Part shown: piece after piece, positions 1-64,000 of the stretch
Position numbering within the stretch: position 1 is the stretch's first letter
Layout of the letters: each line of letters starts with the position of its first letter
DNA from: Candidatus Moraniibacteriota bacterium
GTDB taxonomy: Bacteria > Patescibacteriota > Minisyncoccia > Moranbacterales > UBA1568
Direction: 5' to 3'
Assembly (NCBI GenBank): GCA_028711705.1
Contig: JAQTRS010000001.1
Coordinates: forward strand, 98,761-162,760
DNA length: 64,000 bases
The notes under the pieces: model-generated
Told to the model about the DNA's origin: nothing
Databases searched by the model: none
The model's input: only the letters and a program-made list of their open reading frames with translations
Made by a program: the position numbers and the translations under genes

Positions 1-319
1 ACCTGACAAAAAGATCAGAGGTAATGCTTGGCAGGAGAGATATTTGCCGATTTAAGGAACCGATATATTGATAGGAATCACTGAGCCTTTGGCTGGAGGA
101 ATGGAGGTTATTTTCAACCTGCATTCTCCTCATTTTTTCTTTTTTTATTTCCCGTTGATGCAGGAGATAGACGATATACCCGATACCTAAAAGAATTACC
201 GTTACCATCGATTGAGCGTACGCGCCGGGTACGAAAAAAATATGTCCGCTGATGAAATGAGGCTCAACAACAATCAAAAGAAGTAGTGCTGCGTAAATGA
301 TATTTGTCAGTCGAAACAT
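1..319 (-). CDS. Hypothetical membrane protein, N-terminal part. The ORF runs off the window start and is absent from the ORF track.
   Basis: Manual minus-strand translation from the ATG (complement of 317-319) gives MFRLTNIIYAALLLLIVVEPHF...LLPSITSDLF with no stop before position 1. It has two hydrophobic helices and sits 12 nt upstream of the next same-strand gene. Confidence 0.4.
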   Translation of the reverse strand, partial: MFRLTNIIYAALLLLIVVEPHFISGHIFFVPGAYAQSMVTVILLGIGYIVYLLHQREIKKEKMRRMQVENNLHSSSQRLSDSYQYIGSLNRQISLLPSITSDLFVR

Positions 320-330
320 AGCTTTAACGT

Positions 331-966
331 TCATACACTTTTTCGATGAGGAATAAAAGTGGGCGTTCGCTTGGCGTAATTTTCCCATTCCTCGCCGAAC
401 TCTTTTTTAGCCTCTTGCTCTTCGCTTTTGGCAAGGCGGATATACATCCACACGAGAATCGGAAACATAATCGCTGTGAGAAGCGTCGGCCATTGCAGGA
501 GGAAGCCAAGCATAATCAGTATGAAGCCGACATACTGCGGATGACGGATGCGTGCGTACGGACCGGTCATTGCCAGCGTGTGATTTTTTTGCGCCTTATA
601 CAGCGCCCCCCACGCATCGGCGAGAAGCGAGAAACCGTAAAAGATGAGGATATAGCTTGCGATATGGAACGGTCCGAAATGCGGATCGCCTCCCCACCCG
701 AAGAAATCCTCGAGGAGGTGGCCTGAGTTGTGAGAAAAGAAATCAATGCCCGGAAATGTGGTCGAGAGCCAGCCGGAAAAGAGATAGATCGTCAGTGGGA
801 ATCCATACATCTCAGTAAAGAGCGCCACGATAAATGCCGAGAAAGCGCCGAGCGATCGCCAATCCCGAGAAGTCTTCGGCTTCGTAAAACTGAAGGCAAA
901 AATGATGAAGATGAGCGAATTGATGATGACGAGCGGCCAGAGGCCGTAGGCGGATGATCCGTTCAT
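331..966 (-). CDS. Isoprenylcysteine carboxyl methyltransferase / phospholipid methyltransferase family membrane protein
   Basis: Polytopic membrane ORF with the C-terminal RHPQYVGFIL motif characteristic of the ICMT/PEMT family. Confidence 0.65.
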   Translation of the reverse strand: MNGSSAYGLWPLVIINSLIFIIFAFSFTKPKTSRDWRSLGAFSAFIVALFTEMYGFPLTIYLFSGWLSTTFPGIDFFSHNSGHLLEDFFGWGGDPHFGPFHIASYILIFYGFSLLADAWGALYKAQKNHTLAMTGPYARIRHPQYVGFILIMLGFLLQWPTLLTAIMFPILVWMYIRLAKSEEQEAKKEFGEEWENYAKRTPTFIPHRKSV

Positions 967-975
967 ACGTATCTG

Positions 976-1236
976 TTAGTGATTATGACGCTGTTTCTCG
1001 GGACTGGCCTGACTGTCGTTTTCACTTGCGGAACCATGTCCGTGCCCGCCATGACCTCCGTGCATAAAAAGGTGCATCAGCGGACAGGCAAGCAAAATGA
1101 GGTACGGCAGAATCGATAGAATATGCGAGGTGTGATCCCTGAGAAGAGACACGAGACCAATAAAACCGATGACGAAAATAATGAGCCATGTCTTCTTTGA
1201 AAAGGTGCTTCCGTCGGGCGATTGAGAGTGCTCCAT
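976..1236 (-). CDS. Small His-rich membrane protein (DUF2933-like), putative metal-binding
   Basis: Two TM helices, a CPLMH motif and a HGGHGGHGHG tract; it lies inside the copper cluster. Confidence 0.5.
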   Translation of the reverse strand: MEHSQSPDGSTFSKKTWLIIFVIGFIGLVSLLRDHTSHILSILPYLILLACPLMHLFMHGGHGGHGHGSASENDSQASPEKQRHNH

Positions 1237-1246
1237 ATGATTAAAA

Positions 1247-1516
1247 TTATTTTTGAATTACCAAACTTGAATTATGCATCCAGACGAAGTACCAGGCGAA
1301 TATCCAGGCAAAAACAAAGAAATAGATAGCTCCCAATACCACGCTTCCGGTATTGATCCATGTAAAACCGGGAAGAGTTTCGAAGAGCGTATGATGCAAT
1401 TCCGTTCCTCTGGCGGTGCGCAAAGGCAGAAGCCCGCCGATGAGACACACAGCATACGTTATTTCCGAGCCCAGAACACATTTCCAACCGTATTTTTGTA
1501 ATGATAGCTTCTCCAT
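1247..1516 (-). CDS. Hypothetical small membrane protein
   Basis: 89-aa ORF with a hydrophobic C-terminal half (VVLGAIYFFVFAWIFAWYFVW), co-oriented with its neighbours. Confidence 0.4.
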   Translation of the reverse strand: MEKLSLQKYGWKCVLGSEITYAVCLIGGLLPLRTARGTELHHTLFETLPGFTWINTGSVVLGAIYFFVFAWIFAWYFVWMHNSSLVIQK

Positions 1517-1549
1517 AGATGTAAAAATAGTTGATTACCTGCGTTTATT

Positions 1550-2071
1550 TTACTCAATAATTATCACTCCGGTCATATCGATATGTCGGTCACCGCAAAA
1601 GGTCGAGCAAAGAAACTCAAAGCGACCTTTTTTACTCGCAACGAATTCAACCGTCTTCGTCTCCCCTACCGGAATATCGGTATTATCGATACCAAGACCG
1701 GGGATGACAATTCCGTGCAAGACATCCTCGCTTGTGATCTTGAGTCGTACCGTGTCGCCCTGCTTGACTTTGATAGTTGCCGGCTCCCATGCGAACTGTC
1801 GCCCAATCATGGCAAACTCTTTCACAATTCCTGTATTCCCCTTCTCTGTTTTTTGAGTCACATCCGGTACGCTCTTATCGATGGTTTTTTCAACAGCGGA
1901 CGCGGGCATCTCGGGTTTCATTACTTGCATCTCGGTGTTTTTTGATGGCTCTACCGGCATCGCTTCTTGCGTGTTTTGCGTATCTTTTTTCTGTGAATCG
2001 GTATATACAAACCAAGCGATTCCTTCAAGGATAACCAAGAAAAATAATGCTAACAATAAACCTTTTACCAT
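1550..2071 (-). CDS. Membrane-anchored cupredoxin-domain protein with a COX2-like binuclear CuA motif
   Basis: N-terminal signal anchor, then H-x36-C-x3-C-G-x2-H-x2-M (VLHGIV...FEFLCSTFCGDRHIDM), which matches the CuA ligand pattern of cytochrome oxidase subunit II. Confidence 0.7.
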   Translation of the reverse strand: MVKGLLLALFFLVILEGIAWFVYTDSQKKDTQNTQEAMPVEPSKNTEMQVMKPEMPASAVEKTIDKSVPDVTQKTEKGNTGIVKEFAMIGRQFAWEPATIKVKQGDTVRLKITSEDVLHGIVIPGLGIDNTDIPVGETKTVEFVASKKGRFEFLCSTFCGDRHIDMTGVIIIE

Positions 2072-2090
2072 ATCTCCCGCTTTAAAGAAA

Positions 2091-2501
2091 CTATTTATCG
2101 TCTAACAAGACTTCAAGTACTTTCACTATATGTTTATCCGCCTCATCGGCAGCATCTTCAAGCGCGGCATTTCCCGTCACGCCAAGCATCAGTTTCGGTT
2201 GTTGTGCGGAGACGATGGTCTCGTCGCCATTTCGATACACGATAACATTGCACGGCAGCATCAAACCGATTTCCTGCTCTGATTCGAGTGCCTGAAACGC
2301 AAGCGTCGGATTACACATGCCTAAAATGACATACTCATCCATTTCTTTTCCCAACTTCTCTTTCATTTTTTCTTTCATATTGATTTCCGAAAGCACACCA
2401 AAACCTTCGACCGCAAAAGCGCCCTTCACCGCCTCAACTGCCTGCGAAAAAGCGCCAGGGAGTTGTATCGAATAGCCATACTTCGTGGTAGATATTTTTT
2501 G
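2091..2501 (-). CDS. DUF302 domain protein
   Basis: ILGMCNP...LPCNVIVY matches the DUF302 signature. The start is placed at the internal Met (MQKISTT) because the longer ORF would overlap the upstream SHOCT gene. Confidence 0.6.
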   Translation of the reverse strand, partial: QKISTTKYGYSIQLPGAFSQAVEAVKGAFAVEGFGVLSEINMKEKMKEKLGKEMDEYVILGMCNPTLAFQALESEQEIGLMLPCNVIVYRNGDETIVSAQQPKLMLGVTGNAALEDAADEADKHIVKVLEVLLDDK

Positions 2502-2520
2502 CATAATGTTTTTTACCCAT

Positions 2521-2754
2521 TTACCTTTCAAGCATTTTTTTCTTTTCCTCAAATTCTTCTTTGGATATTTCCCCTTTCGCGTAGCGCTCTTCAAGGATAT
2601 TCAATGCCGAGTGGCTCTTTGTTTCTCCTCCCTGTCTTATCGCCCATTGGATGAACACGATAATAGCCCAGATAATAAGCACCCAAAAAGCGAGCATGAT
2701 CACCCACCCGAAACCGGATCCATAGTAATTCCAATTGCCCATCATAGTAATCAC
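2521..2754 (-). CDS. SHOCT-domain small membrane protein
   Basis: Two TM helices followed by ILEERYAKGEISKEEFEEKKKML, the SHOCT C-terminal motif. Confidence 0.6.
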   Translation of the reverse strand: MITMMGNWNYYGSGFGWVIMLAFWVLIIWAIIVFIQWAIRQGGETKSHSALNILEERYAKGEISKEEFEEKKKMLER

Positions 2755-2791
2755 CTCCTTTCTGCTTATGTGTACTGCACAAAATAATAAT

Positions 2792-4432
2792 CTATTCCAC
2801 TGTGAACGGAATCATCATACCGCTCTCGGCATGTTCGAGGATGTGACAGTGCGCCATCCATACACCGGGATTGGACGTTTCAAGGAGAATGTCGACCGTG
2901 TCACCCTTCAAGATGAGCGTCGTGTCCTGCCAGACGGGGTTATCGTTTTTCACCCCATTGGTCGAGAGCACCAAAAACCGCTGCCCGTGAAAGTGTATCG
3001 GATGCTGCATCGGATGCGCTGACTTCGGATCATTGAAAATCCGTATCTTCACTTTATCCCCCACTTTGAATTTCCAATCCTTCACATCCATATTGGATTT
3101 TTTGGTCGCATCATCCGTAAGCCTCCAGGTCATCATCTTCGCCGTCGTCTGCGAGTTCATCGCGCTCATCGTATCTTCCCACTCGATAGCGTCGCCATCA
3201 TCGCCCATGCCCATATCTGCGCCGGACATCATCGAGCCATTACTCATCATATGCCCGCCTCCCATATGTCCTCCGCCAGCGCTATTCATCATGCCTTGTG
3301 CCGCACCGCTCATATCGAGTTCAAGGCTGAGTTTTTTGTCAGGCGCCTTGCTCAGATAGGTATCCATCAAAGCGTTCGTTTCTTCGCCAACGGACGCATT
3401 GTGTCGCAACGTATTGAATTCTTGCGCATAACTTGTCGTGACATTCTCATCCGAAACGGCAATTGTCTCAAGAGTATGGCTCTTTCCTGGGGTCTTATGT
3501 ATCAGTTGATACGCACCCGCTTTTTCAAACAACACGTCCACGACGCGTCGCTCACCGGGAGCGATCATAACTTCGTCCGTGAATTTTTCCTGCGCGTATC
3601 GTCCCAGATCAGCTCCAACCAGTTTCATCTTGGCACCGGGGATAGCGACATTGAAAACACGGGTATTGGCCGCATTGGTGAAATAGAGACGTACGACCTC
3701 ACCTTGTTTCGCGTTCGGCCTAAACCCCGTCTCCCCATTCGTAAACATGACATTTCCAAATCGTCCCATCAAGGTATGGTCCGTCGTATCCTTTGAGAAT
3801 GGAAGCAATCCGCTTTTGTCCATGGCGATATCATCGAGTATGATCGGCACCTCCCGATTGGCTGGCAACCAATAGGCGGTGTCGGTCGGTGTCACGATGT
3901 AATTGCCATACAGACCGGATTCCAAGGTATAGTCTGTTCGTACATGCGGATGATACCAAAACACCCCCGCATCTGGAAACTTCAGTTTATACTCGAATGT
4001 CTCGCCTGGCTCGATAGCTTTTTGCGTCACATCAGGCACGCCATCAAACGCGTTCTCCATACGGACACCATGCGAATGTAAAGTCGTCGCTATATCCCCG
4101 TTATTCGTGAGTCGCACGGTAATCTGAGCACCTTGCGGGATACGCAGTGCCGGTCCCGGAACAGATCCGTTATACCCAAGCATCCTGACCCATTGACCAT
4201 TGATATTTTTCTTGACTGGCGTGATGCTCATATCAAACACATCGCCATCCTGAAGCGCTACCGGTTCGGATTCGAAAGGTTTCGCTTCGGGAAGATTCGC
4301 AATGTCTTGAGCTATCGGAATTTGAACTCGAGTAAAATCCGATAGATTGATCTTGTTGTTTCGAAGAAGGAAGATATTGACGGCAACCGCTATAATAATG
4401 AGGACGGCTCCTATTTTAAGAATTGTTGTCAT
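2792..4432 (-). CDS. Multicopper oxidase (CueO/laccase-like) with a Met/His-rich insert
   Basis: MCO copper-ligand motifs HSHG, WYHPH, HPIHFHG and HCHILEHAESGMM, plus a Met-rich segment GMMNSAGGGHMGGGHMMSNGSMMSGADMGMG typical of Cu(I) oxidases. An N-terminal anchor is present. Confidence 0.9.
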   Translation of the reverse strand: MTTILKIGAVLIIIAVAVNIFLLRNNKINLSDFTRVQIPIAQDIANLPEAKPFESEPVALQDGDVFDMSITPVKKNINGQWVRMLGYNGSVPGPALRIPQGAQITVRLTNNGDIATTLHSHGVRMENAFDGVPDVTQKAIEPGETFEYKLKFPDAGVFWYHPHVRTDYTLESGLYGNYIVTPTDTAYWLPANREVPIILDDIAMDKSGLLPFSKDTTDHTLMGRFGNVMFTNGETGFRPNAKQGEVVRLYFTNAANTRVFNVAIPGAKMKLVGADLGRYAQEKFTDEVMIAPGERRVVDVLFEKAGAYQLIHKTPGKSHTLETIAVSDENVTTSYAQEFNTLRHNASVGEETNALMDTYLSKAPDKKLSLELDMSGAAQGMMNSAGGGHMGGGHMMSNGSMMSGADMGMGDDGDAIEWEDTMSAMNSQTTAKMMTWRLTDDATKKSNMDVKDWKFKVGDKVKIRIFNDPKSAHPMQHPIHFHGQRFLVLSTNGVKNDNPVWQDTTLILKGDTVDILLETSNPGVWMAHCHILEHAESGMMIPFTVE

Positions 4433-4446
4433 AAATATTTTATTTA

Positions 4447-7400
4447 TTATTTAGCTTGAGGCTCGTCTTGCTGAATTATATCTTGATTCACCGGTTTACC
4501 CAAAGCCTGAGTCTCCATTCCTGAACTGAACTTTGCAAATTCGAAGAACCCGAATGTGAATACTGCCATCATTATGAGCGGTGCGACCAAGGATATATAG
4601 TTTCGCTTACCCGGCCTGAAAATCCTGAGCAAAAGAGAGTTACCCACAACGGAAATAGAACTCATCGCCATCGCCAGTCCTGCCAATTCCGGCTTAAGGA
4701 CAAGCCCGAATACGAAGAAGACGCGGGCGGCGATCGGAATCCCGATCACGTTATAGAACAGGGCGAAGAACATATTCTGACGTATCTTGCCCATAGTCTC
4801 TTTGGAGAGCTGAAACGAGGTCACCACATCATTAAGATCGCTCTTCATGATAACGATATCCCCCGCTTCCATAGCAACATCCGTTCCGGAGCCCATTGCG
4901 ATTCCCACATTGGCCTGAGCCAGCGCGGGTGCATCATTGATACCATCGCCGACCATCGCTACCTTTTTGCCGAGTGCTTGGATTTTTTTGACTTCATTGG
5001 CCTTATCTTCCGGCAATACCTCTGCCAAAATATTGGTGATCCCCACTTGTTTGGCGATCGCCTTGGCGGTGCGTTCATTATCTCCCGTAATCATCCATAC
5101 CTCGATGCCCATTTTTTGCAATTTGGCAACCGCTTCTCGCGACGTTTCTTTGACCGTATCGGCAACGGCGATCGTGCCGACCAAACCCTCCTTGGTTGCC
5201 AAAAGCATCGCTGTCTTCCCCTGTTCTTCAAGGCGAGACATTTTTCGATCGATCTTATTGATTGCCAAGCCAAGCGTCTCCGTCATGAGCTTTCGATTCC
5301 CGAAATAATACGTCGTGCCATTCACTTCACCCTGTACGCCGTGCCCCGGGATGGCATTGAAATTATGCACTTCTTCCAGATCGATCAGCTCCTCTTGAGC
5401 GTAGGTATAGATAGCCTCGGCCAACGGATGCTCCGAAAGTTTTTCCAGACTTGCCGCGATAGCCATGATTTCATCTTCATCCATGGCACAAAATGAAACA
5501 ACATCCGTCACTTCCGGTTTTCCATTGGTCAGTGTTCCGGTCTTATCGAAGATGACCGCGGAAATATTGCTGGCGGCTTCCAGCGCTTCGCCGCCCTTTA
5601 CCAAGATTCCGTATTCGGCACCCTTGCCTGTTCCCACCATAAGCGATGTCGGGGTTGCCAGTCCTAAAGCGCATGGACAGGCGATGACAATCACCGACGT
5701 AAACGCCATAAGCGCAAATGCAAGCGTCGAACCAAGAATGACATACCACACGAAAAACGTGATGATGGCGAGTCCGATAACCGCAGGTACAAACCATGCG
5801 GAAATATTATCCGCAAAATTCTGAATCGGCGCTTTGGAACCTTGGGCATCCTCGATGAGGCGGATGATCTGCGCCAGCGCGGTTTCACTCCCGATTTTCG
5901 TCGCCTCGAATTCAAAGCTGCCTGTCTTGTTCACCGTTCCACCGATCACACTGTCACCGACGTGTTTTTCAATCGGCAGACTTTCTCCGGTAATCATGGA
6001 TTCATCCACAGTGGATGATCCCTTAGTAATCTTTCCATCCACGGGAATCTTTTCTCCCGGGCGAACAAGGATGATATCGCCATGAACGACGCTCTCGATA
6101 GCAATATCGAGAGTCTTTCCGTCGCGTAGCACACGTGCGGTCTTCGCTTGAAGCCCCATGAGCTTCTTGATCGCATCGGACGTCTTGCCTTTCGTTCTGA
6201 TTTCGAGCCACTTACCCAAAATGACAAAAGTGATCAGGTACGCGGCCGTTTCAAAGTAGAGGTCGGGAATCTTCATGCCGCCCACGCCGATCAATGCATC
6301 GTTCGCCAGGACATAGGCAACATAGTTGTACAGGCTGTAGAAAAATGCCGTGCTCGTACCGATAGCTATCAGGCTATCCATATTGAACGTTTTCATCTTG
6401 AGCGCCGACCACATACCCTTGTAAAATCCCGCTCCGATAATGAACTGTATCGGTATGGTCAGGAGGAGAGAAAAAACGCCGATATATGGAGCAAATGCCG
6501 TTTCTCCGGGAAGCCACTTGAAAAAATCCAGTAACATAAAATACAGCATCGGCAAACTCAGGATGAAACTGAACATGAATTTGCTGAAGTACGAAGAAAT
6601 TTCCTTCTCGCGTTTTCGTGTCTCATATTCCGTATCCTTCGCATCCACTTCCTCTCCGCGATATCCCACTTTTGCAATCGCATCGATAAGCGCCTTCGTA
6701 TCCGAAACGCCCCCGTCGAAAAGGATAGAAGCTTTTTCAGCGGAAAAATTAACGTTCGCTTGTTTGACACCGGGAACCTTCTTGAGCTGCCGTTCGATGA
6801 TGTTTGCGCACGAAGAACAATGCATCCCGAAGAGCGATAGGCTCACGCGCTTGTTCGAGGAGTCTGGAGCAGCACTATTCGTAGCATCTGACACCATTTT
6901 GTTCTCAGAAGCGGCCGCTATGCTGTGTTGTGACAGAGTATTGTTCTGATCACCGCCAACAACCGCATCGAACAGATGCGAAAGGTTTGTCGCATTCACG
7001 AGCTGATCGACAAACCCGCGGGCTTGCATATCACCCTGAGGAATATCGAATTCCGCACTCCGATTATTCTTGATCTTACCCTCGAAATACGGTCGTCCGT
7101 CGGGTCCTTCGAGCACTTTTCCTTCTGCCTCGATCTTCGATTCAAGTTTCATGGTCATCGATGTATCATTCGCTACCGTGTTTTCGATAACCGTGATGTC
7201 CGATTTCTCCGGGGATACATCAGACGCTACCGTTTCTTCATCCGTAATCATAGCATCATATCCGGCGCGTTTCACCGCATCGATCACATCCTGTCGAGAA
7301 TTCATATCACTCTCCAGAGTCAGCGCTCCCGTACCGAAATTCGCATCAACAGTAACATCGCTCACACCGGGAAGCTCGCTCAATTCTTCTTTCGTAAGCA

Positions 7401-7461
7401 CTTCGCAAGATGCGCAGTGCATTCCGGTAATCCGTAGTCGTATTCTTTCTTTCATAGGCAT
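4447..7461 (-). CDS. copA: Copper-translocating P1B-type ATPase with two N-terminal HMA domains
   Basis: GMHCASCE and [11 protein letters not shown] motifs, a CPC ([11 protein letters not shown]) metal site, and DKTGTLT, TGDN and GDGINDAP P-type ATPase motifs. Confidence 0.95.
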
Positions 7462-7487
7462 TCTTTAGAATTAATTTCATCGAATAG

Positions 7488-7694
7488 TCAGATGGATGTC
7501 ACCGTATAACCAAGTCCGTCCAATGCTTCGGATATTTCATCACGTGCAATGACTCGACTGGCGCATACTTTGGATGCTCCATCCGGCTGGATGGTTACCT
7601 CGGTCACGTAGCTAATCTTCTTGATTTTCAGAGTTGATAATTTGACGCAGGCTTCGCAATGAAAACCGTTGATTTTGAATGTTGTTTCGTTCAT
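7488..7694 (-). CDS. copZ: Heavy-metal-associated domain copper chaperone (CopZ-like)
   Basis: 68-aa ORF with a GFHCEAC metal-binding motif at the canonical HMA position. Confidence 0.75.
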   Translation of the reverse strand: MNETTFKINGFHCEACVKLSTLKIKKISYVTEVTIQPDGASKVCASRVIARDEISEALDGLGYTVTSI

Positions 7695-7721
7695 ACGTAT
7701 TCTTTCAGAATAAAAAGTTGG

Positions 7722-9134
7722 TTATTCCACGATAAATGCTCCGGTATACATTCCCATCGCGCATGAGAACGGAATTTTTCCGGTTTTTTTAGGCGTGAAC
7801 TCGATGATGTTTTCACCCGCCTTCAAGGTTTTTTGAATTTTCAAACTCGAAACCACAATGCTGCTCGCGCAAGAATACGGATCATTGGCGGTAATCACCC
7901 ATTTCACAGGAACGTCCTTTTTGATCGTAAACTTATCGGGCGTATAGCCACGAGAACTTTCGGTCATCGTCACTACCTGCACGCCGTTCGCCAGCTTCAC
8001 ATTCGCATCATTAACCGGAACACTCTTAGGCGTGCTCTTAAGAGCACCCGACGTGCTGCTGACAACACTGGATGACCTATTGCTATTCGCATCCGATCCC
8101 CACTCCCATCCTGTCAGATTGTATCCATTGTTGATATTGAATACGGCTAAAAGAATCACTACGATGCCGGCGAACTTAAAGAATCGCTGCGCGAAAATTC
8201 CTTTTATGATCGAGGTGAGGCCGCCCACGCCGAGCAATCCCGGAGCCGTTCCCAGTGCGAATATTCCCATAATGAGCGCTCCTTGAGTGAAGCTTCCCGT
8301 ACTGATCGCATAGAGCTGCATCGCCTGCGTAAATCCGCATGGCAGGAAAAAGGTGAGCGCGCCCGTAATCATCGAGCCTTGATGCGAGTATTCTTTCTCA
8401 TGATGCTTTTTGATGCCGAAAAACCTGCTGATTCCTTTCGGCAAAGTAATGCCGGCATGTTCCATGCGGGGAAATATTCCCGTGAGTTTCATACCAAGCG
8501 TGAGCATCACCACGCCCACGATGATAGTGAGTAATCCCAAGGTACTTCCGGAAAGTTGTAGCACGGATCCAAGCGAACCCAATATGCCACCCAGAAGCGC
8601 ATACCCTCCGATTCTTCCGAGATTGAAAAACAGATGCGGTCTGAATTTTTGCATGGATGTTGCCTCGGGGTGGAGCTCCGCATGCCTCGCAGAAATACCC
8701 AGGATCAAACCGCCGACAAGCGCCATGCAGGTGGAGAGACCGGCGGTCAATCCCACAAGAAACACGACCGGCAAACCTGACGGGTTGGAGACCGATCCGA
8801 TATTGATGCTCGTAATACCGAGGTTTCTTAGCAGCAGATAGATACCGATAAGAAACAAAAAGGCGACGCCCAAGTCTTTATACTCTTCCGGGTCCTTACT
8901 CAAGAAAGGTTTTTTCGTGCCTGTGCCTACGGTATATCCCGCTTCTCTGATAGCTGTCTCAATGACATGGGTATCCGGCTTTTTTGTTCCGTAGTAAACT
9001 TCGACAGTCCCCTTTTTATACTTCACGACTGTTTTGTGAATACCAGGAATCCGAGTCAGGGCGTCTTCGATTAAGAGTTCGCACGAACGGCAATGCATGC
9101 CATTGATAGATAGGGTGAATTTGTTTTTTTCCAT
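7722..9134 (-). CDS. HMA domain fused to a polytopic permease (DsbD_2/TauE-like) with a C-terminal cupredoxin-like domain; putative metal transporter
   Basis: N-terminal GMHCRSCE HMA motif; about 8 TM helices carrying Cys motifs (GLSTCMAL, FFLPCGFTQA); C-terminal soluble domain ending FSCAMGMYTGAFIV, which resembles the Cupredoxin_1 family. Confidence 0.65.
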   Translation of the reverse strand: MEKNKFTLSINGMHCRSCELLIEDALTRIPGIHKTVVKYKKGTVEVYYGTKKPDTHVIETAIREAGYTVGTGTKKPFLSKDPEEYKDLGVAFLFLIGIYLLLRNLGITSINIGSVSNPSGLPVVFLVGLTAGLSTCMALVGGLILGISARHAELHPEATSMQKFRPHLFFNLGRIGGYALLGGILGSLGSVLQLSGSTLGLLTIIVGVVMLTLGMKLTGIFPRMEHAGITLPKGISRFFGIKKHHEKEYSHQGSMITGALTFFLPCGFTQAMQLYAISTGSFTQGALIMGIFALGTAPGLLGVGGLTSIIKGIFAQRFFKFAGIVVILLAVFNINNGYNLTGWEWGSDANSNRSSSVVSSTSGALKSTPKSVPVNDANVKLANGVQVVTMTESSRGYTPDKFTIKKDVPVKWVITANDPYSCASSIVVSSLKIQKTLKAGENIIEFTPKKTGKIPFSCAMGMYTGAFIVE

Positions 9135-9237
9135 AATTACGCTGCTGTTATAAAGTTATCGCCTCAGAATCAACGTCATTCTGAAGTACGTAAGAGCACC
9201 CTTTCCTTCGATAAAGACGGGTGTATAACAGCAGAGA

Positions 9238-9636
9238 CTACTCTTTTTTAATCACCGAAAACAAGTTATCGATTCGCGGCGGAGGCAAATATGATGCGAT
9301 ATGCACAGCATCCCCGGCAAAGGGCGCTCGTTCAGAAAATGTATCCGCTACGGTAATGTCGGGCGCTGAAAATTTGAGCGTATTCTTTGTTGAAGATACA
9401 GTCGTGGCATCAATAATGCGTCCCGATGTATTGGTATGGCATTGTTTTGCACTCTTTTCGTGTGCGGTATAAGAATCAATCGTCGTTGTATTGCCATCAA
9501 GCATTTTATAATGGATCGGCGTGTCATGAGAGGCTTCCGATGCGAAAGCACTCGATCCGCAACAAAAACCTCCCGCGATAGCAAGAAATGTTGCAACCAA
9601 GAGAGAGGCTATAATTTTCTTTCGAAAGAAATTCAT
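9238..9636 (-). CDS. Secreted hypothetical protein (signal peptide)
   Basis: N-terminal MNFFRKKIIASLLVATFLAIAGG signal, followed by a hydrophilic domain. Confidence 0.5.
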   Translation of the reverse strand: MNFFRKKIIASLLVATFLAIAGGFCCGSSAFASEASHDTPIHYKMLDGNTTTIDSYTAHEKSAKQCHTNTSGRIIDATTVSSTKNTLKFSAPDITVADTFSERAPFAGDAVHIASYLPPPRIDNLFSVIKKE

Positions 9637-9714
9637 ATGCTTTTATAATACCATGTATCGTCCAGGATTGCTGCGAGCCGCCAAGGCGGGGCAAATCTCA
9701 CCCGTAATGACACG

Positions 9715-9987
9715 CTAATTCGATAGATTATATATCTTCAAAAGTTCCTCGATCGCTTTCTCTTTGTCCTCCGCCATCTGGTGTGCGACGCAGGTATCAA
9801 GGTGCCCCGCAAGCAATTCCCGCTTGGTTGTTTTGAGCAAACCGATCACGCTGTCGATCTGCTGGATCACCTCCGGGCAATACCTCCCCGCACCGATCAT
9901 CTCGGTTATTTTCCCCAGCGTCCCCTGCGCCTGCTTGGCACACTTCTGCGCCTTGAGTTTCTTTTCTGATAACACTTTTTTCTCCAT
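9715..9987 (-). CDS. csoR: CsoR/RcnR-family metal-sensing transcriptional repressor
   Basis: 90 aa with the RYCPEV...AGHLDTCV arrangement of Cys, His and Cys ligands typical of CsoR (DUF156). Confidence 0.8.
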   Translation of the reverse strand: MEKKVLSEKKLKAQKCAKQAQGTLGKITEMIGAGRYCPEVIQQIDSVIGLLKTTKRELLAGHLDTCVAHQMAEDKEKAIEELLKIYNLSN

Positions 9988-10116
9988 ATATGCATGCGTA
10001 TTAATACTAACCTCCTACCTACAGTATAGGTTATATGCAAACGGTGTCAAATAGGTACTAAAAAACGCCGCGAACGACGCAGTTTAGCGTATGAAAATAT
10101 GGAGATGAGCGATTCT

Positions 10117-11088
10117 TTACCCGATGCCGATGGAAATCAAGAATTCGGTCAGAGCTTTGCCGCGGAGTTCCTTGTACTGCCCTGGCTTGAGGAGGCCGAT
10201 GCGCAGGCCCATGATACGGACACGCTTGAGGTCGCGGACTTCATAGCCCAGTGCGGTACACATGCGGCGGATCTGATGCTTCTTGCCTTCGGTGAGGATG
10301 ATCTTGAAGACCTGGTCATCGACGGCCGTCACGATGCAGGGCTTGGTCTTGAAGTCCTCGAGCTGGATTCCCTCGCTCATCCAACGGATGAAGAAGGTGT
10401 TGACCTTTTTGTTGACGCGCACGACGTATTCCTTCTCATGAGCGTACTCCGGATTGAGCACCTTGTCGGTCACGCGTCCGTCATTGGTCATGATCATCAA
10501 TCCATGCGAAGCGCGATCGAGCCTCCCTACCGGGAAAACATCGGCCGGAAGTCCGGAAACATCGCGAATACTCTTTTGTCCGATAGTCGAGGTGTGTGTC
10601 GCGATCTTGGCCTGCTTGTAGTACAGGAAATAGCGATACTTCTTCCACGCCTGCTTGAGTTTGCCATCCACTTCGACAGTATCGGTCTCCTTGACCTTAT
10701 CCCCCACTTTCGCGGTAACGCCATTGATAGTCACGAGCCCTTTCTCGATCAGTCTGTCTGCTTCACGACGGCTTGAGAAATTCTTGATAGCCAAGTGACG
10801 GTTGAGACGCATCGGATAGACAGGCGCCTCGAACACGCTCGGCACCGTTTTCTTTTGCTTCGGGAAATAGCTCGCCTTCAGCTTCGGAGCATATTCCGGT
10901 CGCTCATACGAAGAGGTGATGTCTTTCGAATCGGCATGCTCTTTCACGAAAGCCTTGGAGGATTTTTTGACCGGGTTCATACGCTTATTCCCCTTGCGCT
11001 TCGTAGCCGGACGATACGATGTATCCTCCCGCTTTCCCTTAAATTTTGATTGCGTAGCTTTCATAAGATAAATGTAATAGTAAATCAA
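10117..11088 (-). CDS. Pseudouridine synthase, RsuA/RluB/RluF family (S4 domain plus catalytic domain). The core probably starts at MRLNRHL (ending at 10812); the upstream Lys/Arg-rich extension is of uncertain reality.
   Basis: S4-like N-terminus (MRLNRHLAIKNFSSRREADRLIEKGLVTING) and catalytic GRLDRASHGLMIMTNDG motif. The 92-aa basic N-terminal extension in the long ORF has no homology support. Confidence 0.85.
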   Translation of the reverse strand: MIYYYIYLMKATQSKFKGKREDTSYRPATKRKGNKRMNPVKKSSKAFVKEHADSKDITSSYERPEYAPKLKASYFPKQKKTVPSVFEAPVYPMRLNRHLAIKNFSSRREADRLIEKGLVTINGVTAKVGDKVKETDTVEVDGKLKQAWKKYRYFLYYKQAKIATHTSTIGQKSIRDVSGLPADVFPVGRLDRASHGLMIMTNDGRVTDKVLNPEYAHEKEYVVRVNKKVNTFFIRWMSEGIQLEDFKTKPCIVTAVDDQVFKIILTEGKKHQIRRMCTALGYEVRDLKRVRIMGLRIGLLKPGQYKELRGKALTEFLISIGIG

Positions 11089-11193
11089 GGAAAGAAAAGT
11101 GGGAGCAAGATTTTTTCATGACCGTTTGACGTACTCGGCAAGGTCTTGAAAAAATGCTTGCGAACGCTTTTCGGACTATAGTCAAAGCAAAAG

Positions 11194-12897
11194 CTATTTC
11201 TTCATGGCAACATTCGCCAAGCGACGGACCATGAACTGCGCTTCCTTGGCGAGTCCTGCAGCATATTCCTCATAGTCTCCCATATGCGTGAGTTTGCCGT
11301 CGGAGAGGAGCGAGGTATCGAGTTTCGGGATACGTTCCAAGAAGTAGCGGTCATGCGTCACGAGGATGACGGTACCGGCATATTTCTCCAGGATTTCCTC
11401 GAGCGCTTCGATGGCCTCGATATCCAAATGATTGGTCGGCTCATCCAATACCAAGACATTCACATTCATTTCGGAATAGATCGCCAAGAGCAAGCGGGCC
11501 CGTTCCCCGGGACTGAGTTCCCCGATGGTATCCCGGCTCGCATCCATCGCGCTGATATGGAAGCGGTGCAAAAGGAGAGCGATCTTACTGGTATCATGGA
11601 TGCCCGCCATCTCACCGAACAGCCATTTGATGGTCTGATACTTCGGGAGATTCTCGTGTTCCTGCGCGAAGTTTCCGATACGGAGCAACTCTCCCCGTTC
11701 TACCGTGCCCGAAAGCGGCAAAAGATCTCCGGTGATAGTTTTAAGCAGCGTGGATTTTCCGGATCCGTTGGCACCGACGATACCGATGCGCGATCCGAAC
11801 GGAATCTGCAGCGAAAGCGGTGCGAGTTGGAATTTCCCCTCGTACCCAGCAACCACATCCGTCAGTACGATGCTTTGGTGCTCCTCATCCGGGATAGCGG
11901 TAAAGCAGATCTGCAAAGGCATACGCTCTTCGAGTTTCTCGACACGCTCGATGTTTTCCATGCGAGTGGTGATGGCATTACCGGTAACGCTGAGCTTTTT
12001 GGATCGATCGCGGGCGAAGTTGCGGCCCATCTTGTCGTTGTCTGTCCACGGCTGAATGGCGCCCTTGGCAGCCCAATCGTGTTTTTCTAAAGCGGCAGCC
12101 CGAAGCCGTTTGAGTTCTTCTTGTTGCAAACGGTAGGCCTCACGCAATCGGCGGATTTCAAGCGCCTTGCGATTGGCATAGTCGGTATAGTTTCCCGTAT
12201 GCAAGAAGGCATCGCGCTTGAACCAATCGATTTCCAGTATCTTGGTCACGACGCGATCCAAAAAGCGCCTGTCATGGGATGCGATGATGCAGATAGCCGG
12301 TGAAGCGATCAGAAACTCCTCGAGCCAAATCAAAGCGGGCAAATCGAGGTTATTGGTCGGCTCATCCAAGAAGAGCATATCCACACCCTTAAGCAGGATA
12401 GCCGTGAGGGAAACCTTGGTCTTTTGTCCGCCGCTGAGCTCCGCGACCGGGTGATCGAGCGGTATAGCGTTCAATTGGAACCCATCCAGCACGGCACGGA
12501 TGCGGCGCTCGAAATCATACCCGCCAGCACGCTGATAGAGCTCCGTGATTTCCGTGTACTCTTCAAGAATGGCTTCCTCATCCAAACGTGGCTCGAGCGC
12601 TTTCATCTTGTTCTCGATCTCGATGATACCGGAAACACGACGGACATATTCCTCGACCGTCTCATGAGGGAGCGCATCGACTTCCTGCGACAAATACCCG
12701 ACGCCGATATGGCGCGCGATACTCACCTCTCCCTTATTGGGCTTTTCGATACCGGCCAAAATCTTGAGCAAGGTGGACTTCCCTACCCCGTTGGGTCCGA
12801 CGAGGGCCGCTTTTTGTCCCGGTCCGAGCGCAAAGGTGATACCGGCCAAGATGGTACGGATGCCGTAAATTTTCGATACTTTTTTGACGACGAGCAT
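11194..12897 (-). CDS. ABC-F family ATPase (tandem ABC domains, no TMD; EttA/Uup-like)
   Basis: Two Walker A motifs (GPNGVGKST, GANGSGKST), two LSGGQ-type signatures (LSGGQKTKV, LSPGERARL) and an inter-domain linker. Confidence 0.9.
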   Translation of the reverse strand: MLVVKKVSKIYGIRTILAGITFALGPGQKAALVGPNGVGKSTLLKILAGIEKPNKGEVSIARHIGVGYLSQEVDALPHETVEEYVRRVSGIIEIENKMKALEPRLDEEAILEEYTEITELYQRAGGYDFERRIRAVLDGFQLNAIPLDHPVAELSGGQKTKVSLTAILLKGVDMLFLDEPTNNLDLPALIWLEEFLIASPAICIIASHDRRFLDRVVTKILEIDWFKRDAFLHTGNYTDYANRKALEIRRLREAYRLQQEELKRLRAAALEKHDWAAKGAIQPWTDNDKMGRNFARDRSKKLSVTGNAITTRMENIERVEKLEERMPLQICFTAIPDEEHQSIVLTDVVAGYEGKFQLAPLSLQIPFGSRIGIVGANGSGKSTLLKTITGDLLPLSGTVERGELLRIGNFAQEHENLPKYQTIKWLFGEMAGIHDTSKIALLLHRFHISAMDASRDTIGELSPGERARLLLAIYSEMNVNVLVLDEPTNHLDIEAIEALEEILEKYAGTVILVTHDRYFLERIPKLDTSLLSDGKLTHMGDYEEYAAGLAKEAQFMVRRLANVAMKK

Positions 12898-13061
12898 ATA
12901 CGTTTGTTTAGGCTGTTATCGCAACAGTGCTGATTAATATCTATGAATACTCATTATGCCTTATTTCTCCAAAAAAAGCAAGGGTATCGCCTATCGATAC
13001 CCTTGCCTGCTCTGAGATGTGCAATTTGTGGCTTGTGCTAAGGGATATACAGGTATCGATT

Positions 13062-14954
13062 TTAGACGTCCATCGCTTTGAGGATGCGGTCGAGCTTGGC
13101 GGTGGCCACGCCCACGACGCTGTCGCCTCCTCCATAGTAGAGGTATATCGTGCCGCCCCGGTTCACGACGCCGCAGGGGAAAACCACTTCATTCACCTGG
13201 CCGTTCTTTTCGTACTCGGTTTCCGGTTCGAAGATGGCATCGGTTGTCCTGGCAAGCAATATGGTCGGGTCTTTCAGCTGCAAGAGCACGGCTCCTACGC
13301 GATAGGTGCTGCTGGCTGACACGCCATGATAAAAGAGGAGCCACCCCTTCTTAGTTTTGATCGGCGGTGCGGCGATACCGACCTTGGCACCGTCCCACAT
13401 GCCGATGCGCGGTCCGATGATCGGCGTGAAGCTTTCCACCTTATCGACGGCGAAATCTAAGGACCTGATCGGATCGAGGCAGATATGGTTATGCGCCCGA
13501 TGGAAAACCAGATAATGCCCGTGTATTTTCTCCGGAAACAGACAGGCGTCCTTATTATCGATGCCGACCGGGGTCACCAGTGCCGGCTGTGTCCACTTCC
13601 AATCCTGCTTGAGGAAATCCTTGGTGGCGATGCTTGAGGCCGCGACCACCGGAGGATTCACGCCGTCATAGGCGGTATAGAACATATGCAGCTTGTCTTC
13701 GAGTTCCGTGATGCGGGGGTCTTCGCAACCGGAATTTCCCGGGTGCGTCTTCCCTTCGAATGCCTGCCGCGGCCCGTATATCGGCTGATCGAACCGTTCA
13801 GTGATATCCTTCCCGTTCTTGGAGGTCGCATAGCCCATCACCGATGTATCATCCATCCCCATCGCGCGGTAGATAATGTGGACCTTGCCCTTCAGATCGA
13901 TGGCGGCCGGATTGAAGACCGCCTTATTTTCCCAGGTGTTCTCTGTAAGCGGCTTGAGAATAGGGTTATCGTGATGACGCACGAATACCGGTTCTTTCTT
14001 GATGCTATACAAGAGGTCTTCCAGATCGACGCTCGCCCGGCAGCCCGTTGTGTCCGTCGCGCCATAGTAGATGAAAAGTTTCTTGCCGGCAACGAAAGCC
14101 CCTGACGGGAAAATGACATTGGGCACCTGCCCGAATTCCTCATAGGTCTCTTCCGGAACCAAAAGCGGCCCGGAGGTGCGCGCGATGATTTTTGAGGGAT
14201 CTTTCAGATCCAAAAGCAGAGCCTCGATGCCGAAGATCTTGTGATCGCTGAAATAATTTTGGATATGCGAATACACGAGCAGCCAGCCGTCCTTGGTCTT
14301 GATAGGTGCGGCCCCGATTTCCACATGATCGCTCTCGCTCCTGCGCAGATCGATACGATGGTCATTAATGTTATCGTGCCACGTCTTCCAGTAGCGCTCC
14401 GACCACATCTCCTCGAGAGTATCGAAGTAAGCCAGCGCCGTGATGACCGGCGGGCTATCTGTGTGCGCACTCAGCATGGCCACATACTTCCCGTTGATCT
14501 TCTCGGGGAAGAGCGTCATCGCTTTGGCATTGAACGGCGTGACCAGGTGGCGCTCCTCTATCCTTTTGAAGTTCTTGGTCAGGGCCACGGCGATCTTGAT
14601 GCCATCGGCGCCGAACGGAAATGTCGAGAGCGCGGTATAGAAAATATAGTAGGTATCGTTGATCTTCGTGACCCTGGGATCTTCGCAGCCGAATTTCTCC
14701 CACTCGAATACGGGCGCGATAAGCTGCTTGCGTTTTTCGAAGTGATGACCATCCGCGCTTTCCGTATAGCCGATGGACGAGATGCGCAGTTCCTGCTTGT
14801 GCACATACTTCACATCCGACACCGCCCGATACACGGAATGCACCTTGTCCTTATCCTGTATAGGGCACCAGTTGAAGGCGCCGAAGGATTCCCAAGCATG
14901 ATCGGATATCGGTTTCAGCAACGGATTGTGAGTGGATCTTCGTATGACGAGCAT
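13062..14954 (-). CDS. Glycoside hydrolase family 130 protein with two tandem GH130 beta-propeller modules (beta-mannoside phosphorylase/hydrolase-like)
   Basis: The motif N-P-[IL]-[IL]-K-P...W-E...F-N-P...YRA occurs twice (HNPLLKPISDHAWESFGAFNWC...YRAVSD and HDNPILKPLTENTWENKAVFNPAA...YRAMG), along with CEDPRVT/CEDPRIT motifs. Confidence 0.8.
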   Translation of the reverse strand: MLVIRRSTHNPLLKPISDHAWESFGAFNWCPIQDKDKVHSVYRAVSDVKYVHKQELRISSIGYTESADGHHFEKRKQLIAPVFEWEKFGCEDPRVTKINDTYYIFYTALSTFPFGADGIKIAVALTKNFKRIEERHLVTPFNAKAMTLFPEKINGKYVAMLSAHTDSPPVITALAYFDTLEEMWSERYWKTWHDNINDHRIDLRRSESDHVEIGAAPIKTKDGWLLVYSHIQNYFSDHKIFGIEALLLDLKDPSKIIARTSGPLLVPEETYEEFGQVPNVIFPSGAFVAGKKLFIYYGATDTTGCRASVDLEDLLYSIKKEPVFVRHHDNPILKPLTENTWENKAVFNPAAIDLKGKVHIIYRAMGMDDTSVMGYATSKNGKDITERFDQPIYGPRQAFEGKTHPGNSGCEDPRITELEDKLHMFYTAYDGVNPPVVAASSIATKDFLKQDWKWTQPALVTPVGIDNKDACLFPEKIHGHYLVFHRAHNHICLDPIRSLDFAVDKVESFTPIIGPRIGMWDGAKVGIAAPPIKTKKGWLLFYHGVSASSTYRVGAVLLQLKDPTILLARTTDAIFEPETEYEKNGQVNEVVFPCGVVNRGGTIYLYYGGGDSVVGVATAKLDRILKAMDV

Positions 14955-14958
14955 AGGT

Positions 14959-16812
14959 TTATTTCTGTTTTGGCTTATTAATCTTTTTGGGCGGAGACGG
15001 CTTATTGGTCTTGTATTCGATCTGCTTGGTCAGATCCCCTAAGAATTCATCGATATTCTCCGTCGCGACACACACCACGCTATCCGCTCCCCCGTAATAC
15101 ACGAACAATGTATCTTCCTTGATAACCGCGCCGCACACATAAACCACTCCGGATTTGGCACCGTGATTCTCATAGGCAGCCGACGGCTCCAGGATCGGAT
15201 AGGTGCAGCGGTGCAGGATCTTCGCGGGGTTATGATGATCCAAAATCATCGCGCCCACCTTGTATCTGTTCGGATCACGCTTGTCCATCGCATGATAGAG
15301 CACCAGCCAACCATACTTCGTCATAAGCGGCGGCGCTCCGGCACCGCGTACGATATTGTCCCAACGGTGCTCGTCCACCCCCGGCATCTTCATGCTCTCG
15401 ATCACCAATTTCTCATCATCGAGGCTGTCGATATATTCGATAGAGATCTTCGGCGTGATGCTATGCAAAACAGCATATCTCCCATTGATCTTTTCCGGGA
15501 AAATCATCCAGTTTTTCTGTATCTCACCGGGCTTGGAAATGAGGACCGGCTTTTTCCATTTCCAATTCTTCTTCAGAAAATCCTTCACGCCAATGGATGT
15601 TAGCGCGACACCCGGCGCATGATGCCCGTCGAACAGGACATAGGTCATATAGATGCGGTTGCCGATATGCGTCAGGCGCGGATCCTCGCAGCCCGCCCAG
15701 CTGCCGCCGGAAACATAGGAAGATGCGGGCAGGGTGTTCCGCTGTGCCCCCTCGAACGGATGCACCAGGGTGAATACCGGCCGATCCAACCGTTCGCTTA
15801 TAGTGAAGCCGTCTTCCGACGAAGCGTATCCCAATACCGACATCCCGTTTTCACCGATAGCGCGATACAGAAGGTGGATCTTGCCATCAAGGTGCAGGGC
15901 AGCCGGATTGAATGTCGCCTCCTTTTCCCAGACACTGTCGAGTTTCGGCTCGATGATCGGATTCTTGTGGTGGCGTTTCAGCTGTCTGATCACCTTGGCG
16001 CGCACCAATCCGGACGAAACGAGATTGATGCTCTTGGCGATCACTTCACCCTCGGCAGACACCCAGTATATATGCAAGGCATGCTCGATAATGACCGCGC
16101 CCAAGAACCGCTCGGGATAGTCTTTCTTTCCGATGACCTCTTCCCAGATCGGCGCATCCGACCTCCACAACGGCGGCATATACGGTTTGTCCAACGAGAA
16201 CAGCGCGGCGCCCACCTTCACCGTGCGCGTCGCCTTCTTGCTTTTCGACTCATATAGCACCAAGATACCCTGATCGATAAGGAGCGTGCCGATAACCCTA
16301 AGCGCCCCGTCATCGAAATGGCCTTTTCGCGGCGACAGCAGCTCGCCCGACGTATGCCACGACACAAGGTCGCTTGAGGCGGTGACGGCGATGGACCTGT
16401 CGCCGTAGTAGGAAAGGAATCTTTTCTTATGCTTGTAGCTTGAAATGATGCAGGCGGCATTCGAAGGAAGATCGACATCCTTCTTTATCACCTCGAAGCG
16501 CCGCATATCCTCCGACTGCGCGATCATCATATACCCCCTTCCGCGCACCGTGTGAACATAGGCCAGATAGTACACGCCTCCATATGCAAAAAAAGAACGT
16601 ACATCGCAGTTCTTCAGGGCAACGCTTCTTTTCCCGGAGACGATTTCGATCTCGGACGCCTTCGAAAAATCCAGTCCGTCATGGCTTTGGGCGATGAAGA
16701 TGCGTGTCTTCGTCCCTTCCGTCAAACCATACAAATACACGGCTTTCTTGTCGTGCGCGGTGAGCGTGAAAGGATGTGATATGGCATCGTTTTTCGTTAT
16801 CGCCCTAGTCAT
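14959..16812 (-). CDS. GH130 family protein: divergent N-terminal propeller plus a canonical C-terminal GH130 module
   Basis: The C-terminal half has HKNPIIEPKLDSVWEKEATFNPAALHLDGKIHLLYRAIG and CEDPRLT; the N-terminal 270 aa are weaker but beta-propeller-like. Confidence 0.75.
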   Translation of the reverse strand: MTRAITKNDAISHPFTLTAHDKKAVYLYGLTEGTKTRIFIAQSHDGLDFSKASEIEIVSGKRSVALKNCDVRSFFAYGGVYYLAYVHTVRGRGYMMIAQSEDMRRFEVIKKDVDLPSNAACIISSYKHKKRFLSYYGDRSIAVTASSDLVSWHTSGELLSPRKGHFDDGALRVIGTLLIDQGILVLYESKSKKATRTVKVGAALFSLDKPYMPPLWRSDAPIWEEVIGKKDYPERFLGAVIIEHALHIYWVSAEGEVIAKSINLVSSGLVRAKVIRQLKRHHKNPIIEPKLDSVWEKEATFNPAALHLDGKIHLLYRAIGENGMSVLGYASSEDGFTISERLDRPVFTLVHPFEGAQRNTLPASSYVSGGSWAGCEDPRLTHIGNRIYMTYVLFDGHHAPGVALTSIGVKDFLKKNWKWKKPVLISKPGEIQKNWMIFPEKINGRYAVLHSITPKISIEYIDSLDDEKLVIESMKMPGVDEHRWDNIVRGAGAPPLMTKYGWLVLYHAMDKRDPNRYKVGAMILDHHNPAKILHRCTYPILEPSAAYENHGAKSGVVYVCGAVIKEDTLFVYYGGADSVVCVATENIDEFLGDLTKQIEYKTNKPSPPKKINKPKQK

Positions 16813-16830
16813 TTCTTTTGTTTTACGATA

Positions 16831-17181
16831 TTAGGAAACGCGGCCATATGCATCGTCCAGCCTGACGATATCGTTTTCGTCGAAATCCCCGAAGGCGATC
16901 TCGAGCACCTCCGCGCTATCATCCGGCGCCCCTATCCGATGAATGGTCTGTGCTGGCACAAAAAACTCATCCCCTTGTTTGGCCTGTATGGTCGTCTCAC
17001 CGATAGTGATGCTCGGATGACCCGAAAGCACCCTCCAGAACTCGCTGCGCTTACGGTGCAGCTGCAGACTCAGACGATGCCCGGCGCCCACGCTCAAAAT
17101 CTTTACGGTCGTGGCTTCATTGTCAGTAAACTGGCGAAACGATCCCCACGGACGCTCATCATTTTTGATATCCATGTTCAT
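16831..17181 (-). CDS. Cupin-domain protein, mannose-6-phosphate isomerase type II C-terminal-like
   Basis: ERPWGSF...HRLSLQLHRKRSEFWRVLSG...IHRI resembles the cupin of PMI/GMP (ManC C-terminal domain). Confidence 0.7.
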   Translation of the reverse strand: MNMDIKNDERPWGSFRQFTDNEATTVKILSVGAGHRLSLQLHRKRSEFWRVLSGHPSITIGETTIQAKQGDEFFVPAQTIHRIGAPDDSAEVLEIAFGDFDENDIVRLDDAYGRVS

Positions 17182-17440
17182 AGCTTAAGACTGGAAATGC
17201 ACCCCCTCGTATACCTCTATTAAAGCCTCTTGGGAGCAGTCCGTCAAGCCGCTACATTTACCGCATCATTTCCGCGAACTTCCGGATGGTGTTGACGTTC
17301 CGGGCCGTCATATTCTTGTATACGGCCGTCCCAATAAACTTTTTCATACCACTGTTAGACTAACGCTCCCGCACAACAAAATACAAGGCTTATGAGAGCC
17401 TTGTATTTAATGTTGGCAATGTGGGACAGTTTTTAAACCA

Positions 17441-17683
17441 CTCACGCAAGCAAATGTATCTTCTCGAGAATCTTCTTGAAACGCGGGTGGGGATAATGCA
17501 TAAGTTCATCAATTGATAACCAGATATAACCGCTCACCTCTTCTTCTTGAATCGTAATAACACTATCATCAGCAATGCATGCGAAACAGAAGTCGTAATG
17601 CTTGTGTTCGGGTTCGCCTTTCTTCGGGTTATGCGGGATAGTATGGATGTCGATATCAATAGGAACACCCGCATGAGATAAAA
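17441..17683 (-). pseudogene. Start-less C-terminal fragment of a Nudix-like hydrolase (remnant)
   Basis: The minus-strand frame reads VTILSHAGVPIDIDIHTIPHNPKKGEPEHKHYDFCFACIADDSVITIQEEEVSGYIWLSIDELMHYPHPRFKKILEKIHLLA, bounded upstream by a stop. No start codon or Nudix box; an AT-rich context. Confidence 0.3.
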
Positions 17684-17738
17684 TTGTAACTTATTTAGCC
17701 TGTTCTGCGCCTATTATAGCATATTCAAATTTTGGGTA

Positions 17739-17776
17739 TTTTAAAACGGCAAGGTAAATACTATTACCTTGCCGTC
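17739..17776 (-). terminator. Rho-independent terminator downstream of the 17832..18563 gene
   Basis: A perfect 12-bp stem (acggcaaggtaa / ttaccttgccgt), followed on the minus strand by a T-run. Confidence 0.6.
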
Positions 17777-17831
17777 TTATCTCTTGCTGTGTCTAATTTT
17801 TTAACCTCTTTCTAAGTAACCATTCAAATTG

Positions 17832-18563
17832 CTATCCCTGCTTTTCTTGTAAAGCTACTGCCATCACCTGAATGACTTTGCTTTTTGCGAGTCCGTTATC
17901 AACAATAGATTGGAGTTTTGCAAAGGTTTCATTTACAAGCAAATGCGGAGCTTCATCTCCATCAAATATAATTAAATGATGATTTATACTGCCATAAGCT
18001 GCCTTAACCTCTTTCTTAACAAGCTCAGCCTGAGTTGAACAAGGGCAATACCCTGTAGTGAAGCCCCCTTTATCAAGACCTCTCCAATTCCCGCTAGCTC
18101 TCACTGGTCTCACATCAAAATTGAGTATTTTGAAAACATCTCCTTCAAAGCAATTTTGAAACCACGGGCACAATGACTCTTCCAACCACTTATTCACTAC
18201 CTCTTGAAGGAATCCAGCAACCACCTCAACTTGCTTTTTGTTGTACGAAAATGGATAAGTCATGCCAGAAACCTCAATATTTTCTACAAACTTTTCCATT
18301 TTTGAAAACGCTACCGCATCACAATTGTTGCCGGCGCTCTTCAAAAAAACATACTGGGGACTCGCACCCGCAGACATCGCAACCATCGGAACATCGAAGG
18401 ATAAAAGAACTGTGCTTTCAGCCAAAAGATTATTGTTCGGACAATACCTAAAAGTGTCCAAATCGCAACTTTTAGCAAACTCACTTTTGCGATCTAACAG
18501 CACTTTTACAAAGAAAAGGGCGAAAAAAGTTTTTTTACCAACAGCTATGTCAATTGGTATCAT
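17832..18563 (-). CDS. Hypothetical Cys-rich protein (AT-rich, probably acquired)
   Basis: 243-aa ORF with motifs CDLDTFRYCP, CPWFQNC and GYCPCS; no recognisable family. Its GC content is clearly lower than the flanking sequence. Confidence 0.55.
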   Translation of the reverse strand: MIPIDIAVGKKTFFALFFVKVLLDRKSEFAKSCDLDTFRYCPNNNLLAESTVLLSFDVPMVAMSAGASPQYVFLKSAGNNCDAVAFSKMEKFVENIEVSGMTYPFSYNKKQVEVVAGFLQEVVNKWLEESLCPWFQNCFEGDVFKILNFDVRPVRASGNWRGLDKGGFTTGYCPCSTQAELVKKEVKAAYGSINHHLIIFDGDEAPHLLVNETFAKLQSIVDNGLAKSKVIQVMAVALQEKQG

Positions 18564-18731
18564 TGTTGCTCTCCAAAGTTATTTATGAAATTATGAGCTT
18601 CACGCTCACAATATTTTTAATGTGCTTCACGCACGTCGCCAATTCAATAAAGATCGCTCTTTTTGAACTGATTACGCAATATACGCCTATTTTTAACTTT
18701 TGTCAAGATGAATTCTGTTTTCATTCAATGT

Positions 18732-18802
18732 TGGGGAAGAGGGATTCGAACCCCCGATCATAGGACCAGAACCTATTGCCTTACCGCTTGGCTATTCCCC
18801 AG
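18732..18802 (-). tRNA. tRNA-Gln (anticodon CUG)
   Basis: The reverse complement folds as a cloverleaf: acceptor TGGGGAA/TTCCCCA, D-arm GCC-AAGCGGTAA-GGC, anticodon arm ATAGG-TTCTGGT-CCTAT and T-arm GGGGG-TTCGAAT-CCCTC. Close to E. coli tRNA-Gln; CCA is not encoded. Confidence 0.85.
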
Positions 18803-18884
18803 TGATGGCTGCGTATATAAAAGCGAGACCGAAATCTCACTTTTATATACTAGCAAAAATCATAAAAAATGCAAGCGTCCTGCT

Positions 18885-19796
18885 TTAGACCTTCAAATAC
18901 TTTCGTACGGCCACGAATCCGCCCAAAATGCCCAAGAGTATGCCCAATCCCGTGATAGAGAGCGCTATCTTGAAGAAATGGCTGGAATAGTACTGGAAGA
19001 GCGTCCCATCGGCGATGACCCCTTCGGTCAGCGGCGTCATCAGTCGGATGGACACGAAAACGAGGGCAATCGTCACGAGAGCCGCCGTCACCCCGTAGAA
19101 AATACCCTCGAATACCGACGGCATGCGGACATAGGTATTGGAAGCCCCTACGAGGCGCATAATCTCGAATTCATTCCTTCGGGAGTGCATGTTGATGCGG
19201 ATAGTATTGAACGTGATGAGGAACGAGATGGAAATGAAGACGATGCCCAGTACCAGGCCGACCTTTCGTGTCATCTTGTTGATGTTGTCCAAACGCTCGA
19301 TGGCGGTCCTGTTCTTCTCATAGTTGATGCGGCTGATGTCTTCCTTGAACGCGGACTGATTGAGCGCCTGCGCGATGATATCGTATTGCTCCGGGCTGTG
19401 CGCCTTGATATTGAGCGATGCCAAGAGCGGGTTTTCGCCGATTTCCTCGAGGGCCTGCGTGATGACCGGATCATTGCCGCCCATGGAGATGAAATCCGAA
19501 AGGGCCTGGTCGCGGGAAATATATTTCACGGCCGCCACTTCCTTATATTTCTCCAGGCTCTGCTTGATGGAGAGGATGGACTCCTCGGGGACTTCCGGAT
19601 TGAATGAGACGCTGATATTGATCTTGTCCCGCAGGCTGTCCAGGATAAGGCCGGTGGTGACGCCCAGGATCATCGTCATGCTCACGATAAACAAAGACAA
19701 TGTCATGACGACGACCGTTGCCACTGTGAGCCATCCGTTACGCGTGTAGTTTCGGGCGCCTTCCTGAAATGTTCTCCACAACTTAAGTCCTTTCAT
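18885..19796 (-). CDS. ftsX: Cell-division ABC transporter permease FtsX
   Basis: Four TM helices, a large extracellular loop and a C-terminal FtsX-like permease domain, directly downstream of ftsE. Confidence 0.85.
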   Translation of the reverse strand: MKGLKLWRTFQEGARNYTRNGWLTVATVVVMTLSLFIVSMTMILGVTTGLILDSLRDKINISVSFNPEVPEESILSIKQSLEKYKEVAAVKYISRDQALSDFISMGGNDPVITQALEEIGENPLLASLNIKAHSPEQYDIIAQALNQSAFKEDISRINYEKNRTAIERLDNINKMTRKVGLVLGIVFISISFLITFNTIRINMHSRRNEFEIMRLVGASNTYVRMPSVFEGIFYGVTAALVTIALVFVSIRLMTPLTEGVIADGTLFQYYSSHFFKIALSITGLGILLGILGGFVAVRKYLKV

Positions 19797-19824
19797 ATGA
19801 TAAAGCTTTATGTATGAGTAAATG

Positions 19825-20511
19825 TTAGAGTACGTATTTCCCGTTCGCCTCGTCGCGGGTCACCCGGCCATTATCCAAGGTGATGACCCGGCGGCCGATC
19901 TTATCCACGATGGATTTATTGTGCGTCGCCAGGATGACCGTCGTGCCGAGCTTATTGATTTCCAAAAGCAGGCTGATGATGTCTTTGGTGGCGATAGGGT
20001 CGAGGTTGCCGGTCGGCTCGTCGGCGATGATCACCTTCGGGTCGCGGATCAGGGCGCGTGCCATGGAAACGCGCTGCTGCTCGCCGCCGCTCAATTGCTT
20101 GGGATACTTATTTTCCTTGCCGGTCAGCCCCACGAGTTCCAGAATCTGCGGCACCTCGTCTTGAATCTCCTCATTGGTCTTGCCATAGACCTCGAGCGCA
20201 TAGGCGACGTTCTCGAAAACCGTCTTCTGGGAGAAGAGCTTGAAGTCCTGGAATACGTTGCCGATATTCCTGCGCAAAAATGGCAGATGCTTCCGCTTGA
20301 TGCCGCTTATCGGCCGTTCGTCGAAGTATACCTCCCCCGTCGTCGGCATTTCCTCCGCATAGATGAGCTTGAGGAATGTAGACTTTCCCGCGCCGCTCTG
20401 GCCGACGAGCGAGACGAACTCTCCCGCCTCGATCGACACATCGACATCCTGCAAGACGATGATGTCTTCCGGGTATACCTTGGAAACATTTTCAAAGCGA
20501 ATCATAGCCAT
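19825..20511 (-). CDS. ftsE: Cell-division ATP-binding protein FtsE
   Basis: [12 protein letters not shown] Walker [16 protein letters not shown] signature, about 228 aa, and paired with ftsX. Confidence 0.9.
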
Positions 20512-20535
20512 ATTTTTATATTCATTTTTTACTGA

Positions 20536-21625
20536 TTACCTGACGCGATTATACTGTAAATAGCTCTCCATAAATGGCCTAAGGTCCCCATCCAATACTT
20601 TATATACATCCGTGGCTTCATGTTTCGTGCGGTGATCCTTGGCCAGCGTATACGGGTGCAGGACATAGGACCTGATCTGACTCCCCCACTCCACGCTCGC
20701 CGATTCACCCTTGATGGCTTTGAGCTTCTGCTCTTGCTCCTCCACATACGTTTTATGCAGCTTCGCCAACACGATTTTCATCGCCTGCTCGCGATTCTGC
20801 AGCTGCGACCGCTCACTCTGACATGTTACCACAATTCCGCTCGGAATGTGAGTGATACGGATAGCGCTTTCCGTCTTATTGACATGCTGGCCGCCCGCAC
20901 CCGATGCCCGATAGGTATCGATGCGCAAGTCCTGCGCATCCACCACCACCTCCGGCATCTCCTCGATGATCGGCAGAACCTCCACCGAGGCGAAGGATGT
21001 CTGCCGGAGATTATCCGAGTTGAAGGGAGAAAGACGGACCAACCGGTGCACGCCGTGCTCGCTTCGGAGGTACCCATAGGCATACGCCCCGTCTATTTCT
21101 ATCGTCACGCTCTTGATACCGGCTTCCGCCCCGCGTGACTCATCCAAGATTCTGGTTGAAAAGCCTTCCCGTTCCGCCCACCGAAGATACATCCGCATGA
21201 TCATCTCCGCAAAGTCCTGTGCATCCACCCCTCCCGCTCCACTGTGAATCGTGATAATCGCCGCATTCCGATCATAGGGTCCGCCAAGCAGGGCCTGGAA
21301 TTCCATCTGATCAACCGTGCGGGCGATATCCTCATAGGAGGCCGAAAGCTCCTGCTTCTCGGTCTCGCTTTCGGCTATCGGCGCCAGATCCTCGATATCC
21401 TGCAGGGCATGCATGAGCTTATCGAAAGCCCCGAGTTCTTCGCGCAGACCCTCGAGCTCTTTCATTACCTGGGCCGCCTTCTGCGAATCGTTCCAAAACC
21501 CGTCCGCATGGGTTTTTTCCTCCAATTCAGCGATGAGAGCCGTCTTTTTTTCCCTGTCAAAGACGGTCCTGCAATTGCAGGAGTTTGTGGCGTAGCGATC
21601 CGATTTTTTCAGTCATATCCTCCAT
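20536..21625 (-). CDS. prfB: Peptide chain release factor 2, with a programmed +1 frameshift (CUU UGA C) about 20 codons from the start
   Basis: SPF tripeptide (RLSPFNSDN) and GGQ motif (RASGAGGQHVNKTESAIRITHIP). The upstream frame encodes M(ED)MTEKIGSLRHKLLQLQDRL and ends at the in-frame UGA inside CTT TGA C; the +1 frame continues DREKKTALIAELEEKTHADGFWND. A TATACT -10 box sits about 7 nt upstream of the ATG(MED), suggesting a leaderless start. Confidence 0.85.
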
Positions 21626-21700
21626 ACCCACAGTATACCACGAAACACCGGGGTCTTGAAATTTTTTCAATCTTTGGTATACTGAGACAGTTGCTAAAAT

Positions 21701-21745
21701 ATATAGCCAAGATATATTCAGACTCAGTCGGTAGAGCAACGCATT
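21701..21745 (+). other. Degenerate partial copy of the tRNA-Thr 5' half plus its upstream 10-mer (pseudo-tRNA remnant)
   Basis: atatagccaa + gactcagtcggtagagcaacgca repeats atatagccaa + agctcagtcggtagagcaacgca of the intact tRNA 80 nt downstream. No T-arm or acceptor 3' strand follows. Confidence 0.4.
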
Positions 21746-21785
21746 CTCAACGAGTAAACCGCATACTGCCATTACCATAAATATA

Positions 21786-21858
21786 GCCAATGTAGCTCAG
21801 TCGGTAGAGCAACGCACTCGTAACGCGTAGGTCACCAGTTCGATTCTGGTCATTGGCT
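21786..21858 (+). tRNA. tRNA-Thr (anticodon CGU)
   Basis: Cloverleaf: GCCAATG-TA-GCTC-AGTCGGTA-GAGC-A-ACGCA-CTCGTAA-CGCGT-AGGTC-ACCAG-TTCGATT-CTGGT-CATTGGC-T. A TATACT promoter lies about 110 nt upstream. Confidence 0.85.
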
Positions 21859-21868
21859 CACACAAAAA

Positions 21869-21894
21869 ACCACCCCGCAAAGGGTGGTTTTTTC
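21869..21894. terminator. Bidirectional rho-independent terminator (serves tRNA-Thr on the + strand and the DsbA-like gene on the - strand)
   Basis: Stem ccaccc / gggtgg with loop cgcaaa, flanked by an A-run upstream and a T-run downstream. Confidence 0.7.
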
Positions 21895-21920
21895 TACTGT
21901 CTTCTCCTGAATAATACGGC

Positions 21921-23012
21921 CTACTTCGACAATTCGGCATCGATAGCCTTCTTCAATTCGTCCACGGAGACGGCGCCTCCGATGAACTGATCGTTGACGA
22001 AAGTTCCCGGGGTTCCGGTCACGCCGAATTTCTTCCCTTCTTCGGTGTCGGCACTAACCTTGTCCTGATACTTCTTGCTATCGAGACACTCATTGAATTG
22101 CTTGCCGTTCATACCGAATCGCAACGCATAGTCCTTGAACTTCTGCACGCCCTCGGTCTTTCCCCACTCATCCTGCTTGGCGAAAAGATTGTCGGCATAT
22201 GCCATGAACTTTCCCTGCTCATTGGCACACTCGGAAGCCAATGCGGCATTGTTGGCCTGCGGATGGAACACCAAAGGATACTGTTTGTACGAGAACAAGA
22301 CCTTATCTTTATACTCCTTGAGCACCTGCTGCATAGCCGGGTGCATCAATCGGCAATACGGGCACTGGAAATCAGAGTACTCCACGATCCTTACTTTGGC
22401 ATCTTTGGGTCCGACCTGGATATCCGTGTCCTTGATTTCGGGGAACACCAAAAGCTTGCCGGCTGGAATACCGATCTGCTCGGTGTTCAATGTGTAGCGG
22501 TTGTCATCCTGTTTGGAGAAAAGCGTCTCGGCCTGCGTGAACATCTCTGTCTTGTTCACCTCTTCCGAAAAAACGAAAGCTGGCAACGACACGGCTCCCG
22601 ACTTTTCGATGAGCGCCTTTCCCTCTTCGCTGGCATAGTCGACTTCCTGAGCCACGATGGTCGGCATGATGCGGCGCAACCAGACGAGCGCCTGGTCAGG
22701 AGCGCACTTCTCGCAGGTCGAATCGGTAATAACGTCCAAATGCACGACAGGATCACCATAGGCCACCCACGTCTTTCCGCCCGCTTCCAACACATTGACC
22801 TTCTTCACGATGCTCTCGGAAAATCCGCTTCCCTTGACGAGCTGCGCGATATCCACGAACAAGCTCCCTACAAAAAGGCCTGCGAGCAAAATGATGCCCG
22901 CGATCAAATTTTGCATCTTTTTCGATTCCGCTTTCGGATCAGATTCCGTTGTGACGGAAGTGTCCGTATCCACCGCGATCTCTTTAGCATCTTTCATATC
23001 TTGATTTTCCAT
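21921..23012 (-). CDS. Membrane-anchored thiol:disulfide oxidoreductase with tandem DsbA-like thioredoxin domains
   Basis: N-terminal TM anchor; first domain CEKC and second domain FQCPYCR CxxC motifs; DsbA-like helical insert. Confidence 0.8.
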   Translation of the reverse strand: MENQDMKDAKEIAVDTDTSVTTESDPKAESKKMQNLIAGIILLAGLFVGSLFVDIAQLVKGSGFSESIVKKVNVLEAGGKTWVAYGDPVVHLDVITDSTCEKCAPDQALVWLRRIMPTIVAQEVDYASEEGKALIEKSGAVSLPAFVFSEEVNKTEMFTQAETLFSKQDDNRYTLNTEQIGIPAGKLLVFPEIKDTDIQVGPKDAKVRIVEYSDFQCPYCRLMHPAMQQVLKEYKDKVLFSYKQYPLVFHPQANNAALASECANEQGKFMAYADNLFAKQDEWGKTEGVQKFKDYALRFGMNGKQFNECLDSKKYQDKVSADTEEGKKFGVTGTPGTFVNDQFIGGAVSVDELKKAIDAELSK

Positions 23013-23050
23013 ACATTTTCTAAAAATTTCTTATTCCGTATTATGCCTGC

Positions 23051-23344
23051 CTACTGGGAGCACGAACCGCCTGTCGGCTGCGGACTGGCGAGTCCTGCGC
23101 TATCACCCTTTGCCGAAAGCTCTTTTTGCATCGCATTGAGATCATAGGCACCCGCATCCTTCTGCGACAAGAGATAATCGCTCGAACCCATAGTGATCCG
23201 CTTCGCAGCCTCTGTCTTTACAGAAAATCCAACCAGAATACCCAATACCAGCAAAAGCGCCAGCTCAAGCGTCCTGTAATTGCGCTTGCTCGGTGACGCT
23301 ACCTCGGGCTGCACACGTTCTTCTTGCATAGGCGTTTCTTTCAT
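23051..23344 (-). CDS. Hypothetical small membrane protein
   Basis: 97 aa with a single TM (LELALLLVLGILVGF), co-oriented immediately upstream of the DsbA-like gene. Confidence 0.4.
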   Translation of the reverse strand: MKETPMQEERVQPEVASPSKRNYRTLELALLLVLGILVGFSVKTEAAKRITMGSSDYLLSQKDAGAYDLNAMQKELSAKGDSAGLASPQPTGGSCSQ

Positions 23345-23460
23345 ATTTTTGCAACATGAAAATCTTAAAGATATTATCCGAAGCTTTCCAGAGCCTTAAT
23401 TCGCTCTTTAAAAAATAATAGCATATTTTGAAACTGGCAACAACCGGCATTATATCCGAT

Positions 23461-23781
23461 TCAGAGGAACAAACCGTCCAAAACATCATCGAGCTCATCG
23501 ATGCTTTTCGTGCCGGCGCCCTCGATCTTGCGGGAGGGTTTGTCGATCTCGCGCCGTACCTTCGATGTCGCATCATTCAAGTGAACGCCATGCAAGATGG
23601 TGCCGTTTACCGAAACATTGGGGCCGATCTTGCAGAAACGGAAACAATCGATAGTTTTGCCGACATCGACGGTATCGCCCAAATCTTTCGAGAGCTTCTC
23701 ATAGATCTTTTCTGACCCGCGCATGCAGCAATCGACATGCACGCACACCCTGACGCGAACTTTTTTCGCAGGTACCTCCAT
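23461..23781 (-). CDS. Thioredoxin-like [2Fe-2S] ferredoxin domain protein
   Basis: Cys ligands arranged C-x4-CC ... C-x3-C (VCVHVDCC...DCFRFCKIGP), as in the NuoE/Fd4-type ferredoxin fold. Confidence 0.55.
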   Translation of the reverse strand: MEVPAKKVRVRVCVHVDCCMRGSEKIYEKLSKDLGDTVDVGKTIDCFRFCKIGPNVSVNGTILHGVHLNDATSKVRREIDKPSRKIEGAGTKSIDELDDVLDGLFL

Positions 23782-23961
23782 ATGTATTCTTTAAGACTAG
23801 TGTTAATGGGAATCACACTTCATCTTAGCTTATTTTCAGAAACACATCAACAACGAAAAAGGCCGCATACCCCCATTAAGCGCAGTCCTTTCCTTGCGCA
23901 CTATCATTTGATGCTATACTACCTCTATACCAAGCACCCATCAAAAAAACCGACCCTACCT

Positions 23962-24249
23962 ATGGATACCCTCCGATTGCAACTTATCGCTATCTTTCTT
24001 CTGATCAACACCGTCGCCTTTTTCATCATGCTCTCCGACAAGATACGGTCACGGAAAATAGGCGCTGAAAGGATTTCCGAAGGGTTGCTCTTTTTCATGG
24101 CCGCTGCCCTGGGTAGTGTCGGCGTTTGGGCGGGCATGTTCGCCTTCCGTCACAAGACCCGCAAGTGGTATTTCCTCCTCGGCATTCCGCTTCTCATCCT
24201 ACAAAACATCGCGCTCCTCTACCTTGCATATCTTTTGTGGCGAAAGTAA
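23962..24249 (+). CDS. DUF1294-domain small membrane protein
   Basis: FIMLSDKIRSRKIGAERISEGLLFFMAAALGSVGVWAGMFAFRHKTRK matches the DUF1294 pattern. The start is moved to the internal ATG (MDTLRL) because the upstream 75 codons overlap the ferredoxin gene. Confidence 0.6.
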   Translation: MDTLRLQLIAIFLLINTVAFFIMLSDKIRSRKIGAERISEGLLFFMAAALGSVGVWAGMFAFRHKTRKWYFLLGIPLLILQNIALLYLAYLLWRK

Positions 24250-24282
24250 ATAAATTTTTCCAATGATTTTTCACTCACAACA

Positions 24283-24326
24283 AAAACGCAGGCCTTCTAT
24301 AGAACAATTATAGGACCTGCGTTTTC
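24283..24326. terminator. Bidirectional terminator between the DUF1294 gene (+) and the DUF1189-like gene (-)
   Basis: Stem acgcaggcc / ggacctgcgt with A- and T-runs on either side. Confidence 0.6.
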
Positions 24327-24347
24327 ATATATACGCTATGACAGAGG

Positions 24348-25292
24348 CTATTTCTTTTCTTCGACCTGGGCATCGGGGGCAACCTCTCCGGAAGCCGATG
24401 CTTCTGGCCCTGCGTGCGGGGCAGCATGCGCCTCTGCCGCATCGATTTTCATTGCCGGCTGTTTGAAATTGATATATGCCATGATGAAGAACACGATCGA
24501 GAACAAAAACGGCACCCCAAAGAGCGATGGCACCACGAAACTGACAAGCAGCGGTAAGGTCACCAAATGCAACCCGAGCCTATACGCCTGGCCATAGGTC
24601 AGGATCTTGCCAGTCACATTGGCTGCAAGCCAAACCACCAGCGCGCCGAACACGAGATATATTCCATACCCGATGAACAGCGCCACGAACAGAACGAACG
24701 GAAGCAAAATCAAAACAACGACACCCGCTATCCTCAGCATCTTCCACGCCATATCCACCAGGCCGGTAAAGCTGGATCGATCAAGCGTATAGTCGATATT
24801 GAATGCCTGTATATTCTGAACCTCGACCTTGCCTCGACCCGGATTAAAAATGCCTACCTGATTTTTCCCGACCATCACGAGCGTCTGATGCGTCTCAAAA
24901 TCGCTCATCTGGATCGGCTTCGTCGTATCGATAACCAAGAGCTGCTCCACCGGAGGGATATCCTTCTCGCGCCGTATCTCTCTTTTGAGATTCTCCGGCA
25001 TAGCGATGGCATAAGGTTCCTGAACATTGGTGCTGATTTCGCCGTTCTTGATGCGCACCGAAAGTTCCGCCGGGAACGTCGCGATAATTTCCGAACGGAA
25101 GTTCTCCACGGACGCCTGCTTCCACGTCAGCAAACCTATCCCGCCAACCAATGGAATGATCGCGATGATGCATGAAACGACGAGCACGAGCTTCGCGAAG
25201 TACTTCACCGACACGGATGCAGACTGACCCGCGATATCCCTATAGAACCGCGGGTTATAGATGCTATCCTTGACCATCTGAAAGAATTTCAT
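24348..25292 (-). CDS. DUF1189-like polytopic membrane protein
   Basis: N-terminus MKFFQMVKDSIYNPRFYRDIAGQS resembles DUF1189 family starts. It has an N-terminal TM, a large loop and four C-terminal TM helices. Confidence 0.5.
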   Translation of the reverse strand: MKFFQMVKDSIYNPRFYRDIAGQSASVSVKYFAKLVLVVSCIIAIIPLVGGIGLLTWKQASVENFRSEIIATFPAELSVRIKNGEISTNVQEPYAIAMPENLKREIRREKDIPPVEQLLVIDTTKPIQMSDFETHQTLVMVGKNQVGIFNPGRGKVEVQNIQAFNIDYTLDRSSFTGLVDMAWKMLRIAGVVVLILLPFVLFVALFIGYGIYLVFGALVVWLAANVTGKILTYGQAYRLGLHLVTLPLLVSFVVPSLFGVPFLFSIVFFIMAYINFKQPAMKIDAAEAHAAPHAGPEASASGEVAPDAQVEEKK

Positions 25293-25343
25293 ACTCGTGT
25301 CTCAAAAATTATATCCCCCCTAACGCCTTATCGAAGCGAAAGC

Positions 25344-25760
25344 CTAGGAATCGCTCTCCGCATATTTCCTGAAATTATCCAGTATCGCCTGCCAACCCGA
25401 TCGCTGCATTTCCTCGGAATTCTCGCTCTCCGGTTCGAAGACCTCCGTCACGCGGGTGCTGCCGTCGATTTCTTCGAACGATACCACGAGCCTCCGTCCG
25501 TCATCGAGGATAGACTCGATCACTTTTCCCGCCTCGATTTTCGTATAGGTCCCGCCGAACTCGAAAGAGGTCGACTTATCCTTCGCACCCATCACGAAGA
25601 CGAATTTCCCACCCTCTACCAAATCGTTCCTCGCGGCGGTGCACTCCCAATCGTCCGACGCATAATTCCAATTGACGATATGCTTGGGGTTGGTGAAGTA
25701 TTCCCACGCCGTGCTCAGATCGACGTGCACCACCGTTTGTACGGTTATCGGATTGTTCAT
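25344..25760 (-). CDS. SRPBCC / AHSA1-like (activator of Hsp90 ATPase homolog) domain protein
   Basis: 138 aa; its size and composition (VHVDLSTAWEYFTNP...SGWQAILDNF) match the SRPBCC fold family. Confidence 0.6.
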   Translation of the reverse strand: MNNPITVQTVVHVDLSTAWEYFTNPKHIVNWNYASDDWECTAARNDLVEGGKFVFVMGAKDKSTSFEFGGTYTKIEAGKVIESILDDGRRLVVSFEEIDGSTRVTEVFEPESENSEEMQRSGWQAILDNFRKYAESDS

Positions 25761-25790
25761 AATGGTGTTCGAATAGTGAATTATGCCGAC

Positions 25791-26225
25791 CTATTCCTTG
25801 CTCATGCAATTGAACATCCACATCACGCCGAACTTGTCCGTCAAACTTCCGAAGTATCCGCCCCAAAACATTTCCATCAAAGCCATCCCCACCTTTCCCC
25901 CTTCGGACAGTTTCGCAAACAATGCATCCGTCTCTGCGCGGGTGTCGGGCTCGAGATTGATGTAGATATTATTCCCGAACACGACCTTGAAGCCCATCGA
26001 CTCCGGAGCATCGGTGCCGAGCAACCTGTGCCCGCCCAAAATCGGCAACTCGATATGCATAATCAGATTCTGATCTTCTGCTGCCGGCCCCTGCGCGCCC
26101 GCTTGCGCCGGTATATCCGAGAAGCGCTGCAACATCGCAAACTCCCCACCGAACACGGACTTGTAGAAATTAAACGCTTCCTCGGTTTGACGAGGGAAAT
26201 TCAAATACGTGCTTACTTTCGCCAT
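25791..26225 (-). CDS. VOC-family (glyoxalase/PhnB-like) protein
   Basis: N-terminus YLNFPRQTEEAFNFYKSVFGGE is typical of PhnB-like VOC proteins. Confidence 0.65.
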   Translation of the reverse strand: MAKVSTYLNFPRQTEEAFNFYKSVFGGEFAMLQRFSDIPAQAGAQGPAAEDQNLIMHIELPILGGHRLLGTDAPESMGFKVVFGNNIYINLEPDTRAETDALFAKLSEGGKVGMALMEMFWGGYFGSLTDKFGVMWMFNCMSKE

Positions 26226-26549
26226 ATGCGTGTTCTTAGTACATTATACTCACTTACCTGGAGATACGTCTCCAGTATAGCAGATATTCCTATTTATCCT
26301 GCTCTCTGAGCTTTTCATCCGCTTCGGATACGCTTACCGGTTTTCCCATGACAAAAAGCCTGGCAGTACCGCTTGCCAAAAGCCAATACACCACCATCGC
26401 AAGCAGCGTCGTGCGCTCTCCGTATATATTCCGATGCTTCGATAAACACGGTATTCCTGTTGACACAATCATCGCATTGCCGTATAGTTCACTATCATCG
26501 ATACGATGATAAACACAAAAAAATCGCAACTTAACAAGAGGGCACAACC

Positions 26550-26996
26550 ATGTCAAACAGAACATTTTGCACTGTCAGAAAGAAATTCCATAAAGCTGCC
26601 TTGAGAAACGATGTTCTTCAAAATGAGCTGACCGAGCTTCTCAGGCAAATGCTCTTATCCGCCACGACGATCGCGGAAACGATCGAAGTCTGGCGCCTGG
26701 ACACGCCCCGTCATGACCTGCTGCCGACCGATGAATTTTTCGATTATGTGGCCGATCTTCCAAAAACCATCGATGAATTCTGGGAATTGGTGAAACTCCA
26801 AGATTCCTATCTCAACGACGATGACTACGAAACCGAAGTCTTCAGGAACTTTTCCAAAAAAATCGCTGATGAAAGCAGTGCCGAAGTCATCATCAAAAAA
26901 CTGCGCGATGAATGGCCGACAGACACCACCGAAGAGTTTATGCACTTCAACGCACTGCTCAGTATAATCGTCAGCCGAAAAATCGAAGTGGCCTGA
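26550..26996 (+). CDS. Hypothetical protein
   Basis: 148-aa acidic ORF followed by a strong terminator; no family recognised. Confidence 0.5.
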   Translation: MSNRTFCTVRKKFHKAALRNDVLQNELTELLRQMLLSATTIAETIEVWRLDTPRHDLLPTDEFFDYVADLPKTIDEFWELVKLQDSYLNDDDYETEVFRNFSKKIADESSAEVIIKKLRDEWPTDTTEEFMHFNALLSIIVSRKIEVA

Positions 26997-27023
26997 TTCC
27001 AAAACACGGAAACCGAAAACACG

Positions 27024-27060
27024 AGCGACCTCCCATAATACTGGAAGGTCGCTGTTTTTT
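27024..27060. terminator. Rho-independent terminator (bidirectional)
   Basis: agcgacctcc ... ggaaggtcgct stem followed by TTTTTT. Confidence 0.7.
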
Positions 27061-27080
27061 ATTCCGAAATATTTTCTGCC

Positions 27081-27371
27081 TTATCCGCGCGCCTCAAAGC
27101 CGATAGAATCCGCCGGGGCATCGGCCGTCTTGATAACCCCGAAAGCATCCTCATATTTCTTAAGATTCTCCTGAAGTGTCTGAGCGATGCGCTTCAGATG
27201 GCTCGGCGAAACGATGACCCGGGCATTGAGCGTCCCCGTCGGCGGGAACATATTCAAGAAATCCAGCACGAACTCCTCCCTCGTATGCAGCACCTGCGTC
27301 GCATTGGCATACACCCCCCGCAACGTCTCATCCGCCGCCTTGATCTGGATCTGGTTTGGTTGTTGTGTCAT
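27081..27371 (-). CDS. DUF3467-domain protein
   Basis: GVYANATQVLHTREEFVLDF...ARVIVSPSHLKRIAQTLQENLKKYEDAFG matches the DUF3467 signature. Confidence 0.7.
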   Translation of the reverse strand: MTQQPNQIQIKAADETLRGVYANATQVLHTREEFVLDFLNMFPPTGTLNARVIVSPSHLKRIAQTLQENLKKYEDAFGVIKTADAPADSIGFEARG

Positions 27372-27382
27372 ATTTATCAGTG

Positions 27383-27877
27383 TTATTTAATTACCAGTTT
27401 ATCTATTTTTGATAAAGCATCATCAGTATACATAACTGCTCTCAAAAGCTCTTGTTTTGTAATACCATCAATCAATTTATGGTGCGATGGATTTCTTAAT
27501 AAATCATGCACAATGCAACACAACGAGTGACAATGCGATAAAGGATCAGCATATACAAGAATTGAAGCTCCTGGTGTAAGAGCTTTTCCTATTAGTCCTC
27601 GGCCAATAAAGGCTTCTGTCAAGCCTGATTTTTTTCTAAGCCTATCTTCAAGAATAACCGTGATTTCTCTGTATGCTGCATCAAGGTTTACATCCTTATC
27701 AGAAAGAATAGATCGTAATCTTGATTTTAAGATACTATCAGAAGTCATGGCGAGTATATCATCATACTTTGTCAAAAAATACCAGTGTTCAAAGTATTGA
27801 ATTAACATGTCAATCCTCAAAAACGCCTGATTTATATCAACAAATTGATAGCTGCTTGAAGTTGAAGATAGAACCAT
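27383..27877 (-). CDS. Hypothetical protein (AT-rich)
   Basis: 164-aa ORF in a markedly AT-rich stretch downstream of dnaK; no family recognised. Confidence 0.45.
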   Translation of the reverse strand: MVLSSTSSSYQFVDINQAFLRIDMLIQYFEHWYFLTKYDDILAMTSDSILKSRLRSILSDKDVNLDAAYREITVILEDRLRKKSGLTEAFIGRGLIGKALTPGASILVYADPLSHCHSLCCIVHDLLRNPSHHKLIDGITKQELLRAVMYTDDALSKIDKLVIK

Positions 27878-28040
27878 TGAATCTATGATTTTATATGAAC
27901 CGAATTGCGCATCACTTGTATCAGTTATACACTTATCGATTTCTTTATTATAAAAATCGGCTTCGACTCGAGGGAGATTAGGGGCTTTCTTTCATCCCAA
28001 CCATTTTGTATCGATTTAAAATGATTATAATGTAAGTATA

Positions 28041-28124
28041 AACCCGCCCTTTGTTTTTTAGTCATACTAACTTAACTCAAGGGCGGGTCCCTATTACTTA
28101 CCCGCCCTTTTTTCTACCTATTAT
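28041..28124. terminator. Terminator region downstream of dnaK, with three GGGCGGG / CCCGCCC repeats forming alternative hairpins on both strands
   Basis: aaacccgccctttgttttttt ... aagggcgggtccctattacttacccgcccttttttct, a hairpin plus T-run readable on either strand. Confidence 0.55.
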
Positions 28125-30044
28125 TTACTTTTTCTCTTCGTCGTCTTTCTTGTCCTCTACCTCAGCGTCTTTGACTTCACCTTCGGGCTTTGCTTCGCCT
28201 TCAGTGCTTCCTGCTTGGCTCGCCGTAGATTCATCGGAGGAGGCAGCGGCTTTGTAAAGCTTCTCGCCGATGCCTTGGGCGGCTGCGGAGAGGGCTTCGG
28301 TCGCTTTCTTGATCTCATCGAGGTTGTCTCCGTTCTTGACCTTATTGAGTTCGTCGAGCTTTTCTTGGACCGGCTTCTTCTCGTCCTCGGTCAGCTTGTC
28401 GCCAGCATCCTTCATCGCTTTTTCCGTGGTGTAGGTGAGCGAGTCGGCCATATTGCGAGCCTCGACAAGTTCTTTCTTCTTCTTGTCTTCGTCCGCGTGC
28501 GCCTCAGCATCTTTCTTCATTTTCTCGATTTCTTCTTTGGAAAGTCCGGTCGATGCTTCGATGCGGATAGACTGGCTCTTATTCGTCGCCTTGTCCTTGG
28601 CAGTTACGGAGAGAATTCCGTTGGCGTCGATGTCAAATGTCACTTCGATCTGCGGAATACCGCGTGGAGATGGTGGAATACCGTCGAGGATAAATCTTCC
28701 GAGAGATTTGTTGTCGGCAGCCATTTCACGCTCACCTTGCAAGACGTGGATCTCTACGCTCGGCTGATTGTCAGCGGCGGTCGAAAATACCTGCGACTTC
28801 GCAGCAGGAACCGTCGTGTTGCGCTCGATCAAAGCAGTGCGCACGCCACCCATGGTCTCAATTCCAAAAGTAAGCGGGGTTACATCGAGGAGCAATACAT
28901 CCTTCACCGATCCTTCGAGCACACCTCCCTGGATAGCGGCGCCCATAGCTACCACTTCATCAGGATTCACGGAGATATTCGGTTTCTTGCCGAAGAATTT
29001 CTCAACAGTCTGGAGTACGAGCGGCATGCGGGTCATTCCTCCCACCATCACGACTTCATTGATATCGCTAGTCGAAAGCTTTGCATCGGCAAGCGCTTTC
29101 TTCACCGGCTCAAGCGTCTTTGCCACGAGGTCGCCCACCAATTCTTCAAGCTTCGCACGGGTCATCTTGAGCACCAAGTGCTTCGGCCCGGATGCATCCG
29201 AAGTGATGAATGGCTGATTGATTTCTGTATCATTGGCAGTTGAAAGCTCGATCTTCGCCTTCTCAGCCGCTTCTTTGATGCGCTGCAATGCGAGCGGATC
29301 TTTGGAAAGGTCGATTCCTTCCTGCTTGCGGAATTCATCGATGATCCAGTGGATGATGGTCTGGTCGAAGTCGTCTCCACCCAGGTGCGTGTCACCGTTG
29401 GTCGAACGCACTTCCACCGTGTCTTCGGATACTTCGAGGATAGAGATGTCGAATGTTCCTCCACCCAAGTCATACACAGCGATCTTCTCGTCTTTCTTCT
29501 TGTTGAATCCGTATGCGAGCGCTGCGGCTGTCGGTTCGTTGATGATTCGACGGACATTGAGTCCCGCGATTTCTCCGGCTTCCTTGGTCGCCTTGCGCTG
29601 CGAGTCATCGAAGTATGCCGGAACGGTAATCACCGCTTCCGTGATCTTTTCTCCCAAACGTTCTTCGGCATCGGCCTTGAGCTTGCCCAAGATCATAGCG
29701 GAAATTTCCTGCGGAGTGTACTCCTTACCACCCATCAGAACTTTCGTTCCCTCGCCAGCCTGCACGATCTTGTACGGCAAGGTCTTCAAATCGCGTTGCA
29801 CCTCCGCGTCGTTGAAGTGCCTTCCGATCAATCGCTTGATAGAGAAAAGCGTGTTTTCCGGATTAGTCACGCCCTGGCGCTTCGCCAAAAGACCCACCAA
29901 TCGCTCACCTGTCTTGGACACTGCTACCATGGAAGGTGTTGTGCGGTTCCCCTCCTTATTCTCGATAATCGTAGGCGTCCCACCCTCGACGATAGACATC
30001 GCGGAGTTGGTCGTTCCCAAGTCGATTCCCAAAATCTTTCCCAT
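28125..30044 (-). CDS. dnaK: Molecular chaperone DnaK (Hsp70)
   Basis: 639 aa, collinear with Hsp70 throughout ([21 protein letters not shown] motifs) and ending in an acidic EEKK tail. Confidence 0.97.
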
Positions 30045-30087
30045 AGAATTTTTATTATATGATTAATGCTTGTGCACTTACCTCTGT

Positions 30088-30093
30088 AGTATA
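30088..30093 (-). promoter_or_regulatory. Putative -10 box (TATACT) of the dnaK promoter, just downstream of CIRCE
   Basis: The minus-strand reading gives CIRCE, then cgtttggTATACTacag, then about 40 nt, then the ATG. Confidence 0.5.
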
Positions 30094-30101
30094 CCAAACG
30101 A

Positions 30102-30128
30102 TTAGCAGTCGTCAAGTCCGAGTGCTAA
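30102..30128. promoter_or_regulatory. CIRCE operator (HrcA binding site) upstream of dnaK
   Basis: TTAGCAGTC-N9-GAGTGCTAA versus the consensus TTAGCACTC-N9-GAGTGCTAA: one mismatch with a perfect right arm. Confidence 0.85.
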
Positions 30129-30377
30129 TTCTTCAGACAACACTGGATTAAAGGCTTAACAAAGTGAATAATTAACGGTTATCGACTATCTTAGCACTCT
30201 TTATCGCTAGACAAAAACGCGAATGGTATGCTAGCATGAATCTTCTCCCTTAGCTATGATAATGCAAGATTTCCTTGTTTTCTCTTCGGTGAGGAAGAAT
30301 CGTTTTTCCTTATCCTGCCGGGCGACTGGCGGGCTGGTCTGCGAAGACCTTCATCACTCCTTTATGAGGATACGACC

Positions 30378-31415
30378 ATGCGTAGTTTTTTAACAACCAC
30401 CTCGTTCTTGGAACAGCTTGCCGTCCAATATTGCGGATCTCGTGAACGCCTTTCGATTAAGAAATATCCGGTGAACGGATACCCATATATCTTAAGCGGA
30501 CACTCCATACATCCCGCTAAACGAGGACTCTATGATTCTCAAGCGCTGCAGAAATTCATCACGAAACTCTTCAACAAAATTATCGACGCAGAGGAAAAAG
30601 ACAGCGGTAAGGTCAAAATCTTACGCGAAGCTTCACTGATCGATGACGGGCTTATCGCCAACAAATCAGCATTGCAAGACGTCTTCCAAAACGAAGATGC
30701 ATTCGTTGTCGAAGTCCCTCCCCTGCATGCGCAATTCAAGTGCAAACGCTTCGGAAGCGACTACGGTATAAGCGTACTCAGTACGAACGGCAGGAATGAG
30801 AAGCATCAAAAAATATCCTCCCTGCTCGATGATTGGCTACTGGAAGAAGATCGCCCCACCGGCCTAAGAACGCTCGAACATCGATACGTGATAACGACAC
30901 AAAGAACGTTTAGCGATTCAAGAAGCTCTGAAAAGTTCAATCTTTATGATGTATTAGAGGGTTTGAAAAAATATATCCCCTGGATCTGCTGGTTCGGTGG
31001 GTCTACTGATGTGGAATCCTTTGCCGCGAATCTTGTCGACCAATGGCGAAGCGAGTATCACGATACTACCTCTCTTGGAGAATACAAGGAGATCGATATT
31101 CGTGGCAGACTGCTCTACGGTACGGAAGAGCAAAGAAAGATGTGGGCATGGCGCTGCGGCAGCCTTGATACGGAACACCCTTTCGATGAAACTTCCGGAG
31201 TGGTGTCGTTTCGAAAAGGCCATTCCTCTCAAAATGATAACCCTCATATAGAGCTTATCATTTCCGCACCGGGGTTTTCCGAAGACAGCTGGGCTTTCGA
31301 AGGCGATGATGGCGCTCGCTGCTATCAGCATCAGTTCAAAATGGAAGCGGCAGCCATTCAGATCATCACAGGCCTCGGATTGTACGGGGATAAGGACATC
31401 GTGCGTTATATGTAA
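30378..31415 (+). CDS. Hypothetical protein (first gene of the insert between dnaK and grpE)
   Basis: 345-aa soluble ORF with no recognisable motifs, followed by a terminator. Confidence 0.55.
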   Translation: MRSFLTTTSFLEQLAVQYCGSRERLSIKKYPVNGYPYILSGHSIHPAKRGLYDSQALQKFITKLFNKIIDAEEKDSGKVKILREASLIDDGLIANKSALQDVFQNEDAFVVEVPPLHAQFKCKRFGSDYGISVLSTNGRNEKHQKISSLLDDWLLEEDRPTGLRTLEHRYVITTQRTFSDSRSSEKFNLYDVLEGLKKYIPWICWFGGSTDVESFAANLVDQWRSEYHDTTSLGEYKEIDIRGRLLYGTEEQRKMWAWRCGSLDTEHPFDETSGVVSFRKGHSSQNDNPHIELIISAPGFSEDSWAFEGDDGARCYQHQFKMEAAAIQIITGLGLYGDKDIVRYM

Positions 31416-31467
31416 CGCTAAAAAAGAACCATAGAAGCACAACTGTTTTCTCTGGTATCATCAATCA

Positions 31468-31505
31468 AAGGCCGCCTGACTTGATACAAGCGGCCTTTTT
31501 ATTTT
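31468..31505. terminator. Rho-independent terminator
   Basis: ggccgc-N14-gcggcc followed by TTTTTATTTTT. Confidence 0.65.
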
Positions 31506-31645
31506 TCATACACATGCATACGAATCACTCATTGTAAAAAGACAAGGGAAATCAAGAGTCGATAGAATATCGAAGTAAAATAAAACAGCGCTACTCATCC
31601 TTTATGTTATAAAGAATTTTTGCGCTGTATTGTTTGTTTGACGTT

Positions 31646-32161
31646 TCAGGCTGCCGCCATACGATCTTTTGAACCTTTCGAGCAGCACTTCATGACATAA
31701 TCAGCCACGTGGCCGATCAGGCGTGATTGATCACCTTTAAAACTCATCGAGTCCAGATACGCTATGGCAAATTCACGCCATGGCGCTTCAACGGACATCG
31801 AGGGCGTATCACCACGCGATGAAGTGGCATATACCAACTGTGTTAAAAAACCATCCAGTTGATTCAACCCCAAAACATTGGTAAGAATCGTCCTGACTCT
31901 TAGGTTGTTCCAGTTTTCCGTCGCATTCATCAACGCAGTCAATCGGAGCACTTGCTTTTGACAGGCATCCTCCCCAGTTGGCTGAATCGGGAATTTACTT
32001 TTGATTTGAGCGAACGCCATTCTTGAATGCATACCAGATGCAACCCACAAATGTTCTAAAATGGTCGCTTCCGGCAGGCCAAGCCGATATAATTCTTCCA
32101 CAATGGGAAGTTCATCCGAATTCAGGCATCTTGATCCTGCAACAGGCATATTGGTATTCAT
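31646..32161 (-). CDS. Hypothetical protein (divergent from the RT gene)
   Basis: 171-aa ORF with no recognisable family; it shares a 240-nt divergent promoter region with the RT gene. Confidence 0.5.
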   Translation of the reverse strand: MNTNMPVAGSRCLNSDELPIVEELYRLGLPEATILEHLWVASGMHSRMAFAQIKSKFPIQPTGEDACQKQVLRLTALMNATENWNNLRVRTILTNVLGLNQLDGFLTQLVYATSSRGDTPSMSVEAPWREFAIAYLDSMSFKGDQSRLIGHVADYVMKCCSKGSKDRMAAA

Positions 32162-32330
32162 GACAGACTCCTAGGGCATCACCCTATCTCATTGATATAT
32201 AGCCCTCCCTCGACATGAAGGGGACGTTTTTTAAACAACTACCTCATATTCCCAAAATAGCTTCCGTTTCTGAGAATAAGCCATCCTAACACATAGGACG
32301 CCTCTAGTCAAGGACTTTTGTCACTGATTA

Positions 32331-32359
32331 TTGACAAGAGAACCCGTTTACACTATAAA
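32331..32359 (+). promoter_or_regulatory. Consensus sigma70-type promoter for the RT gene (TTGACA-N17-TATAAA)
   Basis: TTGACA at 32331-32336, a 17-nt spacer, then TATAAA at 32354-32359. The RBS GGGAGG lies 5 nt before the ATG at 32401, and an in-frame stop sits 7 codons upstream of the ATG. Confidence 0.6.
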
Positions 32360-32400
32360 GAACTCAGTTCCTTTTACTATAAACTCGTCCGGGAGGTTCT

Positions 32401-33111
32401 ATGAAAATAAAAAATACACCTCCCGGATTCGCTTCAAAGCTTCTCGGGAATGGGCGGCGTGTCTTTATAATAAAGCCCCGCAGCCTGGATCTATACACCG
32501 TCCAACAAGATGTCAAACAAGAATTGGGACGTATAACCGCGTTCACTAATCAATTTGATTGCGTGAAACGGCACCTGATTCGCAAGAGCAGATTCTTCTG
32601 GAAGGTGGACTTGCGGAAAGCATTCGATCATGTGACATTCGCATCAGTCACCACCATTCCCAACCTTCCTGATGATATAAGGCATTCCCCACAACTCTTT
32701 TTCCATACGAACGGAGGACTCATCCAAGGTGCCCCATCATCCCCGAAAATCTTCCAGCTGTTTTGCCAACAACGCTTGGATCCAGAGATTCAGAAGTTCT
32801 GCGGGAAAAATACTATCGTCTACACGCGTTTCGCTGACGATCTTCTGTTCTCATCGAGGAAGGCTATCGGGAAAGGCGCACGCGAAAGAATACGCATCAT
32901 CATCCGCTACGCTGGATTTCACGTCAATGAGAAAAAGGTATCGCTCGTGGACAACAGCTATACACCCATCGAATATCTCGGCATGGAAATTTTTCAAGGA
33001 AGAGTCTCTCCCGAAAAAGAATTCCTCAAAAGATTCTCACTCATTCCGGATGGGCCGGAAAAAACCGGGATGCGCGGCTGGATAAAATCGGTGCTTGCGC
33101 TCAATACATGA
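32401..33111 (+). CDS. Mini reverse transcriptase (236 aa; fingers/palm only, no thumb/X, maturase or endonuclease domains)
   Basis: RT motifs in order: FFWKVDLRKAFDHV (motif 2/A, catalytic D), GLIQGAPSSPKIFQLF (motif 4/B, QGxxxSP), YTRFADDLLF (motif 5/C, FADD), GFHVNEKKVS (motif 6/D) and YLGMEI (motif 7/E). The protein ends about 35 aa after motif 7. Confidence 0.8.
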   Translation: MKIKNTPPGFASKLLGNGRRVFIIKPRSLDLYTVQQDVKQELGRITAFTNQFDCVKRHLIRKSRFFWKVDLRKAFDHVTFASVTTIPNLPDDIRHSPQLFFHTNGGLIQGAPSSPKIFQLFCQQRLDPEIQKFCGKNTIVYTRFADDLLFSSRKAIGKGARERIRIIIRYAGFHVNEKKVSLVDNSYTPIEYLGMEIFQGRVSPEKEFLKRFSLIPDGPEKTGMRGWIKSVLALNT

Positions 33112-33134
33112 AACGTGTACATTGAAGACAAGCG

Positions 33135-33160
33135 TATCTGCAAGGACGCAGACTTTTTGC
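33135..33160 (+). terminator. Weak terminator hairpin after the RT gene
   Basis: tctgc-aaggac-gcaga followed by cttttt; only a 5-bp stem. Confidence 0.35.
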
Positions 33161-33170
33161 TTCGTGGCCG

Positions 33171-33430
33171 AGAGCACATCACCGCCTGAGACAAGGCGAT
33201 TCTTACGCTAGAATCCATCCTTCTCAGGTATTTTTCTAGGGTCAACGCGCCCTACGACACGCCTCATCGGCTTTGCACTCCAAAACAGCACGCTTTTCTG
33301 GCTATACAATAGAATCCTATTGCCAAGAAGTAGAATCCTCCTTAATTCCAATGACATCCCTGCTCCGGCCACGGTCAATCTGGAACAAACTAAAACCCTC
33401 TCAAGCAAAGCTTCAGAGCGGTTTTTTATT
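33171..33430 (+). ncRNA. Candidate structured non-coding RNA downstream of the RT (possible RT template or partner ncRNA)
   Basis: About 250 nt without an ORF between two terminators. It has nested hairpins (cctgaga[...gattct-tacgct-agaatc...]tctcagg; taggg-tcaacgcg-cccta; caatag-aatc-ctattg), three TAGAATCC repeats, and ends in a good terminator (ccctctcaagc-aaa-gcttcagag + CGGTTTTTT) at about 33398-33428. Confidence 0.25.
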
Positions 33431-33527
33431 ATCTTTGCAACGTTCCCTCTTGAGAAAACCTGCGTCTATGCTAAACTGTAGCTGCACATTAACAATCCCA
33501 TAAACCAAAACCAAAAGGAGCGATGCT

Positions 33528-33872
33528 ATGTCCGTACTCATAGTACCGAAATCGATAATCAGAATCGTTATCGACCCCAATTCCAAAAAAATAGGTTCTA
33601 AACGAATCCAAAGAACAAATTCCGACCAAGCGCTGGATATCCAATATCCTGTCGTGGAAAAAGTCACAAAACAGACCTTGCTTATACAAGAGTTCGACAG
33701 CGATAATGGCAAAGCGCTCATACGATGCCGTCCCAACTCTAAAAAAACGGGTGAATATACCTATCTCTACTACGACAGAAACCACGAAAAAATTGAACAG
33801 ACTATCACCTCTTTGGCATTATTCGATGAAGGTGATGAGGAGATCAAGGTCAATGTCTTCCTTACCTGTTAG
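33528..33872 (+). CDS. Hypothetical protein (last gene of the insert)
   Basis: 114-aa ORF with a strong RBS (AAGGAG, 8 nt before the ATG), followed by a bidirectional terminator. Confidence 0.55.
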   Translation: MSVLIVPKSIIRIVIDPNSKKIGSKRIQRTNSDQALDIQYPVVEKVTKQTLLIQEFDSDNGKALIRCRPNSKKTGEYTYLYYDRNHEKIEQTITSLALFDEGDEEIKVNVFLTC

Positions 33873-33890
33873 ACCCTTCAACAAGCACAC

Positions 33891-33924
33891 CAAAAAGCCA
33901 TACACCGCGATGCATGGCTTTTTA
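33891..33924. terminator. Bidirectional terminator shared by grpE (-) and the 33528..33872 gene (+)
   Basis: aaaaagccat-acaccgcgatgc-atggcttttt. Confidence 0.65.
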
Positions 33925-33951
33925 CATATCCATTTTTCGAATACCGATTCC

Positions 33952-34521
33952 TTACTTCACGGACACCTTGGCCGGGCGGATGACCTTGTCCCCGATCCTG
34001 TATCCCTTCTGAAGGACTTTCGCGACCGTCTGCATCTGGGGTGCCTCCTCCTGAGACTCCGCCTCTTCCGTTGACTGTTCGTCGCTGATCGCCTCGTGGA
34101 TGCTCGGGTCGAAGGCGTCGCCTTCTTTCACCTCGATCACCTGCATACCGTTGGCGGTCAACACATCTTCCAATTGCTTCTCGATATACTGGATACCCAC
34201 CACCCATGGATCGGATTTGGAACCTTCCGGAACATGATTGGTCGCCATGCGGAAATTGTCGAGCACCGGAATAAGATCCAGCACCAGTCGCTCGATCAGA
34301 TAGCCGGAGAGCTCCTTCTGCGACTCCTGCTGGCGCTTCTTGTAATTCGCAAAATCCGCCTGCAATCGCTGCAAGTCATGCAGGTATTCCTGCGCAAGCT
34401 CTTCCGGCGTTTTTTCCTTCATTTCCTCGGGGGTAACTTCTTGAGCAGCCTCTTTCGGCGAAGTTTCCGTTTCTTTCATATCTTTCTCTGCCTTTGTTTC
34501 ATCATGCTTCTTTGATTTCAT
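33952..34521 (-). CDS. grpE: Nucleotide exchange factor GrpE
   Basis: 189 aa; coiled-coil N-terminal half and C-terminal GrpE beta-domain (VLDNFRMATNHVPEG...QKGYRIGDKVIRPAKVSV), immediately downstream of hrcA. Confidence 0.9.
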   Translation of the reverse strand: MKSKKHDETKAEKDMKETETSPKEAAQEVTPEEMKEKTPEELAQEYLHDLQRLQADFANYKKRQQESQKELSGYLIERLVLDLIPVLDNFRMATNHVPEGSKSDPWVVGIQYIEKQLEDVLTANGMQVIEVKEGDAFDPSIHEAISDEQSTEEAESQEEAPQMQTVAKVLQKGYRIGDKVIRPAKVSVK

Positions 34522-34535
34522 ATGGTTGTAGGATC

Positions 34536-35300
34536 TTACAAAATTACTTTGACCAGGATAATCGCGACTGGAAGCGATGCGCCCGACGACGAACTCAGAA
34601 GCTTCTTCACGTATTCCAAGAGCGATTTATTCTTGGCATACTTCATGCGCTTGGGACCGATAATCGCCAAAACGCCGCGTTCCCCGTCCTTATTGCGATA
34701 CGGCGCCACCATCATCGAGCAGTTCTTGGATATTTCGGGAATAGGATTCTCTTCGCCGATGAATATCCGCATCGAATCGTCCTTCATGCCCGCAAGCAAT
34801 ACATCGAATTTCTCATCCAGCGAATCCAGCGTCTCCACCAAGCGGCACAATTCATCAAGCTCCCGGAACTCCGGCGCCTCGATCAGTTCCTTGATACCGA
34901 AATCATAGAACTCATCTTTAGAGGCATCACCCATCACCGCAAGGTTACCCGACAGCGCCGAAAGGAGTTTGGCTGTCGTGCGCGAAAGCCGCGTCTGCTT
35001 CGCTTTCATCATCAAAAGTTCGGCCTGCAATCGCCGCTGCTCTTCCTTGGAAAGTTCCTGATCGCCCATGACTTCCTCGATATAGAAGCGATAACCCTTG
35101 TCCGTCGGGATGCGCCCGGCACTGATATGCGGCTGATACAGGAAACCTTCCTCTTCCAGGTGCGCCATATCGTTGCGCAAAGTCGCCGAACTCACGTCGA
35201 ATTTATGGCGCTCTAAAAGGACCTGCGAACCCACGGGCAGAGCCGTTTCCGTATAGATCTCGACGATAGCCGCGAGCACTTTTTGTTGGCGTGTATTCAT
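34536..35300 (-). CDS. hrcA: Heat-inducible transcription repressor HrcA
   Basis: The N-terminal winged helix (QQKVLAAIVEIYTETALPVGSQVL...SSATLRNDMAHLEEEGFLYQPHISAGRIPT) is collinear with HrcA. A CIRCE lies immediately upstream, and a TATACT -10 box sits 8 nt before the ATG, so the transcript is near-leaderless. Confidence 0.9.
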   Translation of the reverse strand: MNTRQQKVLAAIVEIYTETALPVGSQVLLERHKFDVSSATLRNDMAHLEEEGFLYQPHISAGRIPTDKGYRFYIEEVMGDQELSKEEQRRLQAELLMMKAKQTRLSRTTAKLLSALSGNLAVMGDASKDEFYDFGIKELIEAPEFRELDELCRLVETLDSLDEKFDVLLAGMKDDSMRIFIGEENPIPEISKNCSMMVAPYRNKDGERGVLAIIGPKRMKYAKNKSLLEYVKKLLSSSSGASLPVAIILVKVIL

Positions 35301-35323
35301 ATGCTTTCAGTATACAATCCGAA

Positions 35324-35350
35324 TTAGCAGTCGTCAATACTGAGTGCTAA
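35324..35350. promoter_or_regulatory. CIRCE operator upstream of hrcA-grpE
   Basis: TTAGCAGTC-GTCAATACT-GAGTGCTAA: a 9-9-9 architecture with the same C-to-G variant in the left arm as the dnaK CIRCE. Confidence 0.85.
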
Positions 35351-35372
35351 GCGCATGGTCCGGACAGTCCGG

Positions 35373-35414
35373 ATAAAAAAAGCCCAAGGCGATATATTAC
35401 AACCGGCCTTGGGT
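35373..35414 (-). terminator. Rho-independent terminator on the minus strand downstream of yidD
   Basis: Minus strand reads cccaaggc-N16-gccttggg followed by CTTTTTTT. Confidence 0.55.
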
Positions 35415-35670
35415 TAAGCGATACCCTGCTTTGAAGGATTCTATTTGCTGCGATCGGGTGTATCAAACAAAAAAATACCAACCGACTGCAATATCCCGTT
35501 TCGAAGCTCCTGCTTTACTCATAAGAAACCGGACATCTATGCTGACTCTTTTGCAATATCTGCTCCCCTGCAGGAAATATTTCTGCCTCCTCTCATGAAA
35601 CATCCGCTTGCGTATCATGCACACATACGTTGCGAAAGGCGGAGCATTTTTTCCCGCCGCCGCTCGATAA

Positions 35671-35988
35671 TTATTTCTTACCTTTACGGGTAAATGTATC
35701 CTTAACACCGTCTTCACCTTCTTTCGTTTCTGTTTTCACAACCGGATCATACCCGCCCGGATTCCAGGGATGGCAACGAAATATCCTGTGCAGTCCCATC
35801 CAACCGCCCCGCAGCACCCCGAAGCGCGAAACGGCTTCATACGTATACTGCGAACAGGTCGGATAGAACCGGCAAAACTTCACCGGCGTGAACCACGAAA
35901 CAATCCCCGTATCGAATGAAAGGGTCTTTTGGTACACGCGTATGCAGAATAGAATAATCTTTTTCAACACGTACGCATAGTAGTTCAA
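35671..35988 (-). CDS. yidD: Membrane protein insertion efficiency factor YidD
   Basis: [15 protein letters not shown]...[10 protein letters not shown], the conserved core of the YidD/hemolytic-domain family. Confidence 0.75.
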
Positions 35989-36077
35989 ATACCGGATTTT
36001 GTCAATAACGGAAACCGGTATATACTAAAAACAGAAACTCACTAAAAACTGTTCACCGGAACTGAAAAAACAAAAAG

Positions 36078-36986
36078 ATGAAGATCATAGAACACAAGAC
36101 GGTCAGTTGGGTCGATTTCGAAGAACCCAGTCACGACGACATCCTCTATCTGCACGAGCACTTCAATATCCATCCCCTCGCGATAGAAGAGTTTTTCACG
36201 CCCACTTACCAACCCAAAATCGTCAACTATGACAACTGCCTTTTCCTTTCCATACACATCCCCCTTTTCGACGTCGAAAATCGCACCACCTATTCCGGAG
36301 AGCTCGACATGATCATCACCAAAGATCATCTGATCACCGCTCACCGCCACCGAATCTATCAATTGGAAAAATTCTTCCACGATATCTCCACAAGCGAAGG
36401 AAAACGCAGGCTTCACCTCACCAAGACCCCTGCCCACCTGCTCTACACCGTCCTTAACATCCTTCTTGAATCCTGTTTTCCGCGCCTCGACCACATCTCC
36501 AAAAACCTCGATCATATCGAGGATCAGGTGTTCGCCGAGAAAGAAAAGGAAATGGTGCTCGAAATATCCATCGTCAAACGAGACATCCTCAACTTCAGGC
36601 GTGCCGTCAAACCCCAGCGCGCCATCATCGAATCCATCCTCCAGAAGGAAAACACTCTCATCCCATCCGATCTCAAGCCCTATTTCCAGGACCTCATCGG
36701 AACCAATATCCGCATCTGGAATATCCTCGAGAACAATAAGGAAATCATCGAATCATTGGAGGAAACCAACAACTCCCTCCTCTCCAACAAGCTCGATATG
36801 ACCATGAAGGTCCTCACCATCTTCTCGGCTATACTCCTTCCGGTGACCGCCTATTCCAACATCATGTCCATGAGCGTCAGTATCCCCTTGACCCACAGCC
36901 CGAACGCTTTCTGGCTCCATGCCGGCATCATCATAATCATCTCGATCCTCACCATCATCATCTTCCGTCTCAAGAAGTGGTTCTAG
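36078..36986 (+). CDS. corA: CorA-family divalent cation transporter with a non-canonical GMN position
   Basis: Cytoplasmic alpha/beta domain plus two C-terminal TM helices. The loop that normally carries YGMNF reads YSNIMSMSV. Confidence 0.75.
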   Translation: MKIIEHKTVSWVDFEEPSHDDILYLHEHFNIHPLAIEEFFTPTYQPKIVNYDNCLFLSIHIPLFDVENRTTYSGELDMIITKDHLITAHRHRIYQLEKFFHDISTSEGKRRLHLTKTPAHLLYTVLNILLESCFPRLDHISKNLDHIEDQVFAEKEKEMVLEISIVKRDILNFRRAVKPQRAIIESILQKENTLIPSDLKPYFQDLIGTNIRIWNILENNKEIIESLEETNNSLLSNKLDMTMKVLTIFSAILLPVTAYSNIMSMSVSIPLTHSPNAFWLHAGIIIIISILTIIIFRLKKWF

Positions 36987-37085
36987 CGTTCCTACGACCG
37001 AAAATCGAATATACTCCTGCCAAGACTACCCCGAAGGCCGCATACAAGGTATACTAGGGATATATTTCATTATATTTCCCATTCT

Positions 37086-38558
37086 ATGCTCAGGATTTAC
37101 AATACCCTCACCAAACAAAAGGAGATTTTCGAACCGCTCTACCCGGGAAAGGTCGGTATGTATACCTGCGGGCCGACGGTCTATGGGAAAATCCATATCG
37201 GCAATCTGCGCGCCTATCTCCTCGGGGATATGATACGCCGCTACTTCGAATACGCCGGCTATGAAGTGCGGGCCATCAAAAACATTACCGATGTCGGACA
37301 CCTCACCGACGACGATGTCGCCCAAGGCGATAGCGGCGATGACAAGATGATCAAGCAGGCCCTCAAAGAGCACAAAACGCCTCAAGAAATCGCACAGTTC
37401 TACGAGGAGTATTTCCACGTGACGGAAAAACAGATAAATATCCTCCCGGCTCACTATTTCCCTCGCGCCACCGCCCATATCCCGCAAATGATCAAACTCA
37501 TCGAGGAACTGATAACCAAAGGCCATGCCTATGAAAAAAACGGCAATGTCTTCCTCGATGTCACCACCTTCCCCGAATATGGCAGGCTCTCGGGCAACAC
37601 GCTCGACAAGCTCAAAGTCGGCGCCCGCCTCGAAGAACATCCCGACAAGAAAAACCCGTGGGACTTCGCGCTCTGGCTCAAGGCCCCAAAGAATCACCTG
37701 ATGAAATGGGAATCCCCTTGGTCCTTGGGGTATCCGGGATGGCATATCGAGTGCAGCGCGATGAGCATGGAATACCTTGGCGACACCTTCGACATCCACA
37801 CGGGCGGCGAAGACAATATCTTTCCGCACCATGAAGCCGAAATCGTGCAGTCCGAAGGCGTGACCGAAAAACCCTTCGCCCGCTACTGGCTGCATGTCCG
37901 CCACCTGCTTGCCGACGGCGTCAAGATGTCCAAATCCAAAGGCAATCTCTACACCCTCGAAGACATTCTCGACAAAGGCTATTCCGCCATGGACGTACGT
38001 TTCCTCCTCCTTTCGAGCCACTACCGCTCCCAGATGAATTTCACCTGGGAAGCCATGGATCAAGCCCGCTCCAATCGGGAGACGCTGCAGAATTTCCATG
38101 ACCGGCTTACCGAGTGTCATCCTGAGCCTGTCGAAGGATCTTTCCGATCAGAGCAAGATGCCTCGACTACGCTCGGAATGACACAGGATAAAATCTCTCT
38201 CGATACCGAGAAATATCGAGCCGATTTCGATGCCGCACTCGAAGAAGATTTCAACACGCCGCAGGCCCTGACCGTATTGTTCGACATGACCAAAAACGGC
38301 AATAAACTTATCGACGAGGACAGATTGGACAACCCAACCGATGTCCTGAAATTTCTGGAAACAAGCGCTGCCGTTCTCGGCCTGCAATGGACCAAAAAAG
38401 AAGCCATCCCGGAGCATATCCAAAAGCTCGCCGCCGACCGGGAAGAGGCCCGCAAACAAAGGAACTTCGCGCGTTCCGATGAGCTGCGAGAAGAGATAGA
38501 AAAAGCCGGGTTCAGTATCGAGGACACGGCCCAGGGTGCGAAACTCAAACGGATATAG
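37086..38558 (+). CDS. cysS: Cysteine--tRNA ligase (carries an in-frame palindromic-repeat insertion)
   Basis: HIGH motif (HIGNLRAY), KMSKS (VKMSKSKGN), Zn ligands and a DALR-like anticodon-binding domain ([10 protein letters not shown]). The 23-aa segment [23 protein letters not shown] is encoded by the repeat at 38115-38184. Confidence 0.95.
38115..38184 (+). repeat. Palindromic repeat family, copy A (in-frame inside cysS)
   Basis: tgtcatcctgagcctgtcgaaggatc...cgctcggaatgaca; the arms are imperfect reverse complements (GTCATYCYGAGC / GCTCGGAATGAC). Confidence 0.7.
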
Positions 38559-38565
38559 GACAAAT

Positions 38566-38604
38566 GAAAAACGGGAGTTCAATTCTGAATCTCCCGCTTT
38601 TTTG
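38566..38604. terminator. Bidirectional terminator between cysS (+) and the small 38624..38887 gene (-)
   Basis: aaaaacgggag-ttcaattctgaat-ctcccgctttttt. Confidence 0.7.
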
Positions 38605-38623
38605 ATTAAGACATAATGATGTC

Positions 38624-38887
38624 TTAATTTTCAATCCTTCTGTACTCGTTACAGCGATGCCCTCCGCACATGTGGATGGCATTTTTTTGATACGCTTCCG
38701 CCCATTTCCTATCATGCCCATCCACGACGGCGGATACAGCACGCTGCGAAAATTGCCGATCCGCAGTTTTATGAAACAATGCTATGCCTCCTCCGAATAG
38801 TATGCCCAGAAGAATCGCTAACGCAGCCGTCACTCCTATGACTTGGCATACTAACACGTAATCGGTCTTGAACTTATATTGAAGCAT
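38624..38887 (-). CDS. Hypothetical small membrane protein with a Cys/His-rich C-terminus
   Basis: 87 aa with a TM helix (VLVCQVIGVTAALAILLGILFGGGIALF) and a C-terminal HMCGGHRCNEY. A strong SD (AGGGGGAT) lies 3-6 nt before the ATG, and the gene has its own bidirectional terminator. Confidence 0.55.
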   Translation of the reverse strand: MLQYKFKTDYVLVCQVIGVTAALAILLGILFGGGIALFHKTADRQFSQRAVSAVVDGHDRKWAEAYQKNAIHMCGGHRCNEYRRIEN

Positions 38888-39059
38888 GTATCCCCCTATT
38901 TGATGTGATATCTCAGTTATTTATTTCTGCTGTATTGTGCCTGAAAATGCGGTGTATTCCGCACCTATTCATTTGTTAATGAACAAACCATAGTAGCATA
39001 TATTTTTCATTCCGTCAAGACTACCCGAAAGGCCTGGGCAAGTGTATACTAGAAGAACT

Positions 39060-40442
39060 ATGGCGAAGAGCTCCAACAATAATTTGGTGACGCAGTTGCG
39101 CATCCCGCCCAACAATCTCGAAGCTGAGCAGTCCGTGCTCGGCTCTTTGATGCTGGATAAGGACGCGGTCATCAAGATCGCCGACCTTCTCAAAGTCGGA
39201 GACTTCTACAAAGACGCCAACAACGACGTCTACGAGATCATGCTCGAACTCTACGAGAACCGCGAACCGCTCGATGTGCTCAGCATCTCCAACCGGCTCG
39301 AAGAAAAAGGCCGCCTTGATCGGATCGGCGGCGCAAGTTACCTTGCTTCCCTGGTCAACTCCGTCCCCTCCGCATCCAATGTCGTCCACTACGCCAAAGT
39401 GGTGCAGAAAAAAGCCATGCTCAGGCGACTCATCGGTGCCGCGAGCGATATTCTCGAAATGGGGTATAACGAATCCGAAGATGTGCAGAAAATCCTCGAC
39501 GAAGCGGAACAACGGCTTTTCAGGGTTTCGCAAAAATACATCAAGCAGGATTTCATCCCGATCAAATCCATACTCGAAAACGCCTTCGAGCGTATCGATG
39601 AACTGCACCGCAGCGACAACACCTTCCGCGGCGTGCCCAGCAATTACCCGGACCTCGACAATATGCTCTCGGGATTCCAGAAATCCGACCTCATCATCCT
39701 CGGAGCAAGACCATCTATCGGTAAAACGACTTTCGCGCTCGACCTGGCCAGGCAGATCAGCGTCTATTCCAAAGTTCCGGTGGGTATCTTCTCATTGGAA
39801 ATGGGTTCCGACCAGCTTGTGGATCGTATGATCGCCGCGCAATCCGGCGTGGATTTGTGGCGCCTGCGCACCGGAAAACTCCAAAGCGATGACTTCTCCA
39901 AGATTGGTGAGGCCATCGGCATCCTAAGCGAAGCGCCTATCTTCATCGACGACAGCGGCTCACTTAATATCATGGAAATGCGCACCATGGCACGCCGTCT
40001 CCAGTCCGAACACAATCTCGGTATGATCATCATCGACTACCTCCAGCTGATGGAAGGCCGCAGCCGGGGCGGCGACAACCGCGTGCAGGAAATTTCCGAA
40101 ATCTCCCGCGGACTCAAGCAGCTGGCACGCGAACTCAATATCCCGATCATGGCGCTCTCGCAGCTGTCCCGCGGTATCGAAGCCCGTCAGGATCAGATGC
40201 CCAAGCTCTCCGACCTCCGCGAATCCGGATCCATCGAACAGGACGCCGACGTCGTGCTCTTCCTCTCCCGCGAGGACCGCTACAAGCCCGACACCCCGAA
40301 CAAAAACATCGTCGACGTCGTCATCGCCAAACACCGTAACGGCCCGATCGGTAAGATCCAACTCTACTTCCAAGAGAACTCCACGACTTTCAAGTCTCTG
40401 GAGCGCCTCCACGATGCCAGCCAAGCTCCGCAGGAACATTAG
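39060..40442 (+). CDS. dnaB: Replicative DNA helicase DnaB
   Basis: N-terminal domain (PPNNLEAEQSVLGSLMLD), Walker A GARPSIGKTTFAL, Walker B IIIDYLQLM and arginine finger region. The start is taken at the ATG (MAKSS) rather than the upstream GTG. Confidence 0.95.
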   Translation: MAKSSNNNLVTQLRIPPNNLEAEQSVLGSLMLDKDAVIKIADLLKVGDFYKDANNDVYEIMLELYENREPLDVLSISNRLEEKGRLDRIGGASYLASLVNSVPSASNVVHYAKVVQKKAMLRRLIGAASDILEMGYNESEDVQKILDEAEQRLFRVSQKYIKQDFIPIKSILENAFERIDELHRSDNTFRGVPSNYPDLDNMLSGFQKSDLIILGARPSIGKTTFALDLARQISVYSKVPVGIFSLEMGSDQLVDRMIAAQSGVDLWRLRTGKLQSDDFSKIGEAIGILSEAPIFIDDSGSLNIMEMRTMARRLQSEHNLGMIIIDYLQLMEGRSRGGDNRVQEISEISRGLKQLARELNIPIMALSQLSRGIEARQDQMPKLSDLRESGSIEQDADVVLFLSREDRYKPDTPNKNIVDVVIAKHRNGPIGKIQLYFQENSTTFKSLERLHDASQAPQEH

Positions 40443-40461
40443 AATCATTTTCGGGTAGTTT

Positions 40462-40497
40462 AAAAGGCTAGAGTGATTTTCATCTCTAGCCTTTTAA
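40462..40497. terminator. Bidirectional terminator after dnaB
   Basis: aaaaggctagag-tgattttcat-ctctagcctttt. Confidence 0.7.
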
Positions 40498-40506
40498 TGA
40501 CGAATG

Positions 40507-40803
40507 TTATCCGCCATCGCAATACTTGCCGAACTTAGCTACCAAATCTTTTGGCGGAATTGTATCGGTAATATCATATTTATCATCAATAGTAATTTTC
40601 AAAGATCCATCTCTTGCTTTAGCAATAGCGCCATGCAAGTTGACTGTTCCGCAAACATAGTTTGTTGAATGACGCGCCTCATATTCCATTTGTCCCGTAC
40701 GCCACACTCCTAAAGGAATTGCAAGTATTGTTGCTAGCATTAATATCCTCGCGACCCATTTCCCTACTCCACCAAATAACAATTTGTCTATTGTGTTACT
40801 CAT
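40507..40803 (-). CDS. Hypothetical membrane-anchored small protein
   Basis: 98 aa with one TM (VARILMLATILAIPLGVW); AT-rich. Confidence 0.4.
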   Translation of the reverse strand: MSNTIDKLLFGGVGKWVARILMLATILAIPLGVWRTGQMEYEARHSTNYVCGTVNLHGAIAKARDGSLKITIDDKYDITDTIPPKDLVAKFGKYCDGG

Positions 40804-41002
40804 GATGTTCCCCTTATGGATGAATCTTATCCGACATCAAGCGGACAGACTCGGTTAAAAAATATTTCCTACGACGCCTCTAACCGACTTTTGTCAGCGA
40901 TATCCGCTATCTCCAGATTGTTAAAGGATGCTTTATCATAGCAAAGATACCGTATTTTGTCAAGTACAGCGAAAGCAGGTATACTGAAATGACTTCTTTA
41001 TG

Positions 41003-41105
41003 TGTCATTTCGAGCTTGCCGAGAAATCTTCTACGCTTGTAAACAGATCCTTGCGCCACCGCTAAAGCTTTATGCGACACGCGGTCGGCTACGCTCGGGA
41101 TGACA
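41003..41105 (+). repeat. Palindromic repeat family, copy D (intergenic, in the 5' leader region of recR; long variant)
   Basis: tgtcatttcgagcttgccgagaaatc...gctacgctcgggatgaca, 103 nt, with the same terminal inverted repeats as copies A-C. It lies downstream of a TTGTCA-N17-TATACT promoter. Confidence 0.65.
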
Positions 41106-41191
41106 ATCGTGAGTCTTGTGCTTTATAAATTGTCCGACGTTTACTATTGTTTGTTTTTTTGTTGACTATTAATTGTTGTCTGTTATCCGAT

Positions 41192-41785
41192 ATGTATCCC
41201 AAACCATTTGAAAAATTGATAAGCCACTTCACTTCCCTGCCGTCCGTCGGACCAAAGATGGCGGAGCGTTTGGTGCTCTATCTCTTCAAGCAGGACCAAG
41301 AGAAACTCGAAGACTTCGCGCAGTGCCTCGAAGATATCCATAAGCTCCAAATCTGCAAACAGTGCTTCCATATCGCCGAAGGGACGCTGTGCAGCATCTG
41401 CATGGATCCGCGCCGCGACATGGCGGTTTTGTGCGTCGTCGAAGAGCCGCTCGACATCATCGCCATCGAACGCACCCGAAGTTTCCAAGGACGCTACCAT
41501 GTTTTGGGCGGCGTTATGGAACCGGCCAAAAAAAACTCGGTGGCGGCTCCGCTCCATATCCCTGAACTTTTGCAGCGCATCGAGGACGAGAATATCAAAG
41601 AGGTCATCCTGGCCACCAACCCCACCACCGAAGGCGACCTGACCGCCCTCTACCTCAAGAAAAAACTCGAACCCTTCCATATCAAAGTTACCCGCATCGC
41701 CAGGGGCCTCGCTACCGGCGGTGACATCGAATACGCCGACGAGATTACCCTCACCTCCGCCATCACCAATCGCAAAGATTTATAA
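41192..41785 (+). CDS. recR: Recombination protein RecR
   Basis: HhH motif (LPSVGPKMAERL), C4 zinc finger (CKQC...CSIC) and Toprim domain (AVLCVVEEPLDIIAIERT...ILATNPTTEGD). The start is set at the internal Met (MYPKPFEKL). Confidence 0.9.
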   Translation: MYPKPFEKLISHFTSLPSVGPKMAERLVLYLFKQDQEKLEDFAQCLEDIHKLQICKQCFHIAEGTLCSICMDPRRDMAVLCVVEEPLDIIAIERTRSFQGRYHVLGGVMEPAKKNSVAAPLHIPELLQRIEDENIKEVILATNPTTEGDLTALYLKKKLEPFHIKVTRIARGLATGGDIEYADEITLTSAITNRKDL

Positions 41786-41908
41786 ATGACCCGATTTTTT
41801 TCCTCTTTTTAAACGATTTATAGGCTTGCGCAATACCGTTGTTATCTTTATAATGAAAAGAGCTTACGGAAAAGGCTGTTATAGTGTTAAGTTATTGAAA
41901 TACCCTCT

Positions 41909-43189
41909 ATGAATCACGAAAAGACAGTGTGCGTCATCGGACTCGGTTACGTCGGACTTCCGATGGCCATCCGTTCAAAAGAAGTCGGCTATGAGGTGTA
42001 CGGTCTCGATCTTGATCAATCCAAACTCGACCTGATCAATCAAGGGAAAAGCCCGATCGAAGAGGCCTACATCGAAGAGCGCATCGCACAATTCCCTGTC
42101 ATCGCCACAAACGATGCCGCCGTCATCCGAAAGGCGGACATCGTTTTGATATGCGTGCCTACTCCGGTCGACGAATCCTATTATCCGGACCTGACCCCGG
42201 TCATCAAGGCAGTGGAAACGACCGTCAAAAATCTCAAGAAGGGCGCGCTCGTCGTGCTCGAATCCACCGTCAATCCCGGCGTGAGCGAAGAGATTATCCG
42301 CCCCCTTTTCGAATCAGCCGGGCATATCGTCGGTCAGGATGTATTCATCGCGCATTGCCCTGAACGCGTCAATCCGGGAGACAAGACATGGAATGTTTCC
42401 AATCTTCCGCGCGTGGTCGGATCATTCGATCAGACCGGCCTTGATATCGCGCTGGAATACTATCGCTCCATCTCATCCGGCGAAATCCGCCCGATGAAGT
42501 CCATCCGCGAAGCCGAGGCGGTTAAAATCGTGGAAAACTCTTTCCGCGATATCAATATCGCCTTCGTGAACGAGCTCGCGAAATCGTTCGATAAGCTCGG
42601 CATCGATATCAAAGACGTCATCTTGGGTGCCGCCACCAAGCCGTTCGCTTTCATGGCTCACTACCCATCCTGCGGCGTCGGCGGACACTGTATCGCTGTC
42701 GATCCCTACTACCTGATCGAACGAGCCAAGAAATCCGGATTCGATCACAAATTCCTCAAGATTGCCCGTGAAATCAATAACAGCATGCCGGAATACACGG
42801 TTGAGAAATTGCAAGACGCGCTCAATCTCGTGAAACTCCCTATGAACGGCACCGCAATCGGCGTGCTCGGACTCGCCTACAAAGCGAACGTGGACGATAC
42901 TCGCGAATCACCGGCTTTCGAAGTCATCAAAAACCTCAACAAGCATCTGGCAATCGTTGAGACATTCGATCCGCACGTGCTTGGGAAGTCAACTTCGCAA
43001 TCATTGGAAGCGATTCTTGAAAAATCAAAGGCTGTCATCGTCACGACCAATCACAAGGAATTCATAGACATGCTGACTCCTGAGCTCCTCAACAAGTACG
43101 GCATCTTGGTCGTCATCGATGGAAAGAACTGTCTGGATAAAGACTTATTGGAATCTGCCGGTATCATCTACCGAGGCATCGGCCGCTAA
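41909..43189 (+). CDS. Nucleotide-sugar dehydrogenase (UDP-glucose/GDP-mannose dehydrogenase family)
   Basis: N-terminal Rossmann fold (VCVIGLGYVGLPMA), catalytic Cys region (GVGGHCIAVDPYYL) and a C-terminal UDP-binding domain. Confidence 0.9.
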   Translation: MNHEKTVCVIGLGYVGLPMAIRSKEVGYEVYGLDLDQSKLDLINQGKSPIEEAYIEERIAQFPVIATNDAAVIRKADIVLICVPTPVDESYYPDLTPVIKAVETTVKNLKKGALVVLESTVNPGVSEEIIRPLFESAGHIVGQDVFIAHCPERVNPGDKTWNVSNLPRVVGSFDQTGLDIALEYYRSISSGEIRPMKSIREAEAVKIVENSFRDINIAFVNELAKSFDKLGIDIKDVILGAATKPFAFMAHYPSCGVGGHCIAVDPYYLIERAKKSGFDHKFLKIAREINNSMPEYTVEKLQDALNLVKLPMNGTAIGVLGLAYKANVDDTRESPAFEVIKNLNKHLAIVETFDPHVLGKSTSQSLEAILEKSKAVIVTTNHKEFIDMLTPELLNKYGILVVIDGKNCLDKDLLESAGIIYRGIGR

Positions 43190-43295
43190 CCCGCACAACA
43201 AACACCCATAAACAATGAGCGGGTCTTTGCCACAACCATACACCCTACCGTTTATCCCTCGTTCATTGTTGATTGTTAACTGCTAACTATACGTT

Positions 43296-43535
43296 ATGTT
43301 TCACCTTATCCGCTTTATCATTTGGCTCGCAGGCGTTCTTGTCGTCAGCTATTTCGTGCTGAGCTACTTCGGCTACGAAGTTAATCAGCATTATTTCGAC
43401 CAAAGCAAAGCGAAATGCCAAGAATTGATCGCGCAGTGCCAAAAAAACGTTATCCATAAAGGTGTGGATGACGTTAAAAACTGCGAATACCAATGCGTCA
43501 ATCCAAGCCTTATCATCCAAAAGAAAGCCAAATAA
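43296..43535 (+). CDS. Hypothetical small membrane protein with four Cys
   Basis: 79 aa with an N-terminal TM and a CQELIAQCQ...CEYQC tail; no SD, so possibly leaderless. Confidence 0.4.
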   Translation: MFHLIRFIIWLAGVLVVSYFVLSYFGYEVNQHYFDQSKAKCQELIAQCQKNVIHKGVDDVKNCEYQCVNPSLIIQKKAK

Positions 43536-43571
43536 CCAACGTGTCGTGACTTTATTCACTATCCATAGCCT

Positions 43572-44522
43572 ATGAGACTTATCGTAAACATCCCCGCATT
43601 CAACGAAGAGGAGAAGCTCAGTGAAACCATCAAGCGCATACCGACCCGATTTTCGGGAATCGACGAGGTATTCGTGCAGGTTATCGACGACGGATCGAGC
43701 GACAACACTTTCGACATCGCCAAAACTGCCGGGGCGCATTTCGTCTATGCAAACGGTATCAACCGCGGCATCGGGAAAACCTTCCGCCATGCCGTCGAGA
43801 GAGCTCTCGAAAACCACGCCGATATCATGGTTAACATTGACGCGGACGGTCAGTTCAACCCGCAGGATATTGCGAAACTCATTGCACTGATACTCGAACA
43901 CAAGGCGGATATCGTAAGCGCCGACCGTTTCGGTGAGCACAAAGCCAAAAATATCCCATGGATAAAGGATAGCATGAACCGCCTCGCTGCCAATCTAATC
44001 GGATGGTTTATGAATGTACCCATCAAGGACCTCACCTGCGGATTCCGCGCTTACAACAAAGAAGCGTTGCTTCGCCTCAATCTGCCAGGCGATTTCACCT
44101 ACACCCAAGAAACCATCATCGACGCCTTGGGCAAGGGACTCAAGATACGGTGGGTACCGGTCGAGGTCACCTATTTTGCGGAGCGAAAATCCCGCGTCGT
44201 CAAGAGCATTTTCAAATATATCAATTCCAGCGCGCGCATCATCATCAAGGCCGTGCGCGATGTCCGTCCGATGAAATTCTTCGGTATCCCCGGAGCGATA
44301 CTGATGCTGCTGTCTTTCGTATTCTTCGGCATGTTCATCGTCAACTACCTCGGGGATTTCAAGATCAGTCCATATCGTAATCAGCTCTTTTTCGGAGGCG
44401 GATTCTTCATCGTCGGATTGCAATTCGTTGTCTTCGCGCTCATCGCCGATATGATCAGATCCAATCGACGCTTGAACGAAGATCAGTTTTATCTCACCAA
44501 AAAAGAACTGTACAAAAAATAA
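43572..44522 (+). CDS. Family 2 glycosyltransferase, polyprenol-phosphate sugar transferase type (DPM1/ArnC/GtrB-like) with two C-terminal TM helices
   Basis: GT-A fold with VIDDGSSDNT and a DAD (DADGQ) motif; two C-terminal TM helices as in GtrB/ArnC. Confidence 0.85.
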   Translation: MRLIVNIPAFNEEEKLSETIKRIPTRFSGIDEVFVQVIDDGSSDNTFDIAKTAGAHFVYANGINRGIGKTFRHAVERALENHADIMVNIDADGQFNPQDIAKLIALILEHKADIVSADRFGEHKAKNIPWIKDSMNRLAANLIGWFMNVPIKDLTCGFRAYNKEALLRLNLPGDFTYTQETIIDALGKGLKIRWVPVEVTYFAERKSRVVKSIFKYINSSARIIIKAVRDVRPMKFFGIPGAILMLLSFVFFGMFIVNYLGDFKISPYRNQLFFGGGFFIVGLQFVVFALIADMIRSNRRLNEDQFYLTKKELYKK

Positions 44523-44543
44523 ATCCCCTTCCATTTTTATTCT

Positions 44544-45635
44544 ATGAGTACGAGTGAACAAACGAAAATCCTCTTTATTTCTCGTGCCTACCCGCCCATC
44601 ACCGGCGGCATCGAAAACCAGAATTATGAACTCTCCGTCTGGCTGCCGAAAATCGCCCAGGTAAAAACCATCGCCAACCGCAAAGGGAAAAAAGCCCTGC
44701 CGTTTTTCTTGCCTTGGGCGACTGTGCGCGCCCTATGGCTCGCGCCCCGCTATGATGCGATACTTTTGGGTGACGGCGTTTTAGGTATCGTCGGATACGC
44801 TGTAAAATGCCTCTACCCGAAGAAAACCGTCGTTTCCGTCGTGCACGGACTCGACCTCACCTTCACCTCCGGTATATACCAACAGTGGTGGGTCAAAAAA
44901 TTCCTCCCGAAGCTCGACAAACTCATCGCCGTCGGCAATGAAACCGTCCGGGTCGGCGTGGAACGCGGCATTCCTCGGGAAAAATTCGTCTTCATTCCCA
45001 ATGGTGTCGATACGGAAAAATACTTCCGTAACTATTCCCGTCAAGACCTCGAGCGTATCCTGAAGGAATCTGTATCGGATAAGAAAGTACTGCTCACTTC
45101 CGGGCGGCTCGCCAAAAGAAAAGGCGTGGCCTGGTTCATACGAAACGTCCTTCCGAAACTTCCGGAAAACATCGTCTATATTGTTGCTGGTGATGGCAAT
45201 GACAAAGAGAACATCCGAAACGCCGTAACACAAACGTCTATGTCCTCACGCCTCCGCCTGCTCGGTTTCGTAAACGATGAAACACGTGACATCCTCCTCA
45301 ACACCTGCGATCTGTTCATCCAGCCCAATATCCGTGTTCCCGGCGATATGGAAGGATTCGGCATCTCGGTCATCGAGGCGGCCTCATGTCAGATACCGGT
45401 CATCGCATCACGCCTCGAGGGATTGCAGGACGCCATCAAGGATAGCGAGAACGGATTTCTGGTAGAGCCGGAGAATGCAAATGGTTATATCGAAAAAATA
45501 CGCCTCCTGCTCGCGGACGACACCCTGCGGGAAACATTCGGGAAGCAAGCGCGGCAATACGTCATCGATAACTTCCACTGGGACTCGATCGCCAAACGGT
45601 ATTTAGCTATAATCGAAGCAACTCTTAAAAAATAA
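44544..45635 (+). CDS. Family 4 (GT-B) glycosyltransferase
   Basis: EGFGISVIEAASCQIPVIASRLEGLQDAIKDSENGFLVEP, the GT4 E-x7-E signature region. Confidence 0.85.
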   Translation: MSTSEQTKILFISRAYPPITGGIENQNYELSVWLPKIAQVKTIANRKGKKALPFFLPWATVRALWLAPRYDAILLGDGVLGIVGYAVKCLYPKKTVVSVVHGLDLTFTSGIYQQWWVKKFLPKLDKLIAVGNETVRVGVERGIPREKFVFIPNGVDTEKYFRNYSRQDLERILKESVSDKKVLLTSGRLAKRKGVAWFIRNVLPKLPENIVYIVAGDGNDKENIRNAVTQTSMSSRLRLLGFVNDETRDILLNTCDLFIQPNIRVPGDMEGFGISVIEAASCQIPVIASRLEGLQDAIKDSENGFLVEPENANGYIEKIRLLLADDTLRETFGKQARQYVIDNFHWDSIAKRYLAIIEATLKK

Positions 45636-45639
45636 GCCT

Positions 45640-47685
45640 ATGCACTTCATCCAGGAACAAGTTCTTTTCTTTATCGCGATTTTCCTTGTTCTTTTCGTGC
45701 CGGGACTGGTTTTGCTGCGCTCTTTTTTCAAACACTCGTTCACATCGCTCGAGTGCTTCGTCTTTTCAGTGCCGCTCAGCATCGCCGCCACCAATTTCCT
45801 GATGATAACCTTAGGGAGATCCGGCATCACGCTGATGGTAGCCTCCATTATCGCAAGCATTATCGCTTTTACGCTGGTGACTTTCCTTGTCTCCAAAGCG
45901 ATTCCGCAGAAAACGACTCAGGAAAAGCGCAGCGGAATCAAACCCTTCACCAAAAACCAAGGTCGGCTCATCATCCTGATCCTGATTCTGACCATCTTCA
46001 TCAAGACAATCTATCTCTCGCAGGTCATCCTCCCGACCGCGACCGACCTTGGGCACCACATGTACTGGTCGAAGTCCATCGCCGTCACGGGCGAGCTTCC
46101 ACAGTATGTCGAGCGCAATATCGTCCGCTCCGAAACGGATGGTACATATGCTCTCGGCGAGGCGGAACCTATCGACGACTTCATCATTGGCGAACACCTG
46201 ATCTTCGCTGCCATCGCCCTCATCGCGGGCCTTGATTTCATATCCGGATTCCCGGCCATCATACTCCTTCTCATCAATATATTCTCGCTCCTCGCTCTTT
46301 TCCTGTTCGTCTTGCGCGCTTTTTCGCACCGATCGCTCGCGAAAACGGGCATCTCTGCGAACACGGTCGCCATTCTCACGCTCTTCGTGCTCGGTCCGCT
46401 GTATACCATTGCTTCACCTCAGGCAAAATTCGTTTCCGGCGGAGTAATCGGCAATACTATCGGCAACCTTTTTATACCGGTAATCCTCTATTGCTACTGG
46501 CGCGCGCTCCAAGAAAAAAGCTCGAAGCTTTTAACGCTCGCCTTCTTCCTTACCTTTGGACTCGTCTATATCCATCATCTCAGCACGCTCGTTTTCCTTT
46601 TCATTATCTTCTTCACTATCGTCATTTTCAGCATCCTCCACATCAAAACCATCCATATTAGCATCAAAGAGTGGGCGTTGCTCGTTTTCAAGCCGGCTCC
46701 CATCATCCTCGCTATCGCAGCCATTCTCTTTTCCTTCTTCGTCCTCGCGCCCAGCTATGCTGATCCGAAGTCGCTCAATACCGCCCTGGGCGCTCCAACC
46801 AAGGCGACCCGCACCGGGCTGACATTTCTGCAACTCACCTTCTCGACCGGAGAAGGGCGGCTCGGCTTGGGACTGGTCGGACTCCTCGCTTTAATTTTCT
46901 TCCGATTAAAAGAAAATCGTTCGATCAAAGAAGCTTCCTACGCGATTGCCTTCTTCTTCGCCTGGGGATTATCACTCCTCATCATGTCGCTTCGCCCACA
47001 GTGGCTTTTCCTCGACATCCCTTCCAATCGCATCAGCACCTATGCCATTTTCCCGTTCGCGATACTTTCAACCCTTGCTTTCACGCTTCTGTTCAAGCAA
47101 CAGAAAACCATTAACAGTCAACAATCTACCCGAAATGCTTCGGATAACGATGCCGGCGGGTCAACAATCAACGAAAAACACTCCCGTAACAACACACCCC
47201 TAACAATCAGCGCCTTCATCGTTATCCTCACATTTTTTATTGTCGGAGGATTCTACGATAACGGACAAAGCCTCCTTGGGAAAACCAAGGCGCAGGAAGC
47301 TATCGAAACCTACCACGTTTCTGATTATCTCGCGCAGCATACAAATCAGAACGACATCATCCTCAAGGATCACAACTATATCGTCGCTGATTCCTGGATG
47401 AAGCTCTCATTCCTTCGAGGCTACACCTATCCGCTCTCACGCGGTTACTTCAAACGCTACGAAGACGAGACCAAGCCGCGCGAACAATGCTCGCTCTGGA
47501 TGATCGCCGTACCAAACACCGACAAAGGACAGAAATGCTTCAATGAAACCGGCACTGATATCATCGTCGTCAACCCTCATTTCGACAGCACTCAATTCAA
47601 AAAATCCCCAGATTTCAACTCCATATACCAATCCGGTGATATCGCGGTGTATATGAGAAAAAACCAGTCAACAAACAGCGATTAA
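45640..47685 (+). CDS. Large polytopic membrane protein with a C-terminal extracytoplasmic domain (probable cell-envelope glycan polymerase or GT-C-like protein)
   Basis: 681 aa with at least 12 TM helices and a roughly 200-aa hydrophilic C-terminal domain, inside the glycosyltransferase cluster. Confidence 0.65.
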   Translation: MHFIQEQVLFFIAIFLVLFVPGLVLLRSFFKHSFTSLECFVFSVPLSIAATNFLMITLGRSGITLMVASIIASIIAFTLVTFLVSKAIPQKTTQEKRSGIKPFTKNQGRLIILILILTIFIKTIYLSQVILPTATDLGHHMYWSKSIAVTGELPQYVERNIVRSETDGTYALGEAEPIDDFIIGEHLIFAAIALIAGLDFISGFPAIILLLINIFSLLALFLFVLRAFSHRSLAKTGISANTVAILTLFVLGPLYTIASPQAKFVSGGVIGNTIGNLFIPVILYCYWRALQEKSSKLLTLAFFLTFGLVYIHHLSTLVFLFIIFFTIVIFSILHIKTIHISIKEWALLVFKPAPIILAIAAILFSFFVLAPSYADPKSLNTALGAPTKATRTGLTFLQLTFSTGEGRLGLGLVGLLALIFFRLKENRSIKEASYAIAFFFAWGLSLLIMSLRPQWLFLDIPSNRISTYAIFPFAILSTLAFTLLFKQQKTINSQQSTRNASDNDAGGSTINEKHSRNNTPLTISAFIVILTFFIVGGFYDNGQSLLGKTKAQEAIETYHVSDYLAQHTNQNDIILKDHNYIVADSWMKLSFLRGYTYPLSRGYFKRYEDETKPREQCSLWMIAVPNTDKGQKCFNETGTDIIVVNPHFDSTQFKKSPDFNSIYQSGDIAVYMRKNQSTNSD

Positions 47686-47726
47686 CAGTTAACGAGAAAA
47701 CAGCCTCACCGATAATCAACTACTGC

Positions 47727-47901
47727 GTTAATAGAGAGGTGACATGTTTGATTGAGAGTCCGGCACCTAGGCGCGATAAGAGCCAGGTACGCAAAGGCAA
47801 GACCTGTATGGATGTTATCTTCCCTCTATCTCGAAAGAGATTCCCATCGCTAACGCCGATCATGTCGGACTCGAAAGCGAACATGTCACCTCTCTATTAA
47901 C
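47727..47901. repeat. 175-nt element bounded by perfect 22-bp inverted repeats (MITE-like or highly structured RNA)
   Basis: gttaatagagaggtgacatgtt (47727-47748) is the exact reverse complement of aacatgtcacctctctattaac (47880-47901). Nested internal pairings include gagtccg/cggactc and an atctc-gaaa-gagat GNRA hairpin. It occupies the gap between two + strand genes. Confidence 0.55.
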
Positions 47902-47912
47902 CACACAACATC

Positions 47913-48263
47913 ATGTCTCAAAAATCCGTCATCATCGCCATCATCTCCCTCCTCGCCCTAAGCTTCATCAGCCTCGGCTTCATCGAAAACCGCGCTAAAG
48001 ACCCCAACCTCAATAAAGATTGGTGGGCGCTTTCTTTCCAGAATCCTCACGGAAACAGCCTTGATTTCACCATTGAAAATCATAGTAACTCGAACAACTT
48101 CACCTACGAGGTAACGCAGGACGCAACCACACTCACCAAGGAAGCGATCATCATCCCAAAAGGGACCACAAAAAACATCTCGATAAGCCAAAGAACCTCA
48201 GACACTAAAACGATGATCAGCGCCTGGACGAACGATGAAGATAAGAAAGAGATTTATAAATAA
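47913..48263 (+). CDS. Hypothetical secreted or membrane-anchored small protein
   Basis: 116 aa with an N-terminal signal anchor (VIIAIISLLALSFISLGF) and a Thr/Asn-rich body. Confidence 0.5.
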   Translation: MSQKSVIIAIISLLALSFISLGFIENRAKDPNLNKDWWALSFQNPHGNSLDFTIENHSNSNNFTYEVTQDATTLTKEAIIIPKGTTKNISISQRTSDTKTMISAWTNDEDKKEIYK

Positions 48264-48288
48264 ACACGCTTCTCAAACAACACATCCT

Positions 48289-49527
48289 ATGTCAATCAAA
48301 AAAATCCTGCTCGCAACGCGGCCGCTCACTCCTCCTTGGGACGAAGCTTCCAAAAATTTCGCGTATTTCCTCGCTAAGAGCATCAAAGATCCGGAATTGC
48401 AGATGAATATCCTTACCACGTCGACTCCGCTCGATGGCTTGGGAGACAATGTCGTATCACACCCTATATTCCCCCTCTACGATGCCTCGCGCGCCGGGCA
48501 TTCTTTCTCACAAAAAGTTATCCTTTCAAAATACCTCTTTACTGAAAGCCACCGCTACGATATCGTGCACTACCTTTTCACACCGACCGCGCTCAATTCA
48601 GCCCTCATCAGAAATTTCACCTATCGACGTCCGAAAACCGTACAGACCATCGCTACATTACGCGAGGATTTGTACGGGCCGAAAGACTGGAAGAAAATGC
48701 TATTCGCCGATCGTATCGTAACCTATTCGGATTATTCCAAAAGAAAGCTCGAGGCGAACGGATTTACAGGAATCGAACGTATTTACCCGGGAATAGACCT
48801 CGACCTCTATGCTCCGAAACCGAAAAACGAAGAGGCTCTCAAGCACTTCGATCTTACACGTGAAGATGTTGTCGTGATGTATCCGGGAGAATATGTCCGC
48901 CTCGGCGCAACCGATATGCTCGTAGAGATGCTCATTACATATTTAAAATCACAATCTTCTGATTGTCATCCCGAGCTTGTCGAGGGATCTTCCCAGATAG
49001 AAACAGATTCCTCCACTACGGTCGGAATGACACGTGCAAAAACCATCACATTCATCTTCGGTTGCCGGATTAAAAACGAAGCGGATCAAAAGAAAAAAGA
49101 CGAAGTTGTCGCCAAACTCACCCAGGCAGGCATCATCGACTGCGTCAGATTCACCGACACCTGGAAAGATATGCCGACGCTCTACAATCTTTCTGATATC
49201 GTCATCTTTCCGGTCGAGAATATGCGTGGAAAATTCGATATCCCACTCGCCATCATCGAAGCCTATGCCTGCGGAAAGCCGGTCATTCTCTCTGATCTGG
49301 AGATTTTCCAAGAGTTCTCCTCGCCGGAATTTTCCGTCACCATTCCTTTGGCACGCCAAAGCCTAAGCGAAGGCGGCCGCACCCTCTGGCAAACCATCCT
49401 TGACCTGCAATCCGATGAATCAAAAAGAAAAAGGCTCGGCACAAATGCACGAACTTTTACTGAGCAATTCTTCGATTTAAAGAATACCGCTCAAAGCTAC
49501 GAAAGGTTATATGCTTCACTGCAGTAG
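48289..49527 (+). CDS. Family 4 glycosyltransferase (carries an in-frame palindromic-repeat insertion)
   Basis: GT-B fold with a C-terminal EAYACGKPVILSDLEIFQEF E-x7-E-like motif. The segment CHPELVEGSSQIETDSSTTVGMT is encoded by the repeat at 48964-49032. The start is chosen at MSIKK to avoid overlap with the upstream gene. Confidence 0.8.
   Translation: MSIKKILLATRPLTPPWDEASKNFAYFLAKSIKDPELQMNILTTSTPLDGLGDNVVSHPIFPLYDASRAGHSFSQKVILSKYLFTESHRYDIVHYLFTPTALNSALIRNFTYRRPKTVQTIATLREDLYGPKDWKKMLFADRIVTYSDYSKRKLEANGFTGIERIYPGIDLDLYAPKPKNEEALKHFDLTREDVVVMYPGEYVRLGATDMLVEMLITYLKSQSSDCHPELVEGSSQIETDSSTTVGMTRAKTITFIFGCRIKNEADQKKKDEVVAKLTQAGIIDCVRFTDTWKDMPTLYNLSDIVIFPVENMRGKFDIPLAIIEAYACGKPVILSDLEIFQEFSSPEFSVTIPLARQSLSEGGRTLWQTILDLQSDESKRKRLGTNARTFTEQFFDLKNTAQSYERLYASLQ
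48964..49032 (+). repeat. Palindromic repeat family, copy B (in-frame inside the GT4 gene)
   Basis: tgtcatcccgagcttgtcgagggatcttcccagatagaaacagattcctccactacggtcggaatgaca, 69 nt (23 codons). Confidence 0.7.
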
Positions 49528-49624
49528 CCCTCTCGCTTAAAAGCAAGACGGGGGTACATCCACGTGTTTCAAACTCAAGGCTCAGGTTGCAAACCTGAAC
49601 TTGCGAAATAAAGTAAACATTGTA

Positions 49625-49658
49625 AAACCGTCATAAGAGCTCTTATGACGGTTTTTCG
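49625..49658. terminator. Terminator built on a perfect 30-nt palindrome
   Basis: aaaccgtcataagag|ctcttatgacggttt followed by TTCG; an A-run precedes it, so it could act in both directions. Confidence 0.65.
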
Positions 49659-49716
49659 AACGTTATATCTTCGGAGTCTTAAAACCACAATTGAGCCAAA
49701 AGGCCAAAAAACATTA

Positions 49717-50010
49717 TCAAAAAAACGTATATGCATATGCTGGCACAACCGAACCAAAATCCATATCATCAAAACCACTTTGATTAATGTTTTTTTGTTT
49801 GGATATTTCCGCTTCATCTTGACAAAGCATAAGAACCATTCCGAAAAACAAAAGGAATAATCCTATGGCCACATGCCTTTCATAACTTATCCGAAACAGG
49901 TTTTCACCAAACGGAAGCATAAGAAATCCCAAACCGGAAATAATTCCGCAAAGAATGCCTCTCAAAAAACCTTTTGAATCTCTTGCATCGCCTTCTTTAT
50001 TCTCAAGCAT
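49717..50010 (-). CDS. Hypothetical small membrane protein (AT-rich)
   Basis: 97 aa with two TM helices; SD-like GAGGT 8 nt upstream; terminator 60 nt downstream. Confidence 0.4.
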   Translation of the reverse strand: MLENKEGDARDSKGFLRGILCGIISGLGFLMLPFGENLFRISYERHVAIGLFLLFFGMVLMLCQDEAEISKQKNINQSGFDDMDFGSVVPAYAYTFF

Positions 50011-50135
50011 GATCTCTACCTCGATTTTTAAGTTTCAAAAATGGAAAAGGCTTTAAATAAACTTGCCCGTGACCATTGTTTCCTGGTATACTTCATATGT
50101 ATGCCAGCTTTCCAATATAGTATATATTCCTCTCT

Positions 50136-51722
50136 ATGTCAACCATAAAAATTGAGAAATTAGCCGAACATAAACAGCAGTTCCAGACGGAAAAAATGAA
50201 GGTTCCGGTGGTTTTACATATCAACGATGCGCTGCTTCCCGAAGAGTCCACGCTTTTGCAGCTGCAGTCCGTCGCGTCCAATGACTGTTGCTTTCATCAC
50301 ATCGCCGGCATGGCCGATGTTCACTCCAAACCCGGACGCAAAAACGCCACCGGCACAACCGTAGCTTCCGAAAAGTTCATCCTGCCTCAGGTCAACGATT
50401 CCGACCCGGCCTGCGGTATGCGTTTGGTCCGCACCAACCTGACCGAAGACAATATCACACCGGAGGAACTCGACAAACTTTTCAAGGAACTCGTCTACAA
50501 GGTACCCACCAAAAAATATGTCGGTACCTATATCCCCTTCCGCGTCGTCGTCGACATCTGCCGCAAGGGTATCGGTCCGCTTATCGATCACCTCGGCATC
50601 AAGACCAAATTCGAAAAGGAGAACGCCTTGGGAGGCGAGAACTTTTTTACCACCACTCGTCATCCCGAGCTTGTCAATGGATCTCCTCAAACAGAAATAG
50701 ATTCCTCCGCTACGGTCGGAATGACAAATGGAAGCGCCCCCTCCCGCCAAGACATCTTTAACATTATTCCCAAACTCTTCCTATTTTTCGCGCAATTCCG
50801 TCTCGGTATCTTAGGCGCAGCCGGCAACCACTTCCTTGACCTCATGAAGGTCACGGACATTGAGGACGAGGAAACCGCGCAGAAACTGGGCATCAAAAAA
50901 GGCCAGTACCTCTTCATGGTGCACTGCGGATCAGGCATACTCGGGCAGTACACGATGTATATGTATACCGCCAAGAAACGCGAACACCTCTCGACCGCTA
51001 TCCTCATGAATATCGGGCGCTTCTTCTGGAGCACGCCGTACAGAAAAACCATCGACCTGATCGCCAAGAAAATACGCGAATCGGACTTCGGAAAGAAAGA
51101 GCCGCTTATCACCTTCGATGGCGAGGGCGACGACGGGAAAATGTATATGGCGGCCCGCAATGCCTGCTCCAACTTCGCCCATGCCAATCGCGCCGTTATC
51201 ACGCACAATGTCGGCGAAACGATCCAGAGAGTGCTCGGCCGCGACGCAGGGCTTGAGCTTCTCTATGACATGCCGCATATCCTCGTGAGTAAAGAGGAGC
51301 ACTTCGGCAAAAATATCTGGGTGCACCGCAACGGGACCTCACGCGCCTATGGCCCATCCCGCATGAAAGAGCATCCGCTCTTCAGCCAGACCGGCGAACC
51401 CGCCTTCATCCCGTCCTCCATGAGCACCGAAGCCTATATCTGCGTCGGTACCGACCACAACGAATCCAGCTTCTTCTCCTGCAACCACGGCGCCGGAAAA
51501 GCCGCTAAAAAAACGGAAGATATCGTCCCGGAAAGCCAAGAGGAGCTCCGCAAAAAACTTAAGTCCAAGGGAGTCCAGCTCTATAACGGTCAGTCCAAGA
51601 AAGTCATCGAGCAGGACTCCTCGCACTACAAGCGCATCGAGGATGTCATCGCCGGAGCCAAGGCGAACAATATCGTAAAGCCCATCGCCAAGATGCAGCC
51701 GATTTCGATCATCATGTACTAA
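50136..51722 (+). CDS. rtcB: RNA-splicing ligase RtcB (carries an in-frame palindromic-repeat insertion)
   Basis: RtcB motifs ACGMRLV (metal-binding Cys), HCGSGILGQY and CNHGAGK (catalytic His region). The 23-aa segment RHPELVNGSPQTEIDSSATVGMT comes from the repeat at 50658-50726. Confidence 0.9.
   Translation: MSTIKIEKLAEHKQQFQTEKMKVPVVLHINDALLPEESTLLQLQSVASNDCCFHHIAGMADVHSKPGRKNATGTTVASEKFILPQVNDSDPACGMRLVRTNLTEDNITPEELDKLFKELVYKVPTKKYVGTYIPFRVVVDICRKGIGPLIDHLGIKTKFEKENALGGENFFTTTRHPELVNGSPQTEIDSSATVGMTNGSAPSRQDIFNIIPKLFLFFAQFRLGILGAAGNHFLDLMKVTDIEDEETAQKLGIKKGQYLFMVHCGSGILGQYTMYMYTAKKREHLSTAILMNIGRFFWSTPYRKTIDLIAKKIRESDFGKKEPLITFDGEGDDGKMYMAARNACSNFAHANRAVITHNVGETIQRVLGRDAGLELLYDMPHILVSKEEHFGKNIWVHRNGTSRAYGPSRMKEHPLFSQTGEPAFIPSSMSTEAYICVGTDHNESSFFSCNHGAGKAAKKTEDIVPESQEELRKKLKSKGVQLYNGQSKKVIEQDSSHYKRIEDVIAGAKANNIVKPIAKMQPISIIMY
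50658..50726 (+). repeat. Palindromic repeat family, copy C (in-frame inside rtcB)
   Basis: cgtcatcccgagcttgtcaatggatctcctcaaacagaaatagattcctccgctacggtcggaatgaca, 69 nt. Confidence 0.7.
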
Positions 51723-51733
51723 AAATGATGAAG

Positions 51734-51764
51734 GACTGACGCATATTATGTGTCAGTCCTTTGG
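51734..51764 (+). terminator. Rho-independent terminator after rtcB
   Basis: ggactgac-gcatattatgt-gtcagtcc followed by TTTGG. Confidence 0.55.
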
Positions 51765-52024
51765 CTGCTCTGAGTATCGTTTCAATGGGAATTGAGCTCC
51801 CACAATACTTGGAGGAAAATCGCTTGCCACAGCGACGGAGGGATTGTCCTTTTCGGACGTCTGCCCCTCTCATCCTGCTTCGCAATCTCCCCTGCTTCTT
51901 TATTGGTAATATGTATCGCCCTTATTCTTGGATCAGTCGTATGATGCAGCATAGAACACCTCCGCTTGTTGAAAATACAAAAACACTCGCCTCTCTTGTA
52001 TAGCATAAACCATAAGCCACGTCA

Positions 52025-52636
52025 ATGACTCAATTCATTACCCTCTCGGGTGTCGACGGTTCCGGAAAATCCACGCAGCTCAAACTCCTCAAAGAGCATC
52101 TGGAGCAGGAGCACAAAGAAGTCTTCTACTTCCATGCCATCGAGTTTTCGCTCGCCAACCGTTTGGCTCGCATTCTCAAAAGAAAAGAGGCATTCGTCCC
52201 CGGATCCGAAAAGGCCTCGACACAAAGCTCCTGGACCGCTCTGCAATTGCGCAAGATCTTCTTGCTTATCGATATCCTCCGTTTCAAATGGCTGCTGCGA
52301 AAACTGACACGGAAGCGCTACGACTATATCCTTTCGGACCGGTATTTCTATGACTCGGTCATAAATATCCTCTACCTCTCCAAAAGCGATGGCACGCTCT
52401 TTCTCGAGCGCTTCATCCCTCGTCCGGACCGAGCTATCTATCTTCGGATCAGCGCGGAAGAAATCATGCAACGGGAACGCGTTCCTGAGCAGGGCATCAA
52501 CTATCTCAAAAACAAAATCGCCCTTTTTGAACAAAAAAAAGGCGTCTTTGGATTATTATCCGTCGACGCCTCTCAGACCGTGCCAGTGTTATTGAATACC
52601 ATTATTTCCTTAGTTCTCTTCCATCCATGGCGCTGA
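52025..52636 (+). CDS. Thymidylate kinase-like P-loop nucleoside monophosphate kinase
   Basis: N-terminus FITLSGVDGSGKSTQLKLL matches the Tmk P-loop (FITFEGIDGAGKST), with DRY-like and lid regions; divergent elsewhere. Confidence 0.6.
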   Translation: MTQFITLSGVDGSGKSTQLKLLKEHLEQEHKEVFYFHAIEFSLANRLARILKRKEAFVPGSEKASTQSSWTALQLRKIFLLIDILRFKWLLRKLTRKRYDYILSDRYFYDSVINILYLSKSDGTLFLERFIPRPDRAIYLRISAEEIMQRERVPEQGINYLKNKIALFEQKKGVFGLLSVDASQTVPVLLNTIISLVLFHPWR

Positions 52637-52819
52637 AAATGGCTCTTGCGGTGACAAGTCCTTTGCAACGAAGATACTAACCAATGAAATTATTGGCAGC
52701 ATACCGCCAAAAGCGGCCCACCTGAGTGCATGTCTTTTTTTGGCCACTGCTGTAGCAGTGGTGAAGTATGCCAATCCCGCCCATGCAAGAGCGAGCCATC
52801 CTACAAACAACGTGGTCAT
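52610..52819 (-). CDS. Hypothetical small membrane protein
   Basis: 69 aa with two TM helices; overlaps the tmk-like 3' end by 27 nt. Confidence 0.35.
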   Translation of the reverse strand: MTTLFVGWLALAWAGLAYFTTATAVAKKRHALRWAAFGGMLPIISLVSIFVAKDLSPQEPFSAPWMEEN

Positions 52820-52919
52820 GATAACCTCCTACCGAGTTGTAAAAAAATACCCTGCTGTTACAATGAGGATAGCATCCTCATCTAACCTGCTGCGGCGAGT
52901 ATAGCATATAAAAACCCCT

Positions 52920-54383
52920 ATGTCAAGACAAACGGCGATCAAATCCATCTTTTGGCTTACTTTCTCGGAAATCCTCTTCAATCTTTCGGGCTACATCATC
53001 CACGCAGTGGCAGGCCGCACCCTAGGACCGGCCGACTATGGCCGCTACAGCCTCGTCATCACACTCACTACCGTCATCGTCGTGCTCATCGGCAACGGCA
53101 TCCCGACCGCCATGTCCAGATACCTCAGCGAAGCGTTCGAAAAAAACCCGGCGCTGGTGTTGGCCATCAAAAAGCAGAGCATCCGATTGCAGTCGCTTCT
53201 CATGGGAGGCGTGACCGTCGTGTTCTTCCTGGCCTCACCGCTTATAGCAGAAGCCCTCAATGATCCGACGCTCACACCGCTTTTCAGGCTTTCAGCCTTC
53301 ATCATCCCGGCCTTCGCCGCCGCCTCTTTCTATTTCTCCTATTTCACCGGGCTCCACCTCTTCAATAACCAATCGATCCTCAAATCCTTCCGCTCCGTCG
53401 CCCGCATCACCGTGACCGTCGGACTCGTCCTGACGTTCGGGCTAAAGGGTGCTATCGCCGGCTATATCCTCGCCCCGCTCCTCACCTTTTTCCTCGGCCT
53501 CTACCTGGACAGTAAGGTCTTTGCCAAAGACTACGCGCGCCTCACGCCCGACCAGACCTTCCCCTACCAAAAACTCCTCTACTACGCCTGGCCCATCACC
53601 CTCTTCATGCTGTTCTATGAAATCTTCGTCTCCGTGGATCTCTACCTCATCAAATCCATCCTCAGGGACGATGTCGCGACCGGGCTCTATAATGCCGCAC
53701 TCACCATCGGGCGTATCCCGTACTATCTTTTCTATGCGCTTTCCATTTTCCTCCTCCCGGCGCTCGCTAAGATAAAATCCGAAAACGACACCAGGAAAAT
53801 AAGCCAGGTCATGACCCAATCGCTTCGCTACGCAGGCATCATACTCCTCCCGACCTATATCCTCATCGTTGCCTATGCGACGCCGCTCACAGAGCTTTTC
53901 TTCGGCAACAAATACATCGCTGCTACGCCTGTGCTCCAGGTCCTCGTGCTCGGCCTGAGCTTCCTGACCGTTTTTTATCTCCTTTGTTCCGCATTCAACG
54001 GCATCGGACATGCCAGGCTTTCGATGTGGCTTTCCATCATCGGGACTTTCTTCAATATCATCCTCAACTACATCCTCATCCGGCAATCCGGCATCATGGG
54101 CGCCGCCTATGCCACCACCATCAGCGCTGCTGTCACCACCGCCATAGCGCTTATCATCTCACAACGATACATCCCGCTCACGCTTCACTGGTCAAGCATT
54201 ATCAAGACCCTGCTCGTATCCGGTGCCCTCTGGCTCATCGTATCGGCATTCCCGGCACACGACTGGCTCTTCATCCCGTACAGCCTCGTCTTTGGCGCAC
54301 TCTACACCCTCGCGCTCATACACCTGAACGTTATCACCAAAGAGGATATGGCTCGCTTCCAGAAAAAAAAGAGTCTCGCGTGA
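52920..54383 (+). CDS. MOP-superfamily polysaccharide flippase (Wzx/MurJ-like)
   Basis: 487 aa with 12-14 TM helices and the typical Wzx-like topology. Its start (MSRQTAIKSIFWLTFSEILFNLSGYIIHAVAGRTLGP) resembles the polysaccharide biosynthesis protein family. Confidence 0.8.
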   Translation: MSRQTAIKSIFWLTFSEILFNLSGYIIHAVAGRTLGPADYGRYSLVITLTTVIVVLIGNGIPTAMSRYLSEAFEKNPALVLAIKKQSIRLQSLLMGGVTVVFFLASPLIAEALNDPTLTPLFRLSAFIIPAFAAASFYFSYFTGLHLFNNQSILKSFRSVARITVTVGLVLTFGLKGAIAGYILAPLLTFFLGLYLDSKVFAKDYARLTPDQTFPYQKLLYYAWPITLFMLFYEIFVSVDLYLIKSILRDDVATGLYNAALTIGRIPYYLFYALSIFLLPALAKIKSENDTRKISQVMTQSLRYAGIILLPTYILIVAYATPLTELFFGNKYIAATPVLQVLVLGLSFLTVFYLLCSAFNGIGHARLSMWLSIIGTFFNIILNYILIRQSGIMGAAYATTISAAVTTAIALIISQRYIPLTLHWSSIIKTLLVSGALWLIVSAFPAHDWLFIPYSLVFGALYTLALIHLNVITKEDMARFQKKKSLA

Positions 54384-54421
54384 CATTGCATCGCAAGACT
54401 CTCCCTATTATCGGAATCTAT

Positions 54422-54841
54422 TCAAGATTCAGTTCTTCTGATTACCTCGCACGGTACCCTAGCGACCCTGCGAGCATGTTCCCGTTCATAGGTCTCGCAA
54501 ACACACACCCATTGTTTATGAAGGTCTTGTGTCCGTAATTTCTTCTTTATCTTATCCCGTACATGCATCGTTTCCTTTTTATGCCGACAGGCAGCATCGC
54601 TATCGGATTGTCCGGGGTTGTCAAGATCGTGGAGATTCATAATCTTGATGGTCTGCGTCAGATGATACGCGATATCCCCAAGATCGATGACGATATTTTG
54701 CTCATAATTGAACAAAAGATTCCCCAATTCAAACCGATTATCGCGTAAAGCCTTCAAGATAGGCTTATCCGCGTCAACCATGTCCGAAAACACATCTCTG
54801 ATTGCCGACACGAACCATTCAGGATACACGAGCTTGCTCAT
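54422..54841 (-). CDS. Hypothetical protein (divergent from the SNF2 gene)
   Basis: 139-aa soluble ORF with a Cys cluster (WVCVCE...PCE); no family recognised. Confidence 0.5.
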   Translation of the reverse strand: MSKLVYPEWFVSAIRDVFSDMVDADKPILKALRDNRFELGNLLFNYEQNIVIDLGDIAYHLTQTIKIMNLHDLDNPGQSDSDAACRHKKETMHVRDKIKKKLRTQDLHKQWVCVCETYEREHARRVARVPCEVIRRTES

Positions 54842-55053
54842 GGATCGCTCCTTTTATAAAGTAACCTAACATTGCACATTCGCACAATACCGTATCTCTT
54901 TTTGAGATACCGATAGGATAATACGCCGCCACCCTTTCGTCAAGAGCCATGCCGACGCGTCCATTCATGCAAAAATATCTATTTTTCAGCCGAAGCTGGC
55001 TTTTTTTGGCAATCAATGCTATACTTTCCCCTTACCGGTAACAGCCCTCTATC

Positions 55054-58000
55054 ATGTCCGAAATCCCCTTCAACAAACAGAAACTGACCGATCAGCTCCG
55101 AAGCTTCTTCGGCGGTGTCATGTTTCATAGCGGCAGAGAATTCCTCGAGCAAAATACTGCCCCAAATATCAGTGTCATAAAAACGAACTCGCCCGAAAAG
55201 ATACAGATCGAAGCGACGATACGAGACGGCAGCGAACATAAGACCAGCCTCAAATTCAATTTCCAAACCGGGCAATTCAGCCATTCCCGCTGCTCTTGCC
55301 CCTATGACTGGACGACCTGCAAGCACGCCGCGGCCCTGGGCCTTTCCTTCGTTCAGAATGCCGAAACGCTCTTGAACTCCGAAGATGCCATCGACAGCAA
55401 ACTGACAGAAACGAACCATCGCAGCAAACCCAAGAAGGCCCAAGCCGCTCAGTCGGTGCATATCAATAAGAATGCGCTTGAGCTCCGGAAAATAAGCGGG
55501 CCCTCCACAGTTTCCTCATCGACAGGTTACTATCTCGTCATCGGCACACGCTACTCGCTCAGCATAGACATATACCTGAACACGGAAGGAGTGTGGAACA
55601 GCTGGCCTATCTCGCCGGAAACCATCCTGCAATCAAAAGAACATCGCCCCACAGCAAAACAGAAGGTATTGTTCGAATTTTTATGCACCGCACGCTCGCA
55701 AGAAGGCGCCATCGATCTCGGCAATCTCTTTTCGCTGCTTCGCGATTCGGACCTTCCGGTCTATCTGGGCAAGAAATCGAAAAAGAATTCTCTCGTTTTC
55801 ACGGACGCTCCCAAAAAAATAGCCGCCACCCTCTATGCGAAACAATCTCCGCGCGCCGGATTCGTAGGCAGTGCCCCGCACACGGATTTCGTATTGAGAA
55901 TCGATGAGCCGCTCTATGCCGAATCCATCGTGTATTCTTTCTTCGGCAAAAACCACCTCATCCTCATCCGCGAAAAGAAACGCTCCATCGAGATACATCC
56001 CCTTTCAAGCGACCTTTCGACCCTCGTAGCCGCCATCACACAGGAGGCCCGTGACAACGCCTATTCCTATGAGAACACCGCCCACACGGATGGATCGTAT
56101 CAATGGGAAACGGTTTTGGACGAGAAAAACATCCTCGATATCAATCGGATCATCACGGATTCTCAGGAGGCCTTCGACCTTGAAACGACGCTCACGCCGA
56201 ATTTTTATACCGAGCTATCGGATATCGCTGCGCCGCTCATATCCGTCGACTACGACAATACCAAACATACCCTCGTCGTACGGGCACTCATCGATTACGG
56301 CTTCTTCAAGATCGACATCGCGAGCACCATCTATAAGAGCATGCAGGGAGGCAAAACAGGATTCAAACGCAGCCTCATCAGCGGCCGAGAGAAGTATCAC
56401 ATCGCCGTCGATGGGAATATCATCCGCTATGCGCCTATCGACCACGAAAAAGAGGCGAATCTTTTCAAAAAATTCCATAGCGACAATCGCTACGGCTTCA
56501 CCAAGCGGATCAAATGCGTACGGAGCGGTTCCAAAAATATCACCGACTACCACAAAAATCACTGGCCGCATGTCCAAAAACTGGGCCATGCTATTGAATA
56601 TACCCGGCATGAACTGGATTTCTTCGAGGAGTCTTTCAAAGCGGATGTGCGCGTCGATATGGATGCCCAAAACGACTGGCTCACCTTCGATGTGAACTGC
56701 TACTGCGGGAAAGACCGCGTGACGCTGGAAGACCTGAAGCGCTACATCCACAATAAGGAAGAATTCATACGGATGGAAGACGGCCGCTTGATGCGGGTGT
56801 CCAATACAAAGGACCTGGAACGCTTCGTGCTTATGCTCGAAAGCTTTTATCAGAAAGAGAACGATCGTTTCGAGGGACGCGCCTATCACGCGCCGGAACT
56901 GGAAAACATCTTCACCAACTCCCCGTATTACAATACCAAGATCGAAAAAAGCTTCCAGAAATTCATGAAGGAAGCTCAGAGCGGAAGACCGATCGAAAAA
57001 GTGAAGCTCCCCGCTTCCGTTCAGAAAACGCTCCGGAAATACCAGAAAGAGGGGGTCCACTGGATGCACTTTCTCCGCAAGTACCGCTTTGCCGGCATCC
57101 TTGCCGACGACATGGGACTCGGGAAAACCCTTCAGACCCTGACGCTTTTGGAAATGAACAAAAAGACCGATAAGCCGTCCATCGTCATCTGCCCCAAGAC
57201 GCTCCTCTTCAACTGGGAGCAGGAGACCGCGAAGTTTTTCCCGAATATCAAGACCCTCCTCATCGAAGGGACGCCCAAGGAACGCGCCGAAAAGATACGG
57301 CACATAGCGGAATACGATCTTATCATCACCTCCTATCCGTCAATCAAGAAAGACTTCCCGACCTATGACAAACTCGGCATCCGCTTCCACTACTGCTTCA
57401 TCGACGAGGCGCAGTTCATGAAAAACCACAAGACGCAGAATGCTCAGGTGGTCAAAAGGATACCGGCCGACTACCGCCTCGCGCTCACGGGTACCCCGCT
57501 TGAGAACAATGTCTCGGAGATCTGGTCTATCTTCGATTTCCTCATGCCCGGATTTTTGGGAAACTACGCCACCTTCGTCAAAAAATTCCAAACACCGATC
57601 ATGAAAAACAACGATGCGCGGGCCCTGAATGAGCTTCAAAAGAAGGTCTCCTGCTTTATGCTGCGCCGCACCAAGGAAAAAGTGCTCAAGGAACTCCCGC
57701 CCAAAGTCGAACAAACCTTCGGCTGTGAGCTTGAAGAGGCACAGAACGTCCTCTATCAGGAAATCCTCGCCAATGTCAAAAGCAATATCTTCCAAACCGT
57801 TCAGGAAAAAGGCTTCGCCAAATCCCAGATCCACATCCTGGCCGGACTCACCAAATTACGGCAGGTCTGCAATCACCCGGCCCTTCTCCTAAAGGACGAG
57901 GACTTCGAAGCCTATGAATCCGCCAAACTCAAGATATTCGAGGAACTTATCGATGAGATCATCTCCTCCAATCGGAAGGTGCTCGTTTTCAGCCAATTCA

Positions 58001-58425
58001 CCAATATGCTCGACATCCTGCAGAAGGTCTTGCAGAAAAAAGGGGTCGAGCATCTCTACCTTTCCGGAAAGACCAAGAACCGCAAAGAGCTCGTGGAAGA
58101 ATTCAATACCAGCACCGCCAAGAAAGTCTTCCTCATCAGCCTCAAGGCCGGAGGGACGGGACTTAACCTCACTTCCGCCGACAATGTGATCATCTTCGAC
58201 CCGTGGTGGAATACGAGCGTCGAGAATCAGGCCGTCGACCGCGCCCACCGCATGGGACAGACCAAGTCCGTCAATGTCTACCGCCTCGTCACCAAAGGCA
58301 CCATCGAAGAGAAGATTCTCAAACTGCAGGAAAAGAAACAATTCCTCTTCGACAATCTGGTCAATGAGAATAAGGAACTGTTCAAGAATATCACCTGGAG
58401 CGATATCAAAGAACTCTTCGTATAA
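55054..58425 (+). CDS. SNF2-family helicase/ATPase with an N-terminal SWIM zinc finger
   Basis: SWIM CxC-x-CxH (CSCPYDWTTCKHAAAL); SNF2_N motifs LADDMGLGKTLQT (I) and DEAQFMKN (II); helicase-C motifs LISLKAGGTGLNLTSADNVIIFDPWWN and QAVDRAHRMGQ. Confidence 0.9.
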   Translation: MSEIPFNKQKLTDQLRSFFGGVMFHSGREFLEQNTAPNISVIKTNSPEKIQIEATIRDGSEHKTSLKFNFQTGQFSHSRCSCPYDWTTCKHAAALGLSFVQNAETLLNSEDAIDSKLTETNHRSKPKKAQAAQSVHINKNALELRKISGPSTVSSSTGYYLVIGTRYSLSIDIYLNTEGVWNSWPISPETILQSKEHRPTAKQKVLFEFLCTARSQEGAIDLGNLFSLLRDSDLPVYLGKKSKKNSLVFTDAPKKIAATLYAKQSPRAGFVGSAPHTDFVLRIDEPLYAESIVYSFFGKNHLILIREKKRSIEIHPLSSDLSTLVAAITQEARDNAYSYENTAHTDGSYQWETVLDEKNILDINRIITDSQEAFDLETTLTPNFYTELSDIAAPLISVDYDNTKHTLVVRALIDYGFFKIDIASTIYKSMQGGKTGFKRSLISGREKYHIAVDGNIIRYAPIDHEKEANLFKKFHSDNRYGFTKRIKCVRSGSKNITDYHKNHWPHVQKLGHAIEYTRHELDFFEESFKADVRVDMDAQNDWLTFDVNCYCGKDRVTLEDLKRYIHNKEEFIRMEDGRLMRVSNTKDLERFVLMLESFYQKENDRFEGRAYHAPELENIFTNSPYYNTKIEKSFQKFMKEAQSGRPIEKVKLPASVQKTLRKYQKEGVHWMHFLRKYRFAGILADDMGLGKTLQTLTLLEMNKKTDKPSIVICPKTLLFNWEQETAKFFPNIKTLLIEGTPKERAEKIRHIAEYDLIITSYPSIKKDFPTYDKLGIRFHYCFIDEAQFMKNHKTQNAQVVKRIPADYRLALTGTPLENNVSEIWSIFDFLMPGFLGNYATFVKKFQTPIMKNNDARALNELQKKVSCFMLRRTKEKVLKELPPKVEQTFGCELEEAQNVLYQEILANVKSNIFQTVQEKGFAKSQIHILAGLTKLRQVCNHPALLLKDEDFEAYESAKLKIFEELIDEIISSNRKVLVFSQFTNMLDILQKVLQKKGVEHLYLSGKTKNRKELVEEFNTSTAKKVFLISLKAGGTGLNLTSADNVIIFDPWWNTSVENQAVDRAHRMGQTKSVNVYRLVTKGTIEEKILKLQEKKQFLFDNLVNENKELFKNITWSDIKELFV

Positions 58426-58429
58426 GTTA

Positions 58430-58466
58430 AAACCGGCCAGACGATTTATCGTAAAGCCGGTTTTCT
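58430..58466. terminator. Bidirectional terminator between the SNF2 gene (+) and the GT-C gene (-)
   Basis: aaaccggc-N18-gccggtttt. Confidence 0.65.
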
Positions 58467-58483
58467 GACTGCGCGTACATCGG

Positions 58484-60022
58484 TCAGAAGCGATAGACAC
58501 TCACCTGGCCGCGAACTGCCGGGTTACTGACGCGCTCCATGGTCTTTTCGATAAGCTTCATCGCGTCATGGGAAACGAAGGTATCATCGTTATCCGAAAG
58601 GATGATCCAGCCGTGCGGATACTGCGCCAGTATGCCCTGCAGGCGCTCGAGCGTGAGCTTGTCCTTGGTCGCCTCACCGCCGATATTCTCGATGTGTGCG
58701 TGCGCGCCGGAAACATAGTAGCTACGCAGATCGCGCGTGATCAGGATATCTTCCACGCTGCGATTCTTCATGAAATAGCCGAACACTTTCTTGTACTGGG
58801 GATTATCCGACTGCGATGTCTGCGCATAGGTGTTATCGCTTTGGAAAAAATAGCCGTAATTCGGAAGCAGGAAAAGGCTCAGGACCAGGGCGGCCGCAAA
58901 GGTTTTCTTGCCGAATCCCGGCATATGCTTTTCGAAAAATCTGGCCACAGCATACACGCCGATCGCCACAAGCATTATCTTGAAGGGTTGCGCGAACGAG
59001 ATGTATTGCTCGCCGACATTCCTACGCCACATGAAGACCGCCATAAAAAGCGGCGTCAGAAACGACAGTGCAAGCCACAGACCCTCTTTGGTGAATTTTT
59101 CCTGGCGAATCATATATCCAACGCCGGCCGCCAGAAAAATCATCGCCAAAAGCGGCTGACTATAATCTTTCAGCACGATTTCGAAATAGCCATAGTGATT
59201 ATCCGGAAACGAGAAGGAGCTCGCCAAAAGCGCATAGGCTTCCGATGCGAAAAGCTGCAACCCGATAACGCCCGCTGCAAACCCGATGATGATGCACAGG
59301 TACTTATTGAATTGCCAGCCGCTCGTACGCACCGAAAGGATTGCCTGCACGATCGCATAGAAGAGGACGATAAAAACGATATTGGCGGTCAGAAGATGCA
59401 GATGCAGACTCAAGAGTCCCAAAACAATGGCGGGAATCACATACGCCAAGTTCAATCCGAATCGCTTCTGCATGGCGCGGAGCCAGCGTATCTTTCCCTG
59501 ATACCGCTCTTCCAAGACGCGATAGGTCATCCACGAAAACGTCAGGAACACCGAAACGAACATCGCATACATACGCAAGCGCCTGTCCATCACCAATGCC
59601 GAGATACTGACGGCATACAGGAAGGCGGCTATAAGACCGATTTCCTTGCGCTTGGTGAAAGAGACTGTCATATAAAATACCAGCAGCACCGTCACCACTC
59701 CCCACAGGGCGCTCACCGATCGCGCCGTTGCCTCTGTCGGAGGAAGGATACGAAAGAGTTGCGCCACCTGCCACTTATAGGCGAAAGCGCGCTCATCACG
59801 GGCGATATTGGCATTTTCAGCCGTATCGGGACGCTCGAAATCAAAATCCCACGCCTGCCATTCCCCTGTCTTGAAGTAGCCATAGGAGGCATTGATATCC
59901 AAGAATTCATCCGCCACGAACGAGGTCGCACCCAAGGCAAAGAATCGTAAGAAAGCCCCGACCAACACTACCGCCACCAGCACCTTCTTCCAATCCCTGA
60001 AAAAATTCACTATAGTCATCAT
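58484..60022 (-). CDS. GT-C fold glycosyltransferase, family 39/83 (ArnT/PMT-like)
   Basis: About 12 TM helices; first extracytoplasmic loop with the DE motif (SFVADEFLDINASYGY), characteristic of GT39/ArnT. Confidence 0.8.
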   Translation of the reverse strand: MMTIVNFFRDWKKVLVAVVLVGAFLRFFALGATSFVADEFLDINASYGYFKTGEWQAWDFDFERPDTAENANIARDERAFAYKWQVAQLFRILPPTEATARSVSALWGVVTVLLVFYMTVSFTKRKEIGLIAAFLYAVSISALVMDRRLRMYAMFVSVFLTFSWMTYRVLEERYQGKIRWLRAMQKRFGLNLAYVIPAIVLGLLSLHLHLLTANIVFIVLFYAIVQAILSVRTSGWQFNKYLCIIIGFAAGVIGLQLFASEAYALLASSFSFPDNHYGYFEIVLKDYSQPLLAMIFLAAGVGYMIRQEKFTKEGLWLALSFLTPLFMAVFMWRRNVGEQYISFAQPFKIMLVAIGVYAVARFFEKHMPGFGKKTFAAALVLSLFLLPNYGYFFQSDNTYAQTSQSDNPQYKKVFGYFMKNRSVEDILITRDLRSYYVSGAHAHIENIGGEATKDKLTLERLQGILAQYPHGWIILSDNDDTFVSHDAMKLIEKTMERVSNPAVRGQVSVYRF

Positions 60023-60045
60023 ATGCGGTTTACAAATAAATAATC

Positions 60046-61842
60046 CTACTCCCCCTCCTCATCGACAGGCTCGTCATCCGCGGATCCGCCCTGATGATTC
60101 CACCACTCGCTCCAGGTGTAGCGCTCGGGAACACCGGGCGCTGATGCGCTGCTTGACGCCTTCGCCTCGAATACCTGGCGCTTTCCGGTCACCGCTCCCG
60201 TTTTTGGCTGCAATTGGATGATTGTCAACGTGCCGAATGCTTTCCGGTCTATCACATCGTACACGGACGAGTATTTCGCGTTCAGCATTTCCGTATGGCC
60301 CGAACCCGTACGGAACACGAGAAAATAGTTCCCCTCAGCATACACGCCGCCGCTGAAACCGACAACATCGTTTTGCATGCCGCGGCGCTCCATAAGATAC
60401 TTAAGCCCCCGCCTATACTCCGGCTCGCTGAACATATATATCGGATACCCGTTCTTCGTTTGGAATGACTGCATATAGCTCACCACCTGCTCTTGCTGCT
60501 CCAGCGTGACGCGGGCCTTTTCCTTGAGTATCCGATCCGGCACTATGGCAACATTCTCAAACGAAGCCCGCTCCAGCTCGCGGAGGCGCTGCGTGACGAA
60601 GAACGTGTTGGAAACGATGAAAAGAAGCAATCCCAGCCACAAGACACGTGTCGCCATCACGGAGTATCTCCCGATATATCTTCTGATCTCAGCAAAGATC
60701 AGTCCGAGAAAAAGGAATGGGAAGGGCGTCACAAGCAGAAAAAATCGCGGGGAGAAATCATACGATAACGGGAGGAACAAGGCAAAGCATGCGCCCAGCC
60801 AGAGCATCGAAAGCGACAGGAAGTCCTTTTTGCGAACCTGCGTCTCCATCCACCACGCATGAAACAGCAGCACGATTCCCGATACGAATAGCAAAAGCGC
60901 TGTCAAAGCGGAAGCGAAATGCGTATGACACTCATCGCTGCAGGTCAATTCGAAATCAAAATTCCCTTTGCTCGCAAACTGCCCCATCGCGGATTCCTCA
61001 TGACCGGTCAATATCAGCCAGTATCCCAAGGCATGATTGGTGGTATTACGCACCAATTGCTCTGCGAACGTGTGATCCGATTTATTGGATTTCCCCTGCA
61101 CCGCCTGCAGGAATTCCTGCGTATTGGCACCGCCGGTGATGGTTTCGTTCAGGATCATCGGGACATACAAGGCGATAACGATCGCTATCGCCGCAAGCCA
61201 CACCTTAAGCGAAAAGCGCGGCCGCTTCATAAGCAAAAACGCACCGACGATAATCGGAAGCGAAACGAAAGCAAGAAAATGCAGATGCGTCGCGAATCCG
61301 AGTAAGAATGCCGACCCTGCAAGCCAACGCCCGCGATGAGCATCGCTTGTATCGACCGCCCGAAGCAGCGCATACATACCAAACAGCATGAAAAACGGCA
61401 ACGGGTTCGGATTCCACGAAAAGCGTCCGTAGAGCACCAAAAAGGCCGAGACCGAAAACAGGAGCGTCAGTCCCAGAGCGATCCGGAACGGCAGATATCT
61501 CCGTATAAAGGCATAGAACACAAGGATCGATGCGATGGACAGCAATGCGATGAGAGCGACCCGTCCTCCGGGGGTATTGCCGAACACCATTGCGCTTACG
61601 TATTCCAAATAATAAAAACCTGGGCCGAGGCGCAAAAATGTCCCGCCGGCCCGGGGCCCGAGCAGCGGCAGGCTTCCGGGGCCATCATTGACCGCCAGAT
61701 CGATAACCCTCGCATCCCGTGCCTGATCGATCTCGAAATGCAGCCAATCGGACACATGATACAGACGCAAAAACGCGCCCAAACAAAGGATGAGAGCCAG
61801 GGAAATCAAGATACTTTTGCGACGTGAAAAAAATTCCTCCAC
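60046..61842 (-). CDS. GT-C fold glycosyltransferase, family 39/83 (ArnT/PMT-like), paralog
   Basis: Polytopic; first loop HFEIDQARDARV (a DE-like motif); an approximately 200-aa C-terminal soluble domain. Confidence 0.75.
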   Translation of the reverse strand: MEEFFSRRKSILISLALILCLGAFLRLYHVSDWLHFEIDQARDARVIDLAVNDGPGSLPLLGPRAGGTFLRLGPGFYYLEYVSAMVFGNTPGGRVALIALLSIASILVFYAFIRRYLPFRIALGLTLLFSVSAFLVLYGRFSWNPNPLPFFMLFGMYALLRAVDTSDAHRGRWLAGSAFLLGFATHLHFLAFVSLPIIVGAFLLMKRPRFSLKVWLAAIAIVIALYVPMILNETITGGANTQEFLQAVQGKSNKSDHTFAEQLVRNTTNHALGYWLILTGHEESAMGQFASKGNFDFELTCSDECHTHFASALTALLLFVSGIVLLFHAWWMETQVRKKDFLSLSMLWLGACFALFLPLSYDFSPRFFLLVTPFPFLFLGLIFAEIRRYIGRYSVMATRVLWLGLLLFIVSNTFFVTQRLRELERASFENVAIVPDRILKEKARVTLEQQEQVVSYMQSFQTKNGYPIYMFSEPEYRRGLKYLMERRGMQNDVVGFSGGVYAEGNYFLVFRTGSGHTEMLNAKYSSVYDVIDRKAFGTLTIIQLQPKTGAVTGKRQVFEAKASSSASAPGVPERYTWSEWWNHQGGSADDEPVDEEGE

Positions 61843-61927
61843 TTTCTTTTTTTAGCTTTTTAGACTAGAATACAGTTATCTTTTATGGTTCTATTATAAA
61901 CGAATTCCTAATCTTTGTCGAAAAAAT

Positions 61928-64000
61928 ATGAGCACCATGTTTCAGCGTACGGAGCACAAAATCCTCGCGACGCTTGCGGGATTACTTGGCCTAAATACGG
62001 TATTTTTTATAGTGCGTGAAATCGAACCGCTCAATTTTCTCGTCATCACCCAAGACACCCATATCTTCTACCTTATCTACGCCGCCCTGGGCATCATGAC
62101 CGCCGGAACGATCGCCTTCTATGCCGAATCCGTCCGTTGGCGCGAATGGATCACCAAAAAACTCCTCGTCTTTTTCCCTACCGCCTTTTTGCTCATTTTC
62201 GGCCTTTTCGAATCGAAACATTTCCACTACATCTTCCAAATCTTCGTCGGGTTCTACATCATCACTGCCGGACTCGTGCTCATCAGCCTGTATCATACCA
62301 CCATCGCGAAGACCCGCAAAGAGACGGCTCCGCTGGGCGCAAGGCAATGGTTCCGCAAGCAAAAGACCGCCACGCTGGTGCTCCTCACCTTGCTCGTCGC
62401 CGTGAACCTCGGCTTCGGCACCTACCGTATCGCTCAATTCGCGGCCGTCGATGAGGCGCTCTGGACATTCGGGAAGCGTATCAGCAAGTACTGGAACAAT
62501 ATCAGCGAACGGGAATGGAGCAAAACGACCGTCAGCGACAAGCCGGGCGTGACCGTCGCCATCATCTCGGGCGCCGGACTGATTTTCGAGGACCCCAAAG
62601 ACTTCAAACCGGTCAAATCGACCGGCACGACGCTGCATCCCAAGGACGATATCACCAAGATGAATTTCGCCCTGCGGTTCCCTATCCTCCTGTTCACCTC
62701 GCTCATGCTACCGGTATTCTATTTCTTCCTTGAAAGACTCTTTGGGAGAAGGAAGGCGCTCATATCGACCATCCTTATCGGCACGTCGCCCATCCTTTTG
62801 GGCATGGCGCGCATCATCAACCCGGATTCCATCCTCTGGGTATTCGCCCCGCTTTCGATGATAAGCTACCTCGCCTTCCTGAAACGGCGCAATCTCCATT
62901 ACCTCTACTGGACCGGCATCTTCCTCGGTCTCGCGCTGCTCACCAAGTACGTCGCCAATATCCTCTTCATCTTTTTCTTTGCGCTCATCTTCCTCGAATA
63001 CCTCTTGACCGACAAGGAAACGAGAAAGACTCTCGATTTTTCCGACTATATGAAGCAATCCTTCCTACGCTACGCGATCATCACCTTCATCGCCCTCGCC
63101 GTATTCTATATCCCGTATCCGGCCGCCTGGGTCAAACCGTCCAAACTCCTCAACGCGACACTCCTCAGTCAGGCCTTCGAAAGCACCTGGCCGCTCTTCA
63201 TCGGCTGCCTTTCCTTCATCCTCATCGATCAGTGGGCTCTCAAAAACAGGGTCACCAAGGGTATTCTCGACGCCATCGCCGACAAAAAGCAGTGGCTATC
63301 CGTGGTCATCCTTTCCCTGTTCTCCGCATCGGTGCTCTTCGCGATCGTCAACACCCTGGGCCATATGCAATGGTATAATTTCCCGGAAATCCTCGCTTCT
63401 CCGAAATCCTCCTATCTGACCGCCGGGTTCACGGGCGTCTTTCTCACCAATTTCTACCCGCTCCTTTTCGGCATCCATCCGTTGGCGCTCATCGCCATCA
63501 TCGCGCTCACCTTCTTCCTCTATAAAAACTCCAAACAACTCACCCACACCTATCAATCCAGCCTCTACCTCATCCTCTTCATCCTCCTCTACTATCTAGG
63601 CACCACCATCAATCATGTCGCAACCATTTTCCGCTACCAAATCATGCTCTTCCCGATCATATTGATTCTTGCCGGCATCGCGCTCGCCACGTTCTTCAGG
63701 ATAGCGGAGAAACAATATCCGCGTATCAGCTTCAATGTCAGCGCACTCATCACGCTTATCATCGCCGCCTCATCGCTTTGGCTCTCATCCCCGCTCCACC
63801 TCGGGTATGCCTCCGGACTTCTCCCTCATCGATACCATATCGATATCAAGGACATGGGCACGGGAAGCTATGAGGCCGCCGCCTTCCTCAACACCCTTCC
63901 TGACGCCAAAAACATCACCATTTGGTCGGATAAGAACGGCGTCTGCACCTTCTTCGTCGGAAATTGCTACAGCAGCTTCAATTTCTCGAACCTCAAGAAC
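61928..64000 (+). CDS. Polytopic membrane protein, 3'-truncated by the window end (probable further GT-C-like glycosyltransferase). Absent from the ORF track.
   Basis: Manual translation from the ATG at 61928 (MSTMFQRTEHKILATLAGLLGLNTVFFIV...) stays open for about 690 codons to position 64000, with at least 12 hydrophobic helices. The listed minus-strand ORFs 61991-63556 are its antisense shadows. Confidence 0.6.
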   Translation, partial: MSTMFQRTEHKILATLAGLLGLNTVFFIVREIEPLNFLVITQDTHIFYLIYAALGIMTAGTIAFYAESVRWREWITKKLLVFFPTAFLLIFGLFESKHFHYIFQIFVGFYIITAGLVLISLYHTTIAKTRKETAPLGARQWFRKQKTATLVLLTLLVAVNLGFGTYRIAQFAAVDEALWTFGKRISKYWNNISEREWSKTTVSDKPGVTVAIISGAGLIFEDPKDFKPVKSTGTTLHPKDDITKMNFALRFPILLFTSLMLPVFYFFLERLFGRRKALISTILIGTSPILLGMARIINPDSILWVFAPLSMISYLAFLKRRNLHYLYWTGIFLGLALLTKYVANILFIFFFALIFLEYLLTDKETRKTLDFSDYMKQSFLRYAIITFIALAVFYIPYPAAWVKPSKLLNATLLSQAFESTWPLFIGCLSFILIDQWALKNRVTKGILDAIADKKQWLSVVILSLFSASVLFAIVNTLGHMQWYNFPEILASPKSSYLTAGFTGVFLTNFYPLLFGIHPLALIAIIALTFFLYKNSKQLTHTYQSSLYLILFILLYYLGTTINHVATIFRYQIMLFPIILILAGIALATFFRIAEKQYPRISFNVSALITLIIAASSLWLSSPLHLGYASGLLPHRYHIDIKDMGTGSYEAAAFLNTLPDAKNITIWSDKNGVCTFFVGNCYSSFNFSNLKN

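What the first reader, a model, noticed from the sequence alone, without database searches (positions are those of the whole stretch)
30378..33872. A thumb-less 236-aa reverse transcriptase, a structured non-coding region and three unknown proteins inserted between grpE and dnaK: candidate undescribed RT-based (retron/DRT-like) system
The hrcA-grpE-dnaK heat-shock unit is normally contiguous. Here a 3.5 kb module sits between grpE and dnaK, bounded by a bidirectional terminator on the grpE side and by dnaK's own CIRCE and promoter on the other. It encodes the following. (i) An RT with complete motifs 2-7 (D of FFWKVDLRKAFDHV, QGAPSSP, FADD, GFHVNEKK, YLGMEI) but only about 35 aa after motif 7, so it has no thumb, maturase or endonuclease domain; it is shorter than retron, DGR, group II or Abi RTs as I know them. 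(ii) A near-consensus promoter TTGACA-N17-TATAAA and a GGGAGG RBS for the RT, arguing for an expressed gene rather than an intron relic. (iii) An approximately 250-nt ORF-free, hairpin-rich segment with its own terminator immediately downstream, a candidate template or partner ncRNA. (iv) A divergent 171-aa gene, a 345-aa gene and a 114-aa gene with a strong RBS, none recognisable. RT plus ncRNA plus small effector genes is the architecture of retrons and DRT defence systems, but this domain combination matches none I know.
Basis: partly seen in the sequence, partly recalled or inferred. Interest (0 to 1): 0.85.

Follow-up and report, generated by a model that had tools for sequence, protein, structure and literature searches.

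The report
Compact CPR reverse transcriptase with 3' RNA partner
Between grpE and dnaK of a Candidatus Moranbacteria genome sits an unusually small (236 aa) retron-like reverse transcriptase that always travels with a ~300-nt structured RNA encoded right after its stop codon; I found this pair in no RNA library, defence catalogue or paper searched, and the three neighbouring "unknown proteins" are genome-specific orphans, not partners.

Summary
The window reads hrcA-grpE | 114-aa ORF | non-coding region | RT | 171-aa ORF | 345-aa ORF | CIRCE-dnaK.

The conserved unit is smaller than proposed. It is one transcription unit, 32331-33427 (+): promoter, 236-aa RT, then a ~300-nt structured RNA that starts at the stop codon and ends in an intrinsic terminator.

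- **RT.** It belongs to a small family seen only in CPR/Patescibacteria. About 31 clusters at 50% identity are all 231-276 aa, so the small size is native. The predicted fold is very confident (pLDDT 95.6). Retron RTs are its nearest relatives by sequence and structure, but it falls far below every curated retron, DRT or group II threshold.
- **RNA.** It follows the RT in every lineage examined, whatever the neighbouring genes. It has a GGA-loop hairpin, a strongly covarying long-range helix, a variable centre and a possible pseudoknot. No Rfam family matches.
- **Other ORFs.** The 345-aa and 171-aa proteins match only themselves among 5.8 billion proteins. None of the three ORFs occurs at related loci.

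Most likely this is a self-contained, retron-derived RT-ncRNA pair that copies part of its own 3' RNA. Its biological role is unknown; defence is plausible.

The parts
32331..32359 (+). Promoter of the RT unit: TTGACA (32331-32336), 17-nt spacer, TATAAA (32354-32359)
   Evidence: Read directly. TTGACA and CTATAAAGA are conserved in L001 and L003/L004, whereas sequence further upstream is not. The consensus scan did not list it, because that scan requires T at position 6 of the -10 hexamer.
32360..32400 (+). 5' UTR with GGGAGG ribosome-binding site (32391-32396)
   Evidence: Read directly. GGAGG is conserved in relatives.
32401..33111 (+). 236-aa compact retron-like reverse transcriptase
   Evidence: RVT_1 at 2e-15. 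Thirty full-length homologues of 232-284 aa. Invariant D70 and D146-D147. AF2 pLDDT 95.6. Best structural matches are retron RTs.
33112..33427 (+). Cognate structured ncRNA, formally the 3' UTR of the RT mRNA
   Evidence: nhmmer finds it after the RT in L001/2/6, L003/4/12, L013 and L005. The same architecture appears in L010, L023, L020, L007, L015 and L016. z = -5.07. No Rfam match.
33137..33152 (+). H0: 5-bp hairpin with a GGA-containing loop (TCTGC-AAGGAC-GCAGA)
   Evidence: Found right after, or overlapping, the RT stop codon in 10 of 12 loci of the two main RNA subtypes, against 13% of random windows. The stems covary: CTGCA/TGCAG, CCGCA/TGCGG, CCACA/TGTGG, CTCA/TGAG. It is followed by T5 here and was flagged as terminator-like.
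33162..33176 (+). P1 5' strand (long-range closing helix)
33184..33257 (+). Two conserved internal hairpins (33184-33229 and 33235-33257)
   Evidence: RNAalifold shows compensatory changes among Moranbacteria and L005. MFE fold. This module is 83-87% identical to L001/L003, against 72-75% for the RT ORF.
33259..33329 (+). Variable centre of the RNA. It includes the 5' strand and loop of an imperfect hairpin whose stem spans 33292-33331.
   Evidence: Only 45-51% identity to relatives, and length varies from 70 to 100 nt.
33333..33355 (+). H3 hairpin (GAAT...ATTC) overlapping element E (TTCCAATGAC, 33346-33355)
   Evidence: The sequence GAATCATC..TGATTCCAA.GAC is nearly invariant across window, L001, L003, L013, L010 and L023. 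Covariance models locate it. Its pairs never vary in the six sequences those models could align, so covariation says nothing for or against them there.
33361..33374 (+). P1 3' strand
   Evidence: The 10 nt immediately 5' of the GGTCAnnTGG motif pair at 8-10 of 10 positions with a segment 7-12 nt after H0, in 11 of 11 loci, using 7 unrelated helix sequences. Pair counts: 92.7% of cells paired against 48% in shuffles; all 10 pairs change on both sides; 0 of 500 shuffles reach the observed value.
33373..33385 (+). Motif A (GGTCAATCTGGAA), candidate 3' strand of pseudoknot P2 with element E
   Evidence: Duplex predictions place the partner at element E in all 11 loci. The paired sequences differ in L005 (TCCC/GGGA), L010 (TCCAA/TTGGA), L023 (TTCCAA/TTGGAA) and L020 (CCCAAA/TTTGGG). 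Per-locus shuffle fractions are only 0.002-0.23. Tentative.
33392..33427 (+). Intrinsic terminator that ends the RT-ncRNA unit
   Evidence: Stem followed by T6. A terminator hairpin plus T-run closes the RNA in most related loci folded; conservation stops immediately after it.
30378..31415 (+). 345-aa ORFan.
   Evidence: Hits only itself among 5.8 billion proteins. No Pfam, PADLOC, NCBIfam or PHROG hit. No phage match. Single-sequence AF2 pLDDT 33. Absent from related loci.
31646..32161 (-). 171-aa ORFan. NOT part of the conserved unit.
   Evidence: Hits only itself. No family hits. Absent from related loci.
33528..33872 (+). 114-aa ORF between the RNA terminator and grpE. NOT part of the conserved unit.
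   Evidence: No family hit and no phage hit. In L001 and L013 the RNA terminator abuts grpE directly with no such ORF.

Best explanation
The functional element is a two-part module transcribed as one RNA from its own promoter (32331-33427). It consists of a compact (236 aa) retron-related reverse transcriptase and a ~300-nt structured RNA that forms the 3' end of the RT's own mRNA.

**Shown**
- The RT family is native-size, catalytically intact and confidently folded, with retron RTs as its nearest relatives.
- The RNA is physically coupled to the RT across CPR lineages, whatever the neighbouring genes.
- The RNA shares one architecture across those lineages: H0 hairpin, covarying long-range helix P1, conserved internal hairpins, a variable centre and a terminator.
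- No protein-coding neighbour is conserved.

**Inferred**
- After translation the RT binds this RNA, probably in cis. The conserved H0, H3 and GGTCAnnTGG elements would be recognition sites, and RNA contacts would stand in for the missing N-terminal and thumb mass.
- The RT then copies a defined stretch of the P1-enclosed domain into a short cDNA. This parallels what retron RTs do with the msd region enclosed by the a1/a2 helix.
- With no dedicated effector, the RT-RNA-cDNA particle itself would be the active agent, as in the RT-plus-ncRNA systems DRT2 and DRT9.
- The most likely role is defence against phage or mobile elements. A housekeeping nucleic-acid role in these reduced genomes is not excluded.

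The 345-, 171- and 114-aa ORFs are lineage-specific filler in a variable slot beside the module.
For: **RT family**
- Thirty homologues of 232-284 aa align end to end.
- An exhaustive profile search gives about 31 full-length representatives of 231-276 aa at E<=1e-44. Scores then drop to ordinary 300-330-aa retron-like RTs.
- D70 and D146-D147 are invariant.
- AF2 pLDDT is 95.6.
- The top Foldseek hits are retron RTs Eco2, Eco7, Ec78, Ec86 and Ec83: E about 1e-12, TM 0.70-0.75.
- The family profile aligns to Ec86 RT residues 97-284 at 6.6e-19. In that alignment the family's invariant H58 falls on the H of retron NAxxH, and invariant G194 on the G of VTG.

**RNA coupling**
- Conserved DNA starts at the stop codon in relatives down to 46% protein identity.
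- H0 overlaps the ORF end in L005 and starts 1 nt after the stop codon in L023. That leaves no room for a separate promoter.
- The RNA's 5' and 3' modules are as conserved as the ORF or more so: 75-87% against 72-75% in window vs L001/L003.
- P1 covaries strongly. The fold has z = -5.07.

**Autonomy**
- The RT is the only gene shared across 21 loci.
- Neighbours elsewhere include RelA/SpoT, a Mur ligase, a UvrD-family helicase-nuclease and glycosyltransferases.

**Inheritance**
- Among sister Moranbacteria, DnaK is 93% identical, HrcA 92%, GrpE 66-79% and the RT 59-84%, at the same site.

**Precedent**
- RT-plus-ncRNA-only defence exists in DRT2 and DRT9, and a 3'-located ncRNA exists in DRT3 (PMC9226505).
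Against: - There is no direct evidence of cDNA synthesis, RT-RNA binding or transcription.
- The base just after the P1 5' strand, where a retron would carry its branching G, differs between lineages (C, A, G, T, A, C; my reading of the folds).
- The variable centre forms only modest hairpins, not a long msd-like stem.
- The RNA lies 3' of the RT, whereas the canonical retron has it 5' (PMC7736814).
- The H3 and P2 pairs are invariant in every sequence the covariance models could align, so those helices are unproven.
- The defence role rests only on analogy and on the apparent rarity of the family.
- Stable vertical inheritance next to heat-shock genes, and housekeeping neighbours elsewhere, fit a domesticated cellular role equally well.
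Confidence: 0.55

Rival explanations
1. It proposes a four-gene, retron/DRT-like system in which the 171-, 345- and 114-aa proteins are effectors that work with the RT and the ncRNA.
For: The genes are physically adjacent inside one insert between grpE and dnaK. Each has plausible expression signals. Retron effectors are known to be modular (PMC7736814).
Against: The 345-aa and 171-aa proteins have no homologue anywhere among 5.8 billion proteins. None of the three ORFs occurs beside the RT in 20 related loci. Sister genomes with 71-72% identical RTs at the same site carry different genes there. None has a defence-domain hit.
Confidence: 0.05
2. A decayed retroelement. On this view the RT is a truncated relic of a retron or group II intron, and the downstream 'RNA' is leftover sequence without function.
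For: The RT is 50-90 aa shorter than characterised retron RTs. It scores below all curated thresholds.
Against: The size is conserved across about 31 clusters at 50% identity. The alignment runs end to end with invariant catalytic residues. The fold is very confident. The promoter and ribosome-binding site are conserved. The RNA is as conserved as the ORF or more so, and its main helix covaries. No group II intron RNA is detected. The group II RT/maturase model scores 27.8 bits against a cutoff of 300.
Confidence: 0.03
3. A domesticated housekeeping RT-RNA particle of CPR bacteria, for example in DNA repair, priming or RNA-templated synthesis, rather than a defence system. The machinery is the same as in the best explanation; only the biological role differs.
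For: There is no effector. The module sits among core genes such as RelA/SpoT, a Mur ligase and a UvrD-family helicase-nuclease. It is inherited vertically at a fixed site beside grpE/dnaK, diverging at a rate like GrpE's. No full-length member was found on viral contigs. From general knowledge, a bacterial G2L4 RT has a reported repair role.
Against: The family looks rare: about 58 representatives at E<=1e-30 among 1.84 billion proteins, and 6 loci in 185,579 species genomes, although that scan was limited to one peptide pattern. That is not the pattern of a core function. In Moranbacteria the module is flanked by a variable slot holding ORFans and a transposase.
Confidence: 0.25
4. A mobile, or formerly mobile, retroelement. 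Its RT would recognise the 3' end of its own mRNA, as non-LTR elements do, and copy it for insertion at new sites.
For: The RNA is the 3' UTR of the RT mRNA. The unit has sharp conservation borders from promoter to terminator. It sits in different genomic contexts in different lineages. L014 carries a sequence resembling the 3' module upstream of its RT, which may mean tandem units.
Against: There is one copy in the 64-kb window. The site is stable across sister genomes. The 236-aa protein has no endonuclease or integrase domain. I did not check the unit's borders for flanking repeats.
Confidence: 0.08

Closest known systems
Retrons (RT plus msr-msd ncRNA plus effector), e.g. Ec86/Eco1, Ec78, Ec67/Eco2
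   Same: The RT's nearest relatives by HMM and by structure are retron RTs. The most conserved residues of the retron signatures, the H of NAxxH and the G of VTG, are invariant in the family (PMC7736814). The ncRNA is contiguous with the RT gene, on the same transcript, and closed by a long-range helix like a1/a2 with a variable interior.
   Different: - The RT is 50-90 aa shorter, with a truncated N-terminus and a two-helix thumb.
- The signatures read xVxxH and [YF]LG.
- Scores are far below curated cutoffs: 62.6 bits against 235.
- The RNA is 3' of the RT, not 5'.
- No conserved branching G is seen at the expected position, and there is no long msd stem.
- No Rfam family matches the RNA.
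- There is no conserved effector.
DRT2 (UG2) and DRT9 (UG28): defence systems made of an RT and an ncRNA only
   Same: The composition is two-part with no effector protein. The ncRNA is structured and lineage-specific (PMC9226505). DRT2 and DRT9 RTs appear among the structural matches.
   Different: The RT is not a UG/Abi member: Drt2 scores 23.6 bits against a cutoff of 390, and retron models score higher. It is about half the size. In those systems the ncRNA lies 5' of the RT.
DRT3 (UG3 + UG8 + ncRNA)
   Same: The ncRNA is encoded at the 3' end of the RT gene (PMC9226505).
   Different: DRT3 has two large RTs of the UG/Abi family. Drt3a scores only 14.6 bits here. Its RNA carries a CACACA-like motif, whereas this RNA's conserved motifs are a GGA loop and GGTCAnnTGG.
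Group II intron-encoded RTs and group II-like RTs (GsI-IIC, G2L4)
   Same: The fingers-palm fold is shared, as is the QGxxxSP-type motif 4.
   Different: There are no intron RNA domains. There is no maturase or full thumb. TIGR04416 scores 27.8 bits against a cutoff of 300.

Membership tests
Retron | RT belongs to the retron/retron-like clade | tested here: inconclusive
   The best PADLOC hits are retron RT_II-A, I-B and III-A at 66-77 bits, but they cover only residues ~51-187. NCBIfam retron_St85_RT scores 62.6 bits against a cutoff of 235. The top Foldseek hits are all retron RTs. Ordinary retron-like RTs score 105-112 bits over nearly their full length on the same models, while family members and their longer sister clade score 45-65 bits. 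No phylogeny was built.
Retron | NAxxH motif in region X and VTG triplet in RT7 (PMC7736814) | tested here: inconclusive
   H58 and G194 are invariant and align to the H and the G of Ec86. The source paper calls these the most conserved residues of the two motifs. The remaining positions differ: the family has xVxxH and [YF]LG.
Retron | Contiguous msr-msd ncRNA upstream of ret, closed by a1/a2 inverted repeats | tested here: inconclusive
   A contiguous, co-transcribed ncRNA with a covarying closing helix is present. It lies downstream of the RT. No Rfam family matched this RNA at E<=1.
Retron | Conserved branching G at the inner end of the 5' strand of the closing helix | tested here: not met
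   The base after the P1 5' strand is C, A, G, T, A or C in six lineages (my reading of the folds). A priming G elsewhere cannot be excluded.
Retron | Associated effector gene (tripartite system) | tested here: not met
   No protein other than the RT is shared across 21 loci. The window's neighbours are ORFans.
Retron | Production of msDNA (2'-5' branched RNA-DNA) | not testable with these tools
   Needs expression and nucleic-acid analysis.
DRT2 / DRT9 (UG/Abi class 2) | RT is a member of UG2 or UG28 | tested here: not met
   NCBIfam Drt2 scores 23.6 bits against a cutoff of 390. No DRT model is among the top 25 PADLOC hits.
DRT2 / DRT9 (UG/Abi class 2) | RT plus adjacent ncRNA suffice, with no effector | tested here: inconclusive
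   The architecture matches. Sufficiency cannot be tested here.
Group II intron | Ribozyme domains (notably V/VI) flanking the ORF, and an IEP with a maturase domain | tested here: not met
   There is no Rfam intron hit at E<=1 in 27000-36000. TIGR04416 scores 27.8 bits against a cutoff of 300. A promoter lies 41 nt upstream of the start codon.
Diversity-generating retroelement | Template and variable repeat pair with adenine-specific differences | tested here: not met
   The 64-kb window holds no second copy of any 40-nt stretch of the RNA, on either strand, when differences at adenines (thymines on the reverse complement) are ignored and one other mismatch is allowed. From general knowledge, DGR RTs have an SQ-type motif 4, whereas this family has QGAPxSP.

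The most novel reading that the evidence does not exclude
This may be a previously unrecognised class of prokaryotic reverse-transcribing ribonucleoprotein that is specific to CPR/Patescibacteria. On this reading it has the smallest free-standing RT known (about 235 aa). The RNA would substitute for the lost N-terminal and thumb domains. The enzyme would act in cis on the pseudoknotted 3' end of its own mRNA. Its priming chemistry and product would differ from those of retrons, since no branching G is seen at the expected position and no effector is present.
Probability: 0.3. Interest if true: 0.85.

Novelty: new variant of a known kind. Interest (0 to 1): 0.7.

Why it matters
**RT biology.** Prokaryotic RT-ncRNA systems (retrons, DRT2, DRT3, DRT9) have each revealed an unexpected mode of DNA synthesis. 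This family adds a lineage from the CPR radiation. According to a 2021 review, about 80% of CPR RTs are DGRs (PMC8632793).

**Unusual anatomy.**
- A native 231-276-aa RT.
- A partner RNA that forms the 3' end of the RT mRNA.
- No effector gene.

**Questions it opens.** It gives a concrete, clonable 1.1-kb unit for asking what a minimal RT needs from its RNA.

**Possible practical value.** A confidently folded 236-aa RT with a cognate RNA scaffold is an attractive starting point for compact retron-style or prime-editing tools.

**Correction to the candidate list.** The three ORFans should not be pursued as effectors.

Tried and rejected
**RNA alignment and modelling**
- MAFFT alignment plus RNAalifold of eight divergent RNAs failed. 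Only H0 was recovered, and the 3'-module alignment had register errors. I therefore tested P1 with a method anchored on the conserved motif and aware of partner selection, and with constructs using fixed linkers. The first construct set misaligned because of repetitive linkers.
- Covariance models of the 3' module (R1, R2) found the window, L010 and L023. They reached L005 and L015 only at E = 0.8-1.8, and missed L020 and L007.
- On the six sequences these models aligned, the H3 and P2 pairs never vary. That gives no covariation evidence either way. P2 therefore stays tentative.

**The three ORFs**
- AF2 of the 345-aa ORFan without an alignment gave pLDDT 33 and is unusable.
- Phage tblastn with the 345-aa and 114-aa proteins found nothing.

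**RT searches**
- Phage tblastn gave only weak, partial hits to other RT types.
- The IMG/VR scan found only other RT types.
- The afdb50 fold library was not available.

**Hypotheses checked and dropped**
- A DGR-style template/variable repeat search of the window was negative.
- I looked for a remnant of the alpha-CTD gene of sister loci in the window and found none.

**Literature**
- Six searches found no description of this family. UG38, a UG/Abi group reported in CPR, could not be compared directly. This RT scores best on retron models rather than DRT models.

**Not possible**
- I could not retrieve Moranbacteria genomes that lack the RT to test whether grpE and dnaK are otherwise contiguous.

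Full report
**1. What is in the window**

The six-frame ORF list gives this order:
- hrcA, 35300-34536 (-)
- grpE, 34521-33952 (-)
- a 114-aa ORF, 33528-33872 (+)
- a 236-aa RT, 32401-33111 (+)
- a 171-aa ORF, 32161-31646 (-)
- a 345-aa ORF, 30378-31415 (+)
- dnaK, 30044-28125 (-)

- TTGACA-N17-TATAAA at 32331-32359.
- A GGGAGG ribosome-binding site at 32391-32396.
- A near-perfect CIRCE at 30102-30128, overlapping a dnaK promoter-like site.
- An A-run/stem/T-run terminator at 33892-33923, next to grpE.

An NCBI record names the RT as a protein of a Candidatus Moranbacteria bacterium MAG.

**2. The RT is a native-size member of a small CPR family**

- Pfam gives RVT_1 at 2e-15.
- The large protein collection holds 30 homologues. 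All are 232-284 aa and nearly all cover at least 97% of the query, at 31-72% identity.
- In their alignment D70, D146-D147, the GLIQG segment of motif 4, K179 and G194 are invariant.
- An exhaustive profile search of 1.84 billion cluster representatives returns about 31 full-length members of 231-276 aa at E<=1e-44.
  - Next come a few longer relatives of 316-349 aa.
  - Below them lies the mass of ordinary 300-330-aa retron-like RTs, at about 110-135 bits.
- Genome records place members in Saccharibacteria, Kaiserbacteria, Nomurabacteria and unclassified Patescibacteria. A source name places one in Giovannonibacteria.
- No full-length member was found on viral contigs.
- AlphaFold2 with this alignment gives pLDDT 95.6 and pTM 0.89.

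The small size is therefore not a truncation or a pseudogene.

**3. Affinity of the RT**

- The best PADLOC models are retron RTs of types II-A, I-B and III-A. They score 66-77 bits and cover only residues ~51-187.
- In NCBIfam the best hit is retron_St85_RT at 62.6 bits, against a cutoff of 235. Group II RT/maturase scores 27.8 against 300, and Drt2 scores 23.6 against 390.
- Foldseek against the PDB ranks retron RTs first: Eco2/Ec67, Eco7, Ec78, Ec86 and Ec83, at E about 1e-12, query TM 0.70-0.75 and about 20% identity. They come ahead of GsI-IIC, G2L4, DRT9 and DRT2.
- The family profile aligns positions 45-227 to Ec86 RT residues 97-284 of 320. By this alignment the family lacks about 50 N-terminal residues and about 27 residues at the C-terminal end.
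- The model keeps only two short helices (206-214, 219-233) after motif 7. This is a reduced thumb, not an absent one.
- The retron signatures are defined as NAxxH and VTG, with H and G the most conserved residues (PMC7736814). The family's invariant H58 and G194 align to exactly those residues. The other positions read xVxxH and [YF]LG.
- Family members and their longer sister clade score only 45-65 bits on retron models. Ordinary retron-like RTs score 105-112 bits over nearly their full length.

I read this as a distinct branch of the retron-like RTs that belongs to no described retron type. I did not build a phylogeny.

**4. The RNA is the real partner**

*Conservation.*
- DNA after the stop codon is conserved in sister Moranbacteria, and in a locus whose RT is only 46% identical (L005).
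- nhmmer recovers it only there, always right after the RT.
- Between the window and L001 or L003, identity varies sharply along the unit:

| Segment | Identity |
|---|---|
| Upstream of the promoter | 32-33% |
| Promoter and 5' UTR | 62-70% |
| RT ORF | 72-75% |
| RNA 5' module | 83-87% |
| RNA variable centre | 45-51% |
| RNA 3' module | 75-84% |

- Indels of 1-2 nt inside the conserved blocks exclude a coding function.

*Fold.*
- The window RNA (33132-33427) folds at -92.1 kcal/mol, z = -5.07.
- Independent MFE folds of 16 loci give, in 15 of them, a long-range helix that closes a multi-hairpin domain. Most also end in a terminator hairpin.

*The long-range helix P1.*
- I defined the 3' strand of P1 only by its position, as the 10 nt before the conserved GGTCAnnTGG (or AAGCTTGGAAT) motif.
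- In 11 of 11 loci it pairs at 8-10 of 10 positions with a segment 7-12 nt after the first hairpin. The helices use seven unrelated sequences.
- In shuffles that allow for partner selection, 0-21 of 2000 reach the observed value for eight loci. The other three give 80-174 of 2000.
- Pair counts on these strands show 92.7% of cells paired, against 48% in shuffles. All 10 pairs change on both sides, and 0 of 500 shuffles reach the observed value.
- One caveat applies: the 5' strands were chosen by complementarity. controls for that.

*The first hairpin H0.*
- H0 has a GGA-containing loop. It lies at the stop codon in 10 of 12 loci of the two main RNA subtypes, against 13% of random windows. Its stem covaries.
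- It overlaps the ORF end in L005 and begins 1 nt after the stop codon in L023. The RNA must therefore be transcribed with the RT, as its 3' UTR.

*The candidate pseudoknot P2.*
- The proposed pairing is between TTCCA-A-TGAC (33346-33355) and GTCA-ATC-TGGAA (within 33373-33385).
- Duplex prediction finds it at the homologous place in all 11 loci. The paired sequences differ in L005, L010, L023 and L020.
- Each case is weak on its own.
- In the six sequences the covariance models could align, its pairs never vary.
- I treat it as tentative.

*Known families.* No Rfam family matches the RNA, either in the window at E<=1 or in 14 related loci at gathering score.

**5. The three other ORFs are not partners**

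- The 345-aa and 171-aa proteins find only themselves among 5.8 billion proteins.
- None of the three has a Pfam, PADLOC, NCBIfam or PHROG assignment.
- An all-against-all comparison of ORFs within 4.5 kb of the RT in 21 loci finds the RT as the only shared protein. The exceptions are dnaK and grpE, shared among close Moranbacteria.
- Sister loci differ at this position:
  - In L001 and L013 the gene just upstream of the RT encodes a protein of 210-226 aa with an RNA-polymerase alpha-CTD domain. The two copies are 70% identical, and the window holds no remnant.
  - L003 has a DDE transposase there.
  - In L001 and L013 the RNA terminator abuts grpE directly, so the 114-aa ORF is an extra insertion in this genome.
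- Elsewhere the pair lies between glycosyltransferase genes. It also sits next to RelA/SpoT, a Mur ligase and a UvrD-family helicase-nuclease.

**6. Evolution**

Across the window, L001, L003 and L013, DnaK is 93% identical, HrcA 92%, GrpE 66-79% and the RT 59-84%. The module has therefore been inherited vertically at this site while the slot beside it turned over.

**7. Mechanism**

*Shown.* An intact, compact, retron-like polymerase is obligatorily linked to a structured RNA on its own transcript, and no protein partner is conserved.

*Inferred.*
- The RT binds this RNA, and the invariant H0 loop, H3 and motif A are candidate contacts.
- The RT copies part of the P1-enclosed domain into cDNA. 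The geometry would parallel retron a1/a2-msd.
- The particle acts on its own, as in DRT2 and DRT9, where the RT and the ncRNA are each required for defence and, for DRT2, suffice (PMC9226505).

*Against a strict retron mechanism.*
- No conserved G sits at the branching position.
- The centre forms no long msd stem.
- The RNA is 3' rather than 5' of the RT.
- No effector is present.

*Role.* The biological role is open. Rarity and the variable flank favour an accessory or defence role. The housekeeping neighbourhood and stable inheritance leave a cellular role possible.

**8. Novelty**

- Six full-text searches found no description of this family or its RNA. The library searched covers open-access papers only, so prior description elsewhere cannot be excluded.
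- The nearest mention of a CPR-specific RT group is UG38, which belongs to the UG/Abi family. This RT resembles that family less than it resembles retrons.
- I class the finding as a new variant of a known kind, namely prokaryotic RT-ncRNA systems.

Noticed in passing
L001:5174-5854 (+) and L013:75-707 (+): In two sister Moranbacteria loci the gene just upstream of the RT, on the same strand, encodes a protein of 210-226 aa with an RNA-polymerase alpha C-terminal domain. The two copies are 70% identical. The gene is absent from the window and from L003. It may be an optional accessory of the RT module or simply an older neighbour.
   Followed up: partly
L003:5006-5836 (-) (same in L004): A DDE_Tnp_1 transposase sits between dnaK and the RT, in the position the two ORFans occupy in the window. 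The slot beside the RT therefore turns over.
   Followed up: no
window 27383-28000: GC content drops to 0.35, against about 0.5 in the flanks, just downstream of dnaK. The region holds a 164-aa ORF (27383-27877, -) with a sub-threshold Hypoth_Ymh match (23.7 bits against a cutoff of 25). A DUF3467 protein lies next to it at 27081-27371 (-). This may be a second small acquired patch.
   Followed up: no
window 33137-33159: The H0 hairpin is followed by CTTTTT and was flagged as terminator-like. In this lineage it could attenuate read-through from the RT ORF into the RNA. Other lineages have no T-run at this position.
   Followed up: no
L014:8-125 (+): A sequence resembling the RNA's 3' module (CATCGTCCTGATCCATTTGG ... 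GCCAAATTGGAAAG), followed by a terminator-like hairpin, lies at the contig start upstream of the RT. This RT has a plain terminator right after its stop codon. The locus may hold tandem units or a rearranged order.
   Followed up: partly
L006 / L001 (contig CAZUWR010000001.1): The record is titled 'uncultured Bdellovibrionales bacterium'. Yet its DnaK and HrcA are 92-93% identical to those of the Moranbacteria window, in the same gene order. The taxonomic label of that MAG looks wrong.
   Followed up: no
window 32206-32232 (+): A hairpin followed by T6 on the plus strand lies upstream of the RT promoter, and no plus-strand gene ends there. In L001 the alpha-CTD gene's terminator occupies the equivalent spot, so this may be a relic of the replaced gene.
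   Followed up: no
L010 and L023, flanks of the RT: Two distant family loci share neighbours, which indicates local synteny in that lineage. One is a UPF0102/YraN-like gene just upstream on the opposite strand (Pfam-confirmed in L010 only). The other is a similar downstream gene of 260-273 aa. Both loci also have nearby tRNA genes.
   Followed up: no
L015:3169-3726 (-): The gene that converges on the RNA terminator encodes a protein with a PaaX_M (Cas2-like) domain, at 1.3e-20. It was seen in one lineage only.
   Followed up: no

Follow-up and report, generated by a model that had tools for sequence, protein, structure and literature searches.

Within the window, the 64-kb stretch of DNA analysed here, a small reverse transcriptase (RT) gene is followed on the same strand by a genuine structured non-coding RNA (ncRNA) gene of about 300 nt that has its own promoter and terminator. 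The extent of the ncRNA was inferred from the position of the promoter, the conserved fold and the terminator. The locus contains the following features:

32330 to 33430, plus strand: two-gene cassette of RT and ncRNA, 1.1 kb
32331 to 32359, plus strand: RT gene promoter, TTGACA (32331-32336), 17-nt spacer, TATAAA (32354-32359)
32360 to 32370, plus strand: palindrome GAACTCAGTTC 3' of the RT promoter, then the RBS GGGAGG
32401 to 33111, plus strand: compact retron-like RT, 236 aa, catalytic FADD intact
33095 to 33123, plus strand: ncRNA promoter, -35 TTGCGC (33095-33100), 17-nt spacer, -10 TACATT (33118-33123)
33130 to 33427, plus strand: predicted ncRNA as a whole (about 298 nt), with its putative start at the foot of helix P1 and its end at the last U of the terminator
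33396 to 33427, plus strand: intrinsic terminator, hairpin CCCUCUCAAGC-AAA-GCUUCAGAGCGG and U6

Across six loci the ATTGACA and CTATAAA elements of the RT promoter were invariant, and homology between the loci began sharply at the -35 box. The encoded protein matched the Pfam domain RVT_1 (2.1e-15), and its best PADLOC matches were the retron RT models II-A, I-B and III-A (3e-22 to 9e-20). A PDB profile search returned the Ec86 RT first (6.6e-19), with DRT2 at 1.6e-11 and group II at 7e-10. When the fold predicted by AF2 (pLDDT 95.6) was used as a Foldseek query, all of the top 14 matches were retron RTs. The Asp of motif A and the xxDD are invariant in the family and motif 4 reads QGAPSSP, while two invariant residues, H58 and G194, occupy in alignments the places of the H in NAXXH and the G in VTG, although these motifs here read CVxxH and YLG. 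By sequence and by predicted fold, this RT is thus nearest to the retron RTs. At about 236 aa (family range 230-250 aa) it was the smallest RT of the retron lineage seen in our searches. A phage origin of the cassette was rejected, IMG/VR being without any member of the RT family. A group II intron was rejected as well: there was no Rfam intron match, TIGR04416 scored 27.8 bits against 300, and the 236-aa RT is without X, D and En domains. One of the UG/Abi groups, UG38, is borne by CPR (PMC9226505). Judged from its sequence the window RT is unlikely to belong to this group, because UG/DRT models were missing from its best 25 PADLOC matches, all of which were retron or CRISPR-associated RTs. 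One outgroup protein gave a UG21 match in PADLOC (6.7e-13).

The RNA can be divided into the following parts:

33130 to 33162, plus strand: P1, outer stem AAGCG/UGC-UU (33130-33134 with 33158-33162)
33137 to 33141 with 33148 to 33152, plus strand: inner hairpin of P1, UCUGC/GCAGA, loop AAGGAC (AUGGAU in most relatives)
33163 to 33176, plus strand: 5' arm of P2 (a1-like), CGUGGCCGAGAGCA, pairing with 33361-33373
33185 to 33228, plus strand: P3, long variable hairpin CCUGAGA...UCUCAGG (arms 33185-33191 and 33222-33228) around GAUUCU-UACGCU-AGAAUC, with copy 1 of the 8-mer TAGAATCC
33229 to 33258, plus strand: pyrimidine-rich linker UAUUUUUC, hairpin P4 (UCUAGGGU...GCCCUA-GA; TAGGG/CCCTA at 33237-33241/33250-33254), then CGAC
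33259 to 33332, plus strand: V, hypervariable centre, with hairpin CAAUAG-AAUC-CUAUUG and copy 2 of the 8-mer
33333 to 33361, plus strand: hairpin P5 (GAAUCC...AAUUC; consensus GAAUCA-UCC-UGAUUC) with copy 3 of the 8-mer, then UCCAAUGAC-AUCCCU
33361 to 33385, plus strand: 3' arm of P2 (a2-like) UGCUCCGGCCACG, invariant GGUCA, and tail AUCUGGAA, in which UGGA is the 3' strand of P6

This fold of 42 base pairs in seven helices was common to nine relatives with RT identities of 46-72%. In the alignment 90.1% of cells were paired, vs 34-39% with slid partners, and 18 pairs showed compensatory (double) changes, vs 0-5 in the slid controls. None of 500 shuffles reached the observed values for pairing and covariation; RNAalifold was also run. 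Compensatory changes were counted in five of the seven helices. In P1 (helices 1 and 2; 96% and 89% of cells paired) they affected 7 of 10 pairs, and in P2 (helix 3; 94% paired) 5 of 11. The CGUGG of the 5' arm of P2 is invariant within the close clade, the invariant residues of this helix cluster at its outer end (CGUGG/CCACGGUCA), and distant loci carry stems of 13-15 bp at the homologous place. P3 (helices 4 and 5) likewise showed compensatory changes and differs among loci in length and inner sequence. P4 (helix 6) is the most conserved hairpin and forms an invariant block in the alignments (8 pairs, 97% paired, 2 compensatory). V measures 24-105 nt in relatives, and among the aligned relatives it showed no conserved sequence or structure and nothing like a conserved long msd hairpin. 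The string UCCAAUGAC-AUCCCU 3' of P5 is conserved. A putative pseudoknot, P6, would pair UCCA (3' of P5) with the UGGA of the tail; both were invariant in 16/16 loci, and the flanking pair took AU, UA, CG or GC form in 10/16. Its existence and conservation are likely from these sequences, although few positions covary and the UUC of P6 overlaps the 3' arm of P5.

More distant clades (RT identity 29-44%), which were compared partly by eye, keep the same plan, with P1 and its UGGA-type loop, a long-range stem of 13-15 bp, the GGUCA-UGGA tail and a terminator. Across 283 kb of sequence, unrelated RT loci included, a covariance model of the 3' motif (R1) matched 11 loci at 44-75 bits, in each case downstream of an RT of this family and nowhere else. 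R1 missed clades B1 and B2 because their 3' domains are too diverged, and a separate alignment was therefore used for them. No Rfam family matched the 6-kb surroundings or the element alone. The RNA family is supported by covariation and is absent from Rfam.

Directly 5' of P1, in sequences read by eye, TTGCnn-N16/17-TAnnnT occurred in 18/18 family loci; the T, A and T of the -10 box are invariant columns of our alignment A4, and the -35 box overlaps the last RT codons in the window. By its sequence, this promoter is of the sigma70 type. At the other end a terminator hairpin with U-run lies at the same place in 9/9 aligned loci, with differing stem sequences, and also in distant loci; every readable locus is closed by one. 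An A-rich run stands 5' of the terminator, which could therefore act bidirectionally. The plus strand of 33112-33440 folds at -98 kcal/mol (z = -4.5 vs shuffles). In the strand comparison, plus vs minus, there were 335 vs 322 canonical cells and 33 vs 20 G-U pairs. Transcription of the minus strand, which would give the canonical retron order, was rejected because of the G-U counts, the promoter and the terminator.

An earlier note on this DNA had described an ORF-free, structured stretch starting at 33171 and ending in a terminator. The nested stems that it named are all present (CCTGAGA/TCTCAGG enclosing GATTCT/AGAATC, CAATAG/CTATTG and TAGGG/CCCTA), the terminator hairpin and T-run were found at 33396-33427, and the comparative alignment that it had asked for showed stems kept in relatives with compensatory changes. 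Its starting point cuts the element, falling inside the 5' arm of the long-range helix (33163-33176/33361-33373). The weak hairpin at 33137-33152, which it had left outside the unit, does not terminate the RT transcript but is the first conserved helix, P1, with a covarying stem. Its statement that there is no ORF holds for ATG ORFs but not for mechanical TTG ORFs, of which some of 53-76 aa overlap the region; coding is ruled out, the indels of the region not being multiples of three and its centre being hypervariable.

The 8-mer TAGAATCC, to which the note had drawn attention, was found at 33209, 33310 and 33331 on the plus strand and six times in the window on both strands, vs 1.9 expected. 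Copy 3 forms the 5' arm of the conserved hairpin P5, whereas copy 1 is retained in the closest relatives only and copy 2 was found in this genome alone. As a feature the repeat thus holds for one copy and is mostly incidental. Partner swapping between P3 and P5 through their GAAUC/GAUUC arms was rejected as a cause of the repeats because the P3 arms change independently in loci L012 and L092.

The two unconserved copies would fit another explanation, that the region merely represents the RT gene's 3' UTR with its terminator, or else intergenic drift in AT-rich sequence where repeats arose by chance, and so would the U-run 3' of the first hairpin, which is present in this genome and absent in relatives. 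Against this stand the compensatory changes in five of seven helices, the conservation of the block down to 29% RT identity, the internal position of the promoter 5' of P1, and a separate terminator of the RT gene 5' of the ncRNA promoter box in three loci (L007, L008 and L013). Drift, which the earlier note had set as its own refutation, is contradicted by covariation, by co-occurrence with the RT and by the presence of promoter and terminator, and we consider this explanation extremely improbable.

In all loci the ncRNA lay on the downstream side of its RT, and it was found together with this RT family alone. The contexts of the cassette differ, including dnaK-grpE, tRNA-Pro/tRNA-Gly and a glycosyltransferase cluster. 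When the ORFs located up to 4.5 kb to either side in 22 loci were clustered all against all, no conserved protein partner emerged; what recurred was limited to dnaK/grpE/hrcA synteny and a sporadic RNA_pol_A_CTD-like ORF, which this window lacks. RT and ncRNA appear to co-evolve. Because the ncRNA is a real gene with its own promoter and terminator and always lies 3' of that RT, it is very probably the RNA partner of the adjoining small retron-like RT in Patescibacteria (CPR). The RT-associated structured RNA proposed in the earlier note is strongly supported by covariation, by strict co-occurrence with the RT family across contexts and by the dedicated promoter and terminator. Our main reading, to which we give a probability of about 0.62, is that the separately transcribed RNA serves as a dedicated subunit of a compact retron-related RT, being its scaffold and template, in a two-gene cassette. 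The position of the cassette inside hrcA-grpE-dnaK is stable across RTs that are 52-72% identical, which, in a more tentative reading, may mean that it has been kept for a host function and not as a mobile defence island.

In the conserved fold the 5' hairpin P1 is stacked beside the long-range helix P2, which closes a domain of P3, P4, V and P5, and the 3' tail probably pairs back (UCCA/UGGA) into a pseudoknot with P2. If the RNA is such a subunit, the RT might bind P4 and the P5-pseudoknot-GGUCA elements to form an RNP and copy an internal stretch of the RNA into DNA. Retron RTs start copying at a position next to the closing helix. The best template candidate here would be V with P5, between the conserved boundary P4...CGAC and the likewise conserved GAC-AUCCCU beside the closing helix, and the product might be a short, element-specific cDNA of approximately 50-130 nt. 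As primer, a 2'-OH would correspond to retrons and the 3' end of the RNA to DRT2, with protein as a third candidate; the biological role might be phage defence or some housekeeping task. Synthesis might also be primed where the closing helix ends on its outer side, at the invariant GGUCA junction. We tentatively suggest a new RT-ncRNA class, apparently restricted to Patescibacteria, in which a minimal retron-derived RT of 230-250 aa is combined with a downstream, independently transcribed, pseudoknotted RNA and in which priming geometry and DNA product are unlike those of retrons; this extended proposal is possible, and we hold it with clearly less confidence than the main reading.

A structured RNA could also bind or regulate an RT without being copied. 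The RNA would then never be reverse transcribed and would act as a regulatory or inhibitory partner, i.e. an RT-sequestering or antitoxin-like sRNA or a cis or trans regulator of RT expression. An independent promoter and terminator are what an ordinary sRNA gene has, and the best-conserved parts of the RNA resemble protein-binding hairpins more than an obvious template. UGGA is found both in the P1 loop and in the tail, so that two segments could compete for UCCA, as would suit a switch. Nevertheless the RT catalytic residues are strictly conserved, and internal hypervariability of the kind seen in V is typical of templates. To our knowledge, moreover, characterised bacterial RTs with a dedicated adjacent ncRNA (retrons, DRT2, DRT3, DRT9, DRT10 and DGR) use it as template in every case. 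We therefore regard a purely regulatory role as quite unlikely.

Each bacterial RT-ncRNA pair characterised so far has, as far as we know, revealed a new mode of making DNA, such as branched msDNA, a de novo gene, poly-dA or telomere-like repeats. With its 1.1 kb, clear promoters and well-defined RNA fold, the cassette lends itself to a direct test in E. coli. Should the RT prove active, retron-style genome editing would gain an attractive minimal enzyme, and a role of retron-like RTs would be revealed in ultra-small symbiotic bacteria, which carry few defence systems. The locus also contributes an RNA family that has covariation support and no Rfam entry.

The layout of an RT followed by its ncRNA is without a match among the described RT-RNA systems. 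DGRs are the commonest RT system in CPR, and their RNAs likewise join a template with a structured 3' spacer, so the ncRNA might be read as a DGR template repeat with spacer RNA. The 64-kb window contains no VR-like copy of any 40-nt piece, mismatches at A positions being ignored, and the neighbourhoods of 22 loci share no conserved Avd or target gene. DGR RTs carry another form of motif 4 than QGAPSSP, and the DGR RT ranked 35th in Foldseek (TMq 0.65), well under the retron RTs. A DGR thus has next to no probability.

DRT2 ncRNAs consist of a conserved stem, a loosely constrained variable segment and a conserved hairpin with pseudoknot (PMC12039810). The cassette resembles DRT2 in having two components, RT and ncRNA, without an effector gene, and in its rigid, conserved 5' and 3' scaffold with a pseudoknot around a loosely constrained centre. 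In contrast to DRT2, the RT is of a class other than UG2 (Drt2 model 23.6 bits vs cut-off 390; DRT2 structure at Foldseek rank 25, TMq 0.56), the ncRNA is downstream and not upstream, and the RNA ends in a terminator hairpin and not in a free priming 3' end. When two candidate units (the P2-enclosed loop and CGAC-to-GAC) from nine loci were searched for ORFs in circular and concatemer form, stops were met in nearly all frames, and unit lengths were often not multiples of three, so a Neo-like gene is not encoded. The DRT2-type ncRNA considered in the earlier note is accordingly unsupported, both by the Drt2 score and for want of a stop-free repeat ORF. In DRT3 (UG3 and UG8 RTs) the ncRNA also lies 3' of an RT, namely the second one, whereas here there is a single RT that lies outside the UG/Abi class (Drt3a 14.6 bits vs 200); no second RT was found among the neighbours of family loci and no conserved copy of the CACACA-type motif in the ncRNA. 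With DRT9, DRT10 and telomerase the RNA shares its structured nature, a pyrimidine-rich single-stranded linker beside a conserved stem, and a pseudoknot that follows the candidate template on its 3' side; it differs from them in having no SLATT partner and no evident repeat unit, and its RT is without long UG28 C-terminal regions. DRT9 structures reached a TMq of 0.58-0.66 in Foldseek, under the retron RTs. The DRT9 ncRNA has a universal poly-U tract (PMC12483538), and no such tract was found here, the linker reading UYUUUC with U5 in some loci only.

One could imagine from these likenesses that a template between the 5' stem and the 3' pseudoknot is copied repeatedly into tandem-repeat DNA, as in DRT2, DRT10 or telomerase. 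The architecture of P4, variable segment and hairpin with pseudoknot is conceptually similar (PMC12039810), the direct repeats CGAC and (U/C)GAC that flank V and P5 could support realignment, and an effector gene is missing as in DRT2. We consider repeated copying very unlikely, given an RT that is not UG2, UG28 or UG3, concatemer units full of stops, and a linker unlike that of DRT9.

Retrons, which combine an msr-msd ncRNA with a retron RT, are grouped into types I-XIII (Mestre et al. 2020, PMC7736814). The locus might be a true retron with permuted order, in which P2 would be the a1/a2 helix, a guanosine 2'-OH beside this helix would prime branched msDNA from the region that it encloses, and the complex of msDNA, RNA and RT would sense phages. 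HMM matches, the PDB profile search and the predicted fold all place the RT closest to retron RTs, and it keeps the region X H and the region Y G, the most conserved residues of NAXXH and VTG (PMC7736814). In the RNA, terminal inverted repeats enclose internal stem-loops, P2 pairing in the manner of a1/a2; the RT adjoins the ncRNA, and retrons too include stand-alone msr-msd-RT cassettes that have no effector (PMC7736814). In alignment A4, however, there is no conserved G after the 5' arm of P2 and no opposing G pair at its inner end, and locus L096 has none at all. None of the 13 type-specific RT models matched strongly, and the NCBIfam retron models stayed far under their cut-offs (62.6 and 51.9 bits vs 235 and 450). 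The canonical msr/msd that the earlier note had in mind finds no support in an RNA that is downstream, separately transcribed, without a conserved inner G and with its long variable hairpin at the 5' side; the canonical order would appear on the disfavoured minus strand alone. A permuted true retron is in our view unlikely. The cassette differs from retrons in an RT that is about 70-90 aa shorter with the N-terminal extension almost missing, in CVxxH and YLG instead of NAXXH and VTG, and in a ncRNA 3' of the RT under its own promoter instead of an upstream, co-transcribed msr-msd-ret. Finally, where retrons follow the order a1-msr-msd-a2, this RNA places the variable P3 5' and the short conserved P4 and P5 3', and adds a 5' hairpin P1 outside the closing stem as well as a 3' pseudoknot and tail.

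An earlier note on this DNA had described a structured non-coding stretch directly after a reverse transcriptase (RT) gene. This finding was real and better than it first appeared: the stretch marks a covariation-supported RNA family; a search of Rfam returned no family matching the RNA. The plus strand at 33112-33440 folded with -98 kcal/mol (z = -4.5; minus strand z = -3.2). The nested stems named in the note were present in sequence and fold, and a long-range helix that it had not listed, CGUGGCCG(A)GAGCA at 33163-33176 with UGCUC-CGGCCACG at 33361-33373, encloses every other stem in the fold. The repeated 8-mer TAGAATCC was found three times as described (33209, 33310 and 33331), with six copies on both strands of the 64-kb window against 1.9 expected. 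As a signature it held for the third copy, which lies within a conserved motif; the other two lie outside, and the repeat was therefore a lucky pointer.

Downstream of the RT, every locus of the RT family with enough sequence had some 300-390 nt without a gene. Nine loci with 46-72% RT identity formed our main alignment. Conserved blocks alternated with variable blocks in it, and RNAalifold predicted 36 pairs, 18 of them with compensatory changes. A structure of 42 pairs in seven helices was counted against controls in which partners were slid by 1-3 columns, and against 500 shuffles. Paired cells amounted to 90.1% (33.9-39.2% in slid controls) and 18 pairs across the nine loci were changed on both sides, against 0-5 when partners were slid and 9.8 ± 2.0 in the shuffles. 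In none of the 500 shuffles did the fraction of paired cells, the double-change counts or the covariation score reach the observed value.

Elements of the RNA (window coordinates, plus strand)
33130-33162, P1, outer stem and inner hairpin
33163-33176 with 33361-33373, P2, long-range helix
33185-33228, P3, long variable hairpin
33235-33257, P4, most conserved hairpin, UCUAGGGU...GCCCUA-GA
33333-33348, P5, consensus GAAUCA-UCC-UGAUUC
33396-33427, terminator hairpin and U-run, in all aligned loci, outside the counted structure

The interval between P4 and P5 is a hypervariable segment (V) of 24-105 nt without common structure. Invariant nucleotides of P2 gather at its outer end (CGUGG/CCACGGUCA), beside P1 and the tail, and this clustering hints at a functional junction there. 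The plus strand is supported by the counts of canonical cells (335 vs 322) and G-U pairs (33 vs 20), by three G-U pairs read from the arms of P2 in the distant locus L022, and by the U-run after the terminal hairpin.

Among relatives from distant clades (numbered loci L006, L008, L009, L014, L015, L019, L022, L119 and L121; RT identity 29-44%) the sequences differed and the plan was the same in a comparison made partly by eye: a hairpin with an (A/C)UGGA(U/C) loop, directly followed by the 5' strand of a long-range stem of 13-15 bp, whose 3' strand leads into GGUCA-N3-4-UGGA and then the terminator. A covariance model built on the 3' motif, from P5 to the tail, scored 44-75 bits in 11 family loci and found nothing credible elsewhere in 283 kb, including the whole window and about 15 unrelated-RT loci. 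UCCA directly 3' of P5 (33347-33350) and UGGA in the tail (33381-33384) were invariant in all of the 16 loci compared, which represent three clades. In 10 of these loci the pair next to them is A-U, U-A, C-G or G-C (L006 AUCCAC/GUGGAU vs L121 AUCCAU/AUGGAU), and in one distant clade (B1) this putative helix, P6, is lengthened to UCCAACUUGGC/GCCAAGCUUGGA. Because the 3' arm of P2 sits between the UCCA and UGGA strands, P2 and P6 would form a pseudoknot, which is likely rather than proven, since few positions vary and UUC is shared with the 3' arm of P5 in the window clade. The P1 loop (33142-33147) also reads UGGA in most relatives (including L009, L014, L015, L022 and L092-L095) and AGGA in the window. 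As this is the tetramer of the P6 strand in the tail, both segments could compete for the invariant UCCA, and such competition could permit a conformational switch.

A sigma70-type promoter (TTGCnn, 16-17 nt, TAnnnT; read by eye) was present 5' of P1 in 18/18 loci examined, and 6-8 nt separate its end from the first pair of P1.

33095-33100, plus strand, TTGCGC of the ncRNA promoter in the window
33118-33123, plus strand, TACATT of the same promoter

The T, A and T of its -10 are invariant alignment columns with variable neighbours, and the -35 usually overlaps the codons for LAL(N), which is conserved at the RT's C terminus; a generic scan missed this promoter because it matches 8/12 consensus positions. 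In L007, L008 and L013 the RT's own terminator hairpin precedes it. The promoter and these terminators indicate that the RNA is no 3' UTR but a gene in its own right, about 298 nt long (33130-33427). The RT gene itself has an invariant promoter, ATTGACA-N17-CTATAAA (32330-32359; TTGACA-N17-TATAAA 32331-32359), and since homology between loci starts exactly there, the conserved module is a 1.1-kb cassette of RT and ncRNA genes. The palindrome GAACTCAGTTC (32360-32370) at the predicted +1 of the RT promoter, kept as GAACyCAGTTC in relatives, may act as an operator, or as a 5' hairpin, in the control of RT expression. The terminator region (33387-33427; about 6025-6068 in L001) has an A-run before the hairpin and a T-run after it and could thus be bidirectional. 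The opposite-strand grpE of L001 and L091 ends within ~20-60 nt of the ncRNA terminator; the insertion thus parts grpE and dnaK of the heat-shock operon, and it may end the hrcA-grpE transcript.

In the window the cassette lies in a mixed-strand island between dnaK and grpE.

28125-30044, minus strand, dnaK
30378-31415, plus strand, ORF345, in the island
31646-32161, minus strand, ORF171, in the island
32401-33111, plus strand, RT of 236 aa, Pfam RVT_1 (2.1e-15), in the island
33528-33872, plus strand, ORF114, in the island after the non-coding stretch
33952-34521, minus strand, grpE
34536-35300, minus strand, hrcA

The RT alone could be assigned to a family; ORF345, ORF171 and ORF114 had no significant match in Pfam, PADLOC or NCBIfam (best E 0.07-0.1, below every curated cut-off). 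These three were without counterpart in related loci, and variable cargo around the constant cassette was also seen elsewhere (DDE transposase in L003/L004, other small ORFs in L093). A sub-threshold RAGATH-25 match inside ORF171 (31971-32027, minus strand; 20.8 bits vs gathering score 49, E = 0.12) is most likely chance. Seven loci of the window clade had the cassette between dnaK and grpE, and L096 had it within a glycosyltransferase cluster. In L009 and L022 (29-32% RT identity) it lies between tRNA-Pro(TGG) and tRNA-Gly(GCC), which makes a second conserved site of insertion besides dnaK-grpE.

221-291 and 2462-2533, flanking tRNA genes in L009
2053-2124 and 4045-4118, flanking tRNA genes in L022

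ORF clustering within ±4.5 kb at 22 loci revealed no protein accompanying the RT beyond clade-specific synteny. An RNA_pol_A_CTD-like ORF (PF03118) directly 5' of the RT on the same strand (L001 4174-4854, L012 75-707, L093 3478-3867; none in the window by tblastn) could be an optional accessory or regulator. No member of the RT family was found in IMG/VR.

An NCBI protein entry named Candidatus Moranbacteria matches the RT with 100% identity, which places the window in a MAG of that CPR/Patescibacteria group. The RT had 30 homologues of 232-284 aa (E <= 1e-5, 5.8-billion-protein set), whose named sources were all CPR lineages. The contig of the closest relative, CAZUWR010000001.1 (L005 / L001; RT 72% identical, hrcA-grpE-RT-dnaK in the same order), carries the label 'uncultured Bdellovibrionales bacterium', which probably stems from an error in binning or taxonomy; the remaining named relatives are Patescibacteria. 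The Asp of motif A, the xxDD box and QGAPxSP were invariant. Best PADLOC matches were retron RT_II-A, I-B and III-A (3e-22 to 9e-20), NCBIfam matches to retron St85 (3.5e-17), group II (1.3e-6) and Drt2 (2.5e-5) were all far below cut-off, and none of 13 retron type models was matched strongly. Against PDB sequences the top ten hits of the family profile were retron RTs, followed by DRT2 (1.6e-11) and group II maturase (7e-10). On Ec86 RT (6.6e-19; query 45-227 on residues 97-284) the invariant H58 fell on H of NAXXH and G194 on G of VTG, and the alignment ended at the C-terminal Trp, where the family's conserved W...LALN tail starts. For a confident AF2 model (pLDDT 95.6) the 14 best Foldseek PDB matches were all retron RTs (TMq 0.69-0.75), with GsI-IIC close behind (0.71-0.73) and DRT9, DGR and DRT2 ranking lower. 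When 1.84 billion representatives were searched exhaustively with a profile, only 58 clusters reached E <= 1e-30, ~35 of them full-length (230-270 aa), and retron-like RTs of ~300 aa formed the next tier. These profile, PDB, fold and cluster results indicate that the family is a small and discrete branch of the retron RT lineage with truncated proteins, and the RT is the smallest retron-like RT that we saw.

In a cassette with two promoters and one terminator, and with a covarying multi-helix fold and an exclusive link to a retron-like RT with intact catalytic motifs, the RNA is probably (roughly 0.6) a subunit, scaffold plus template, of the adjacent RT. The RT would bind P4 and the P5-pseudoknot-GGUCA region and copy an internal RNA segment into DNA; V and P5, between the conserved CGAC after P4 and GAC-AUCCCU beside P2, would be the likeliest template, and a short cDNA specific to the element would result. 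A non-templating regulatory RNA appears improbable.

We compared this arrangement with retrons, DRT2, DRT9, DRT3, DGRs and group II introns. Full-text literature searches gave no description of an RT from Patescibacteria/CPR that has an ncRNA 3' of it. DGRs and group II introns were discarded, with no VR found in the window and no intron RNA domains at the locus. DRT9 (PMC12483538) differs in its universal poly-U, and DRT3 (PMC9226505) shares only the downstream RNA position. The DRT2-type ncRNA proposed earlier was rejected on RT class and failed Neo-ORF tests; the likeness to DRT2 (PMC12039810) is conceptual only, a pseudoknot scaffold 3' of a loosely held centre with no effector, and iterative DRT2- or telomerase-like synthesis would be very improbable. 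The msr/msd-like reading stood in part: the a1/a2-type closure and the RT lineage agree with the retron definition (PMC7736814), whereas the position of the RNA and its separate transcription differ, the closing stem has no conserved G at its inner end, and the variable and conserved hairpins follow another order; a branched msDNA of retron type seems rather unlikely. By its arrangement the cassette belongs to none of the described systems compared, and its two parts are an RNA family that Rfam lacks and the smallest retron-like RT of these searches.

Follow-up and report, generated by a model that had tools for sequence, protein, structure and literature searches.

The CGTC-tagged REPs form a superfamily that takes in RPE-4 and RPE-6 of Rickettsia and dRS3 of Neisseria, and in R. 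conorii RPE-4 corresponds to CGTC-4 and RPE-6 to CGTC-1 (PMC3733652). A unit of this kind has the tag CGTC, often TGTC or CCTC, at its outer end, a stem of 8-9 bp that opens with an A and a T, both paired, a 4-5-nt loop and, left unpaired, a short tail with the consensus CCA (PMC3733652). The units are multicopy and dispersed in their genomes and mostly arranged as head-to-head dimers that can form a single larger hairpin, they have no dedicated transposase, and within genes they are read as 20-30 amino acids, among others in frame in the aminoacyl-tRNA synthetases GlyRS-beta and IleRS, with published peptides such as 'RHP...', '...AGMT' and 'VIPAKAGI...LDSRFRGND' (PMC3733652). The hosts in the 2013 survey were Proteobacteria, Chlorobi, Bacteroidetes, Spirochaetes and Thermotogae, with no Patescibacteria among them (Di Nocera, De Gregorio and Rocco, BMC Genomics 14:522, PMC3733652). 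The RPEs of Rickettsia are likewise palindromes; in a small and reduced genome they have become fixed, in frame, in housekeeping genes that are unrelated to one another, and are tolerated there in loops (Ogata et al. 2000, Science 290:347, as cited in PMC10969869).

The window, by which we mean the whole 64-kb stretch of DNA that was analysed, contains four repeats that belong to the CGTC-tagged REP family, the one that includes Rickettsia RPE-4 and RPE-6. They are real, and they are not a new kind of element. Three of them lie in genes and one between genes:

37086-38558, + strand: cysS, cysteine--tRNA ligase, 490 aa (Pfam tRNA-synt_1e, DALR_2 and CysS_C)
38115-38183, + strand: CGTC-type REP head-to-head dimer in cysS, 69 nt, in frame (left arm about 38115-38142, right arm about 38155-38183)
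41003-41106, + strand: fourth copy, intergenic, upstream of a recR-like ORF at 41147-41785
48235-49527, + strand: GT4 glycosyltransferase gene, longest ORF 430 aa (Pfam Glyco_transf_4 and Glycos_transf_1)
48964-49032, + strand: CGTC-type REP head-to-head dimer in the GT4 gene, 69 nt, in frame
50136-51722, + strand: rtcB, RNA 3'-phosphate ligase family, 528 aa (the Pfam RtcB match is split in two by the insert)
50658-50726, + strand: CGTC-type REP head-to-head dimer in rtcB, 69 nt, in frame

An earlier note on this DNA had described the three genic copies as palindromes of 69-70 nt, inserted in frame and about 80% identical. Copies, places and approximate size are confirmed, except that the first copy ends at 38183 and not at 38184, so that all three are 69 nt long, and the identity agrees with a global pairwise value of 75-87% across the 69 nt; in a repeat search the two other copies were 76% and 85% identical to the reference copy. 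The left-arm pattern GTCATCCCGAGCNTGTCGANGGATC, with at most three mismatches, has three matches in the window, which are the three genic copies, where shuffles expect 0.00, and the right-arm pattern CTACGNTCGGAATGACA has four against 0.03 expected. With an arm profile, exactly eight arms were found over the 64 kb, which are part of a contig of 323 kb, that is four dimers, all at 38.1-50.7 kb and within 12.6 kb of each other. The intergenic copy has both arms (41003-41030 and about 41081-41105, with arm-profile E-values of 2e-4 and 8e-4), of which the right one is partly decayed, and the ORF that follows it, 91% identical to a RecR-annotated gene of the related locus L002, is presumably recR. 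Since there is an intergenic copy, the repeat is a DNA element rather than a protein motif. More than 120 loci, spread over many phyla, also have the left-arm pattern, and 72 metagenome loci have the full dimer. At the identity they share, no copy in the window can be shown to be recent, and none was observed to have moved.

The window comes from a metagenome-assembled genome, and an error of assembly or binning could be suspected, or a chance likeness of low-complexity loops. The CysS protein is a 100% match to a protein of an NCBI Candidatus Moranbacteria MAG, and a Logan contig of independent origin encodes the identical protein, insert included. In L136, a relative that was assembled independently, both the GT4 site and the RtcB site hold the same subfamily, and shuffled sequence is expected to give zero matches, and we give an artefact practically no credence.

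Each arm consists of (T/C)GTC, AT-CCC-GA-G, a loop of 5-6 nt, C-GA-GGG-AT and a short tail. In all four copies two such arms face outwards, with the tags outside, around a spacer that is 12-18 nt long (longer in the intergenic copy), and the 69-nt unit therefore folds as a single long hairpin. This tag, stem and loop layout in head-to-head order is that of the CGTC REPs, and because RPE-4 and RPE-6 are members of that family, the suggestion in the note that the repeats are similar to Rickettsia palindromic elements is supported. The outer tag is TGTC in seven of the eight window arms and CGTC in one, and of 64 copies of the family, 53 have a T just before GTCAT and 7 a C. The 8-position stem is led by A and T, with AT...AT ends in every window arm, and the loops are CTTGT or CCTGT (5 nt) in left arms and CGTAG(T/C) (5-6 nt) in right arms. 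The encoded peptides have the published ends RHP... and ...GMT, and in relatives there are literal VIPAKAGI-type units (TGTCATTCCCGCGAAGGCGGGAATCCA), whose peptides VIPAKAGI and LDSRLRGND are those encoded by RPE-6 of R. conorii. There are also differences. The canonical stem of 8-9 bp is matched only in part, as the window subfamily has six Watson-Crick pairs and a central G.A/A.G, and a single arm is thus a weak hairpin, which folds at -0.9 to -4.7 kcal/mol and no better than shuffles; in relatives, the stems of sister subfamilies are perfect over 8 bp. The tails in the window are CTT, CTC, CTA or CTG instead of CCA (relatives show CCA and CCC), the spacer is short, and the host belongs to the Patescibacteria. 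It is a free-living or episymbiotic CPR bacterium, whereas Rickettsia is an intracellular alphaproteobacterium, and the classic RPE-1, at about 150 bp, is a longer element.

As RNA, the genic copies fold at -17 to -36 kcal/mol on both strands, with z-scores from -1.6 for the sense strand of the rtcB copy, which was matched by 14 of 200 shuffles, to -5.6. The cysS copy reaches -32.5 kcal/mol in sense and -36.2 kcal/mol in antisense, and the intergenic copy -38 kcal/mol. Hairpins of this strength could belong to an element that is excised from the mRNA, with the ends rejoined, for example by RtcB, and the proteins made without the segment. One of the host genes does encode an RNA ligase, and CPR genomes are known for insertions in rRNA genes. 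Yet in each of the three genic copies it is the antisense strand that folds better, and in an Rfam search of the window at gathering thresholds only two tRNAs were found, with the element itself at chance level (E of at least 2). All three genic copies are moreover 69 nt long, free of stops and in frame, and among all dimers a length in frame is enriched in long open stretches, with 11 of 18 in stretches of at least 150 aa compared to 19 of 57 elsewhere, an enrichment that would not be required if the segment were cut out of the RNA. We find excision from RNA highly improbable. As judged from sequence, the length and frame of genic copies are filtered, which indicates selection for read-through, and the inserts are most likely translated as part of the host proteins.

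The genic copies all begin at codon position 1 of the host ORF and give 23 codons each (the rtcB copy reads RHPELVNGSPQTEIDSSATVGMT and the GT4 copy CHPELVEGSSQIETDSSTTVGMT). That they share orientation and frame is correct in the earlier note but is weak evidence, because the element closes three of the six frames by its own stops, the TGA in ATGAC shutting frames +1 and -1 and the TAG in the CGTAG loop shutting frame -2, and with three frames left open the agreement is expected by chance in about 1/9 of cases. Other copies of the family occupy all three frames. The addition of about 23 residues is also right for the inserts themselves, but compared with the nearest orthologue that has no insert, CysS is longer by a net 17 residues, RtcB by 27 and GT4 by 28, as adjacent loop residues differ too.

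The ends of the element, compared in 64 copies, lie between T and GTCAT on one side and between ATGAC and A on the other. A direct repeat of 2, 4, 5, 6 or 8 bp at these ends was found in none of the 64, and one of 3 bp in two, against about one by chance. Pfam searches gave no Y1_Tnp or other transposase among 33 ORFs of the window, and the annotation already computed for the syntenic loci of relatives lists none either. REPINs are similar in being inverted REP doublets that form one hairpin, lack a target-site duplication and make up genome-specific populations, but they have a GTAG tag and a single-copy RAYT gene flanked by REPs, and are essentially extragenic (Bertels and Rainey 2011, PMC3116915). 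A TGTC/CGTC tag and the lack of a Y1 transposase in the window and the syntenic loci speak against a REPIN/RAYT system. Bacterial MITEs such as ERIC, Correia and those of Anabaena and Coxiella are small, non-autonomous inverted-repeat elements as well and can give in-frame fusions, but their origin is in DDE insertion sequences, and they duplicate the target site (PMC10969869). A deletion derivative of that kind, moved by cut-and-paste, would be small, multicopy and widespread with terminal inverted repeats, and the repeats here have these traits, with TGTCAT...ATGACA at the termini. The lack of duplications beyond chance, the absence of a transposase gene from the window and the syntenic loci, and the build of the element, which is one hairpin of two REP-like units and not short terminal repeats around unrelated DNA, make a classical MITE very unlikely.

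In CysS the insert makes up residues 344-366, between the catalytic domain (Pfam end at residue 328, with KMSKS upstream) and DALR_2 (381-433), which is where the earlier note had placed it. The AlphaFold model has one helix at 321-343 and the next at 374-386, and in between, at residues 347-366, its pLDDT falls below 50. The RtcB insert is part of a 31-residue loop (pLDDT below 50 at residues 167-198 in a weak model with a mean pLDDT of 66), in whose place 103 of 120 Moranbacteria RtcB proteins have a loop of 4 residues. In GT4 the insert separates the Glyco_transf_4 and Glycos_transf_1 halves; the protein at NCBI has 412 aa, which puts the start at 48289. The models thus place the inserts of CysS and RtcB in low-confidence coil between helices, and all would probably be disordered, hydrophilic loops of about 23 residues. 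The surface loops that the note had expected are compatible with this for CysS and RtcB, on predicted structures; no solved structure contains the segment. The closest orthologues of the host proteins (79-89% identical) are without the segments, among them CysS orthologues of 473 aa with 79-81% identity; GT4 orthologues of 371-378 aa (e.g. P0247 and P0249) also lack it, and in locus L002/L004 none of the three sites is occupied. This comparison of orthologues supports, as the note had it, that the segments are lineage-specific insertions.

The hairpin or the peptide could also have become useful, by slowing translation, altering the stability of the mRNA or forming an interaction loop. RNA-level roles have been suggested for transcribed REPs (PMC3733652), and the RtcB allele with the expanded loop, whose right-arm peptide DSSxTxGMT is conserved, persists in a large part of the Moranbacteria tree. 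But the great majority of RtcB orthologues do without the insert, the sequence at the site is exchanged for unrelated subfamilies, the segment is predicted to be disordered and the element is found between genes as well, and we consider an exapted function improbable.

In related genomes, different CGTC subfamilies are found in the same loops. One site compared between genomes shows just 50-58% identity, while copies at different sites are up to 87% identical in the window, and the RtcB and GT4 copies of L134 are 94% identical, spacer included. For RPEs we have found no description of such a replacement in place by other subfamilies. The insert-bearing RtcB alleles are scattered all over the tree beside insert-free sisters that are 94-96% identical (a simple neighbour-joining distance tree, no support values). 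All this could mean that the sites are true hot spots, where the subfamily active in each Moranbacteria lineage inserted anew, at positions in RtcB, GT4 and CysS that were exactly the same every time, and the empty sites of L002/L004 would agree. The three sites lie so close together, though, that linkage alone could account for the likeness within a genome. The alleles with an insert also share flanks of the type 'T...(I/V/A)P': the first residue is T in 14 of 17, against 6 of 103 empty ones, and P precedes 'SR' in 17 of 17 against 11 of 103. Most of them keep the same right arm (DSSxTxGMT), an old remnant unit common to L134 and L135 adjoins different new dimers, and the RtcB of P0140 has seven downstream residues that are unlike its whole clade and common to other insert-bearing alleles. 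Taken together, these observations point to common descent plus recombination, in which the flanks of the RtcB alleles look to have been transferred along with the insert. Hot spots are a tentative alternative that we think is the less probable course.

The explanation that we hold to be highly probable is that of non-autonomous CGTC-tagged REP dimers in Candidatus Moranbacteria (Patescibacteria/CPR), which spread and are filtered in genes. The copies would have spread through the genome, and they did so with no target-site duplication, by template switching during replication or by an HUH/Y1-like activity that acts in trans and is specific for single strands or hairpins, perhaps with a preference for places where such hairpins are already present. 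A copy in a gene would survive only if its length is a multiple of three, if it lies in one of the three frames left open by its own TGA and TAG triplets, and if it sits in a tolerant linker or loop; it would then be translated as a loop of CysS, GT4 or RtcB. Segments with an insert would be inherited and, as the RtcB flanks suggest, moved between lineages by homologous recombination with their flanks co-converted, and arms or whole dimers may be swapped in place by the CGTC subfamily that is common in that genome.

What is new for the family is a host within the CPR, that different CGTC subfamilies occupy the same loops of relatives, and that the flanks in RtcB have apparently been recombined.

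The window holds four copies of the palindromic repeat, each a dimer of two REP-like units (arms) placed head-to-head with their tags outward:

38115-38183, within cysS (ORF 37086-38558, + strand)
41003-41106, intergenic, its two ends alike but its spacer longer
48964-49032, within the gene of a GT4 glycosyltransferase (ORF 48235-49527, + strand)
50658-50726, within rtcB (ORF 50136-51722, + strand)
Example segment of a predicted insert-encoded peptide: ...CHPELVEGSSQIETDSSTTVGMT...

The earlier note had claimed the three in-frame copies, and the sequence reads as described: a 25-nt left-arm pattern with at most three mismatches matches the 64 kb three times, always in a genic copy, and never in 100 shuffles, and a 17-nt right-arm pattern is found at four places against 0.03 expected. 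Of the length of 69-70 nt that had been given, the lower figure stands and the upper does not, since each genic copy is 69 nt, and the first therefore ends at 38183 and not at 38184. The three genic copies are 75-87% identical in pairs, begin at codon position 1 of the host ORF, and encode CHPEPVEGS...TTLGMT, CHPELVEGS...TTVGMT and RHPELVNGS...ATVGMT. By their Pfam domains the hosts are CysS, a glycosyltransferase of family GT4, and RtcB, and all three proteins have 100% identical counterparts in a Candidatus Moranbacteria (Patescibacteria/CPR) MAG, on a contig of 323 kb; the exact CysS sequence also occurs on a 3-kb Logan contig. An arm profile built from 25 arms found exactly eight arms in the window, i.e. 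the four dimers, all between 38.1 and 50.7 kb, and the other 51 kb are free of them. This clustering within 12.6 kb suggests local spread or a history specific to the region.

The layout of an arm is (T/C)GTC, AT-CCC-GA-G, a loop of 5-6 nt, C-GA-GGG-AT and a short tail, with the two arms facing outward, and this architecture matches the CGTC REPs as defined by Di Nocera, De Gregorio and Rocco 2013 (PMC3733652). These have the tag CGTC, often TGTC, a stem of 8-9 bp starting with A and T, a loop of 4-5 nt and a short tail, are mostly head-to-head dimers, and lack a dedicated transposase; the family takes in RPE-4 and RPE-6 of R. conorii and dRS3 of Neisseria (PMC3733652). Units inside genes encode 20-30 aa, and the supplementary table lists such peptides as RHPREGGDP..., VIPWLDHGIQ...CGMT in R. 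conorii, and, in aminoacyl-tRNA synthetases, VVPAKAGTS...IPASAGMT (GlyRS-beta) and VTPAEAGVS...IPASAGMT (IleRS) (PMC3733652), which have the same ends as the inserts of the window. The subfamily of the window fits this definition imperfectly, having a central G.A/A.G pair in the stem and the tail CTT instead of CCA. The genomes of relatives contain canonical units with perfect stems, e.g. TGTCATTCCCGCGAAGGCGGGAATCCA, reading VIPAKAGI as in RPE-6. The comparison with Rickettsia palindromic elements is supported: the repeats of the window are best read as selfish palindromes of the RPE type, fixed in frame in tolerant loops, and RPE-4 and RPE-6 share their published superfamily. The literature already covers the repeat class, its occurrence in genes including those of aminoacyl-tRNA synthetases, and the lack of a known transposase. 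Apparently new are the host phylum, the particular host genes, and the evidence that sites are re-used, that single arms turn over and that recombination spreads the repeats; in our literature search no paper on repeats of this kind in CPR/Patescibacteria came up, and peptide queries such as KQVQHD and RYAQDD yielded irrelevant matches only.

Every element folds into one long hairpin, whichever strand is folded. The central G.A/A.G pair makes a single arm unconvincing as a stand-alone hairpin, and arms folded alone gave no significant structure, for which reason we do not claim a stable REP hairpin in each arm of this subfamily. Each of the three genic copies folds better as antisense RNA than as mRNA, by 4-9 kcal/mol, with A.C mismatches of the sense strand becoming G.U pairs in the antisense strand; strong mRNA structure may have been selected against. 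Rfam gave no match to the element at its gathering thresholds, and none when permissive E-values were allowed.

That the segments are lineage-specific insertions is borne out by the orthologues. The segment is missing from the closest CysS proteins, which are 473 aa long and 79-81% identical, and the same linker in other Moranbacteria has other repeat-like peptides (CHCERNE...LPRKD; ...EIATSR...GTRND) or, in one case, a remnant, SSTTVGMT. A 4-residue loop (GEEK, DREM etc.) is present in 103 of 120 RtcB orthologues of Moranbacteria, and an insert of 15-41 residues at exactly the same position in the remaining 17. The GT4 orthologues have a baseline length of 371-378 aa; the insert of the window sits between the Rossmann halves, a position occupied in other genomes by other repeat peptides. 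Compared by codon alignment with the syntenic relative GCA_964624415.1, which is empty at all three sites (loci L002 and L004), the net gain is 17 codons in CysS, 27 in RtcB and 28 in GT4. The exact boundaries and any target duplication are unreadable from this pair, because the adjoining loop residues have diverged too.

In the AlphaFold model of CysS, residues 347-366 form a coil of pLDDT below 50 that is flanked by confident helices (321-343 and 374-386), and in the weak model of RtcB the insert (167-198) is likewise coil with pLDDT below 50, before a helix at 204-227; in PDB sequence alignments, the insertion region of RtcB falls outside coverage. The shorter CysS of E. coli had been offered as a sign of insertion, but by PDB sequence alignment the solved homologue 8qhp (490 aa) has a segment of similar length in this region, so that being longer than the E. 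coli protein is not in itself evidence.

The GT4 gene has further peculiarities. Some relatives carry CGTC-type dimers at a second site in its N-terminal half (orthologues P0252, P0256, P0254 and P0264; in P0256 at 8522-8620 of locus L135), with peptides such as VISAKAGIQ...LDSRLRGNDI and VLSETKDPC...ILRPAQND, and the glycosyltransferase is thus struck at several sites. A further short lineage-specific insertion, LARQSLS, is found close to the C-terminal domain of the window's protein (about 49360-49380, residues 358-364 or so of the 412-aa form); it has no resemblance to the repeat.

We reject the common frame of the genic copies as a signature of the mechanism. The TGA in ATGAC shuts frames +1 and -1 and the TAG in the CGTAG loop shuts frame -2, so that only three frames can be open and the chance of three genic copies sharing one is about 1/9; the other copies of the family use all three. 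Selection for read-through is visible across the family: within open stretches of 150 aa or more, 11 of 18 dimers are of in-frame length, against 19 of 57 outside, and this enrichment also argues against removal at the RNA level.

The boundaries in 64 non-identical copies are T|GTCAT...ATGAC|A, with sequence beyond one nucleotide on either side essentially unconserved and no direct repeat of 2-8 bp at the element ends beyond chance level, which argues against a DDE-type MITE and would fit a mechanism that acts on hairpins or single strands. Which enzyme mobilises CGTC REPs is left open in the literature (PMC3733652). No transposase was found by Pfam among 33 ORFs of the window, nor in the annotated syntenic loci of relatives. 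The window scan gave only a short reverse-transcriptase ORF (32401-33111, + strand; RVT_1, 236 aa), which follows a 345-aa ORF without Pfam match, is kept in a relative (L004, 3487-4203), and may belong to a retron or a diversity-generating retroelement.

The left-arm pattern is far from confined to Moranbacteria. Among the matches listed there are more than 120 genome loci in many phyla, including Verrucomicrobiota, Bacteroidota (with cultured Hymenobacter and flavobacteria), Chloroflexota, Kiritimatiellia, several CPR lineages, Firmicutes, spirochaetes and Proteobacteria, and a few viral contigs also have it. The full dimer of the window's subfamily was found at 72 metagenome loci.

In a distance tree of RtcB, built with the loop left out, the insert-bearing alleles are scattered, often beside insert-free sisters that are 92-96% identical. 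Such scattering would suit repeated fresh insertion at a hot spot, lineage by lineage, which we regard as possible but rather doubtful. Even with this scattering, the insert-bearing alleles look related to one another: their inserts start with T in 14 of 17 and end with (I/V/A)P before SR in all 17, features rare among empty alleles, and most keep the right-arm peptide DSSxTxGMT with differing left arms. In orthologue P0140 the insert is followed by SRRDIKN, against TKKEITD in the entire rest of its clade (seven residues), and this downstream flank is common to insert-bearing alleles of other clades. From these sequences we infer that the expanded-loop segment has probably moved by homologous recombination, with co-conversion of its flanks.

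In-place replacement of the repeat family is evident as well: the syntenic loci L134 and L135 have different dimers at the same site (RSERSEEP...LRYAQDD versus HPELVSGS...LKQVQHD), both adjoining one common older remnant. In L134 the copy in RtcB and that in GT4 agree at 94% over their whole length with the spacer, whereas copies at one site across genomes are only 50-58% identical, and L136, the most distant of five syntenic genomes, has the window's subfamily at both of these sites. Linkage could explain part of this agreement within genomes, as the three sites lie within 12.6 kb. A bolder and rather doubtful reading is that the repeat loop of CPR behaves as a cassette, which would spread with its flanking codons by homing-like recombination and then have its arms overwritten or re-seeded by the dominant CGTC subfamily of the genome. 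If true, CGTC REPs would target existing REP hairpins, and the gene-poor CPR genomes of roughly 1 Mb could help to identify the mobilising activity of a pan-bacterial superfamily.

Some copies in relatives are further rearranged. In the GT4 gene of L135 (about 9005-9030) a small extra hairpin, CCTGCCTACCGGACAGGCAGG, sits inside the left-arm loop of a CGTC dimer as a nested insertion. In L136 the right end of the element is duplicated in tandem by 24 nt in rtcB (about 10500-10560) and the GT4 gene (8825-8850), giving the 8-aa repeats QGESVEMT/QSEVVGIT and RGESLGMT respectively, and the RtcB copy has lost its left arm.

Other features of the window deserve mention:

1550-9134, - strand: copper-handling cluster in a CPR genome (cupredoxin/COX2-like, DUF302, multicopper oxidase, P-type ATPase with HMA domains, HMA-DsbD_2-cupredoxin fusion)
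13062-16812, - strand: a tandem pair of GH130 (mannoside phosphorylase) paralogues, 630 and 617 aa long, both with an N-terminal extension of about 300 residues without Pfam match
21713-21760: the 5' half of tRNA-Thr in a partial second copy (88% over 34 nt), with its upstream atatagccaa motif, just upstream of the intact tRNA-Thr (21786-21859)
47727-47765 and 47863-47901: separate large inverted repeat with 39-nt arms, 87% complementary and 97 nt apart, in the intergenic gap ahead of ORF 47913-48263

The tRNA-Thr duplicate, which gave no tRNA call in ARAGORN or Rfam, may be the scar of an integration or excision event. In the relative's locus L002 a canonical CGTC-1 dimer is found at 7798-7896, in the gap after the 117-aa ORF that corresponds to 47913-48263.

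Selfish DNA in protein genes, a phenomenon known from Rickettsia, is thereby extended to the Candidate Phyla Radiation, whose genomes are likewise very small and have scant intergenic space. The extra loops in CysRS, RtcB and glycosyltransferases of CPR are repeat-derived and not functional domains, which bears on annotation, alignments and structure prediction. Gene-poor CPR genomes with differing subfamilies at the same sites are favourable for finding the mobiliser of CGTC REPs, and site re-use with co-conversion of flanks in RtcB would, if confirmed, mean that repeats of this kind can also spread by recombination.
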